NCBI GenBank assembly: GCA_039028615.1
Contig: JBCCHT010000065.1
Location: forward strand, 1 to 45,500
DNA from: Myxococcota bacterium
GTDB lineage: Bacteria; Myxococcota_A; Polyangia; Nannocystales; Nannocystaceae
Direction: 5' to 3'
Length of the DNA: 45,500 nt
A program made the translations under genes and the position numbers. Below are positions 1 to 45,500 of the stretch, piece after piece; the stretch's first letter is position 1, and every line of letters starts with the position of its first letter. The notes below the pieces were generated by a model. That model was given only the letters and a program-made list of their open reading frames with translations. It was not told the DNA's origin and did not search any database.

Positions 1-90
1 CTGCCGAGCCCCTCCAGCGAATGAACTGCAACCCGACTCCGGTCAACAACACATCACTGTCTGAGCCATGAAGTTGTAGCCGAACTGCGG

Positions 91-189
91 TCAAACAAAT
101 CGTGCTGCATTACCATACTCTTCAGTCTTCTTCGCGGCCGTCTTCTTCTTTGCGGCCGTCTTCTTCTTCGTCTGCTTCTTCGCCGCCAT
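91..189 (-). pseudogene. Short Lys/Ala-rich (histone H1-like) ORF, possibly truncated by an insertion
   Basis: ATG at 189 gives MAAKKQTKKKTAAKKKTAAKKT, then an abrupt switch to EEYGNAARFV* in A/T-rich codons at about 125. Confidence 0.4.
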
Positions 190-369
190 CGTGTGATTCG
201 ACGGTGCCGCGCGCGTGAAGCGAATGCAAGCGCGAGGGCGGGACGGGTTGGCCGGCAAACGGGCGCTGTGGCCAGTCATGCCTCGGTCGCGACCACCGAC
301 GCGAGCAGCGGCGGCCCGTCCGACGCTCGTCGGTCACGGTGTCCACCAATCCCGCCCGGAGGCTCTTTG

Positions 370-1158
370 ATGCTGTGGAACGACTGGCGCAACTACTTTG
401 CTCGACGAAGCACCCGGCCGCGGCCGCGGATCGAAGACACCATCGAGATCCCGCCGCGATGGCGCCCCGACTTGGCCCGGACGATGGCCCGCCTCCAGCT
501 CGCCGAGACGGGTGAGGGCCGGATCGTGGCCGATCTCCGCCGTAGAGCCGAGGACTGGCAGCTGTGCCCCGAACTCCTGGAATCGCTGCAGAGCTTCGTC
601 GCCGAAGAAGGCCGGCACGCGGCGATCCTCGGCGACGCGGTCCGGGCTCTCGGCGGACGCCCCATTCGACGCTCATGGGCCGCGACGGCGTTCTCTCGTA
701 CCCGACGACTGATGGGCCCTCGACTCGAGCTCATGACCCTGCTCGCCGCGGAGGTCGGCGCCCAGGCGATGTACGGCACGCTGGTCGAGCCCCTCCCCCA
801 CGGGCCGCTGCGCTTCGCCCTGGAGCAGATCGCAGCCGACGAGGCGATTCACCTGCGCTTCCATGCGGCGTTGTTCGGCTCGGTGCGTCCGCTGGCGGAC
901 CACCGACGCACCCTGCTGGCCGTATGGACCGCGCTGGCCGTGGCCGCGGGAGTGACCCTCGCCCTCGACCACGGCCGAACGCTGCGGCGGCTCGGGCTTC
1001 GCCGGGCCAGGGTCGTCCGTCGCACGCTGGAGTCGATCGTGGCGATGGCCGACTCGATCGACACCGCCCATCGCTGCGGCCACGCCCGGACCCGGGCGTT
1101 CGAGTCGTTCCACGGACCACCGCCGCGCCGCTTCGCTCCCACGGCGCCCCCGGGATGA
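370..1158 (+). CDS. Ferritin-like domain protein
   Basis: Two ExxH di-iron motifs (EEGRH, DEAIH) with upstream Glu ligands (LAETGEG, LAAEV); start taken at MLWNDW within the 193..1158 ORF. Confidence 0.75.
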   Translation: MLWNDWRNYFARRSTRPRPRIEDTIEIPPRWRPDLARTMARLQLAETGEGRIVADLRRRAEDWQLCPELLESLQSFVAEEGRHAAILGDAVRALGGRPIRRSWAATAFSRTRRLMGPRLELMTLLAAEVGAQAMYGTLVEPLPHGPLRFALEQIAADEAIHLRFHAALFGSVRPLADHRRTLLAVWTALAVAAGVTLALDHGRTLRRLGLRRARVVRRTLESIVAMADSIDTAHRCGHARTRAFESFHGPPPRRFAPTAPPG

Positions 1159-1168
1159 GGGCGCCCGA

Positions 1169-2170
1169 TCAGCCTTCGGCGATCAGCGCCTCGATGGCGC
1201 GACGCGTGTGCACGCGCAGCATCTGCCGCCGATACGGCGCCTCGTAGGGCACGTTCTCGAGCGGCTTGCACTGCTTGTGAACCCGCTCGGCCACGGTGTT
1301 GGCGAAGTTCGGCGCCGACAGAGCGGTACCGATGACCTCGTCGAGCCGGGTGATCTTGCGCGGCTTGGACCCCAGCACGCCGACCACGACATGGGCCCCG
1401 GTCACGGGGGCGTCGACGCGGTCCTCTTCGAGGTCGAAGCGCAGCGCGATGCTCACCAAGGGGAAGTCGATGCTGCCGCGCACGGTCCACTTGGCGTAGT
1501 GGCTACGCCGCGGCGCGGTGGGCAGCGGCACGATGATCTCGGTGCTGAGTTCGTCGTCGGCCCGGGTGGTGTGCCGAGTGCCGTCGGACTTGTAGTAGCT
1601 GGCCAGGGGCACCTCGCGACGCCCCCCGGGGCCGACCAGGGCCACGGACGCGTCGAGCGAGACGAGGACGGGCACGCAGTCGCTGCTCATCGCGGCCACG
1701 CAGACGCGACCGCCGGGCACCACATGGCACACGTCGCCCTCGCTCTTGAGGCAGCCGCCACCGATCGCCTCGCGCCAGAAGCCGGTCTGGTTGACGTAGC
1801 GGCAGCGCGTGTCGAGGTTGATGTTGCCGCCCAGGGTGCCCATGTTGCGGATGAGCGGGCTGGCCACGATGCCGGCCGCCTGGGCCAAGCTGGGGAAGTG
1901 CTCGAGCACGGCCGGGTGCTCGGCCACCGCGGTGAGCGTGACCCGGGCCCCGATGCGCATGACCCCGGCTTTTTCGTCGACCTCCACGCCTTGCATCCCG
2001 CCGACCTGGCTGAGGCTGACGAGCACGGGCGGTTGCTCGAGGTGATGCTTGAGGTTGGGCAGCAAGTCGGTGCCCCCCGCGACGATGCGCGCCCCCGGGG
2101 TCGATAGGGCGTCGACCGCCTCCTCGACCGTCTGAGGGGTCTGCACCGCGAATTTCGGCATGCGAAGCAT
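1169..2170 (-). CDS. hcrB: FAD-binding subunit, xanthine dehydrogenase family; 4-hydroxybenzoyl-CoA reductase beta-like with [4Fe-4S] insert
   Basis: AGGTDL and IRNMGTLGGN FAD motifs; Cys insert DTRCRYVNQ..GCLK..VCHV..VCVA; start overlaps the upstream stop (TAATG). Confidence 0.8.
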   Translation of the reverse strand: MLRMPKFAVQTPQTVEEAVDALSTPGARIVAGGTDLLPNLKHHLEQPPVLVSLSQVGGMQGVEVDEKAGVMRIGARVTLTAVAEHPAVLEHFPSLAQAAGIVASPLIRNMGTLGGNINLDTRCRYVNQTGFWREAIGGGCLKSEGDVCHVVPGGRVCVAAMSSDCVPVLVSLDASVALVGPGGRREVPLASYYKSDGTRHTTRADDELSTEIIVPLPTAPRRSHYAKWTVRGSIDFPLVSIALRFDLEEDRVDAPVTGAHVVVGVLGSKPRKITRLDEVIGTALSAPNFANTVAERVHKQCKPLENVPYEAPYRRQMLRVHTRRAIEALIAEG

Positions 2171-4569
2171 TAGGCGATCCTCCGGGCGGAGCCCTTGTGC
2201 GGGGCGATTTCACCGGCGGCCTCACGGGCGCGTCGCTGCTCGAGCGCGGCAAGAACCTTGGGCGGCGTGAAGGGCAGCTCGTCCATGCGAACGCCCACCG
2301 CGTCGTAGATGGCGTTGGCGATGGCCGGGATGGAGGGATGCAGCGGCCCCTCCCCGGCCTCCTTGGCGCCGTAGGGCCCTTGTTCGTCGGGCGCCTCGAC
2401 GATGAGCGCCCGAAGCTCGGGCGTGTCGAGGAAGGTGGGAATGCGGTAGTCGAGCAGGCTGGGCGCGGGGTGAACCCCACGATGCTGCGGATCGACGATG
2501 TGCTGCTCCATCAGGGCCTCGGCGAAGCCCATATAGGCCGAGCCCTCCATCTGCCCCTCGACGATGCGGCGGGACAGAGCACGACCGCAGTCGTGGGCGA
2601 CCCAGATGGTCTTGACGTCGACGACGCCCGTCTCCTCGTCGACCTCGACCTCGGCCACGTGGGCGGTGAAGCTGTAGGCCGGCGACGCGCCGATGGTGCC
2701 GCCGCGATAGTCACCGTGGCGATCCTTGGGCGTGTTGTACGAGCCGACCTCGCCCAGCAAGCCGTGGTCTTCCTCGGCCATCTGAAAGGCCTCGGCGATG
2801 TCGATGTGCCGATCGGGATCCTCGATGTCGATCGCCTTGCGCTGCGCGAGCGTGACCCGACGCGCGGACACCTCCCAGCGCTTGGCCACCGACTGCCGCA
2901 CCTTCTTGCGCAGGGCCTGCGCGGCCTGCATGCAGGCGTTGCCCACCATCAAGGTGATGCGCGAGCTGTAGGCGCCGAGGTCGACGGGGCACAGGTCGGT
3001 GTCGGCCGACAGCACCCGGATGTCCTCGAGCGGCAGGCCCAGCTCCTCGCCGACGATGACCGCCAGCATGGTGTTGGACCCCTGCCCGATGTCGTTGGCC
3101 CCCGAGAACACGCGAGCCCGGCCGCTGCGGTCGAGGCAGACCTGCACCGCCGCCTGGGGCATGTCGTTGGGGTAGATGGGGTAGTTGGTGCCCGAGATGT
3201 ACGTGCTGCCCGCGACGCCGAGGCCTCGACCGAAGGGCAAGGTGCCGCGGCGGTCCTTCCAGTCGCTCGACTCCTCGACGCGGCGCAGGCACTCGAGGAA
3301 GCCGTTGGAGCCGATCTGGAAGTCGTTGACCGTCTTGGCCCCGTCGCCCATGTCGTTGCGGCGACGCAGCTCGATGGGGTCGAGCCCGAGCTCGACCGCG
3401 GCCTTGTCGAGCTGCACCTCGATGGCGAAGCGCGGCTGCACGCTGCCGTGGCCGCGTTTGGGGCCGCAGGCGGGCTTGTTGGTGTAGGCGCGGCGGGAGT
3501 GGAAGCGATACGCCCCGAACTCGTAGGGCGAGCACAAAAGCTGCCCCGAGTAGTAGGTGGTGACGAGGCCGAAGCTCGAGTAGGCGCCGCCGTCGAGCAC
3601 GGTGCGGGCGTCGACCGCCTTGATCTTGCCCGTCTTGTCGAACCCGGTGCGGTACTTCATCCGCATGGGGTGACGGCCGCGGTGCGAGTAGAACACCTCT
3701 TCGCGGGTGTAGAGGATCTTGACCGGTCGCCCCGTCTTGTAGGCCAGCTTGGCCACGCAAAACTCGAGGTCGAAGGGCTCGCTCTTGCCTCCGAAGGCGC
3801 CGCCTAGCGGCGGCTGGATGACCCGGATGCGATGGGCGGGGATCTCGAGGACCTTGGCCAGCTCGCGGTGCAGGTAGTGCGAGACCTGGGTGGCGGACCA
3901 GACGGTGAGCAGGCCGTCGTCGCCCCCCGAGCCGCCCCGCTCGACGAACGCCACCGCGCAGTGCGGCTCGATGGCGGCGTGGGTCGTGCCCTCGAAGAAG
4001 TACTCCCCCTCGACCACCAGGTCGGCGCCCTCGATGCCGCCCTCGACGTCACCGAACTCGAGCAGGACCTTCTTGCTGAGGTTGCCCTTGCGCGAGTACG
4101 GGTTGATCTGGACGTCGGAGGCGAGCGACTCCTCGGGGTCGAAGAGCGCGGGTAGGACTTCGTACTCGATGTCGATGGCCGCGAGCGCCTCGTTGGCGGT
4201 GTCCTCGTCGATGGCCGCCACCGCCGCCACGCCGTCGCCCACGTGCAGCGCCTTGTCCACCGCCAGCGCGTTCTCGTCGGGTGTCCAGGGGATGATGCCG
4301 TAGGGGATCTTGAAATCCTGGCCGGTCACCACCCCGAACACGCCCTCCATGGCCTCGGCCCGGCTCGTGTCGATGGAGACGATGCGGGCGTGGGCATGGG
4401 GGCTGCGCTTGATCTTCCCGTGCAGCATGCCAGGAAGCTTGATGTCGTCGGTGTAGCGGGTGATTCCCCGCATGCGCTCCATCGCGTCGACCTTGCGATG
4501 GGTGCCTCCGAGCTGCCACATCTCGCGGCTCGCGTCGTCGGTCGAATCGGAGTGCGAATCGTCGGGCAT
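2170..4569 (-). CDS. hcrA: Molybdopterin-binding large subunit, xanthine dehydrogenase family (4-hydroxybenzoyl-CoA reductase alpha-like)
   Basis: RSPHAHARI, GGAFGGK, KRGHG, DIGQG, VEGQMEG, AKEAGE motifs; start placed at MPDDS (4569) because the longer ORF overlaps the small subunit gene. Confidence 0.8.
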   Translation of the reverse strand: MPDDSHSDSTDDASREMWQLGGTHRKVDAMERMRGITRYTDDIKLPGMLHGKIKRSPHAHARIVSIDTSRAEAMEGVFGVVTGQDFKIPYGIIPWTPDENALAVDKALHVGDGVAAVAAIDEDTANEALAAIDIEYEVLPALFDPEESLASDVQINPYSRKGNLSKKVLLEFGDVEGGIEGADLVVEGEYFFEGTTHAAIEPHCAVAFVERGGSGGDDGLLTVWSATQVSHYLHRELAKVLEIPAHRIRVIQPPLGGAFGGKSEPFDLEFCVAKLAYKTGRPVKILYTREEVFYSHRGRHPMRMKYRTGFDKTGKIKAVDARTVLDGGAYSSFGLVTTYYSGQLLCSPYEFGAYRFHSRRAYTNKPACGPKRGHGSVQPRFAIEVQLDKAAVELGLDPIELRRRNDMGDGAKTVNDFQIGSNGFLECLRRVEESSDWKDRRGTLPFGRGLGVAGSTYISGTNYPIYPNDMPQAAVQVCLDRSGRARVFSGANDIGQGSNTMLAVIVGEELGLPLEDIRVLSADTDLCPVDLGAYSSRITLMVGNACMQAAQALRKKVRQSVAKRWEVSARRVTLAQRKAIDIEDPDRHIDIAEAFQMAEEDHGLLGEVGSYNTPKDRHGDYRGGTIGASPAYSFTAHVAEVEVDEETGVVDVKTIWVAHDCGRALSRRIVEGQMEGSAYMGFAEALMEQHIVDPQHRGVHPAPSLLDYRIPTFLDTPELRALIVEAPDEQGPYGAKEAGEGPLHPSIPAIANAIYDAVGVRMDELPFTPPKVLAALEQRRAREAAGEIAPHKGSARRIA

Positions 4570-4601
4570 GGGCTTGGTCTTCCGGTGGGAGGAGAGGCGC
4601 T

Positions 4602-5153
4602 CTACTCGGCGGCTTGGCTCGGCGACGATGAAGCGTCGTTGGCCGACTCGGCACCGTCCCCGGCGGCCATGCGCTCGCTGGCCTCGACGACGGCGTCGAT
4701 GATCTTGGTGTACCCGGTGCAGCGGCACAGGTTGCCGGCCAGCGCGGACCGGACCTCGCCGTTGGACACCGGGCGCCCCGTCTTGCGCACGAGGGCCTCG
4801 GCGCTCATCAAGATCCCCGGGGTACAGAACCCGCACTGGGCCGCATCCCAGCGATCGAAGGCGTCCTGCAGCGGGTGCACCCCGCCCTCGCCCTTGGCCG
4901 CGAGGCCTTCGACGGTGGTGACGTCGCGCCCGTGGGCGTGGATGGCGAGGGTCAGGCAACCGAGCTGGGGCTCACCGTCGACCTGGACGGTACAAGCGCC
5001 GCAGTCACCCTTGTCACAGCCCTGCTTGCTACCAACGAGATCGAGCTGGTACCGCAGGACTTCGAGCAGAGTGTGGTGGGGCTGCACCGCCACCTGCACC
5101 GGCTCTCCGTTGACGCGAAGGCTCAGCAAAGTCGCAGGACTCGGCGATGACAT
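4602..5153 (-). CDS. hcrC: 2x[2Fe-2S] small subunit (HcrC/CoxS-like)
   Basis: GCDKGDCGACTV..GC and QCGFCTPG..GNLCRCTGY motifs; start MSSPSP. Confidence 0.85.
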   Translation of the reverse strand: MSSPSPATLLSLRVNGEPVQVAVQPHHTLLEVLRYQLDLVGSKQGCDKGDCGACTVQVDGEPQLGCLTLAIHAHGRDVTTVEGLAAKGEGGVHPLQDAFDRWDAAQCGFCTPGILMSAEALVRKTGRPVSNGEVRSALAGNLCRCTGYTKIIDAVVEASERMAAGDGAESANDASSSPSQAAE

Positions 5154-5287
5154 GCCACTAGATTGCCGCCCCGCGTTCACCCCACGCAAGGCTCGGATCG
5201 CCTCGCCACGGCGAGCTAGCGCACCCACGGCCCGATGAGACCGCCGGTCGCCCCGTGCGAAAGCTCCGGCGGCGAGCCCACCATGCT

Positions 5288-6565
5288 ATGACTCGCAACG
5301 TGCGAGCCCTCGGTCGGGCCCCGTGGGGGCTACTGCTGCTCGCGGCGGGATGTGTGACCCACCGCGGTTCGTGGCACACCCTAGGTACGTCGGACCACCA
5401 CATCGCGCCGACCGACGCCGAGCCAGCCGTCGAGGTGGTCCTGCTGGCCAACCTGGCCCCGGAGGATCGGCGGGCGGCCAAGGTGGCGACACGGGTCGAG
5501 GAGATCCTGGCCGAAGATCGGCCGCGGGTCGTGGTGTGGCTGGGGAACGTGGCGGGGGAGCCCTTCCGCACGGTCACGCCCCGGGCGGCGCGACGAGGCC
5601 CTCGCTGCAACCCGCTGGAGTCGGCGTGGAGCACCCCGGCCGCTGCTCGGCTGGCCGCGGCCGTGCGGCGCGAGGCGCCCGAGCATGGGTTTGCCACCGT
5701 CGGAGAGCTCGACCACCGCTGTGGCTACGGCCCGCAGCTGCGGGCGAGCGAAGAGGGACCGTGGCAGATGCCGGGCACGCACTACGTGCTGCGGGTCCAT
5801 GGGGACGGCCAGGTGCGCGTGACGACCTCGTGCGGCGCAGGGGCCTGCTCGTTCGCGGCCGAGCCCACCGAGCCCCCGTCGGCCAAGCCGCTGGTGGACC
5901 TGGTGGTCGTCGACCTGTCGCCCTGGCTGCACCCGAGCGCCGATCCCCGAGCTCGTCGCGCCGATGACCTCGAAGTGCAGGCCCTCGAGGCCCTGCTGAC
6001 CGCGATCGGAGACTCGCCCGCCGAGGCCGGCCCGCCGCGATTGCTGGTCCGCAGCGTGCCCATCGAGGCGGCGGCCGAGCACGGCCTCGGCACGCTGTGG
6101 CCGGACGCGACCTTCTCCACCATGCCCCCCACCCTGCGCTCGCTGGTCGTGCGCGGGTACTTCGCGGGCGTGCTGTCGGCCCACGACCGCTCGCTGACCG
6201 CCACCGCGGACCTCTTCGAGCCCATCAAGCGCGGAGACCGGGCGTGGCTCGAGGCGCCGACCTTCCAGGTGGGCGCGGGCGCGGTGTCGGCCCCCAACAC
6301 GCGCCCCGCGATGTCGCTGCGTCGGCGACGGGTGCGGTTCAGCCAGGCCTATCGACCCGACATCGCCAGCGACCACGCCGGGTTCGCCGTGCTCACCGTG
6401 CGTCCGCACGATGCCGACGTGACGCTGCATGCCCATCGCCACGGGCACTGGGAGACGGCGTCGATGACCGTGCCCCTGCGGCCCCCGCCGCACGCCATGC
6501 GAACGCCCTCGCCTCCGATGGGCCCCTGCCGCGACTGCCCCCAGATCCCGGCCAACGAGCGCTGA
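5288..6565 (+). CDS. Lipoprotein with degenerate metallophosphoesterase-like fold
   Basis: Lipobox LAAG-C; motif remnants VVWLGN, TVGELD, VLSAHDRSL, GFAVL in calcineurin-like order. Confidence 0.6.
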   Translation: MTRNVRALGRAPWGLLLLAAGCVTHRGSWHTLGTSDHHIAPTDAEPAVEVVLLANLAPEDRRAAKVATRVEEILAEDRPRVVVWLGNVAGEPFRTVTPRAARRGPRCNPLESAWSTPAAARLAAAVRREAPEHGFATVGELDHRCGYGPQLRASEEGPWQMPGTHYVLRVHGDGQVRVTTSCGAGACSFAAEPTEPPSAKPLVDLVVVDLSPWLHPSADPRARRADDLEVQALEALLTAIGDSPAEAGPPRLLVRSVPIEAAAEHGLGTLWPDATFSTMPPTLRSLVVRGYFAGVLSAHDRSLTATADLFEPIKRGDRAWLEAPTFQVGAGAVSAPNTRPAMSLRRRRVRFSQAYRPDIASDHAGFAVLTVRPHDADVTLHAHRHGHWETASMTVPLRPPPHAMRTPSPPMGPCRDCPQIPANER

Positions 6566-6633
6566 TCGCCCCAACGAACGACGGCGCCCCCACACGAGTG
6601 AGGACGCCGCAGCGTCGATTGGCCAAGCCGGAG

Positions 6634-7905
6634 CTACTCCGACACGCAATCGTTCGGGGGCATGGCGTCGATCCACGCCCGCAGCAGCGCGATGCCGTCG
6701 CCGTGCACGAGGCTACGGCCCAGCAGCGGCATCATGTTGCCCACGTTCTCCGACTCGGTGCGGAAGATGAGGATCGACTCGTCGGCGTTCCCCGGCACGA
6801 TGTCGTAGTCGAGGTTGCCCGAGTTGCCGGCCGACCCCGGTGCCTTGCAGACGCCGAGGTTGAACTCGTCTTCGTTGTCCCAGTTGAGGAACAGCTGCGA
6901 CGAGATGCCCGAGACGCCTCTCGGGTTGTGACAGTGCGCGCAGTTGACATCGAGGTAGTCCCGCGCCGCCCGAACGAGCGTCTCGGGGTCGAGCTCGTCG
7001 ACCGGGGTGTCCGCGAAGCTGCGGTCGTCCCAGGTCTGGGGGACCTCGCCGATGGGCGGCAGCCCTTGCAGCACCCCGGCCTCCGCCATGTGCTCGAGCT
7101 GGTTGTCCCCGTTGGCCCCAATGCGGTTGAGGTTGCGCGGGTTCGGGCCGATCGGGGTGATGAACGTGTCGTCGCCCTTCTCTTCCTTCAGCTCGTGGCA
7201 CTCGGCGCACTGGTTCTTCTGCGGCACCAGGTAGTTCGCCGTCTGCTCCGTGCCCTCGGGATCGACGAAGGTCACCTGCCGGGTGTCGCCCTGCACGGTG
7301 AGCACCGCGTCGCCGAGCTCGTGATCCCACACGTAGGGCAGCGCGACCCACTCGTCCGGGTAGCGGAGGAGCACGCGGGTCTCGATGAGGTCGATCGCAG
7401 ACTCGGGATCGGTGAAGTCGGCCGGGAACATGAACGACTTCACGATGATCGTGCCCACCGGGTACTCGATCACCTGGTTGTCCGGGTACGACGGCTCGGG
7501 ATAGGTCGAGGTCTCACCCGGCGGGATGAAGATGGCTCGATCCTTGAGCGCGAAGTCGGAGAACAACGACGTGTTCATGTCGTAGGGAAAGACGTTCTCC
7601 CGGTACGTGATCTGAGAGCCGTCCCAGTCGAGCAGGCCGTACTCGGACAGCAGGTCGGGTGCGTCGCCCTCGGGATCGAAGCCCTGGGGCTCGGGCTCTC
7701 CGCCGGAGCTGCTACCGCCAGTGCTGGTGTCGTCCGCCGCCTCGCTGGTGGAACCGGTGGACGTGCTCCCGGCGGTGGTGCCACCGGAGGTCGAGCTCCC
7801 GGTGGCATCGTTGCTCGGATCGGCCCCATCGCCGTCCGAGCCGCAACCCCACCCGAGCAGCCCGATGACCGCCAAGGCCGCGGTTGTCGTGCTTCGGGTG
7901 ACCAT
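6634..7905 (-). CDS. SO2930-family diheme c-type cytochrome lipoprotein
   Basis: Lipobox GWG-C, S/T linker, LFSDFALKDR, PVGTIIVKSF, IETR, two CxxCH (CAECH, CAHCH), C-terminal MPLLGRSLVH. Confidence 0.85.
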   Translation of the reverse strand: MVTRSTTTAALAVIGLLGWGCGSDGDGADPSNDATGSSTSGGTTAGSTSTGSTSEAADDTSTGGSSSGGEPEPQGFDPEGDAPDLLSEYGLLDWDGSQITYRENVFPYDMNTSLFSDFALKDRAIFIPPGETSTYPEPSYPDNQVIEYPVGTIIVKSFMFPADFTDPESAIDLIETRVLLRYPDEWVALPYVWDHELGDAVLTVQGDTRQVTFVDPEGTEQTANYLVPQKNQCAECHELKEEKGDDTFITPIGPNPRNLNRIGANGDNQLEHMAEAGVLQGLPPIGEVPQTWDDRSFADTPVDELDPETLVRAARDYLDVNCAHCHNPRGVSGISSQLFLNWDNEDEFNLGVCKAPGSAGNSGNLDYDIVPGNADESILIFRTESENVGNMMPLLGRSLVHGDGIALLRAWIDAMPPNDCVSE

Positions 7906-9462
7906 CTAGTCCATGTCGGGCGGAATGATCGGCCCCGCCTGGAACTCGCCGCAGTCGAACGGAGTGAAGGGCGCGTCGGGCCGGTACAGATCGTCGAAGG
8001 TCCCGATGATCTCGCCCGCGTCGTTCAGCAAGCCGCCGATGTTCAGGCTCGCGAAGGTGGCTCCGTCGTTGGTGTCGCCCAGGCAGATGTGGTTGTCGTT
8101 GGAGTTCATCGCCGGGTCGGCGGGGTCGAAGCTGCTCTCGCCGATGGTGCCGTAGAGCAGCGAGTCGACGGGCAGGTTGGCGCCGTAGACGAAGGCCAAC
8201 AAAAGGCCCAGCTCCTGCTCGAAGGACGACAGCGTCGGGTTGGTGCCGCTGCCCGAGTGCGTGTTGTCGTGCACCAAGACGTTGTCGGTGCGGTAGCTGT
8301 AGACCAGCTTGCCGTCGGTAGGCAGGTCGAGACCGTCGATGTCGCCCACGACCTCGCCGACCGGGATGCCCCACGACTCTTCGTTGCCCTCGATCACCAG
8401 GCCGCTGATCAGCGCGATGTCCATGGTCGCGTTGTCGGCGTAGGTGTTGTTGAAGATCTCGACCCGGCGCGAGGCCATGGCGAAGGTGCCGGTCCCGACG
8501 GGAATCGCCTGCACCGTGCCGCCGGCCGCGAAGTTGGTCCGGTTGTTGTTGATGACGACGTTGTCGTGCACCGAGATGTCACGACCGAAGATCGGGTTGC
8601 CGGGCAGGTCGAAGATGAGCAGGCCGCCCGTGTTGTCCTCGGCGTGGTTGCCGTAGACGTCGGCGAACTGGGTGTTCTCGATCTCGATGCCCGCGACGTT
8701 GCCCATCGCGATGTTGTTGCGGACGATCGCGTTCTGACACTGGCCGACGTAGATGCCGGCATCGGCGGAGTTGTAGGCCTCCGAGTCCTCGATGAGGACA
8801 TGGTTGCTGCTGACGGGGTACAGGCCGTACGCGCCGTTCTTCGAGCTGCCCTCGGTCCGCCAGGTGGCCCGGACCCGCTGGATGGTGACGAAGTCGGAGT
8901 CCTCGACGCGGAGGCCGTCCTTCTTGGCGTCCACCAGGGCCAGATCGCGCACGGTGAAGCGGTCGCCCACCGCATCGAGGCCGTTGGACTGGGCGGCCTG
9001 CGAGGCGAAGTCGAGGATGGTGCCCATCTCGAAGTTGCCCTCTTCGCCCATGCCCTGACCACATACGGTGATGTCGTCGCCGCGGATCGTGACCTGGTTG
9101 TCGAGCTCGAACACGCCCAGGCCCAGGACGAGCGCATCGCCGTCCCCCATGGTGTTGGCGGCGATCTGCAGGCCCTCTTCGTCGTCGGCCGTGACCGCGT
9201 AGCAGGTGCCGGTCTCGAATTCGTCGCAGCTGCAGTTCGGGAAGTCGGCCGAGTTGTCGCCCGTGGTGCCGGACTCCTCGCTGCCCGCGGCCGTGGTGTC
9301 GCCCGGGTCCGTGGTCTCGGCGACCGCCGTGGTCCCGGTGCCGTCGGCAGAGGTCGTGCTGCCCGAATCGGCGGCCGGAGCCGAGTCGTCACCCGGGCAG
9401 CCGGTCGTCGCCAGAACACCGAGGGTCAACAGGCTGAGAACTGAAATCTTCGCTTGTCTCAC
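7906..9462 (-). CDS. Parallel beta-helix repeat lipoprotein (usual partner of SO2930-type cytochrome)
   Basis: NGAYGLYPV, DAGIYVGQ, GNVAGIEIEN, NTGGLLIFDLP repeats; lipobox TTG-C; GTG start at 9462 inferred; stop abuts the cytochrome start. Confidence 0.85.
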   Translation of the reverse strand: MRQAKISVLSLLTLGVLATTGCPGDDSAPAADSGSTTSADGTGTTAVAETTDPGDTTAAGSEESGTTGDNSADFPNCSCDEFETGTCYAVTADDEEGLQIAANTMGDGDALVLGLGVFELDNQVTIRGDDITVCGQGMGEEGNFEMGTILDFASQAAQSNGLDAVGDRFTVRDLALVDAKKDGLRVEDSDFVTIQRVRATWRTEGSSKNGAYGLYPVSSNHVLIEDSEAYNSADAGIYVGQCQNAIVRNNIAMGNVAGIEIENTQFADVYGNHAEDNTGGLLIFDLPGNPIFGRDISVHDNVVINNNRTNFAAGGTVQAIPVGTGTFAMASRRVEIFNNTYADNATMDIALISGLVIEGNEESWGIPVGEVVGDIDGLDLPTDGKLVYSYRTDNVLVHDNTHSGSGTNPTLSSFEQELGLLLAFVYGANLPVDSLLYGTIGESSFDPADPAMNSNDNHICLGDTNDGATFASLNIGGLLNDAGEIIGTFDDLYRPDAPFTPFDCGEFQAGPIIPPDMD

Positions 9463-9603
9463 TGAGAATCCATGGCGTGTGCCCTTGGTCCAATAGGGGC
9501 ACACACGACCGGACTATACACGAATTGCTCCCATCACCGGTCCGAAGGATTCCGCCCCACACGCGCTGCGAGTTCCCCGCACGCGCGCCGCTCGCGGCCG
9601 CGC

Positions 9604-11055
9604 TCAGCTCGCGCCGCTACGAAGAACGACCGCGGGGATCGTCTTGAGGATGATGGTGATGTCGAGCCACAACGACCAGTTGTCGATGTAGTCGAGGTCC
9701 ATCTGCATCCAGTCGTCGAAGTCGATCTGGTTGCGACCGGACACCTGCCACATGCCGGTCAAACCCGGCTTCACCGAGAGCCTACGACGCTGCCACGGCT
9801 TGTACTGATCGACCTCCGAGGGCAACGGCGGCCGCGGGCCGACCAGGCTCATGTCGCCCACGAAGATGTTGAACAGCTGGGGCAACTCGTCGATGGAGGT
9901 CTTGCGGATGAAGCGACCGACACCGGTAATGCGAGGGTCGCGTTTGATCTTGAACACGGGCCCGTCCATCTCGTTGAGATGCATCAGCTCGGCCTTGCGC
10001 TTCTCCGCGTCCATGACCATGGAGCGAAACTTGAGCATGGTGAACTTGCGGCCGTTGCGTCCTGCTCGGACCTGGCGGAAGAACACCGGCCCGGGGTCGG
10101 TGATGCGAATGGCGATGGCGGTCGCCAGCATGATGGGGCCGGCCACGATGATCCCGAACAGCGCCCCGCTGAAGTCCATGATGCGCTTGACCGCGAGGCG
10201 AGCCTCGCTGGTCGGCGTGCGCCGCAGGTTGAGCAGCGGGTAGTCGAAGCCCGAGACGTTGGCGATGGCCATGGTGCCCTTGGAGGGCACGGTGGCGGGC
10301 AGGTTGACCAGCACGTCCACGCCGCGGACCTCACACGAGGCCATGGCGTCGCGCAGGATTTCGGGATGCCGCCCGCCGACCGCGAACACGACCTCGTCGA
10401 CCGGCTGACGATCGAGCAGTGAAGCCAGGCTGCCCACGTAGCCGAGGTGGGGTCGGGCCTTGGCGTGACCGGACTCGCCGGGCACGCTGACGAACCCGAG
10501 GATCTTGATGTTCCACGGCGACTGGACGCGCAGCGAGTCGGCAAATGCGACGCCGCGATCGTTGGCGCCCACGATCACCACGCGGTGACCATCGTTGCCG
10601 CGACGGCGCACGACCTTGACCGCCTCCATCATCAGCACCCGCCCCAACATCAGGGCGGCCCACTGCAAGATGGCCATCATCCCGACGAAACTGCGCGAGA
10701 CGGAGTCGAGTCGGAACAGGAACACCGCCACCACGAGCAGGCCCAACCCGAGCGCCACCGCCCGGGCGTAGCGCCCCATCATGGTCCGGTACGAGACCCG
10801 AAAGTCACTGGTCCGACACCAGTAGAAGCTGATCCCCCACACGGCGGCCATGAGCGACAGCAGCTGGTAGTAGCCGGTCAGATCGCCCAGCGTGGCCACG
10901 TCGAAGTGCGGCACGTTCACCGCGATCCAGCCCCCCGCGTCGGCGTCGGTGAGCTGTTCTCGCAAGAAGAGGGCCGCCAGGAATGCGGCCGCGGACACCG
11001 TCACGTCGTAGACGATCAGGGCCTGCCGAAAGAAGACCGACTGTTGACGCCACAT
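9604..11055 (-). CDS. Priming polyisoprenyl-phosphate hexose-1-phosphate transferase (WcaJ/EpsZ-like sugar transferase)
   Basis: N-terminal TM helices, VVIVGA Rossmann-like domain, KRIMD, KFRSM, DPRIT..GRFIRKTSIDELPQL, SLVGPRP, KPGLTG.WQV, DLDYI. Confidence 0.92.
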   Translation of the reverse strand: MWRQQSVFFRQALIVYDVTVSAAAFLAALFLREQLTDADAGGWIAVNVPHFDVATLGDLTGYYQLLSLMAAVWGISFYWCRTSDFRVSYRTMMGRYARAVALGLGLLVVAVFLFRLDSVSRSFVGMMAILQWAALMLGRVLMMEAVKVVRRRGNDGHRVVIVGANDRGVAFADSLRVQSPWNIKILGFVSVPGESGHAKARPHLGYVGSLASLLDRQPVDEVVFAVGGRHPEILRDAMASCEVRGVDVLVNLPATVPSKGTMAIANVSGFDYPLLNLRRTPTSEARLAVKRIMDFSGALFGIIVAGPIMLATAIAIRITDPGPVFFRQVRAGRNGRKFTMLKFRSMVMDAEKRKAELMHLNEMDGPVFKIKRDPRITGVGRFIRKTSIDELPQLFNIFVGDMSLVGPRPPLPSEVDQYKPWQRRRLSVKPGLTGMWQVSGRNQIDFDDWMQMDLDYIDNWSLWLDITIILKTIPAVVLRSGAS

Positions 11056-11356
11056 GGAGAAGAAGTCGCCGTCGCTCCGAGGTCCGGCACAGCGCCGCCT
11101 GCGGGTTGCCCATGGTCGCACTCCAGGGCAAGGGGGCCAAGATGATCCGGGGCTCGCAGCGGTGCGCGTCGTCGCACGTTGACGCACCCCGAGGCCAGAT
11201 CTCGAAGCCGCGCGTTCATCATTTTTTCGTGCAACGACAACGAAGCAACGACGTCCGTCGTACCATGAGCCGTGGCCCGCACCACGGCGTCTCGCTCATT
11301 GCGCATTTGGCGGCGGCGCTCGATGTGCTAACCAAGACCCCTACCCGTCCCGGTCC

Positions 11357-13333
11357 ATGAATACTGGTCGTAGTGGAAAGACAGTGGTCCCTGGCTCTGC
11401 CGGCGGGCTCGACCAAATGCTGGAAGCAGCCGTCGGAGGGGCCCCCAACCCCGCGGCGTCGCATGCCTTTTTGCTCGTGCTGTCGGGTAGCGATCCAGGG
11501 CGTCTATACGTCCTCGAGCGCCCCGAGATGGTGATTGGCCGCTCTCGCTACGCGGACATCCCCATCAGCGAGCGCGCGCTTTCACAACAGCACTGCAAGA
11601 TCACGCGGCACGGCGAGCGTCATCGAATCTTCGATCTCGGCTCGACCAACGGCACCTTCGTCAACGACCTGCGCACGCAGCAGGCCGATCTCAAACCGGG
11701 CGACGTCATTCGCACGGGCGAGACGGTGTTCACGTACATGGCCGGCGGGCAGTCGGCGACCGCCGGGGCTGGCCCGGGGGTTCCCCCACCGCGCGCTCAG
11801 GCCCACGGAACGATCGAGCCGCCCGTGAGCACCGCGCTGGTGCGCACGGCCCCTCGCATCGATCCCCGGCCTCCGCCCCCCACCGCCGCGCTGGCCCGCC
11901 GCGCTCCGCAGCCGCTCATCACCGTGGCCGAGAACGGCTACGCCGGCTCGCCGCACTACCTCGAGGTCCCCGCCCAGACGGCGGCCGAACAGAGCCCCGA
12001 TCTGCTCGCGCGGATCCTGTGGGCGATCGATTTCCTCAAGCGCTACTGGCTGTCGATCCTGCTGCTCACCATGATCGGTGGGGGCGTCGGCGTAGCCTCG
12101 TACAAGTTCATCAAGCCGCCCGCCAAGGCCGAGTTCGAGATCAGCCTCGTCCCGCAGGCCAGCGACAACCCGGCCGAGCGGATGCGCCGTACGAACTTCG
12201 AGTTCTTCCGCTCCGCCAAGGACAACTTCAAGCGGCCGGGGCTCATCCACGAAACCCTCAAGCAGCTCGGCGAGACCAACATCTCGCCCGACTCCATCCG
12301 CGCCACGCAGGCGCAGCTCGAGTTCAACAAGGCCCGCGGCGGTCAGTACATCTACAAGGGCTCGTACACCGCCAAGACGCCCGACGCGGCCATCGAGTTC
12401 CTCAACGTCCACCTCAAGCTGTACAGCGACGCGGAGATCGAAAAGGCCCTCAAGGTCCTGCTGGCCGAGGTGGCGACGCTCGAGTCCCAGCTCAAGCAGG
12501 CAGAGGAGAAGCTCACCAGCACCACGCAGGCGCTGCTGGCCTTCAAGCAAGAACACATGGATGCCTTGCCCGAGCGCTCCGCCCACATCCTGGGCCGGGC
12601 TCTCGAGCTCGACAGCGAGCGCAGCCGGGCCATCAGCAACGTGACCCGCAGCACCTCCGACGCCCAGGTCGCCCGCAAGGCCCTGCGCAGCGAGGACCCG
12701 CTCATCCACGCCCGCATCGAGCAGTCGCGGCCCTACGCCGAGAGCATCACCGACGTCTCGCGTCGCCTGGCCGAGGCCGAGGCGCAGGGCAAGGGCCCCG
12801 AGCACCCCGAGGTCAAGCGCATGCTCGAGGAGAAGCGCACTCTCGAGGCGCTGCGCGACAAGGTCTTGCTCGAGGGCTCGGGCAGCAAGGTCATCAAGAC
12901 CAAGAACCCCGCCTACTCCAGCCGCCGCACCCAGCTCGACTTCGCCGAGGCGGCCCAGCGGGTGGCTCAGGCCGACCTCGCTCGCATCAACAAAGAGCTC
13001 GAGCAGTACGGCGGCCTCGTCGAGAAGCTGCCGCGCCTGCAGGCCGAGTACGCCGACCTGACCCGCAACGAAGCCGCGATGCAGCGGCAGTACAACGACC
13101 TGTTCCAGCAGCTCAACGGTACGCGGGTCCGCCTCGACCTCGAGCGAGCCCAGGCCGCCACCCGGCTCGACATCATCACCCCGCCCAACGTGGCTCCCGT
13201 CTCGCGGCTCAAGGAGCTGTTCATGCGCGGGGCCATCGGCACCTTCCTCGGCATGTTCATGGGCCTGGGCCTCGGGGTCATCCGCGAGCTGCGACGCTAC
13301 GTCGCCGCCCGGCTCGCCGCGGTCCGTCGCTAG
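11357..13333 (+). CDS. FHA domain fused to polysaccharide co-polymerase (Wzz/Wzc-type, no kinase domain)
   Basis: FHA motifs IGRS, SQQH, DLGSTNGTFVN; TM1 after FLKRYW; long coiled coil with PEHPEV; IITPP motif; Gly-rich TM2; short C-terminal tail. Confidence 0.8.
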   Translation: MNTGRSGKTVVPGSAGGLDQMLEAAVGGAPNPAASHAFLLVLSGSDPGRLYVLERPEMVIGRSRYADIPISERALSQQHCKITRHGERHRIFDLGSTNGTFVNDLRTQQADLKPGDVIRTGETVFTYMAGGQSATAGAGPGVPPPRAQAHGTIEPPVSTALVRTAPRIDPRPPPPTAALARRAPQPLITVAENGYAGSPHYLEVPAQTAAEQSPDLLARILWAIDFLKRYWLSILLLTMIGGGVGVASYKFIKPPAKAEFEISLVPQASDNPAERMRRTNFEFFRSAKDNFKRPGLIHETLKQLGETNISPDSIRATQAQLEFNKARGGQYIYKGSYTAKTPDAAIEFLNVHLKLYSDAEIEKALKVLLAEVATLESQLKQAEEKLTSTTQALLAFKQEHMDALPERSAHILGRALELDSERSRAISNVTRSTSDAQVARKALRSEDPLIHARIEQSRPYAESITDVSRRLAEAEAQGKGPEHPEVKRMLEEKRTLEALRDKVLLEGSGSKVIKTKNPAYSSRRTQLDFAEAAQRVAQADLARINKELEQYGGLVEKLPRLQAEYADLTRNEAAMQRQYNDLFQQLNGTRVRLDLERAQAATRLDIITPPNVAPVSRLKELFMRGAIGTFLGMFMGLGLGVIRELRRYVAARLAAVRR

Positions 13334-13355
13334 CCGTACGAGACCGAGCCAAACC

Positions 13356-13394
13356 ACGGGGGGCTGCGTCATGACGCGGTCCCCTGTTTCGTTT
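13356..13394 (+). terminator. Intrinsic terminator after the FHA-co-polymerase gene
   Basis: ACGGGGGGCTGCGTCA/TGACGCGGTCCCCTGT inverted repeat followed by TTCGTTT, between convergent genes. Confidence 0.65.
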
Positions 13395-13435
13395 CGAAAG
13401 CCGACGCGCGGAGACGCTGCCCCGAGCGGGAGCGC

Positions 13436-14752
13436 TCAGGTGCTCCAGAAGCTGCGGAACGCCACGTAGGTCCAGAACTCGAACTGCGGGAACGGGTTGC
13501 TGCCCGCCGAGGCCAAGTGCGGACCACGACCGGTGAAGATGGTCCCGAACTCGAGCGAGAGGCTCCGGCTCAGGGTGTAGGTGACCGGCGTCGCGAAGCC
13601 GATCGCCGTACGCCCCGCCGCCGGGTTATCGGCCTCCGTCTCCGTGGGGCTGGTCGGCGGCGTGTAGAAGCTGGCCGTGACGCCGGCCGTGACGTCGGGC
13701 GGCATCGAGAAGTTCACGCCGAAGCCACCGCCCACCAGCGGCAGCACCGAGCCCTGCACCGCGTCGAAATACGCCTGCGTGCCCATGTTGAAGGTGGTCG
13801 CGATCCGCAGTCGCGACCGCTGGAGCACGCGCCCGGACAGCAGGTAGTCCACCGTCGGCAGCACGGGCAGGCCCGAGGGCGCCGCGGTGTCCGAGGTCCG
13901 AGCGCGCACCTGAGACGTGAAGAACACGCCCAGGGCCAGCTGGTTGTCGAGGCGGGGCCGGAGCCGTCGCAGCCAGCGAACGTCGGTCGACGCGAAGGCC
14001 TGCGATCCGTTGTCGCCGAAGTCCGCGTAGCCGCCTCCGAAGGTCGTCGAGATGCTGTCGATGGCCGAGGCGGTGTAGCCGTGGCTGACGCCCAGGTTGG
14101 CCGAGGTCTGGTTGTAGCTGGTGCCGCCGCCGTCCTCGACCGGGGTGCGAATCAGCCGACGAATGGTGACGCCCGGCTGGATGGTGAGCGAGTGCAGCGG
14201 GCTGAGCCGACCGGTGAAGCCGACGCCCGCCGAGGCGCCACCTGTGACCAGGATGGGCGCGGTGGGGATCGACCCCTGGATGTTGCCCTCGCTGTCGACG
14301 GCGACGCCGTTGTCGTCATCGACCTCGCCGCCGCCGCTGCCGTCGGTGCCCAGGCGGGAGGCCTGGAGGCTGTAGTCCGACTCGCCGATGGTGCCCGCGG
14401 CCGTGCCTACCCAGCTCCAGCGCGTGTTGAGGTCACCGCTGTAGCGCCCGCGCACCTGGTGGAAGAACAGCGGCCGCCGCACCGTGGTCGATGCGAAGTA
14501 CTGCTGCGACATCACCATGAACATCTGCGGCGAGTACTCGAGCAGCAGCTGCCGGTTGCGGATGCGGTCGCCGTACTGAACCGTCGCCGTGGGCACGATG
14601 GACACGCGCGCGGTCGGGGCCGGATCGCCGCCGGACTGCAGCGGGGCGTAACCACCACGCAGCTCGACCGCGACTCCACCACTGAAGTCGACGGTCTTGG
14701 CCCACGGGTCGATGAGCAGGACCAAGCCCAGCAGGAGAGGGCTGGCGAGCAC
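13436..14752 (-). CDS. Outer-membrane beta-barrel protein, probable polysaccharide porin (EpsX/Wzp-like)
   Basis: Signal peptide, alternating amphipathic strands rich in G/S/T/F/Y, aromatic C-terminus YVAFRSFWST; directly downstream of the OPX gene. Confidence 0.65.
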   Translation of the reverse strand: MLASPLLLGLVLLIDPWAKTVDFSGGVAVELRGGYAPLQSGGDPAPTARVSIVPTATVQYGDRIRNRQLLLEYSPQMFMVMSQQYFASTTVRRPLFFHQVRGRYSGDLNTRWSWVGTAAGTIGESDYSLQASRLGTDGSGGGEVDDDNGVAVDSEGNIQGSIPTAPILVTGGASAGVGFTGRLSPLHSLTIQPGVTIRRLIRTPVEDGGGTSYNQTSANLGVSHGYTASAIDSISTTFGGGYADFGDNGSQAFASTDVRWLRRLRPRLDNQLALGVFFTSQVRARTSDTAAPSGLPVLPTVDYLLSGRVLQRSRLRIATTFNMGTQAYFDAVQGSVLPLVGGGFGVNFSMPPDVTAGVTASFYTPPTSPTETEADNPAAGRTAIGFATPVTYTLSRSLSLEFGTIFTGRGPHLASAGSNPFPQFEFWTYVAFRSFWST

Positions 14753-14773
14753 GATGCTGCGACGGCCTTTCCG

Positions 14774-15373
14774 TTACTGGACGACGATGACGTCGCCGTC
14801 GCGAATCTCGAAGTCGATGGTCCGCTCGACGCCGCCGACCAGATCCTCGTAGCGGAACCGGATGCGGGTGGGCTCGGGATAGGTGCGGACGACGAAGATC
14901 TTGGTGGGATGGGCGAACTCGGTCAGGCCGCCCGCGCGAGCAAGGGTGGTGACCAGACGCTCTCCGTTGCTCACCTCGAACTGACCGGGGTTGCGGACCT
15001 CGCCCACCACCGCCACGACGGGGGTGCGGGGCTCGACCACCGTGACGCGGACCTTGGGGTCGCGAACGATGCCGTTGAGGCGGCTATTGAGCTGCTGGGC
15101 GGCCTGCGCCGGGGTCAGCCCATCCACGGGGACCGGGCCGACGAAGGGCACCATGATGCTGCCGTCCGCCGTCACCGCCAGGTCGCCCGCCTTGTCGAGT
15201 TCCGCCTCCATCCCCGGGATGGTCAGTCGAATCACGTCCCCCGTCCGCAGAGGCATGCTGTCGACGGGAATCTCGCTGGGAGGGACCTCCTCCGCCCAGA
15301 CGAAGGGGTGCTTGGGCTGGCAGGCAACCGCGCCGAGCAGGGCTACGGCCAACAGAGCGTGCTTGATCGTCAT
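14774..15373 (-). CDS. Short OPX polysaccharide export lipoprotein (Poly_export plus one SLBB; EpsY-like)
   Basis: Lipobox AVA-C; GDVIRL, VTADGSIMVPFVGPV..GLT, VVGEVRNPG, AGGLT; ends at DGDVIVVQ with no Wza C-terminal helix. Confidence 0.9.
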   Translation of the reverse strand: MTIKHALLAVALLGAVACQPKHPFVWAEEVPPSEIPVDSMPLRTGDVIRLTIPGMEAELDKAGDLAVTADGSIMVPFVGPVPVDGLTPAQAAQQLNSRLNGIVRDPKVRVTVVEPRTPVVAVVGEVRNPGQFEVSNGERLVTTLARAGGLTEFAHPTKIFVVRTYPEPTRIRFRYEDLVGGVERTIDFEIRDGDVIVVQ

Positions 15374-15651
15374 ACCGCGGCAGCGATGATCGGGCGCCGA
15401 GCGCAGACTGGCAAGGTCCCTCACTCCGGTTACGCCCAGTGCCTGATCAGTCGCTTCCTACGGCAGATCCTGCGTTCGAGGGCCGCGAATTTTGCCGATG
15501 TTTCGGCGGTGCGGGCGGCACGAACGATCCACTGCTCCAACAAAGGACGTGAGAATCCAAACCTTCCTCTAGGTCTTTCAAGGCAAGGGTGAAACACTGT
15601 GCTAGCGTTTTACCGACTGAAAGAATTGTGAGCCGAACGGGGGTTGTAAGC

Positions 15652-16020
15652 GTGGAGAGTCAGGATACCCAATCAGCAGCCGATAGAAGACAGTTCCCTC
15701 GCGTCGCCGCACCCATGTATTGCCGGCCCGCTCGCCGGCGTTTGCTTCGACGACGCAAGGTGCTCGATATCGGCCTTGGCGGCATGCGGGTCTATAGCGA
15801 CGACGAGTTCAAGAAGGGCTCGCGCATGGAGATCGATTTGCTCCTGGCCGACCGCGACGACTTCGTCACCTGCCTGACCGAGGTCGTATGGACCCGGGCG
15901 ATTCCCGGCGGCGTACCTGCGGCCTACGACCTGGGCCTGCGCTTCCTCGACATCCCCGTCGACGCTCGCACGATGATCGAGCGGCTCATCTCCGAGTCCG
16001 AACACCGCCCCGAAGCCTGA
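15652..16020 (+). CDS. Stand-alone PilZ domain protein
   Basis: RRQFPR (RxxxR) and DIGLGG motifs, EVVW, GLRF; GTG start after GGGGG chosen (ORF is open from 15589). Confidence 0.85.
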   Translation: MESQDTQSAADRRQFPRVAAPMYCRPARRRLLRRRKVLDIGLGGMRVYSDDEFKKGSRMEIDLLLADRDDFVTCLTEVVWTRAIPGGVPAAYDLGLRFLDIPVDARTMIERLISESEHRPEA

Positions 16021-16029
16021 GCGCTTCGA

Positions 16030-16890
16030 TCAGCCGTCGGCCGGCAGCCGGCGCACGACCTCAGCCACCTGCTCTTCCCACGCGGGCATGGGGCCGAGGA
16101 GTGCTTCGGTCGGGGCCAGATCCAACACGCTGTACGCGGGTCGCTTGGCGGGTCGCGGGAAGTCGGCGGTGGTGCACGGCGACACGACGCAGGCCGGGTT
16201 GACCTGCTCGATCACCGCCTTGGCGAGCCCATACCAGGTGCACTCGCCACCGTCGGTCACGTGCAAGGTGCCGTGCGCCTGTTGGCGGAGCAGGGCCAGC
16301 GAGGCCGACGCCAGGTGCTCGGCGCTGGTGGGCCGGCCCCGCTGATCGTCGACGACCGACAGCGACTCCTTGGTCTTACCCAGGCGCGCCATGGTCCGCA
16401 CGAAGTTGTTGGCCCAGGGCGCGTACAGCCAGCTGGTGCGCAGCAACAAGAACCGAACGCCGGACTGCTCGATGGCCTCTTCGCCCACCGCCTTGCTGCG
16501 GCCGTAGGCGTTCAGCGGCGCCCGCGGGTGATCGACGGCATACGGCGAGGTCGCGTCGCCCTCGAACACGTAGTCGGTGCTGTAGTGCACCAAGGTGGCG
16601 TCCATGGCCCGACAGCGCTCGGCGAGCCACCCCACGCCGTGGCCGTTGAGCACGGTGGCTTCGTCCTCATGCTCCTCGGCCCCGTCGACGTTCGTGTAGC
16701 CCGTGCAGTTGACGACGACGTCGAAGCCCTCGATGGGGAGCGCGTCGACGTGGGCGCGCTGGGTCAGGTCGAAGTCCGGGTAGCTGCGAACGTCGTGGGT
16801 CAGGCCCTCGCGCTGCAGCAGGCCGAGCCACGCCTGCCCCAACATGCCGTCGGGGCCCAGCACCAACACGCGTGGCGTCGCCGCGCTCAT
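16030..16890 (-). CDS. rmlD: dTDP-4-dehydrorhamnose reductase
   Basis: GPDGMLG, YTNVDGAE, STDYVFEG, YGRSK, VVDDQRGRPT, RPAKRP.YSVL; ATGA overlap with rmlC. Confidence 0.95.
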   Translation of the reverse strand: MSAATPRVLVLGPDGMLGQAWLGLLQREGLTHDVRSYPDFDLTQRAHVDALPIEGFDVVVNCTGYTNVDGAEEHEDEATVLNGHGVGWLAERCRAMDATLVHYSTDYVFEGDATSPYAVDHPRAPLNAYGRSKAVGEEAIEQSGVRFLLLRTSWLYAPWANNFVRTMARLGKTKESLSVVDDQRGRPTSAEHLASASLALLRQQAHGTLHVTDGGECTWYGLAKAVIEQVNPACVVSPCTTADFPRPAKRPAYSVLDLAPTEALLGPMPAWEEQVAEVVRRLPADG

Positions 16891-17450
16891 TGAGCGTCGG
16901 TCCAGCTCGGCAGGCGCTCGGCCGGGACTTCGGCCAGCGTCGGGAACGCGGCGTCCTTGGGCGACAGGGAAGGCTCGCTCACCGGCCACTCGATGCCGAC
17001 CTTGGGGTCGTTCCAGATGATGCCCATCTCGGTCTCGCGGTGATACGCCTCGGTGCACTTGTACGAGAACAAAGCGTCCTCGCTGGTGACGCAGAAGCCG
17101 TGGGCGAAGCCGGGCGGGATGTAGACCTGCCGGTGGTTTTCGCCGGACAGCGTGGTGCCGATCCACTCGCCGAAGGTGGGCGAGCCGACGCGCACGTCGA
17201 CGGCGACATCGAAGACCTCGCCCTGCACCACCTGGACGAGCTTGCCCTGACCGAAGGGATGCTGGAGGTGAAGCCCCCGCAGGATGCCCTTGGAGGACTT
17301 GGACATGTTGTCCTGCACGAAGTCGCTGGGCAGCCCCGCCTCTTGGTAGCGCTTTTGGGCGAAGGTCTCGAGGAAGAACCCGCGCGTGTCCGCGTAGACG
17401 GCGGGCTCGATGATGACGACGCCCTTGAGCTTCGTGTGCGTGACCTTCAT
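16887..17450 (-). CDS. rmlC: dTDP-4-dehydrorhamnose 3,5-epimerase
   Basis: [45 protein letters not shown]; start MKVTHT overlaps the rmlA stop. Confidence 0.96.
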
Positions 17451-18340
17451 CGACGAACCTCGTCCTGGCTGAGCAGGCCCTTGAGGTACTGACCGTAGGC
17501 CGTCTTGGCCAAGGCGTCGGCCTGCTCGGCGAGCTGAGCGTCGGTGATCCAGCCCTTGAAGAACGCGATTTCCTCGGGGCACGCGATCATCAGGCCCTGC
17601 CGATGCTCGATGGTCTGGATGAAGGTGGCCGCCTCGAGCAGCGCGTCGGGGTTCCCGGTGTCGAGCCAGGCAAAGCCACGACCGAGGGTCTCGAGGTGCA
17701 GGTTGTTCTGCTCGAGGTACACGCGGTTGAGGTCGGTGATCTCGAGCTCGCCGCGCGCGGAGGGCTTGAGCGAGCTGGCCAGCTCGCAGACCTGCTCGTC
17801 GTAGAAGTAAAGGCCGGTGACCGCGTAGTTCGAGCGAGGCTTGGCCGGCTTCTCCTCGATGGTGAGGACCTTGCCGTCGTCGTCGATCTCGGCCACGCCG
17901 TAGATCTCGGGGTTCTTCACCCAGTAGCCGAAGACGGTGGCGCCCTGCTTGCGCGAGGCGGCCCGGCCGACGATGGTCTGCAGCTCGTTGCCGTAGAAGA
18001 TGTTGTCGCCCAGCACCAGGGCGCAGGGCTCGGTGCCGCCGCCCGCGAAGGGCTTGCCGATGATGAAGGCCTGCGCGAGGCCGTCGGGGCTCGGCTGCAC
18101 CTCCCAGGTGATTTCCACGCCCCACTGCGAGCCGTCGCCCAGCGTGCGCTGGAACATCGACTGCTCGTGCGGGGTGGTGATGATGAGGATCTTCCGAATC
18201 CCGGCCAGCATCAGCGTGGTCAGGGGGTAGTAGATCATCGGCTTGTCGTAGATGGGCATGAGCTGCTTGCTCACGCCCTTCGTCAGGGGATGCAGTCGCG
18301 TCCCCGAGCCGCCCGCCAGGATGATTCCCTTTTCGATCAT
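17447..18340 (-). CDS. rmlA: Glucose-1-phosphate thymidylyltransferase
   Basis: [57 protein letters not shown]. Confidence 0.97.
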
Positions 18341-18349
18341 GTCAGCCCC

Positions 18350-19396
18350 TCAGCCCCGGTTGTCGTAGTTTTTCTCGATCCAGTTGCGATACTCGCCGGT
18401 CCGCACCTGCTCGATCCATTCCGGGTTGTCCAGGTACCACTTGATGGTCTTGCGTAGGCCGGTCGCGAAGGTCTCGGTGGGTTCCCAGCCGAGCTCGTTC
18501 CGGATCTTGGTGGCATCGATGGCGTAGCGCAGGTCGTGCCCGGGGCGGTCTTTCACGTAGGTGATGAGCCCCTCGAGCGAGTCCTTGGTCTTGCCCGTCA
18601 GGTCGGCCACGATGGCGCAGATTTCCTTGACGACGTCGATGTTGCGGACCTCGTTGTTGCCACCGATGTTGTAGGTCTCGCCGTCCTTGCCCTCGAGGAT
18701 GACCTTCCAGATCGCCTCGCAGTGGTCGACGACGTAGAGCCAGTCGCGGACGTTGAGCCCCTCGCCGTAGACCGGCAGCGGCTTGCCGTCGACGGCGTTC
18801 ATCACCATCAGCGGGATCAGCTTCTCGGGGAACTGCAGCGGGCCGTAGTTGTTCGAGCAGTTCGTGATGCGGGTCCGCATCTTGAAGGTACGCGCATAGG
18901 CCCGCACCAGGTGGTCGCTGGCCGCCTTCGAGGCCGAGTACGGCGACGACGGATCGTAGCGCGTGGTCTCGGTGAACATGCCGGTATCACCCAGCGACCC
19001 GTAGACCTCGTCGGTGCTCACGTGGTGGAAGAGCCCTTCCCCATCGCCCCAGTGCTTGCGCGCCGCCTCGAGCAGGTTGAAGGTGCCTTCGATGTTGCTC
19101 TGGATGAACGCCCGCGGCCCGGAGATGCTGCGATCGACGTGGCTCTCGGCGGCGAAGTGCACGACGAGCTCCGGTTTGTGCTCGGTGAACACCTTGTCGA
19201 CGGCCTCGAAGTCCACGATATCGACGACCTCGAGCTTGTAGTTATCCGCCTTGGCGACCGATTCGAGGCTGCCGAGGTTGGCCGCATACGTGAGCTTGTC
19301 CAAGTTGATGAACGTGTGCTCCGGATGCTTGGGAACGAGGTGGTTGAGGAAGTTGGCACCGATGAAACCGGCGCCTCCAGTCACGAGGATCTTCAT
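18350..19396 (-). CDS. rmlB: dTDP-glucose 4,6-dehydratase
   Basis: [57 protein letters not shown]. Confidence 0.97.
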
Positions 19397-19703
19397 GGCG
19401 GCTCACCCCTAAAGGTCGGGGCAGCCATGGTAGCGGCATAAAGGGGACGAGCACGAAGGCCGATCGCCCGAGCCGCGAGAGTTGTCGCAAACCCGCATGC
19501 TGCGCGCCGTCTACGGCGTTTCACATCGAATTCGCTCGCGAAACATTTCACGTGACGAAGCGAGGCCACCGTCCCGGCTCGGGCGAGCGATGACGCTCGC
19601 GGCAGCGAGGAGGGACGGTGCTCGGACACGTTCGCGCGACATGGCCGAACACGAGCACGCGACCTCCTTGCATCGCGATTTCAGCCAGGTCGGGCCGGAG
19701 CGG

Positions 19704-19748
19704 TTAAATGAACGAGCCCGGTGCCGACGGAAGGTCGGACCGGGCTCG
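19704..19748 (-). terminator. Intrinsic terminator after the low-complexity lipoprotein gene
   Basis: CGAGCCCGGT (19713-22)/ACCGGGCTCG (19739-48) stem with inner CCGAC/GTCGG; TTCATTT tail on the minus strand. Confidence 0.6.
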
Positions 19749-19770
19749 GGTTGGTCAGAAGACCAGGCGA

Positions 19771-20130
19771 TTAGCCGTCGGCCTTGGCGTCAGCCGCCTT
19801 GGCGTCGGCAGCCGGGGCCGCGCCGCCGTCAGCCTTGGCGTCGGCAGCCGGGGCCGCGCCGCCGTCAGCCTTGGCGTCGGCAGCCGGGGCCGCGCCACCG
19901 TCGGCGGCCGGGGCCGCGCCACCGTCAGCGGCGGGGGCATCAGCCTTCTTGTCGTCGGCCTTCTTGTCGTCGGCCTTCTTGTCGTCAGCCTTCTTGTCGT
20001 CGGCCTTCTTGTCGTCCTTCTTCTTGGAGTCGGCCTTCTTGTCGTCCTTCTTCTCCTCCTTCTTGTCGCAGGCAGCGACACCGAGGGACAGAGACATGGC
20101 GAGGACGGTGAGGATGGTCTTGTGAGTCAT
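19771..20130 (-). CDS. Small Lys/Asp/Ala low-complexity lipoprotein
   Basis: Signal peptide with VAA-C lipobox, GGAG upstream, mature part made only of KKADD and ADGGAAPA repeats. Confidence 0.85.
   Translation of the reverse strand: MTHKTILTVLAMSLSLGVAACDKKEEKKDDKKADSKKKDDKKADDKKADDKKADDKKADDKKADAPAADGGAAPAADGGAAPAADAKADGGAAPAADAKADGGAAPAADAKAADAKADG
19796..20017. repeat. Intragenic tandem repeats: 3x36 bp (19796-19903) and 5x15 bp (19943-20017)
   Basis: Units GCCTTGGCGTCGGCAGCCGGGGCCGCGCCGCCGTCA and GCCTTCTTGTCGTCN read directly. Confidence 0.9.
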
Positions 20131-20200
20131 TGCTGAGCTCCTTGCGTGGCCGCGTCGTAGCGGCCTTCTTCTTCGTGTGTGGGGTGGGGTGGTGTTCTCG

Positions 20201-21739
20201 TCACGAACCGGCCCGGCGCTCTCGGAGCGCCTTCGCGATGGTCGTCATGAGGGTCATGGAATCGTACGGCTTGTTGAGGAAACCGTATACGCCCGCCTTG
20301 CGCAGCTGCGATTCGCGCTCGCGCAGGACGTAGCCAGAGGAGATGATGACTTTGATGTCGGGGTCGAGCTCGACGAGGCGCTTGAATGCCTGTTCACCGT
20401 TGAGGCCGGGCATGTCGAGATCCAAGATGACGAGTTCGACTTTGTCTCGGTTGGCTTGATAAAGCTCGACCGCCTGCGCGCCGTCTTCGGCTGCGAGCAC
20501 TTCCACGCCGGAATGCTCCAAGACTCTGCGGGTTGCATAGCGAACGAGTTCTTCGTCGTCGGCCAACAGCACCGTGCCGCGCACGGGAGAGTAGTGGTCT
20601 TGGGTGACGCGGGGGCGTACGACCGGTTTGACCTGCGCTGCGGGGAGGTACACCCGGAAGGTGGTTCCGCCGCCACGCTCGCTGTCGACCTCGATGTGGC
20701 CGCCGTGATCTCGCACGATCACCGAGGCCGTGGCAAGCCCCAGCCCCGTACCTTTTCCACGGGGTTTGGTCGTAAAGAAGGGCTCGAAGATGCGGCTGCG
20801 GGTCTCCGGGTCCATGCCCACGCCCGTGTCGCGGACCTCGATGACCACGTATTGGCCCGGCGCCAGCAAGGGGGCGCCTTCCTTCTCTTCGTAAATTGCC
20901 TGTCGTTTCGCGGCGATGGTCAGCGTGCCGCCCTCGGGCATCGCATCCCCCGCGTTGATGCACAGGTTCATCAGGACCTGGAGCAGCTGCGAGGGGTCGC
21001 CGATGAGCGTCAGGCCGGCCGGGGCCTCGGTGACCAGAGTGATCGAGCGATGGAGCGTGGCTCGCAGAAGCCGCGTCGCGTCCCCGATCATCGTCGAGGC
21101 GTCGGTCGCCTTGTGCTGGCGCCGGCTGCTGCGGGCGAAGGCCAGGAGCTGATTGGTCAGGTCGACGGCACGGCGCGCCGCGGTCTCGACCTCGGCCAGG
21201 GACTTCCGGGTCACCGCTTCCTCGAGCCGGTCGAGGCTCAACAGGTGGGTGATGTTGGCGAGCACGACGCCGAGCAGGTTGTTGAAGTCGTGCGCAATGC
21301 CGCCGGCCAGCTGGCCCAGCGCCTGGAGCTTTTGCGCCTGGATGCGCTGGTCTTCGAAGCGGTCGCGGCTGGCGAAGAGCAGGATGGTCTGCGAGCCGAC
21401 GGCGATTTTGTCGCCGAACTGGAGCACGCTCTCGGTGATGCGCACGCCGTTGACATAGGTACCGTTGCGGCTGCCCATGTCCTCGACCTTGTAGGTCCCC
21501 AGGTCGGTGCGGACGATCCGGCAGTGCCGACGGGACACGCCGTCGTCGAGAATCTCGATCGGGCTCTGCGGCCCGCGGCCCAGCACCATCTCGTCGCCGA
21601 GCAGATAGCGGCGCCCCATGGCGTGGCCCACCAGCACGATCAGGTGGGCTTCGGCCCCGCTGCGCTTGTCGCCGTCCGCGATGGGCGAGTGACGACGGAG
21701 AGTCAGGGTCGCCGGATCGGTGTCTTGGTTGCCGGGCAC
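20201..21739 (-). CDS. Cytoplasmic hybrid histidine kinase: FHA-HisKA-HATPase-REC
   Basis: FHA (LGRG, SRRH, GSRNGTYVN); H-box IAHDFNN; NAGDAM; DTGVGM; FEPFFTTK; GTGLGL; REC LADDE, LDLDMP, KP; GTG start after GGAG. Confidence 0.92.
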   Translation of the reverse strand: MPGNQDTDPATLTLRRHSPIADGDKRSGAEAHLIVLVGHAMGRRYLLGDEMVLGRGPQSPIEILDDGVSRRHCRIVRTDLGTYKVEDMGSRNGTYVNGVRITESVLQFGDKIAVGSQTILLFASRDRFEDQRIQAQKLQALGQLAGGIAHDFNNLLGVVLANITHLLSLDRLEEAVTRKSLAEVETAARRAVDLTNQLLAFARSSRRQHKATDASTMIGDATRLLRATLHRSITLVTEAPAGLTLIGDPSQLLQVLMNLCINAGDAMPEGGTLTIAAKRQAIYEEKEGAPLLAPGQYVVIEVRDTGVGMDPETRSRIFEPFFTTKPRGKGTGLGLATASVIVRDHGGHIEVDSERGGGTTFRVYLPAAQVKPVVRPRVTQDHYSPVRGTVLLADDEELVRYATRRVLEHSGVEVLAAEDGAQAVELYQANRDKVELVILDLDMPGLNGEQAFKRLVELDPDIKVIISSGYVLRERESQLRKAGVYGFLNKPYDSMTLMTTIAKALRERRAGS

Positions 21740-22034
21740 GTGGCTCCCGAATGGTAACGCGGTCGGGGTCGGGGAGGTGACCCACATCTACCCACCTGGA
21801 CGACCCTCGAAAGAGGCGGTGGTGTCGCGACTCGTACCACCCTCGGGTTTCGGACGTCTAGTCGCCTTCGAGAGCCTCAGCGGGGTCGGGGAACCCCACA
21901 AACACCCCGCGAAACGGCCGTACAGGGGCGAAAACCAACGTTCCTTGCGCGCGCGATGTCCGAACAACCCGCTACGCCGAGCACGAGGCCGAGTTCGGGC
22001 CAGGTCGAGTCGTCGCCGCTGCTACCCTCCGGCC

Positions 22035-22826
22035 ATGTCGCCCCGTGCCCTCGTCGCCCTCGCCTTCCTTTTGGGGGGTGGCTGCTCCGATAAGCGCGCG
22101 AAACCGACTCCGGCCGAGCAATCGCGCGCGAACGTCGAGGCCTCCGATCCCGCGCTGGACACGGATCTCCCGGCACAACGGCCTCCGCGCATCGAGGTCG
22201 ATCTCCGCCGCCGCAACGACAACGGCGACGACGCGGTGCTCAAGCTGACCGAGGCGGGCGCCCGCTACGGGCTCGCGCAGGCCAAGACCCGGGTGGCCCT
22301 GCGCTATCGCCTCGAGCCCGAGGCGCTCGAAAACCTCTACCTCGCGCTGCGCACCAACGGCTTCGACCGCATCGAGACGGGGCCGTCCGATACGAGCGCG
22401 GGCAGCAGCATGCGCGTGCAGGCGGGCCCGGGTCGCTACTCGGTCAGCGCGATGGGCCGCTTCGCCCCCCTGCCCGACTACACCCAGGCCTACGCCAACT
22501 CGGTGGAGGCGGCGGAGAAGCTGTTGCCGAGCGGTCGCAGCACCGTGACCTTCGAGATTCACTGGGACCCGTCGATGCAAGGCAAGACGGCATCGCTCGA
22601 CCTCGACCTCGGCGAGGACTTCGTCGGGTTGGAGCGCGGTCCCGGCACGATGCCCGAGGTCACCCTGCACGTGGCCCAGGAGCGCTCGCTCCAGATCCTG
22701 ATGCGGCACGGCACGCCGCCCGCGTCGTTGACGCTGACGCTCGATGCGGGCAAGGACCGCGGCGTGGAAGTCGCGTTCGATGCCGAGGTCGATTCGGCCG
22801 TGTTGAGGCCGCTGGCGGGCACGTGA
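22035..22826 (+). CDS. Hypothetical lipoprotein
   Basis: MSPRALVALAFLLGGG-C lipobox; GC-biased third codon positions. Confidence 0.7.
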   Translation: MSPRALVALAFLLGGGCSDKRAKPTPAEQSRANVEASDPALDTDLPAQRPPRIEVDLRRRNDNGDDAVLKLTEAGARYGLAQAKTRVALRYRLEPEALENLYLALRTNGFDRIETGPSDTSAGSSMRVQAGPGRYSVSAMGRFAPLPDYTQAYANSVEAAEKLLPSGRSTVTFEIHWDPSMQGKTASLDLDLGEDFVGLERGPGTMPEVTLHVAQERSLQILMRHGTPPASLTLTLDAGKDRGVEVAFDAEVDSAVLRPLAGT

Positions 22827-22890
22827 GCGCACCTGCGCGTACGTCCCGATAGCCGCGCTGGGAGGCGTTTGCGACACTCCTCTCACTCCC

Positions 22891-25074
<2,184 letters not shown>

Positions 25075-25220
25075 GGATCAAGGCGAACGCCGATCCCGAA
25101 CTGCTCCGCCGAGCGCTTCGAACGGCGGCATGAGGGGCGAGCATCGACGGCCGCAGTCGGTCGCATCCCTGCCGCGCAACGGGTCGATCCGGCGAGCTCG
25201 GATGGGCGACCGTACACTTG

Positions 25221-25247
25221 TCGGTCAGATGACCGATTGACAGTCAT
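25221..25247 (+). promoter_or_regulatory. Palindromic operator adjoining a TTGACA -35 hexamer upstream of the DUF1592 gene
   Basis: TCGGTCA-GA-TGACCGA (25221-36), then TTGACA (25237-42); second dyad ATGAC..GTCAT (25229-47); no strong -10 element. Confidence 0.45.
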
Positions 25248-25367
25248 TCGTCCCCCGAAGACTCTCCTGTACGTATTCGAAGTGCCCTCGTCGTCACGAG
25301 GCGGGTGTTTCGCAGGAACGTTGTGGAAGACATCCACAGCACGGGTGCTCAGGAGCGGGGAAGAACA

Positions 25368-27491
25368 ATGCGAATCATCGATAACGATATGGGCTCATTC
25401 CTCAGAGATACGAGGATTCGGGTCACACAGGCAATTCATGTCGCGGTGTTGAGTCTGCTGGTCGTGGGTTGTAATCGCGGAGCGGACCAGGGCGATGACC
25501 CGCCACCGGGAGGAACGGAAGCCGGGGGCAGTGACGGATCGACCGGCACGAGCGAAGAAGAAGACGTGGCCGTGCCGTTCCCGGCGGGCATTCGTCGGCT
25601 GACCCGGCTGCAGGTGGAGAACGCGTACCGGCACGTATTGCTGCACGATGACCTGATCCTCGGCGACCGCCTGCCTCTGGATCCCAGTACCGATGACGAC
25701 TTCGAGTTTGACACCGTGTTGGCGGCGTTCGCCCCGTTTGGTGCCTCCGACGTAATCAAGTTCGACAATGTCGCGCTGTCCGTGGTCGGCGAAGTGTTCG
25801 CCCTTCCTTCTACGACGCTGCTCGATTGCACGCCCACCAACGCTCAGGACGAGTGCTCGCAGGATTATCTACGGGGGATGCTGCGCCGCGCATTTCGAAG
25901 GCCGGCGACGGAGAGCGAACTCGATGAGTACGCTGATCTTGCCCAGCGCACGCAGGACAACCTGGGAGACCCGCTCAAGGGCCTCGAGTTCGCGACGGCG
26001 ACCGCATTGCAGTCGCCATGGTTCCTCTATCACGCGGAGTTCGGCGACGACGAAGACGAACCCGCGGACCAACGACCTCTCGGCGACCACGCGCTCGCAG
26101 CGAGGCTCTCCTTCTTTCTGTGGAACGCGCCTCCGGACGAGGAGCTGAGCGCGCTCGCTGACGCTGGCGAGCTGCAGAGCGAGGAAGTGATTCGAACGCA
26201 GGCTCGGCGACTGCTCTCGGACCCGCGCGGCCGTGAGACCCTGAAGAACTTCTTCACGCAGTGGTTCGGCTACGGCTCGATCGAGCACCTGCCCAAGAAC
26301 AGCGGGGTGTTCCCCGATTTCGGCCCCGAGCTGGCGTCGGGGATGCGCGCCGAGCTGGATCACCTCGTGTTGGGCATCATCGACGGTGCCCCGTATGACA
26401 GCTTGTTTACGTCACGCGAAACATGGGTCACACCGCAGCTCGCCGCGCTCTATGGGATCGACATCCCCGGAGGAGACGTCGAAGCGCAGGTCTTGGAGCA
26501 CTGGGAAGCCGAGGTCGATGGTCAGGGCTGCAACGCTGACGATGTTCCGCCCGAGTTCCACAACCTGTGCAGCGAAGCGTCGGAGATTCGCCGAACGTTT
26601 GTAGTGGAGGAGAAGGCTGCGTCGCACGCGGTGATGGTCCGCGCGTACGCGACTCAGGGGGGTGACGAAGTCACCCGGCTGCGCGTGACGGTGGACGGCA
26701 ATCCCGAGGAGCTGGAGGTCGTCGCGACTTCGGGGGCCCCCGCCATCCACTCCGTCCCGGTGCAACTCGAGCCCGGTGAGCACGAAGTGATCTTGCAGCT
26801 CGCCAATGACTTCTACGAACCCCCGGAGAATCGCGATGTCATAGTGGACTGGATCGAAGTCGTGTCGCATGCGGCCGCACCAGACGCCGTGGTGGAGGCC
26901 GAGCTCCCCCCCGAGAGGCGAGGCCTGCTCACTCGCGCCGGAATCCTCTCGGTGTACGCCAAGCCGATCGATACATCTCCCACGACACGCGGCCTGTTCA
27001 TTCGACAGCGCCTCTTGTGTGAGATCGTCCCGGATCCGCCGCCGGGGGTCGCCACCGATTTGCCTCCGCCTTCGGAAGACGTGAGGACCAACCGCGAACG
27101 CGTGGCTCAACACATGAGCAATGCAACCTGCGCTGCATGCCACCAGTTCATCGATCCGCTCGGGCTCGCACTGGAGCACTTCGATGGCATCGGAGCCTAT
27201 CGAGAGACACAGGATGGCATTCCGCTGGACGTGAGTGGAAGCCTCGACGGCGTGGACTTCGATGGTGCACTGGAGATGGGCGAACTGTTGGCCGATGACC
27301 CTCGTGTGATGAGGTGCGCGGCCAAACAACTCACTCGATTCGCCCTCGGCCAGCACGAGTCATTCGTACAGCTTCCGGGGCTGGAAGAACTCATGGGCGT
27401 ATTGGACGAGACCCGCAGTTGGCCGGCGCTGGTCGAAGCGCTCGTGCTCAGCGACCTGTTCCGTACCGTTTCCGCTCACCGTGAAGACTGA
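25368..27491 (+). CDS. DUF1592/DUF1595/DUF1588/DUF1585 domain lipoprotein with an inserted CBM-like domain
   Basis: IRRLT..Q, RAFRRP, LQSPWFLY, LAARLSFFLWNAPPD.EL, RRGLLT.AG, SPTTRG.FIR..LLC, CAACH..IDPLG..LEHFD.IG.YR; lipobox VVG-C; start uncertain (25305-25389). Confidence 0.88.
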   Translation: MRIIDNDMGSFLRDTRIRVTQAIHVAVLSLLVVGCNRGADQGDDPPPGGTEAGGSDGSTGTSEEEDVAVPFPAGIRRLTRLQVENAYRHVLLHDDLILGDRLPLDPSTDDDFEFDTVLAAFAPFGASDVIKFDNVALSVVGEVFALPSTTLLDCTPTNAQDECSQDYLRGMLRRAFRRPATESELDEYADLAQRTQDNLGDPLKGLEFATATALQSPWFLYHAEFGDDEDEPADQRPLGDHALAARLSFFLWNAPPDEELSALADAGELQSEEVIRTQARRLLSDPRGRETLKNFFTQWFGYGSIEHLPKNSGVFPDFGPELASGMRAELDHLVLGIIDGAPYDSLFTSRETWVTPQLAALYGIDIPGGDVEAQVLEHWEAEVDGQGCNADDVPPEFHNLCSEASEIRRTFVVEEKAASHAVMVRAYATQGGDEVTRLRVTVDGNPEELEVVATSGAPAIHSVPVQLEPGEHEVILQLANDFYEPPENRDVIVDWIEVVSHAAAPDAVVEAELPPERRGLLTRAGILSVYAKPIDTSPTTRGLFIRQRLLCEIVPDPPPGVATDLPPPSEDVRTNRERVAQHMSNATCAACHQFIDPLGLALEHFDGIGAYRETQDGIPLDVSGSLDGVDFDGALEMGELLADDPRVMRCAAKQLTRFALGQHESFVQLPGLEELMGVLDETRSWPALVEALVLSDLFRTVSAHRED

Positions 27492-27515
27492 GCCTCCTGC
27501 GCCTTTCGGAGTTTG

Positions 27516-28964
27516 ATGATGTCGAGAAAACACATCCTTAGCCGACGTACCGTGCTTCGCAGCCTCGCCACGGGAGTGGGGGCCACTGTTGCGTTACCGA
27601 TCCTCGAGTGCATGCTCGGCGACCACGGGGTCGCGTTCGCCGAGGATGGCGAAGCGATTCCGATCCGCTACGGTGTCTTCTTTTGGGGCAACGGTGTCCG
27701 TCCCGACCGCTGGGTGCCCAACAAGGTCGGCGGAGAGTGGTGGACCGATTCCAGCGAAGAGCTGGCGCCAATCGCCAATAACCCGATGATTCGGGAACGG
27801 GTCAGCATCCTCTCTGGCTTCCGATTGCTGGACAATTCGGGGAGTGCTCACCACAAGTCGCGCGCCCAAATGCTGACGGGGGCCTATCAGGCCAGCGCCA
27901 ATGGCAACTGTTGTGGGAACGTTGCCGGTGCCAGCTCGGACTGGTTGGTTCGTCAGGCCTGGGCAGGACAGAGTCAGCTACGCGACGCAGTCGATGTAGG
28001 GATCTCGCAGTCCAACAAAGGGGCGTCGAACTTCAACGTGAACTCCGGCACCGTGTTCAACGGCGACGGAAATGCACAGCCATTGGAGATGTCGCCCCGG
28101 GCGGTCTACGATTCGCTCTTCGGCAACGGGCTGCCCAAGGACCTGCCTCAAGTCGATATTGCCGCGTTTCAGGACAGCCGGCTCAGCATGGTCGACCTGG
28201 TGCGCGAAGACGCGGCCAGGCTTCGAACGAGGCTGGGGTCCGCGGACCAGCATCGGCTCGACGACCATCTCGATCATCTTCGCCAGGTCGAGCATGGCAT
28301 CGAGAACCTGGAGGCAGCCAGTGCTTGTGTGCTTCCCGCTACGGTTCCAGACAACGCCGACGCCTACCGACAGTCAGTGATGATCAAACAGGACGGCCAG
28401 CAAGCGACCATCACTGGCGAGCTGCTGACCGAAAAGAACGCCGTCATGGCGGAGCTGCTCGCCTTGGGGTTGGCCTGCGATCTAACCCGGGTGTTCTCGT
28501 TTCAGCACCATGGGATGCAGACCGACACCATGTTCTGGAACCTACCGAGTGTATCTCTCGGATCACACCAATCCACCCATGACGACCGCAATGACAGTCC
28601 CAACCCGGAGGCCCAAGACTTCGAGGCGGTCCACGAGATCGCCACATTCGTAATGTCGCAGTTCGGGGTGCTGCTCGACGCATTCGCTCGCATCCCCGAA
28701 GGTGCGGGCGATCTGCTGGACAACGTTGGCATCTACGCCACGAGCGAGTATGGGAACGCCAGCACACACTCGCTCGACAACATGGCGATCATGGTGGCGG
28801 GTCGTGCGGGTGGTGCCCTTCGCAGCGGTACGCACTACGATGGCGGGGGCCGCAACGCAGTGGAGGTTCCTCTCACGCTGATGCGCGCGGTCGGCTTGGA
28901 CATCGATGGCTTTGGTCAGGGAGTCTCTCGCGCGACGGCATCCTTCGACGCGATGCTCACCTGA
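27516..28964 (+). CDS. DUF1552 domain protein with Tat-like signal
   Basis: LSRRTVLR..G..VALP.LE.M, FFWGNGV, S..D.V.ED...L..RLG..D..RLD.HL, LACDLTRV, H..TH, LLDN. Confidence 0.9.
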   Translation: MMSRKHILSRRTVLRSLATGVGATVALPILECMLGDHGVAFAEDGEAIPIRYGVFFWGNGVRPDRWVPNKVGGEWWTDSSEELAPIANNPMIRERVSILSGFRLLDNSGSAHHKSRAQMLTGAYQASANGNCCGNVAGASSDWLVRQAWAGQSQLRDAVDVGISQSNKGASNFNVNSGTVFNGDGNAQPLEMSPRAVYDSLFGNGLPKDLPQVDIAAFQDSRLSMVDLVREDAARLRTRLGSADQHRLDDHLDHLRQVEHGIENLEAASACVLPATVPDNADAYRQSVMIKQDGQQATITGELLTEKNAVMAELLALGLACDLTRVFSFQHHGMQTDTMFWNLPSVSLGSHQSTHDDRNDSPNPEAQDFEAVHEIATFVMSQFGVLLDAFARIPEGAGDLLDNVGIYATSEYGNASTHSLDNMAIMVAGRAGGALRSGTHYDGGGRNAVEVPLTLMRAVGLDIDGFGQGVSRATASFDAMLT

Positions 28965-29010
28965 GCGGTCAGTGCTCGCCGAACGGCGTGCTCGGCTTCG
29001 AAGACTCCAG

Positions 29011-29922
29011 CTACGGCTCGCGGCCCACGACGGGCAGCTCGCCCTGGGGCCCCGGGTCGTGGGTCGGCGTGGCCAGATCGACCACCGCGTTGGGCTCGGC
29101 GACCACGTCGTCGTCCGACAGGCCGCCCCAGGCTTGGCGTAGGTGCTCGAGCACCAGCAGGGTGAGCAGGGCCTGCCCGCGCTCGGTGGGGTGCAGCAGG
29201 TCCCACTGGAGCAGCTCGCCCGTCGACTCGTCGACGATCATCTCGCCCAGCGGAATCTCGCGTTCCTGCTTGATCGACCGCATCCACCCCGCCAGCGGCA
29301 CCAGGTGCACCAAGGGTCGCTGCGCCGCCCACTGTTCGATGTCCTCGTTGAGCACGGCCAGGTCGCCGGGCGCGGGGATCTGCAGCGGCGAGATCATCGT
29401 GCGCGAGGCCCCGCGCACGTCGGGCAGGTCACCCACGAACACGGGCACGTCGAGTTCATCGAGCATGGCCATGCCCTGCTGCAGCTCGGCCCGACGCTGC
29501 TCGAAGGGTTTGACGCCGTGGGCGAACCAGAACAGGAAATCGATGGCGAACACCACGCGGACTCGACGCAAGCGCATGGACGAGACCTGCAGGCTGCCCA
29601 GGTCGAGCGGACGCAGGAACATCGAGGCGACCGACGAGTCGTGAATGGAGTGCGGCACACGCAGCGCCACGTCGAGCGTGTCGCGGAAGCCGAGCCCGGT
29701 GCCAAAGCCCGCGCTCTGGCTGGCCCCGATGACGCCGATCTTCTCCAGCCGCTCGAGGACCTCGGGGCGGCGAGGGTCGACCGGCTCGGGCTCGGGTTCG
29801 GGTTCCGCGACGACGGGCGCCGAGGGTGGCGACGCGGGGGCACTCGGCGCGGGTCGGCACGCCGCGATCGCGACGACGCCGACCCATGCCCAGCGGAGCC
29901 AGCCAGCCATGCCGCGGCTCAT
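29011..29922 (-). CDS. SGNH/GDSL-like hydrolase lipoprotein
   Basis: Lipobox IAA-C, Pro linker, block I-like VIGASQSAG, block V DLLHP; ATGA overlap with the upstream gene. Confidence 0.65.
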   Translation of the reverse strand: MSRGMAGWLRWAWVGVVAIAACRPAPSAPASPPSAPVVAEPEPEPEPVDPRRPEVLERLEKIGVIGASQSAGFGTGLGFRDTLDVALRVPHSIHDSSVASMFLRPLDLGSLQVSSMRLRRVRVVFAIDFLFWFAHGVKPFEQRRAELQQGMAMLDELDVPVFVGDLPDVRGASRTMISPLQIPAPGDLAVLNEDIEQWAAQRPLVHLVPLAGWMRSIKQEREIPLGEMIVDESTGELLQWDLLHPTERGQALLTLLVLEHLRQAWGGLSDDDVVAEPNAVVDLATPTHDPGPQGELPVVGREP

Positions 29923-31064
29923 TCCTTGACCGGCGCGTCCTCGGAGGCTTCTTCTTCGACCGCCTCTTCGACCTCGTCGGGAGCGGGCTGCGGGGGCATT
30001 CGCCCCTGCTCGCGCTGAATGAACGAGGACACGCTCGGATCGGCGGCTCGCGCCTGCGCGTAGAGCTTCTTGGCCGGCCCCATCGACCCCTCGAGCTCCT
30101 TGCACAGGCCCAGGCCGGCCAGCGCCCGCGCGCGGATCGAGTCGTCGTTGGACTTGCGGGCCTTGGCGTAGCGCATCTCGGCGAGCCCACACCGACCGCT
30201 GCGCCGCAGGGAGTCACCCTCGACGACGTCCGACATCAGATCTTTGCCGCTCTCCTTGCCGCCCTTGGGCTTCGGCTTCGGCTTGGACGCGGGAGCGGAC
30301 GGGTACCCGCCGCCCTTGCTCCCGCTGCTCGGCACGCCGCCGGGGATGCCGCCCGGGATGCCGCCCGCGGACTTCTTGCCCTTGGAGGCGGCTCGCTTGG
30401 ATGGCTCCTTCTTCGGCTCCCGGGCGACGGCGGGCTCCTCGGAGGGGGCCTCCGGCTGGGCGTCGTCGGCCTCGGGCTCCGGCTCCGGTTTATCCTCGGC
30501 GATGAGCCCAGGCGCCTCGGCGCCGCCGATGGCCGCCGCTCCTGCGCCGCGCTGGGTCTGCTCGAAGCGGAACGCATCACCGCTGGGCTCGCTCGACGCG
30601 GACGCATCGGCCAGTCGCGAGTCCGCGGGCTTGGCCGCGGCGGGCGGTGCCGACTCGGCCTTGGCGCTCTCGTTCGCGGTGTTCTTCGCGACGGCGGACT
30701 CTTCGGCCTCCTCCGCGCCGCTCGGCCACAGCATGACCAGCAAGAGCGCCGCGCTCCCGGCAAAGGCGAGCGTGGGGAGCCACGCGCCCCCGGTGAGCCG
30801 CGACCACCACGAGCCCTCGGCCGCCGCGGCCGGAGCTCCGTTGGCCGCCGCCTGGCGAGCCTCGGCCATCACGCCGTCGAGCAGCCCGGAAGGCACGTCC
30901 TCCATGGGCAGCGCCTCGCGGCTGAGCTCGAGGATCTCGCGGAACTCGACCAGGCGCTCGTCCACCGGGTCATCGGCGGCGGGCTCGAACAGCTCGTCCT
31001 CGAGGCCTTCGAGGGCGTCCTCGAGGCGGTCGAGCTGCTCGGGGCTGAACTCGGCTCTAGACAT
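29919..31064 (-). CDS. Putative membrane anti-sigma factor with C-terminal TPR-like domain
   Basis: Overlaps the ECF sigma stop; acidic N-domain, single TM (LAFAGSAALLLVMLW), disordered linker, helical repeats with two Cys. Confidence 0.65.
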   Translation of the reverse strand: MSRAEFSPEQLDRLEDALEGLEDELFEPAADDPVDERLVEFREILELSREALPMEDVPSGLLDGVMAEARQAAANGAPAAAAEGSWWSRLTGGAWLPTLAFAGSAALLLVMLWPSGAEEAEESAVAKNTANESAKAESAPPAAAKPADSRLADASASSEPSGDAFRFEQTQRGAGAAAIGGAEAPGLIAEDKPEPEPEADDAQPEAPSEEPAVAREPKKEPSKRAASKGKKSAGGIPGGIPGGVPSSGSKGGGYPSAPASKPKPKPKGGKESGKDLMSDVVEGDSLRRSGRCGLAEMRYAKARKSNDDSIRARALAGLGLCKELEGSMGPAKKLYAQARAADPSVSSFIQREQGRMPPQPAPDEVEEAVEEEASEDAPVKE

Positions 31065-31725
31065 GGGCCCGCCCCTCCTTGGCCGAGTCCTGCCCGCGCA
31101 GGTCACCGAGGTGCTCGCGCAGCTTCTCGAGCGCGTAGCGCATGCGGCTTTTGACCGTGTTCTCCGGGACGCCCAGGGTCTCGCCGATCTCTCGGAACGA
31201 GAGCCCGCTCAGCTGTCGGAGCAAGAACACTTCGCGCTGGTCGTCGGGCAGCGCGTCGATGGCCTTGGCCATGCGCTTGCGGAGCGTGGGAGCTTCGGCC
31301 GCCTCGTCGGTGGGGACCTCCTTGGCCGGCATGCGCGAGAGCATGTCGCCGCCCGCCTCGCCGTCCTTGCCGGGGCGCTTGGCGTCGAGCGACTGATGAT
31401 CGCGGAAGCGAGCGCGGCGGCTCTCGTCGACGCACAGGTTGCGCGCGATGGCATAGATCCAGGTAGTGAACTTCGCGGTGCGTTCGTAGCGGTCCTTGGC
31501 TCGGACCACGCGCAGGAACACTTCCTGGAGCAGCTCTTCGGCGCGGGACCGGTCGCGGACGCTTCGCAGGATGAAGTTGAAGATGCCTCGCTGGTGCCGC
31601 TGCACGAGCCGTTCGAAGGCTCGCGCGTCACCCTTGCGGAACGCGAGCATCAGCTCGGCGTCCGAGGGTCCGTCGGGCGATCCTTCGGGCGTCGTGGCGC
31701 CTGAGGGCGAAGCGGGGGGAGCCAT
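31057..31725 (-). CDS. ECF RNA polymerase sigma factor
   Basis: GDARAFERLV, AEELLQEVFL, FTTWIYAIARN, LPDDQREVFLL, SFREIGE, ENTVKSRMRYA. Confidence 0.95.
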   Translation of the reverse strand: MAPPASPSGATTPEGSPDGPSDAELMLAFRKGDARAFERLVQRHQRGIFNFILRSVRDRSRAEELLQEVFLRVVRAKDRYERTAKFTTWIYAIARNLCVDESRRARFRDHQSLDAKRPGKDGEAGGDMLSRMPAKEVPTDEAAEAPTLRKRMAKAIDALPDDQREVFLLRQLSGLSFREIGETLGVPENTVKSRMRYALEKLREHLGDLRGQDSAKEGRAHV

Positions 31726-32120
31726 GAAGCAAAGACCGAGCGCAGCGCGTCGGCCCCCAGTGTGCGCTGCCTCGCGCCCTGCGAGCAACCACCTGCGCCG
31801 CACCGGCCCGGCGGGCGCACCCAAACGCAGGTTTGCTGCCCGAGGCCGGGCCCGGACGGCGGGACGGACGAACACGCGATCGAGGCCCGACACAGCGCCC
31901 TTCGACGAGCGACGCGCCCGGAGAAGAGATCCCCCGCCCGCGACCCGCTCGCCCCTGGATGGAGGCTGGTACGACGACCCGAACGCGGCTCCTGCCCCGA
32001 CCCGTGGGCGGGGTGCTGAGGAGAACGCAGACATCGGTCGATGCGACTTCACCATCCAACGCAGGGGGACGCCGTCGGGTCTGCCCAGGTGTGGAAAGGC
32101 ACATGGCATGCTTGGACCCC

Positions 32121-32336
32121 ATGCCCAGCCACGCCGTGCGACGTCTAATCGCCGTGGATGAAGCCACGCGGCAGGCCGGCCGACTCCAGGTCGAGGTGGA
32201 GCTCGTCTGTGGGTGCCGGATTGCCCGCACCGTGGGCGAGGACCGCATCGTCGAGCGACCCGGGGGGGAGCGCTTCGTGGTCGGCAAGTTCCCCTGCCCG
32301 GCCGGCCACCCGGTGCGCCGACCGGACGACGGCTAG
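32121..32336 (+). CDS. Small hypothetical protein with CxC and CxxxH motifs
   Basis: 71 aa from MPSHAV; LVCGC and FPCPAGHP; GC-biased third codon positions. Confidence 0.6.
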   Translation: MPSHAVRRLIAVDEATRQAGRLQVEVELVCGCRIARTVGEDRIVERPGGERFVVGKFPCPAGHPVRRPDDG

Positions 32337-33616
32337 TCGGGTCGCAGGGTAGACGGAGGCCAGCGCAGCTCCACGCCGATCGGATCGTGATCGGACACGT
32401 GCATGCCCTGGTGACGCGGTCGGTCCACCGTCCACGCCGACCGCGGCTGCACGTCGCGCCCCGCGAACCAATCCAGGCGCATCGGCACCGTGCCCCGCCA
32501 TGGCTCCAGCCGCTGCTGCAAGTAGCGCAAGGCCGGCTTGGGCAGCACGCGGCCGACCTTGTCTTCGAGCTCGGGATCGTTGAGGTCGAAGCGCAGCGTG
32601 CCCGCGCTCGGATCGACGAAGCCCTCGGTGCTCAGTCCCGCCTCGGCCAGCGCGTCGAACAGATGACGCTCGAACACCGCGTACGGGGTCATGTACTGCG
32701 CCACCGTCCCGGCGAAGCCGAAGCGCACCAGCTTGTGCGTGATGTTGGCGGCCAGCCCCAGCGGGCCCCCGAGGTCGTACGTGTTGGTGTTGAAGTCGCC
32801 GCCGACCAGCACGCCCTGCCCGGGTGCGCCGTCGAGCGCTCCCAGCACCAGCCGCATCTGTCGGGCACGGTGCGCGGGCGGGGCGAAGGGATCGAGGTGC
32901 ACCACCCCCACGGTGAGCGGTTGCCCTGGGGTGTCCAGCTCGACCAGCACGGCCCGCTTGGCGCCGAGCCTCCGCTCCACCGCGCCCAGCTTGTCGCCGA
33001 ACTCGGGCAAGGGCACGCCTCGCACCCGACGCACGGGGAACCGGGTCAACAGCGCCACGCCGTGCATGGCCAGCGTGTTGGCGACGCCGTGGTCGAGCTC
33101 GGCCGGGTCACCCGCGGACAGCAGCACGTGGCTGGGCGAGAACACGTGGCCCATGCCCAGCCGCTTGGCGAGCTGCCCCGCGACGTCGCGGTTGTCCGAG
33201 CGCCCTACCCCGAGGTCGACCTCGGTGAGCAACGCGATGTCGAGGTCCTGCATCTGGGGATGCTCGTCGAAGATGCCGCAGATCGCCGACCAGCGCTTGC
33301 CTCGCTCGACGTTCCACGCCACCGCCCGCAGTCTTCCTTCGTGCACGGTGCGGGTCGCGTTCGCGTCGCGGAGGTCCCACTTGTGACCGCGAATGAGCGC
33401 CTCCACCTCGGCTCGATGTCGCTGGTAGGCCGGGTCTCGCTCGAGCTCCACGCGGCTGCCCAGCGTGCTCCAGTGCTCGAGACAGTCCCCGAGGTCGTGC
33501 TCGAGTCGTTGCACGGGCTCGATGGGCCGCACCCAATCCTCGGGACGACTCTCCTCCGCCCAACGCCGTCGCCTCGCCCGGGGACGCTCCCGTCCGGTGA
33601 GTTCCGTAATCGCCAT
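32333..33616 (-). CDS. Endonuclease/exonuclease/phosphatase (EEP) family protein
   Basis: WNVERG, LLTEVD, VHLD, GGDFN, LDW, SDH motifs. Confidence 0.9.
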   Translation of the reverse strand: MAITELTGRERPRARRRRWAEESRPEDWVRPIEPVQRLEHDLGDCLEHWSTLGSRVELERDPAYQRHRAEVEALIRGHKWDLRDANATRTVHEGRLRAVAWNVERGKRWSAICGIFDEHPQMQDLDIALLTEVDLGVGRSDNRDVAGQLAKRLGMGHVFSPSHVLLSAGDPAELDHGVANTLAMHGVALLTRFPVRRVRGVPLPEFGDKLGAVERRLGAKRAVLVELDTPGQPLTVGVVHLDPFAPPAHRARQMRLVLGALDGAPGQGVLVGGDFNTNTYDLGGPLGLAANITHKLVRFGFAGTVAQYMTPYAVFERHLFDALAEAGLSTEGFVDPSAGTLRFDLNDPELEDKVGRVLPKPALRYLQQRLEPWRGTVPMRLDWFAGRDVQPRSAWTVDRPRHQGMHVSDHDPIGVELRWPPSTLRPD

Positions 33617-33637
33617 GGATAGTCTCGTACGGTCTGG

Positions 33638-34447
33638 TCAGCGGCCCGCGGCTTCGCGCATGGATCCGGCCATCCGCGACGCGAGCCGTCGCCACGCCCA
33701 GCGCGGCATCACGCCGTGCAGCCGCAGCAGGTTCCGCATGTAGAAGCCAGGCACGGTGAGCGCTCGACCGCGCTCGAAGGCCGCGAGGGCCTCCGCCGCG
33801 CACTGCTCCGCCGAGATCGCCACCCGACCGGGCGTCTTGAGCCCCACCGTGTTCTCGGTGTGATCGTTGAACTCGGTGAGCACCGGTCCGGGGCAGACCT
33901 GGCTGACCACCACCCCGCGCGGTGCAACCTCGGCGCGCAACGACTCGGTGAAGCCGGTCACGTAGTGCTTGGTGCCGATGTACACGGCCAGCCCGGGCGT
34001 CCAGGTCAGGCCGTAGCCCGAGCTGACGTTGAGCACCCCGCCCCGCCCTCGCTCCACCATGCCCGGCACGAGGTGGTGGCACAGGTGCGTCAGGGCCCCC
34101 ACGTTGAGGGCGAGCATGTCGTCGAGCTTGGTCCAGCGTGCGCCCTCGAGCAGGTTCTTGTCGCCGAAGCCCGCGTTGTTGATGAGCACGTCGACGGGCG
34201 GGCCCGCCCGCAAGTGATCGAGCAAAGCCTCACGCGCCTCCGCCCGGCCCAGATCGCAGACCTGCACGTCGACCTCGAGGCCGGGGTGGCGCTCGGTCAG
34301 CTCACGGGCCAAGTCCCGCAGCCGCTGCTCGCGACGCGCGACCACGACGAGGCGCTGCGCCCTCCCGGCCAGCTGCCGAGCGAGCGCATCGCCGATCCCC
34401 GCCGAGGCCCCCGTGATGAGGACCGTTCCTTCGAGCGGTGGTCGCAT
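33638..34447 (-). CDS. Short-chain dehydrogenase/reductase
   Basis: TGASAGIG, ARR, NNAG, NVSS, YIGTK (YxxxK), CPGP. Confidence 0.93.
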   Translation of the reverse strand: MRPPLEGTVLITGASAGIGDALARQLAGRAQRLVVVARREQRLRDLARELTERHPGLEVDVQVCDLGRAEAREALLDHLRAGPPVDVLINNAGFGDKNLLEGARWTKLDDMLALNVGALTHLCHHLVPGMVERGRGGVLNVSSGYGLTWTPGLAVYIGTKHYVTGFTESLRAEVAPRGVVVSQVCPGPVLTEFNDHTENTVGLKTPGRVAISAEQCAAEALAAFERGRALTVPGFYMRNLLRLHGVMPRWAWRRLASRMAGSMREAAGR

Positions 34448-34450
34448 CGG

Positions 34451-35737
34451 TCAGCCGGCGGAGGCCGAGCCCGACGCACTGCCGGACGCGCTGACGCTGG
34501 CCTGCACGTCGACGGAGACGCTGACGTTGGCCTGGATGCTGGCCGCGGCATCGAAGGCCGCCTTGAAGGGCGCGCCCACGCACGCGGTGATGCGAGCGCC
34601 CACCGAGGGAGCCGACTTGAGCGACTTGACCGTGACCTGCACGCCGTCGACGACCGCCTTGACGTTGCCCGCCACGCCGAGCGCCTGGTCCTTCATGCCG
34701 ACGCCGATCTCGAGCACGGCGGGGAGGTTCTTCTCGATGGCGGCCTTGAGGGTAGCGAAGGCCTGGGCGTCCGCCGCCCCTTCGACGTTGAGCGCGACCC
34801 GAGCGGGCTGGCACTGGATCTCGGCCGTCACCTGGGCATCACACGCCGCGTTGCACTCGGCGCTCGCCTTGGGCGGCTGCACTTCGCCCTCACACTTGGG
34901 GGCCTTCATCTCCACCGAGCACTCGCCGGTACAGGTGCCCTCGCACTTGGCCGACCCGGACAGCTCGCACGAGCCGTCGCACGAGCCTCCGCAGGAGCCC
35001 TCGGCCATGGCCGAGCAGCTGCCCTCGCAGCGACCCGCACACGAGGCGCCGTTGACCGACTTGCCGTCGCACTTGCCCGAGCAGTCACCCCCGCACGAGC
35101 CGCTGAAGTTGGCGCTGCACGAGCCGGAGCAGGTGCCCTCGCACTTGGCCGCCGCGCTCAGGTCGCAGCGCCCCTTGCACTCCGCCTCGCAGGTCCCCGA
35201 CAGCTTGCCCGGCTCGCACTCCACCGTCACCGAGCCCGGCTCCACCGAGGCGTCGCACTCCGCCACACAGTCGGCCATCGCGTCGAGCGACGCGGCACAG
35301 CGCGGCGGCTCGACGGCGAGGGTGACCTTGGCCGAGGCACCGATCTTCGCCTTGAACTCACCGATGGCCGCGATCGCGGCCTTGCACGCCTCGTTCCCCG
35401 TCTTGAAGGAGCCGCCCTTGCCCAGGTCGCGCGCCAGGCCGCCGCAGGCGGTGTTGAGCTTGGCGTCCACCTCGGCGGCAAAGCCCTTGAGCTCCACCGC
35501 CGCCCGCACGCCGCCTTGCAGCTTGCCGCCCACCGAGGCATCGACGCCGAACTCCTTGGCCCAGTCGATCTTCATGATCGCAGCCACGCTCGAGACGTCG
35601 GGGCAGGCCGCCGCCGCATCGAGGGCGCCGCTGGGGCTGCTCGGAACCCCGAACTTGTCGCAGGACACGGCGAAAGGGAGGCTGCACAGCGCCGCGCCCA
35701 GCACGACGCGGGAGATCGGAGAGGTGGGGTGGCTCAT
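34451..35737 (-). CDS. Cys-rich repeat lipoprotein
   Basis: Lipobox AVS-C; central C-x3-C-x3-C (CxGxC) repeats; helical flanks; S/A-rich tail. Confidence 0.85.
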   Translation of the reverse strand: MSHPTSPISRVVLGAALCSLPFAVSCDKFGVPSSPSGALDAAAACPDVSSVAAIMKIDWAKEFGVDASVGGKLQGGVRAAVELKGFAAEVDAKLNTACGGLARDLGKGGSFKTGNEACKAAIAAIGEFKAKIGASAKVTLAVEPPRCAASLDAMADCVAECDASVEPGSVTVECEPGKLSGTCEAECKGRCDLSAAAKCEGTCSGSCSANFSGSCGGDCSGKCDGKSVNGASCAGRCEGSCSAMAEGSCGGSCDGSCELSGSAKCEGTCTGECSVEMKAPKCEGEVQPPKASAECNAACDAQVTAEIQCQPARVALNVEGAADAQAFATLKAAIEKNLPAVLEIGVGMKDQALGVAGNVKAVVDGVQVTVKSLKSAPSVGARITACVGAPFKAAFDAAASIQANVSVSVDVQASVSASGSASGSASAG

Positions 35738-35931
35738 GTCGCAGAGGCTACACCACCCCGGGTGGCCTTCCACCGTCCCTTAATCCGCCTTAAACGGGCC
35801 TGCACGGGGCGGCGTCGGGACTGCCGATCGTGCAGTCTGAGAAGTGAGCCATGACTTCCCCCGTTGATTCGACCCTCCTCCCCGAACTTCGTTGTAACCC
35901 CCACGGTCGCCCCGTACGATCGTCTTCGCCC

Positions 35932-36549
35932 ATGCGCCGCGTACACCGTCCCTCCGTAGCCTGGGCCTTGTTGGCCGCCCCGCTGCTCGCCCTCGCCTGT
36001 GACCCGGCCGATACCGGCGGCGAGCTGGACGTCGAGCCCGAGTTCCGCGTGGCGGTGGGCAACGTGGAGAACACCGACATCGTCTTGGGCGCGCTCGTCG
36101 ACGGGGACTCGCTGGCCATCTACCAGTGCGGCGGCGACGAGACCTTCGAGACCCATACCGGCTGGTTCAACGGCGAGATCGACGAGGACGAGGCCTTCTC
36201 CATGACCCTGCACGGCATGGAGCTGTCCGGCACCCGCGACGAGGACGGCCTCTCCGGGGAGCTGGTCGACGCCGAGGGCAACCGCCACGCCTTCCGCGTG
36301 GACGCGGTCGAAGACGACGCCACCGACGGCATCTACGTGGTGGAGGACGCGGGCGTCAGCGTGGGCGTGGTGGTGCAGGAGCAGGGCGGAGCGCTCACGG
36401 CCCAGGGCTCGGGCTGCGACGAACGCCGTGCCTGCGCGCAGGTCATCATCCTGGCGCCGCTGACCGTCGAGGACGACGCCATCGACGTGCAGATCGACTT
36501 CGAGGGCGTCCGCGACCTGACGGTCACCCGCACGCTCGCCGCCCCCTGA
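35932..36549 (+). CDS. Hypothetical acidic lipoprotein
   Basis: MRRVHR..LLALA-C signal peptide; beta-rich acidic mature part. Confidence 0.75.
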   Translation: MRRVHRPSVAWALLAAPLLALACDPADTGGELDVEPEFRVAVGNVENTDIVLGALVDGDSLAIYQCGGDETFETHTGWFNGEIDEDEAFSMTLHGMELSGTRDEDGLSGELVDAEGNRHAFRVDAVEDDATDGIYVVEDAGVSVGVVVQEQGGALTAQGSGCDERRACAQVIILAPLTVEDDAIDVQIDFEGVRDLTVTRTLAAP

Positions 36550-36585
36550 TCTCGAAGCGGGCTCGCGAAGCTCGGGACGCCCACT

Positions 36586-36614
36586 GAGCCCGCGCCGGCC
36601 TCCGGTGCGGGCTC
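36586..36614. terminator. GC-rich hairpin between convergent genes
   Basis: GAGCCCGCGCCGG-CCT-CCGGTGCGGGCTC 13-bp stem; extra GCGGGCTC copy at 36557-64. Confidence 0.55.
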
Positions 36615-36637
36615 GTCCAATTGCAGTGCGGCCGGGC

Positions 36638-37438
36638 TCAGTCGATCGACATCGCGACGCTCATCGCCTGCGGCAGGCTGGAGCCCCCGTCGGCCACGAT
36701 GATCGCCCCGGTCACCAGCGAGGCCGCCTCGGAGGCCAGGAACAAGGCCACGTTCCCGATCTCCTCGATCTGCCCCACCCGACGCAGCGGGATCGACTTG
36801 CGCAGCCGCTCCCCCATGCCCGGCGGAAGCAGCCGGGACATGCCCTCGGTATCCCCGATGGGCCCCGGTGCGATGCCGTTGACCCGAACCCCGGCCGGCC
36901 CCCACTCGAGCGCCATGTTGCGCGTGGTGGCATCGACGGCGGCTTTGGCCGAGGCGGCGTGAATCTGCATCATCGTGGCCCCGTAGTGCAGGGTCGCCGA
37001 GATGTTGATGATGCACCCGCCGCCTTCGCGCAGCGCCTTTTCGAAGGCTACCCGCGAGACGTTGAAGGTGCCCACCGCATCGATGTCGAGCACGGTCTTG
37101 AAGCCATTGCTCGACAGCTGCGCCGACGGGCACAGGAAGTTCCCCGCGGCCCCGTTGACCACGATGTGGAGCCCGCCCGCCTGCTCGATGAGCGAGTCGA
37201 CCAGGGTCTCCATGCCCGCGTAGTCGCGCACGTCGCCGGGCAGCGCGATGGCGCGCCCCGAGCCCGCCTCGCAAAGCTCGGCCGCGGCCGCTTCGAGCCG
37301 CTCCGCCTTGCGCCCCACGATGCCCACCGTGGCCCCGTGCGCCACGAAGGCCCGAGCGATGCCCTTGCAGATGCCCGAGCCGCCGCCGGTCACCAGGGCG
37401 ACCTTGCCCGCGAGAAGATCGTCTTTGAATACGCTCAT
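36638..37438 (-). CDS. SDR, 2,4-dienoyl-CoA reductase-like (DECR2/SPS19 type)
   Basis: TGGGSGIC, NGAAGNFL.P...LS.NGFKTVLDID..GTFN, ISATLHY, HA.SAKA.VD, NGIAPGPI.DTEG. Confidence 0.9.
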   Translation of the reverse strand: MSVFKDDLLAGKVALVTGGGSGICKGIARAFVAHGATVGIVGRKAERLEAAAAELCEAGSGRAIALPGDVRDYAGMETLVDSLIEQAGGLHIVVNGAAGNFLCPSAQLSSNGFKTVLDIDAVGTFNVSRVAFEKALREGGGCIINISATLHYGATMMQIHAASAKAAVDATTRNMALEWGPAGVRVNGIAPGPIGDTEGMSRLLPPGMGERLRKSIPLRRVGQIEEIGNVALFLASEAASLVTGAIIVADGGSSLPQAMSVAMSID

Positions 37439-38874
37439 TTTTTCTCGAACCATTCGACGGGCATGCTCTGGGTCACCAGCTCCGCCACGGAGAAGGTGTG
37501 GATGCCCGCCTCGCGCGAGACCTCTTCGGCGAAGCTCCAGCGGGCCTCGCTGCGGGCCATGACGAAGCCGCGCGGATACTTCTGCGCGAGCCACATCGCC
37601 GTCCGCAGGTTGGTGCGGTCGACCCCCGAGCCCAACACGAACACGGGCTCGGTGCGGCTGAGGTCGATCTGCTCCGCGAGCGAGCGCCACAGGCCGGGGT
37701 CGCGCAGGTCACCCGAGAGGATGTCGCGACGGTAGTCGTTGGTGAAGCCGATCTGCTCGTCGAAGACCATGGCCCGGCGCTCGGCGTCCACGTCGATGAT
37801 CACCACGTGGTCGAAGCTGCCCGCCGCACAGCGCTGAAGCTCGCTGAGCACCGTCTCGCCGAAGCGACCGAAGCCGGCCAAGATCACCAGGTCGCGCGGC
37901 TCGGTACGCCGAAAGTGGTCGAGCACGCTGGTCTGCACCAGGTGCGAGGCGGCGATCTGGTGGCCGTTGAAGATCTGGCAGCGACGCGCCAGGCGAGTGC
38001 CCGCCATCGAGTGCAAAAATCGCAGGTCCGAGACGTGCACGACGACGTCGGGGCCGAGGTGCGGGGCCTGGGCGAGGATCTTGGTGGCCGCGTCGAGGTT
38101 GGTGAAGTCGTCGTCGGTCAGCAACAACACCCGGCGCGCGTGCTCGAGGCCGAGTCGACCCAACACCGCCGCGCTGGTGATCTCGCCGGAGACGATTCGC
38201 GCCCCGTAGGCCTCGCGAAGCTCCGCGCCGCCGCGCGAGTCGGGCGGCACCACCACCACGATGAGCACGCTCGGGTCCGCTTCCCGCAGCCGCCGCAGGT
38301 ACAGCGCGGGAATGCGCCCGGTACCCGCCACCACGACGTGCTCGCGGAGCCCGGCCAGCCGACGCTCGGGCGAGATCATGCGCAGCGCGGCATCGATCAC
38401 CGCCGACGCGGTGATGGCCGGAGCCAGGAAGTAGGCCGTCCACAGCAGGGCACGGCCCCACGCGGGACCGCCCACGGGCGTACCCAGGTCCATGCCCCCG
38501 AACAGGAACAGGCCCAGCGTGTAGTAGAGCTTGGTCAGCAGGTTCGCATCGGCGACGCCGGGTCGCTCGGTCACGTCGACCCCGGCCAAAAACCCGATCA
38601 CGCCCAGCGCGAAGGCCAGCACGGGCAGGACCAAGCGCCAGCGCCGGGCGTTGAACTTCAACCGGCGCGGGCGTTCGATGGGGACCGGCGTGGCGACCAC
38701 CGTCGGGGTTCGCCGCAGCCGCTTGGGCTCGAAGACCGCCGATTGCTCGAAGCTGGCCGCGCCCCAGAACCCCGAGACGTCACCGTCGGCCGACGCCACG
38801 CCGCCCCCCGCAAATGGCGAAGGGCCGACTCCTGAAGCGGCGGGGTCCTCGTGGTACGGCACCGGTCTTTCCAT
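37435..38874 (-). CDS. Membrane protein with two RCK/TrkA-N domains (K+-channel-like architecture)
   Basis: Two TMs flanking a pore-like helix [20 protein letters not shown] and [11 protein letters not shown]ossmann motifs; DD..NL. Confidence 0.75.
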
Positions 38875-39059
38875 GCTCGCACGGTCGGGGCACCGCTCGC
38901 TACCCGGCGGCGGACCGTCCGTCCCGGCAAAACCGCAGGCTGCACCCCTTCGATCCGCAGGTGCGCGTCGACCGGAATGCGCCGCGGAAGCGTGAGCGAG
39001 CGCGGAGGCCCGGACCGGTGTTCAGCGCCCGCTGTGCGCGACCACGGCCTCCAAGGGCT

Positions 39060-40166
39060 TCACGGCGTGCGCACGACCGCGACACCCACATAGGGCGGAG
39101 CCATGTCGAGGCTGCCTCCGACACCCCAGCGCTCGTCGTCGAAGCCGAAGACCCCGTGCAGCGCAAGCGGCGTGGCTGCGTCTTCGACCTCCACGGTCAT
39201 GGCGCCCGGGGGCACGATCGCCGCCCCGCCCCAGGGTCCGACCACGGTGGCCTCTCCGTCGGGCGCCATCCAGATGCCGTTGAGGCCCTGCATCTCGCCG
39301 ATCTCCTGGGACGTCCATGCGGTGCCGTCGTAGCGCGACAGCACGGCCGTCGACCGTCCACCCACCGCGAGGATCTCGTCGGGCCCCGTGCCCCACAGCG
39401 AGATCAGGTCGAACTCGGTGCCGGAGGGGACCTCGGTCCATCCCTCGGCCTCACCCGTCCAGTGCATCAGCAGGCCCTCGTGCCCCACGGCCCACACGTC
39501 GTCGCTCGCCGTGCCCCACACCTTGAACAGCGCGTGACTCTCGATGGACAGCTCGGGCAGCTCGTAGGGCGTCCAGGTCTCGCCGTCGAAGTGGCAGGCG
39601 ACCGGATCGCGGTTGAAGCCATCGCCACCGACCGTCCACACGTCGTCGATGGCCGTGCCCCACACGCCCCACAGCGGCAAGATGGTCTCGCAGCCGTACT
39701 GCGTCCACTCGCCCTCGTCGCCGTCGCGCACCAAGATGACGCCGAAGTCACCGACGATGAAGCGACGGTCCTCGATGCCGAACACCCAGTTGAGCGTGGG
39801 TGTGTCCTTCGGCAGCGGCAGCGGCGACCACGTCTCGTCGCGGCGCTCGTACAAGGCACCCAGGCTCAACCCACCATCGAGGGGCTGGCCGGCCACCGCA
39901 TAGAGGAGGCTCGGGTCGGGACCCCACACGCTGAAGAACGCCCCGACCTCCGTGCCCGCCTCGAGGCTCAGGCTCCAGCCGGCTTGCGACTGCCCGCTGC
40001 TGCCTTCCTCCCCGCTGGAGTCCTGGGGCGTCGCCGTGCCCGACGAGGCATCGGTGGTGGCCTCGCCCGTGCTCGTGTCGCCGTGGTTCGGAGGCGCTTC
40101 GAACTCCTCACCACACCCGAGGTTCGCGGCAAGCAGCGTTCCGGCGGCGATCGAAACCGCTCGCAT
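39060..40166 (-). CDS. Beta-propeller-like repeat lipoprotein
   Basis: Lipobox NLG-C; repeated (L)xxVWG...DDVW.VG..G...H.DG..W blades. Confidence 0.8.
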   Translation of the reverse strand: MRAVSIAAGTLLAANLGCGEEFEAPPNHGDTSTGEATTDASSGTATPQDSSGEEGSSGQSQAGWSLSLEAGTEVGAFFSVWGPDPSLLYAVAGQPLDGGLSLGALYERRDETWSPLPLPKDTPTLNWVFGIEDRRFIVGDFGVILVRDGDEGEWTQYGCETILPLWGVWGTAIDDVWTVGGDGFNRDPVACHFDGETWTPYELPELSIESHALFKVWGTASDDVWAVGHEGLLMHWTGEAEGWTEVPSGTEFDLISLWGTGPDEILAVGGRSTAVLSRYDGTAWTSQEIGEMQGLNGIWMAPDGEATVVGPWGGAAIVPPGAMTVEVEDAATPLALHGVFGFDDERWGVGGSLDMAPPYVGVAVVRTP

Positions 40167-40218
40167 TCGAGTCCGTCCTTTGTTCGTCCGCATCGAGTTG
40201 TCGGGCTATCATACGCCA

Positions 40219-40797
40219 ATGAGATTGAGGCTTGGATTTGCACTGGTGGTCAGCGCGCTCGCCGTGGGGTGCGGCGACGACAGCGGCGGCACCAGCAGCT
40301 CTGGTAGTAGCTCGGGCACCACCGGTGGCACGACGGGTGCTTCGGTCCCCGGCACCACGAGCACGGGCGAGGGCACCACGGCCGCGGTCGACTCGAGCGG
40401 GGGCTCGTCGAGCGGCGGCGGCTCCACCAGCGAGGCGTCCAGCAGCTCCACGGGCATGAGCGCCACCGAGGGCACGACCGACGACACCGGCGACTCCGGG
40501 TCCGAGTCGAGCAGCGGCGGCGGCGAGCTCAATCAAGACTGCATCGACGGCTGCACGACCGAGGTCATGTGCGACACCCGATGGGCCACCGTGGACGAGT
40601 GTGCGATCGCGTGTGATGCCAACCTCCACAAGGCCGAGGCGTTCTCGCCCTTCTGCCGGGCGGCATGGGAGGGCGTGTCGGCGTGCCTGGGCACCCTGAC
40701 CTGCAAGGAGTACGCGGAGTGGGACTCGCCCACGGCGTTCCCCTACCCCTGCTCCGACGCGGACGTGGCCCTCGAAGTCGAGTGTGAAGGCCAGTAG
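40219..40797 (+). CDS. Lipoprotein with S/T/G tether and C-terminal Cys-rich domain
   Basis: MRLRLG..LAVG-C; long S/T/G linker; C-terminal Cys-rich helical domain. Confidence 0.8.
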   Translation: MRLRLGFALVVSALAVGCGDDSGGTSSSGSSSGTTGGTTGASVPGTTSTGEGTTAAVDSSGGSSSGGGSTSEASSSSTGMSATEGTTDDTGDSGSESSSGGGELNQDCIDGCTTEVMCDTRWATVDECAIACDANLHKAEAFSPFCRAAWEGVSACLGTLTCKEYAEWDSPTAFPYPCSDADVALEVECEGQ

Positions 40798-40826
40798 CGC
40801 GCGGCTGTGGCATGCTCGCCGCCACC

Positions 40827-41162
40827 ATGCTGCTCATCTGCACCAAGACTTGAGGCACGTGTCGCAAGGCGGTCGCCTTGCTCAACGAGCACGAGATCGA
40901 GTTCACCTACCGTGACTATCGCAACGAGCCGCTCAGCCGCGCGGAGCTCGACAAGGTCCTGAAGAAGCTCGGCGTCGATGCCCGCGAAGTGCTGCGCTCG
41001 CGCGACGCCAAGAAGCTCGGCCTGACCGGCGACGAGAGCGACGACGAGCTGCGCGATCTCATGGCCGACAACCCCACGCTGCTGCAGCGACCCATCGGCG
41101 TGGTGGGCAACAAGGCCGCCCTCGGGCGCCCGCCGGAAAACCTCCTCGAGATCGTCGGGTAG
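40827..41162 (+). CDS. ArsC/Spx-family protein, probable selenoprotein (in-frame TGA 40851-40853)
   Basis: ATG CTG CTC ATC TGC ACC AAG ACT TGA GGC ACG TGT CGC AAG GCG gives MLLICTKT-U-GTCRKA, in frame with the 40878 ORF (DYRNEP, NPTLLQRPI, LGRPPE); alternative start 40812. Confidence 0.85.
40864..40881 (+). promoter_or_regulatory. Putative bacterial SECIS element
   Basis: Perfect stem GCAAGGC/GCCTTGC with GGTC loop; 17 nt between the UGA and the loop, which starts with G. Confidence 0.7.
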
Positions 41163-41221
41163 CGCCCCGAGGCCCCTGGCCCCCAAGCAGGCGTGGCTCG
41201 GTACCGTGATATGGTCCGGCC

Positions 41222-41668
41222 ATGTCTGCCATGCCCTCGTTCTCGACGATGTGGACCCACTACCCGAGAGGGTCGTCCGCGGAGGTCAAGGCCAAGATCG
41301 GCGGGAACGTGAACCTCGGCTGGGTCACCAACACCTGCGTGATTCGCCTGTCGTATTGCTTCAACAAGGCGCAGCACGCCATCCCCAACGGGTACGCCGG
41401 GCTGAGCACCGCTCGCGGCGGTGATGGCCTGCGCTACGCGTACCGCGTCCGGGAGTTCAACACCTACCTGGGCACGCGCTACAAGGCCCCCGAGATCAGC
41501 GGCCCCTCGAACGCCGCGGCCGTGGCCGGCAAGAAGGGCATCATCATGTTCGACGTCGACGGATGGTCGGACGCCACCGGTCACTTCGACCTGTGGGACG
41601 GCAACAGCTGCGCGGGCTCGGACTACTTCGACAAGGCGCAGTCCGTCTCGCTTTGGATCTGCGAGTAG
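41222..41668 (+). CDS. Tae4-family peptidoglycan amidase (T6SS effector-like)
   Basis: IGG.V, NTCVIRLSY..N (catalytic Cys), YRVRE, KKGII.F, WSDATGHFDLWDG (catalytic His), LW at C-terminus. Confidence 0.9.
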   Translation: MSAMPSFSTMWTHYPRGSSAEVKAKIGGNVNLGWVTNTCVIRLSYCFNKAQHAIPNGYAGLSTARGGDGLRYAYRVREFNTYLGTRYKAPEISGPSNAAAVAGKKGIIMFDVDGWSDATGHFDLWDGNSCAGSDYFDKAQSVSLWICE

Positions 41669-41678
41669 TCGCGCACGA

Positions 41679-41706
41679 CCGGGTCCGCCTCCGCCCGCGG
41701 ACCCGG
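41679..41706. terminator. Hairpin between convergent genes
   Basis: Perfect 10-bp stem CCGGGTCCGC/GCGGACCCGG. Confidence 0.6.
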
Positions 41707-41716
41707 CACTCGCTGG

Positions 41717-42388
41717 CTAGAACACGCAGGCGACGGTCGCACTATCGGAGACCGTGACCTCCGTGCCCTCGATGTCGAGCACCACCTCGAGGTCGTAGGT
41801 CTCGTTGCACAGCACCACCGAGCACCCGGTCGCGGGCATCAGGCTGTCGGCGATCTTGCTCATGAACAAGCCCGTGTCGTCGCCCGGATCGATGGGGCCG
41901 ATGACCGGCGGCGTCAGCTCGATGGTGCCCGCCTCGGAGCTGCGGGCGTCGATGAAGGTCGCCGACACCACCGACACGGTGGCCGGCACCTCGCCCACGT
42001 TGTCGAGCTCCAGCATGAAGCCCGCGCCCACCGGGTCGGTCGCCACGATCGGCATGCAGTCCTGATTGATCATCAGGCCGCTCATCGTCACGTCGACCAT
42101 GGCCTGGGCACCGCCCGACGACGACTCTTCGCCCTTGCCTTCGGTCGTGTCCCCACTGTCTGCGCTGTCGGTGTCGTTCGTGGTGGCCCCGCCGTCCGAA
42201 CCAGAGGTCCCCTCCCCTCCGCCCGAGCTGGTGCCGTCGGCCCCGCCGCTCGTGTCCGAGCCGCTGGTCAACGGGGTGCTCATCCCGGTCTCGGAGCTGG
42301 CTCCGCCCGTGTCGGTGGTGGTCGAGTCGTCACCGCAGCCCGCGATCAGCACCGATGCGATCGCCCAGTAGGAAAGTCGTACGTGCAT
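41717..42388 (-). CDS. Lipoprotein with S/T/G tether and Ig-like beta domain
   Basis: LIAG-C lipobox, low-complexity linker, four-Cys beta-rich C-terminal domain. Confidence 0.78.
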   Translation of the reverse strand: MHVRLSYWAIASVLIAGCGDDSTTTDTGGASSETGMSTPLTSGSDTSGGADGTSSGGGEGTSGSDGGATTNDTDSADSGDTTEGKGEESSSGGAQAMVDVTMSGLMINQDCMPIVATDPVGAGFMLELDNVGEVPATVSVVSATFIDARSSEAGTIELTPPVIGPIDPGDDTGLFMSKIADSLMPATGCSVVLCNETYDLEVVLDIEGTEVTVSDSATVACVF

Positions 42389-42451
42389 GCCGCGAGTATG
42401 GGGCCGCAGCCCCCGTCCGTGCTACTAGCAGCCGGTCGAAGCAGGTCCGCC

Positions 42452-42991
42452 GTGAGATTCAGGCACCGCAAGCAGCGCAGATCGAGCATGGCGGCGTGGG
42501 TCCTCCCGCTGGTCGCGTGCGCGGCCACGCCCTCGTCGGCTCCATCCCCGGCCGAGGCCCCGAAAAGCGCCACGCCCACGCAGCCCGCCCAGATCGAGTC
42601 TTTGCACTGGCTGGCGGGCTCCTGGGTCTCCGCCGATCCCGACGGCCCGCGCACCGTCGAGCACTGGCTGGCCCCGGACGGCGGAACGATGCTCGGCATC
42701 AACCGCACGGTGGCCGGAGACCGGACGGTATTTTTCGAGTACCTGCGCATCGAGGTCGAGGACGGCGGCCCGCTCGTCTATCTGGCCAGTCCCAAGGGCC
42801 GACATCCTCCGACTCGGTTCGCCCGCGTGGACCAAGGGCCACAGTGGATCGCGTTCGAGAACCCGACCCACGATTTTCCTCAGCGCATCGAATACCGCCG
42901 CGCGGGAACGCAGCTCACCATGACCATTTCGGGGCAAGAGCAAGGCCAGCCCAAATCGTCGTCCTGGTCCATGCGGCGGCTCGAAGATTGA
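42452..42991 (+). CDS. DUF6265-like lipoprotein
   Basis: L.WLAGSW, EHW..P.GG.MLG, FEYLRI, FENP.HDFPQRI.Y; lipobox LVA-C; start uncertain (42452 or 42488). Confidence 0.8.
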   Translation: MRFRHRKQRRSSMAAWVLPLVACAATPSSAPSPAEAPKSATPTQPAQIESLHWLAGSWVSADPDGPRTVEHWLAPDGGTMLGINRTVAGDRTVFFEYLRIEVEDGGPLVYLASPKGRHPPTRFARVDQGPQWIAFENPTHDFPQRIEYRRAGTQLTMTISGQEQGQPKSSSWSMRRLED

Positions 42992-43229
42992 CTCTAGATG
43001 CCGCTGTGGGCCGCATCGCGGGCTCCTAGCGCAACCTTCGCAACGGGACGCCGTCCAGGGAATAGGACCGCGGAGCCCTTCGTTGGAGCAGCGGCACTCG
43101 CGCGTTCAGATCGACCCCGCTCGGTGCGCGTTGTTCGGGTACCGCCGAACATTCCCGTCCCGTGGTGGTCTTGCCCCCTGACGGGAGCCTTCGCCCCAGT
43201 TCACACTATCGGTCGCACCCCACCGCCTC

Positions 43230-45026
43230 ATGCCCAACGATCTCGTCGCCGTCATCACGCGCTGGACCCGTGACACCAATCGTCGCGTCGGACTCGAGGA
43301 GTCCGTGCGAGCCCTCGCCTGGCTCGCCATCGCCGCCGTGATCGCGGCCGCGGCCTTGCTTCTGCCCGGGCTCGTCGATGGAGCCGGCTTCGTGTGGTCC
43401 GAAGCACTGCCCACCGAGCAGACGATGGCGACGGTCGCCTACGTCATCGGCGGGGTCGCGCCGCTGGTCATCCTCGGGGTCGCGGTCGTCCGCTACCGAC
43501 GTCGTCGCATCGACTCGCTGTCGATGGCACGGCGTATCGACGAACAACAGGGCACCAAGGATCTGGTCGCCACCGCGCTGGCGGTGCAGTCGGGCACCGT
43601 GTCCGGCAGCCCCGAGCTGCAGCAAGTGGTCATGGGTCGCGCCGTGTCGGCGGTGGGTGAAGTCCGCCGTCCGCTGCCGAGCTTCTCCGTGCCCGCCGCG
43701 CTGCTCACCAGCGCAGGGTTGATGGCCGCGCTGAGCATGGCCTTCCCCTGGCTGCTCGACGAAGTCGCCGCGCTCACCATCTCCCCCGCCGAGGCGGCCG
43801 AGAACGACGACGACACCGTGGCCGGCGACGAGGAGGTCGAGCCCCTCGACGAGGAGACCAAGGAACGCATCGACAACGCCATCGAGCAGCTCCAGCGCTA
43901 CGAGCGAAATCCGGCGCTGCGTCGCGAGGCTCGGGATCAGCTCGCCCAGGCGCGCGAGCACCTACAGCGAGCGCTCGACGATCCGAAGCAGGCCGCCAGC
44001 TCGCTGTCGCGGGCCGAGCAGGCGCTGCGCCAGCTCGCCAAAGAGGCGCGCCGTCAGGGCCTGTTCGACAAAGAGCAGCTGTCGGAGATGAGCGAAGAGC
44101 AGCTCACCAAATCCATGAGCGAGGCCATGGAGAACAACCAGCACGACACGGCCGCAGAGCTCGGCAAAGAGCTGGCCGAGCGGATGGAAAAGGGCAGCTC
44201 CCCCGAGCTCAAGTCCATGGCGGAGGCGTTCCGCAAGCACTTCCCGCCCACCAGCACCCCGAGCCCCGGCCCCAAGCCCGAGGGCAGCCGCGAGACCGGC
44301 AAGGAACGACGCGAGCGCTGGCGCAAGCAGCTCGAAGACATGGCCAAGGACATGGAAAACGGCGAGTCCGGCATGTCCTCCTCCGAGATGCGACGCTTGG
44401 CCGAAGAGCTCGGTCGCGAGGCCGAGCGCGGCAACGGCAGCATGGGTCGCGACCTCGACGAGACCCTGGGCGAGGTCCGGGGCGCGCGTCGTCGTCACCT
44501 CGACGAGCTGGGCAAGAAGCGCGAGGGCAAGGGCAAGCCCGGCGAAGGCAAAGGCCCCGGCAAGGGGGGCAAGAGCGGCAAGGGTCCCGGCAAGGGTGGC
44601 AAGCCCGGCAAGGGCCGCGGCCCCGGCAAGGGCGAAGGCAAGGGTCCCGGCGAGGGCAAGGGCAAGGGCGGCGAAGGCAAGGCCGGTGAGGGCAAGGGCA
44701 AGCCCGGCGAGGGCGACTCGAGCGACGGCCCGCCCAGCGGCAAGCCCGGCCCGGGCGGCGGCGCAGGCAGCCGACGCTACGGCTTCTTGCCGCCCGGCTC
44801 CGTCGGCCCGGCCAGCCGCGTCGACGTGCCCTCGGGCGGTCCCCCCGAAGGCGCGGTGCGGATCATCGAGCGCGCCGCGACCGGCCCCGGACGCACCACC
44901 AAGGAGTACGAGGACATCCACCACGAGTACTCCGCCGTGGCCGAGGCCGCCGTCCGCCGCGAAGAGATTCCCCTGACCCGACGCGACTACATCCGCGACT
45001 ACTTCCAAGCCGTTCGGCCCAAGTAG
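43230..45026 (+). CDS. Membrane-anchored coiled-coil protein with G/K-rich tail, MoxR-associated
   Basis: Three N-terminal TMs, coiled coil, GKG repeats, C-terminal E.IP...RDYIRDYF motif; directly upstream of moxR. Confidence 0.75.
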   Translation: MPNDLVAVITRWTRDTNRRVGLEESVRALAWLAIAAVIAAAALLLPGLVDGAGFVWSEALPTEQTMATVAYVIGGVAPLVILGVAVVRYRRRRIDSLSMARRIDEQQGTKDLVATALAVQSGTVSGSPELQQVVMGRAVSAVGEVRRPLPSFSVPAALLTSAGLMAALSMAFPWLLDEVAALTISPAEAAENDDDTVAGDEEVEPLDEETKERIDNAIEQLQRYERNPALRREARDQLAQAREHLQRALDDPKQAASSLSRAEQALRQLAKEARRQGLFDKEQLSEMSEEQLTKSMSEAMENNQHDTAAELGKELAERMEKGSSPELKSMAEAFRKHFPPTSTPSPGPKPEGSRETGKERRERWRKQLEDMAKDMENGESGMSSSEMRRLAEELGREAERGNGSMGRDLDETLGEVRGARRRHLDELGKKREGKGKPGEGKGPGKGGKSGKGPGKGGKPGKGRGPGKGEGKGPGEGKGKGGEGKAGEGKGKPGEGDSSDGPPSGKPGPGGGAGSRRYGFLPPGSVGPASRVDVPSGGPPEGAVRIIERAATGPGRTTKEYEDIHHEYSAVAEAAVRREEIPLTRRDYIRDYFQAVRPK

Positions 45027-45063
45027 GCTGCCAACCCGGCGATCCCCACGACAGCGCGACCGC

Positions 45064-45500
45064 ATGAAGACCGTCATCCCGTCCCAGACTCCCGCTGCGC
45101 CTCCTGCCGACCAGGCCCCCCCGGCCAGCGGCGCTCCGATCACCGAGCAGCGCCTGATGCAGGCCCAAGAGGCCCTGGGTGCGCTCAAGGCCGAGGTCGA
45201 GCGTCGGCTCTACGGCCAAGACGCGCTCGTGGTCCAGGCCATCATCGGCCTGCTCGCCCGCGGCAACGTGCTCATCGAAGGCCAGCCCGGCCTCGGCAAG
45301 ACGCTGCTCGTCCGCGTGCTCTCCGAGGCGCTGCACCTGGACTTCTCGCGCATCCAGTTCACGCCCGACCTCATGCCCGCGGACATCACCGGTTCGCAGA
45401 GCCTGGTCCACGACGAGCACGGCCGCGCCAGCCTCGAGTTCCGGCCCGGCCCCGTCTTCGCCAACATCGTGCTCGCCGACGAGATCAACCGCGCCACCCC
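45064..45500 (+). CDS. moxR: MoxR-family AAA+ ATPase (runs off the window end)
   Basis: Translated by hand from ATG 45064: YGQD, NVLIEGQPGLGKT, FSRIQFTPDLMPADITG, GPVFANIVLADEINRATP; absent from the ORF track because it has no stop. Confidence 0.93.
   Translation, partial: MKTVIPSQTPAAPPADQAPPASGAPITEQRLMQAQEALGALKAEVERRLYGQDALVVQAIIGLLARGNVLIEGQPGLGKTLLVRVLSEALHLDFSRIQFTPDLMPADITGSQSLVHDEHGRASLEFRPGPVFANIVLADEINRAT

Follow-up and report, generated by a model that had tools for sequence, protein, structure and literature searches.

Wzc-type co-polymerases are normally controlled by tyrosine phosphorylation through a BY-kinase. Co-polymerases of the PCP-2 class without a kinase domain are already known, including the PCP-2b proteins, EpsV with the pseudokinase EcpK, and HfsA/HfsB; EpsV needs EcpK and is described as phosphorylation-independent, and the switching of PCP-2 proteins without an active tyrosine kinase is stated as an open question (PMC12004946). 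Hanks-type kinases are reported to influence the output of Wzx/Wzy polysaccharides, as with PknB in S. aureus (PMC6441080) and Stk1-CcpS-CpsB in S. suis (PMC10148854), and Rv1747 of the Rv1747/PknF pair of Mycobacterium tuberculosis is reported to be activated by phosphorylation (PMC3138270). Our literature search, which most subscription papers lay beyond, yielded no paper on an FHA- or forkhead-bearing co-polymerase, in line with the initial annotation; the main texts of the pathway papers contain neither term, and orthologue figures and tables in their supplements could show the fusion.

The window, that is, the whole 45,500-nucleotide stretch of contig JBCCHT010000065.1 from a Nannocystaceae genome (the host genome, G000), contains such a gene, with a GC3 of 0.90 (Table 1). 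The initial annotation had read from it an FHA domain with intact phosphothreonine-binding residues, a Pro-rich linker and a full co-polymerase body that ends shortly after TM2 and lacks Walker motifs and a Tyr cluster, and all of these features were recovered. The FHA domain matches Pfam PF00498 at residues 59–120 (E 9e-17), with the canonical pocket residues G61-R62, S76-x-x-H79 and N98-G99 all present on an 11-stranded sandwich; its model superposes on OdhI (Z 19.6, rmsd 1.3 over 101 aa) and on the FHA domain of DgcB (Z 18.1). Model residues 219–648 align to residues 19–451 of Wzc (9r62: Z 15.1, rmsd 4.0, 260 aa), and Foldseek matched Wzc (E 3.9e-9) and WzzE (E 1.3e-6). A periplasmic alpha/beta base bearing coiled coils lies between two TM helices; TM2 is weak by hydropathy, falling below the Kyte-Doolittle threshold of 1.5, and was placed by the model helix 617–657 and the Wzc alignment. 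P610 of the Pro motif and G632 of TM2 are invariant, and G636 and G640 are nearly so. The product has no Walker A pattern and a single Tyr beyond residue 600, and its C-tail, counted from an R-[DE]-x-RR motif, is 14–20 aa long in 88 of 88 close homologues. The HMM scan gave a divided answer: FHA was found, and neither Wzz (PF02706) nor GNVR (PF13807) of Pfam matched the product. TIGR03007 covers residues 328–642 (E 5e-23) with 81 bits against a cut-off of 279, and TIGR03017 (E 6e-9) is far below its own. The co-polymerase sequence is thus divergent, with no HMM above cut-off, and PCP membership rests on fold and context; as modelled, the product is a member of the PCP superfamily.

Table 1. 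Features of the FHA-co-polymerase gene and its neighbours (positions in the window).
Feature	Position	Strand	Details
Initiating phosphoglycosyl transferase, WcaJ/EpsZ-like	9604..11055	-	divergent; probable start ATG at 11055
FHA-co-polymerase gene	11357..13333	+	658 aa: FHA, linker, TM1, periplasmic coiled-coil PCP-2 body, TM2, short basic tail
N-terminal Thr tail	11369..11395	+	residues 5-13; family consensus R-T-G-[RK]-T-hydrophobic-hydrophobic-P-G, doubled in many homologues
Short helix N-terminal to FHA	11408..11434	+	residues 18-26 (model helix), L-D-x-x-L-E type
FHA domain	11462..11746	+	residues 36-130; predicted pThr pocket R62, S76, H79, N98 intact
Pro/Ala-rich disordered cytoplasmic linker	11747..12001	+	residues about 131-215, low pLDDT
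TM1	12044..12109	+	residues 230-251; hydropathy and model
Periplasmic Wzc/Wzz-type alpha/beta base, long coiled coils	12110..13204	+	ends in I-I-T-P-P (606-610)
Gly-rich TM2 and 16-residue Arg-rich tail	13220..13330	+	TM2 about 622-642; no Tyr cluster, no kinase
Outer-membrane beta-barrel, about 18 strands	13436..14752	-	model pLDDT 78, strands counted by DSSP
Short D1D2-type OPX lipoprotein, EpsY-like	14774..15424	-	216 aa; Poly_export and one SLBB
dTDP-rhamnose genes rmlD, rmlA, rmlB	16030..19396	-	
FHA-histidine kinase-receiver hybrid	20201..21787	-	syntenic in 8/26 loci

Fold and gene context give good support to a PCP-2-type co-polymerase in a secreted-polysaccharide pathway, probably of Wzx/Wzy type, that uses a composite channel of short OPX and beta-barrel for export. 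No neighbour is more constant than the transferase, clustered with the co-polymerase in 22 of 26 loci; it matches PF02397 (E 5e-71), scores above the cut-off of TIGR03025 and below that of the EpsZ model, and shares 43–48% identity with EpsZ-like proteins from its own class. Both hallmarks of composite export are present, a short OPX protein without the membrane-spanning D4 (E 6e-37 with the EpsY model, below cut-off) and a syntenic 18-stranded barrel. Neither Pfam nor NCBIfam models match the barrel, the EpsX HMM included; its fold aligns with OpdQ (Z 20.2) and AlgE (Z 17.9, rmsd 4.5 over 325 aa), and we infer an EpsX/AlgE-like role. Of the 26 close loci, 8 contain a gene for a Wzy_C-like polymerase; such genes also occur in several loci belonging to two other families, and the host genome has one on contig C7, some of these matches lying below the Pfam cut-off; Wzx-like genes are found in the host genome and, in one locus (L175), adjoining the fusion, and rmlC in nine related loci. 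The data do not support strict orthology to the eps cluster of M. xanthus, given the sub-cut-off EpsY and EpsZ scores and the unmatched EpsX model. The 119-aa ORF at 19771–20130 is a low-complexity lipoprotein, which we place outside the system.

About 88 full-length close homologues share 44–73% identity with the product, and a contig from an independent study spans 9500–12391, across the FHA/co-polymerase junction. Among representatives at 50% identity the FHA domain is carried by 103 of the 128 that could be scored (22 of 150 were left out, with the co-polymerase N-end uncovered), which makes the fusion old; all five pocket residues are intact in 87 of these 103. Paraliomyxa miuraensis is a cultured species with the protein. 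Co-polymerase and OPX share a single reading frame in five loci of relatives and in three representatives, and these fused proteins have internal Cys.

A fused C-terminal BY-kinase of PCP-2a type, with Walker A, A' and B motifs and a Tyr cluster, is absent from the product. The genome search for a separate BY-kinase, suggested at the outset, returned BY-kinase domains only as fusions within two other Wzc proteins; a stand-alone active BY-kinase (PCP-2b, CapA/CapB type) was not found in the host genome, which is 96.7% complete, and three weaker matches there were read as ParA, a MinD-like protein and Mrp. The called ORFs of 46 loci contain no BY-type Walker A pattern. We also used an EcpK-like profile, so labelled from synteny behind epsY/epsX-like genes and the lack of Walker motifs, which has no meaningful PDB sequence match and no NCBIfam name. 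It recovers homologues from Myxococcaceae, Vulgatibacter and Labilithrix and works across two classes; its reach is limited, as it missed the fused BY-kinase domains of the host. The profile had no credible match in 73 family genomes or in the co-polymerase loci. Two matches were rejected, a 38-aa fragment in G198 (E 0.002) and 39 aa in an antisense ORF on host contig C82, both without synteny and unrelated to each other. The non-overlap of EcpK-like genes and the fusion (8 and 28 of 201 class genomes) was left unused, as about one overlap is expected and the comparison has no statistical power. The stress first laid on the absence of a tyrosine kinase was accurate for this protein and too strong in general; a missing BY-kinase is not new in itself.

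A membrane Ser/Thr kinase gene lies in 15 of 25 named loci and in 7 of 20 loci drawn from three families, with the kinase immediately upstream in five cases. Adjacency alone was rejected as evidence, with 37% of host-genome positions lying within 6 kb of a Ser/Thr kinase. All 21 locus-linked kinases (two families) and one of about 370 host kinases form a single clade, with SH-aLRT 100, and 96 after further candidates were added. The host member (G000:C75:3447-6827) is a single-pass Hanks-type kinase on another contig than the co-polymerase, and in the host and four close loci the kinase lies outside the co-polymerase locus. These kinases are of non-RD type (H-C-D or H-G-D), and the Gly loop, beta-3 Lys, alpha-C Glu, catalytic Asp/Asn and DFG are invariant in 19 of 19 aligned, a motif set that predicts catalytically active Hanks-type enzymes. 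The clade was detected in 25 of the 31 family genomes with the fusion and in none of the 42 without it, where kin are not independent and Fisher tests are descriptive only; by genus the figures are 6 of 8 and 0 of 9. Within the class sample, 18 of 18 genomes with the clade also have the fusion. These counts come from a kinase profile built from the co-polymerase loci themselves and from quick trees, with one genome (G218) scored positive on a partial match that lies 4.9 kb away from the fusion. Sister kinase clades occur in kinase-negative genomes.

The state of the FHA pocket correlates with the kinase. Among 20 copies from kinase-positive genomes, 19 have an intact pocket; of 18 copies from genomes where the clade was not found, 14 have a degenerate one, truncated copies without FHA in the locus (G220, G158) being left out. 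The tree requires four changes for this pattern. About three independent lineages underlie the correlated loss. One genome (G199, 95% complete) has an intact pocket and no kinase by profile or DNA search, and the three other intact copies without kinase come from genomes just 71–77% complete. In at least ten class genomes the co-polymerase locus has been retained, its FHA domain degenerate and no clade kinase present, and the module is therefore dispensable for the pathway in some lineages. A single kinase clade that co-occurs and co-degenerates with an FHA-co-polymerase is new, and suggests that it has taken over the control role of the tyrosine kinase.

Candidate Thr sites are found on both partners. 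The kinases share a juxtamembrane S-x-T-x-x-L, with Thr in 18 of 20 and L, I or V at +3 in 20 of 20 (T926 in the host kinase); this pattern, defined after the sequences had been seen, counts 15 of 22 against 3 of 60. On the co-polymerase, T-x-x-[LIVM] stands 2–24 residues behind the FHA domain in 71 of 103 representatives (22.6 in shuffled sequences), compared with 38 versus 27.5 for its Ser counterpart and 10 of 50 versus 11.5 for other FHA proteins of the host. The FHA-proximal motif is present in 17 of 30 close rows and absent from the product studied here and part of its subclade; farther along, its linker has T159 (T-A-L-V) and T176 (T-A-A-L). The N-terminal Thr tail is a candidate self-ligand by analogy with DgcB and OdhI: RTG[RKH]T is present in 56 of 74 close-family N-tails and in no shuffle, and the codons vary synonymously across loci. 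This motif is restricted to one family and missing from some of its members, and RTGRT was rejected as a universal FHA ligand, T-x-x-[LIV] not being enriched in 95 wider-family N-tails. L[DE]xxL[DE] occurs in 25 of 95 representative N-tails (0.3 shuffled), so the helix before the FHA domain is kept in part of the wider family. A complex prediction that paired the FHA domain with the unphosphorylated kinase domain and its juxtamembrane stretch scored 0.01 and was counted neither way.

We favour, with moderate confidence, a model in which Thr phosphorylation switches co-polymerase assembly, the N-terminal FHA domain and a dedicated Hanks kinase replacing the BY-kinase or pseudokinase as control module. 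A signal would cause the kinase to autophosphorylate its conserved juxtamembrane Thr (T926), and the FHA domains of the co-polymerase would dock on this site at the membrane. The kinase would then phosphorylate Thr in the cytoplasmic linker or N-tail of the co-polymerase, and FHA–phosphothreonine contacts between adjacent protomers would alter how the ring is assembled and thereby polymerisation and export, serving as the Tyr tail and kinase ring of Wzc do. Phosphorylation would more probably activate, as in DgcB and Rv1747. That Ser/Thr kinase signalling might act directly through the cytoplasmic FHA domain, as first supposed, gains comparative support from the kinase clade, its co-occurrence, the pocket losses and the T-x-x-L motifs.

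Co-occurrence and correlated loss would fit equally well if the FHA domain bound only the kinase's juxtamembrane phosphothreonine, for co-localisation or for control of the kinase by the machine, with the true substrates elsewhere (transferase, glycosyltransferases, regulators) and co-polymerase assembly constitutive. Across families, conservation is higher for the juxtamembrane Thr than for any co-polymerase Thr, the product here is without the proximal linker motif, and lineages with degenerate FHA domains retain the pathway genes; the Thr- and position-specific T-x-x-L behind the FHA domain and the N-terminal Thr tail found in the close family, however, suggest the co-polymerase itself as substrate, and we judge the docking-only reading unlikely. 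It is quite improbable that the unphosphorylated FHA domain regulates a pathway enzyme such as the divergently encoded initiating transferase, the part taken by EpsW in M. xanthus, and that phosphorylation of its own tail or linker closes it and frees the target, in the manner of OdhI and GarA. These are the top FHA fold matches, the close family has candidate self-ligand tails, inspection of the loci's conserved gene clusters showed no EpsW-like single-domain regulator, and the transferase is the neighbour that recurs most constantly. Top rank among FHA folds is no proof of function, though, and the proximal Thr stands just 6–9 residues behind the last strand, a geometry that favours binding in trans.

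The Arg-rich 16-residue C-tail resembles the EcpK-hooking tail of EpsV (25 residues, two Arg), as would suit an ordinary bipartite PCP-2 that uses a stand-alone BY-(pseudo)kinase too divergent to be recognised, or that relies on the kinase domains fused within the other two Wzc proteins, with the FHA domain as accessory input. The blindness of the EcpK-like profile to the host's fused BY-kinase domains leaves room for such a partner; the same profile works in two classes and found nothing credible in the family genomes or loci, whose called ORFs also lack a BY-type Walker A, which makes this arrangement very unlikely. An assembly artefact, or a chance fusion without function, is a negligible prospect beside the full-length homologues, the frequency and genus-wide presence of the FHA domain, the independent contig and the intact pockets.

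Our preferred model, Thr-controlled co-polymerase assembly, would offer a testable answer to how a PCP-2 is switched without an active tyrosine kinase, with a kinase clade, a reader domain, candidate Thr sites and natural loss lineages as controls; the cultured carrier and the soluble parts make the system testable in vitro. If true, it would wire the very large Ser/Thr kinase network of myxobacteria directly into polysaccharide secretion. More tentatively, the family could represent a further Gram-negative PCP-2 regulatory class, in which a Hanks kinase, together with an FHA domain on the co-polymerase whose phosphothreonine contacts between protomers act as the assembly switch, wholly replaces the tyrosine autokinase cycle, kinase loss leads to pocket decay, and some such lineages fuse the co-polymerase to OPX.

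Compared with Wzc of E. coli (7nhr, 9r62, 9r68), the product shares the two-TM body, aligned over its whole length, and an OPX partner; Wzc has a C-terminal BY-kinase, Walker motifs and a Tyr tail where this protein has an N-terminal FHA domain, at 13–16% identity. The Hanks kinases of S. aureus and S. suis act atop an intact BY-kinase system and via separate proteins, and the abstracts of those reports describe no phosphothreonine reader on the co-polymerase. DgcB of Bdellovibrio (6hc0/6hc1; PMC6733907) and OdhI/GarA share with the product the FHA fold (Z 18–20) and, as candidate self-ligand, an N-terminal Thr tail before the FHA domain with K at -1 and a hydrophobic residue at +2; the +3 position of the tail is Pro here, the tail is confined to one family, and the outputs of those proteins, a soluble cyclase or enzyme inhibition, differ. 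Rv1747 is likewise a membrane transport protein with FHA domains, its own phosphothreonine sites and an adjoining Ser/Thr kinase gene, but is an ABC transporter with two FHA domains rather than a periplasm-spanning co-polymerase. Closest in setting is the EPS system of M. xanthus, EpsV and EcpK with EpsY/EpsX/EpsZ, and also HfsA/HfsB (PMC12004946, PMC9601211), which likewise has a kinase-less PCP-2 with a short Arg-bearing C-tail and combines a short D1D2 OPX, an 18-stranded barrel and a large transferase in one locus. EpsV has an N-terminal extension of 37 residues, compared with 230 that include the FHA domain here, and in place of an EcpK-like gene, none of which was found, a Hanks kinase is linked to the FHA-co-polymerase.

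The initial annotation had proposed an FHA domain with intact phosphothreonine (pThr)-binding residues, joined by a Pro-rich linker to a co-polymerase body that carries no tyrosine kinase, and our analysis bears out this architecture. The FHA domain spans residues 59–120 (Pfam PF00498, E 9e-17) and retains G61-R62, S76-x-x-H79 and N98-G99; the Pro-rich linker behind it is modelled with low confidence and leads into a helical body. The suggested profile scan succeeded for FHA but not for Wzz or GNVR, neither of which was matched in Pfam by the body; its matches to TIGR03007 (E 5e-23) and TIGR03017 are both sub-threshold. In an AlphaFold2 model built from a 90-row alignment (pLDDT 83), residues 219–648 superpose on residues 19–451 of Wzc (Z 15.1, rmsd 4.0, 260 aa). 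By its modelled fold, the co-polymerase belongs to the PCP superfamily, and the PCP-2a and PCP-2b tests place it in neither class. Neither a Walker A pattern nor a Tyr cluster was found in the 658 residues, and the tail past TM2, a segment weak by hydropathy and placed from the model, is short in 88/88 close homologues. Because no hydrophobic stretch precedes residue 230, and by comparison with the topology of Wzc, we infer that the FHA domain is cytoplasmic.

The fusion is real and widespread within one class. About 88 full-length homologues (44–73% identity) come, where the genome record is named, from Paraliomyxa miuraensis and from Nannocystaceae/Nannocystales or unclassified myxobacterial MAGs, and a contig from an independent study covers the FHA domain, linker and TM1, which disposes of the concern that the fusion is an assembly artefact. 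When representatives at 50% identity were searched using only the body, 131 matches at E up to 1e-30 resulted; of the best 150 representatives, 128 covered the N-end of the body and could be scored with the FHA profile, which found the domain in 103, with all five pocket residues kept in 87 of these. Within the window's family 31 of 73 genomes have the fusion, all-or-none by genus, and it also occurs in two further families of the class. A distant subgroup (P0092, P0249, P0256, P0258, P0266, P0268, P0269 and P0274) has a cytoplasmic C-tail of 70–100 residues, and the C-tails of P0091 and P0092 bear acidic Thr motifs that, judged from sequence, could be FHA ligands.

Features of the window, its genome and related loci (coordinates are those of the window unless a contig or locus is named; clustering counts over 26 loci come from automatic gene calls, which missed some genes)
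Feature	Position	Strand	Remarks
FHA-co-polymerase gene, 658 aa	11357-13333	+	real gene, GC3 0.90
Short L-D-x-x-L-[DE] helix ahead of FHA	11408-11434		recurs in divergent members (25/95 tails, strict pattern)
Initiating transferase			adjoins co-polymerase gene, divergent; clustered in 22/26 loci
Outer-membrane barrel, 438 aa			adjoins co-polymerase gene; clustered in 20/26 loci
OPX, 216 aa			near co-polymerase gene; clustered in 15/26 loci
rml genes			near co-polymerase gene; clustered in 15-19/26 loci
FHA-histidine kinase-receiver hybrid	20201-21787	-	EspA-like N-terminus; syntenic in 8/26 loci
Parallel beta-helix protein (TIGR03805) and diheme cytochrome c (TIGR03806)	6634-9504	-	both above cut-off; sit where relatives have the kinase
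4-Hydroxybenzoyl-CoA-reductase/xanthine-dehydrogenase-like molybdoenzyme subunits	1169-4959	-	below equivalog cut-off
DUF1592/1588/1595/1585 protein, then DUF1552 protein	25305-28964	+	weak CBM60 match in the former
Paralogous initiating transferases (window's genome, G000)	G000:C3:75876-77039; C19:130881-131945		52-57% identical to the window's
Clade kinase (G000)	C75:3447-6827 (L108)		one of ~370 kinases in the genome
One-frame co-polymerase-OPX (relatives' loci)	L175:8369-11113; L178:4597-7167; L180:8809-11688; L181:8896-11400; L185:8690-11191
One-frame co-polymerase-OPX (representatives)	P0231; P0245; P0252

The surrounding genes form an export locus. The modelled barrel has ~18 strands and resembles OpdQ (Z 20.2) and AlgE (Z 17.9); the composite short-OPX/barrel design is known from M. 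xanthus (PMC9601211), and the window locus shares it, though not as a strict orthologue. Relatives have a Wzy_C-like gene in synteny, the window's genome has one on contig C7, and Wzx adjoins the fusion in one relative (L175). Since five relatives' loci and three representatives encode the co-polymerase and a short OPX in a single reading frame, the two are functionally tied. The two parts are joined after TM2 by a third hydrophobic segment, at whose end stands a lipobox-like Gly-Cys, and signal peptidase II possibly cleaves the product as a polyprotein; in each of the five cases resolved to a genome, the FHA pocket is degenerate and the clade kinase is missing. Pathway genes are otherwise scattered in the window's genome, with the two paralogous transferases away from obvious export clusters, as are two fused Wzc proteins, encoded on C3 and C6. 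With the histidine kinase hybrid, another pThr reader lies close to the pathway genes, and a T-x-T-L-R stretch precedes its FHA domain.

A Ser/Thr kinase accompanies these loci. Behind the transferase, 15 of 25 named loci have a DUF4388-kinase-TM gene; four of the remaining ten are rearranged in the same way as the window, and six extend <3 kb upstream. Among 20 more loci from three families a kinase occurs in seven, and in five of these it is the immediate upstream neighbour of the fusion, encoded on the same strand. Adjacency alone is weak evidence, because 37% of positions in the window's genome have some kinase within 6 kb. All 21 linked kinases, despite differing architecture, nevertheless form a single clade with one kinase of the window's genome (SH-aLRT 100, in a quick tree against 69 other top-scoring kinase domains of that genome), and adding 24 candidates from other genomes kept the clade at 96, none joining it. 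Catalytic residues are invariant across the clade. With a profile built from the same fusion loci and 12–34 candidates scored per genome (membership at E below 1e-115, next matches in the family from 1e-103), the clade was found in 25/31 fusion-positive versus 0/42 fusion-negative family genomes, and in 18 genomes of the class sample, all fusion-positive. Rescoring 84–150 candidates in each of 14 fusion-positive, kinase-negative genomes did not recover it. In the window's family the partner kinase carries DUF4388 at its N-terminus; a preprint on PATAN-domain regulators that bind the type IV pilus motor reportedly mentions this domain, making a pilus link possible. In L008 and L012 a 2OG-Fe(II) oxygenase gene lies near the kinase, and the gene upstream of the C75 kinase resembles it (judged partly by eye).

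Pocket and kinase tend to be lost together. The pocket residues (R, S, H, N) could be scored in 38 gene copies. Of the 20 copies in kinase-positive genomes, 19 have them intact and one, a displaced paralogue, does not; of the 18 copies in genomes without the clade, 14 are degenerate. Four changes are required on the co-polymerase tree: three lineages that have lost both features, and a paralogue pair. G199, a genome that is 95% complete, counts against the correlation, as its pocket is intact and even a DNA search found no clade kinase; the three other intact copies belong to genomes 71–77% complete. Three loss events are few, yet their direction is as the hypothesis predicts. L186 (G199:C2) and L218 (G198:C676) are second, displaced fusion paralogues with degenerate pockets, the former without export genes within 10 kb.

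FHA ligands usually combine Thr specificity with a hydrophobic +3 residue. The clade kinases keep a juxtamembrane Thr in 18/20, with L/I/V at +3 in 20/20, in an otherwise variable linker; a juxtamembrane pattern defined after the fact occurs in 15/22 clade kinases versus 3/60 other membrane kinases of the window's genome. In the co-polymerases, T-x-x-[LIVM] lies mostly 6–9 residues behind the FHA domain in 71/103 (22.6 in 300 shuffles, maximum 33), against 38 versus 27.5 for Ser at that position and 10/50 versus 11.5 expected in other FHA proteins of the window's genome. The window protein has no FHA-proximal T-x-x-L motif. Its linker has T159 and T176 at a greater distance, and its N-tail has T9, which falls in a motif that is kept, with synonymous codon variation, in 56/74 close-family tails and does not characterise the wider family. 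The ligand described for DgcB is pT14 with V17 at +3 (PMC6733907).

The missing tyrosine kinase, stressed by the initial annotation, is a real absence but not a new one: kinase-less co-polymerases are known, PMC12004946 describing EpsV as without a BY-kinase domain and dependent on the pseudokinase EcpK, and HfsA likewise on HfsB. Absence of the BY-kinase alone being known, we therefore sought a partner gene. The window's genome (96.7% complete) contains no stand-alone BY-kinase, as the suggested search established, its BY-kinase domains lying within two other, fused Wzc proteins; three weaker matches were rejected as ParA, MinD-like and Mrp. An EcpK-like profile, for which we took the 164-aa genes that follow epsY/epsX-like genes in two genomes of the class, and whose label comes from synteny and missing Walker motifs, recovered homologues in Myxococcaceae, Vulgatibacter and Labilithrix genomes (4/5 tested) and gave no credible match among 73 family genomes; nor did a widened version in the window's genome. 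Membership in the pseudokinase-partnered PCP-2 class is unlikely, and a more divergent BY partner that escaped these searches is very improbable.

Alongside the computed features (PCP-2 fold, export locus, intact FHA domain, missing BY module, linked kinase clade, correlated loss and conserved Thr motifs), we favour, as the probable reading, a cycle in which the kinase would autophosphorylate, the FHA domain would dock on it, the kinase would then phosphorylate the co-polymerase, and pThr–FHA contacts between protomers would switch the ring. Docking alone, or signalling in reverse, is a rival reading that we hold to be rather unlikely. The FHA fold resembles those of OdhI, GarA and DgcB (Z 18–20, by structural alignment of the model), and an OdhI-like switch could act on another pathway enzyme; we consider this decidedly unlikely. 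The proposed control of the ring through the FHA domain is directly testable.

In the open-access literature, supplements aside, we found no paper that describes a co-polymerase with an FHA domain; an indirect effect of Ser/Thr kinases on capsule is known (PMC6441080, PMC10148854). The closest regulatory precedents are Rv1747/PknF and DgcB, in both of which phosphorylation activates (PMC3138270, PMC6733907). The window protein resembles Wzc and EpsV in the periplasm, and Rv1747 and DgcB in the cytoplasm.
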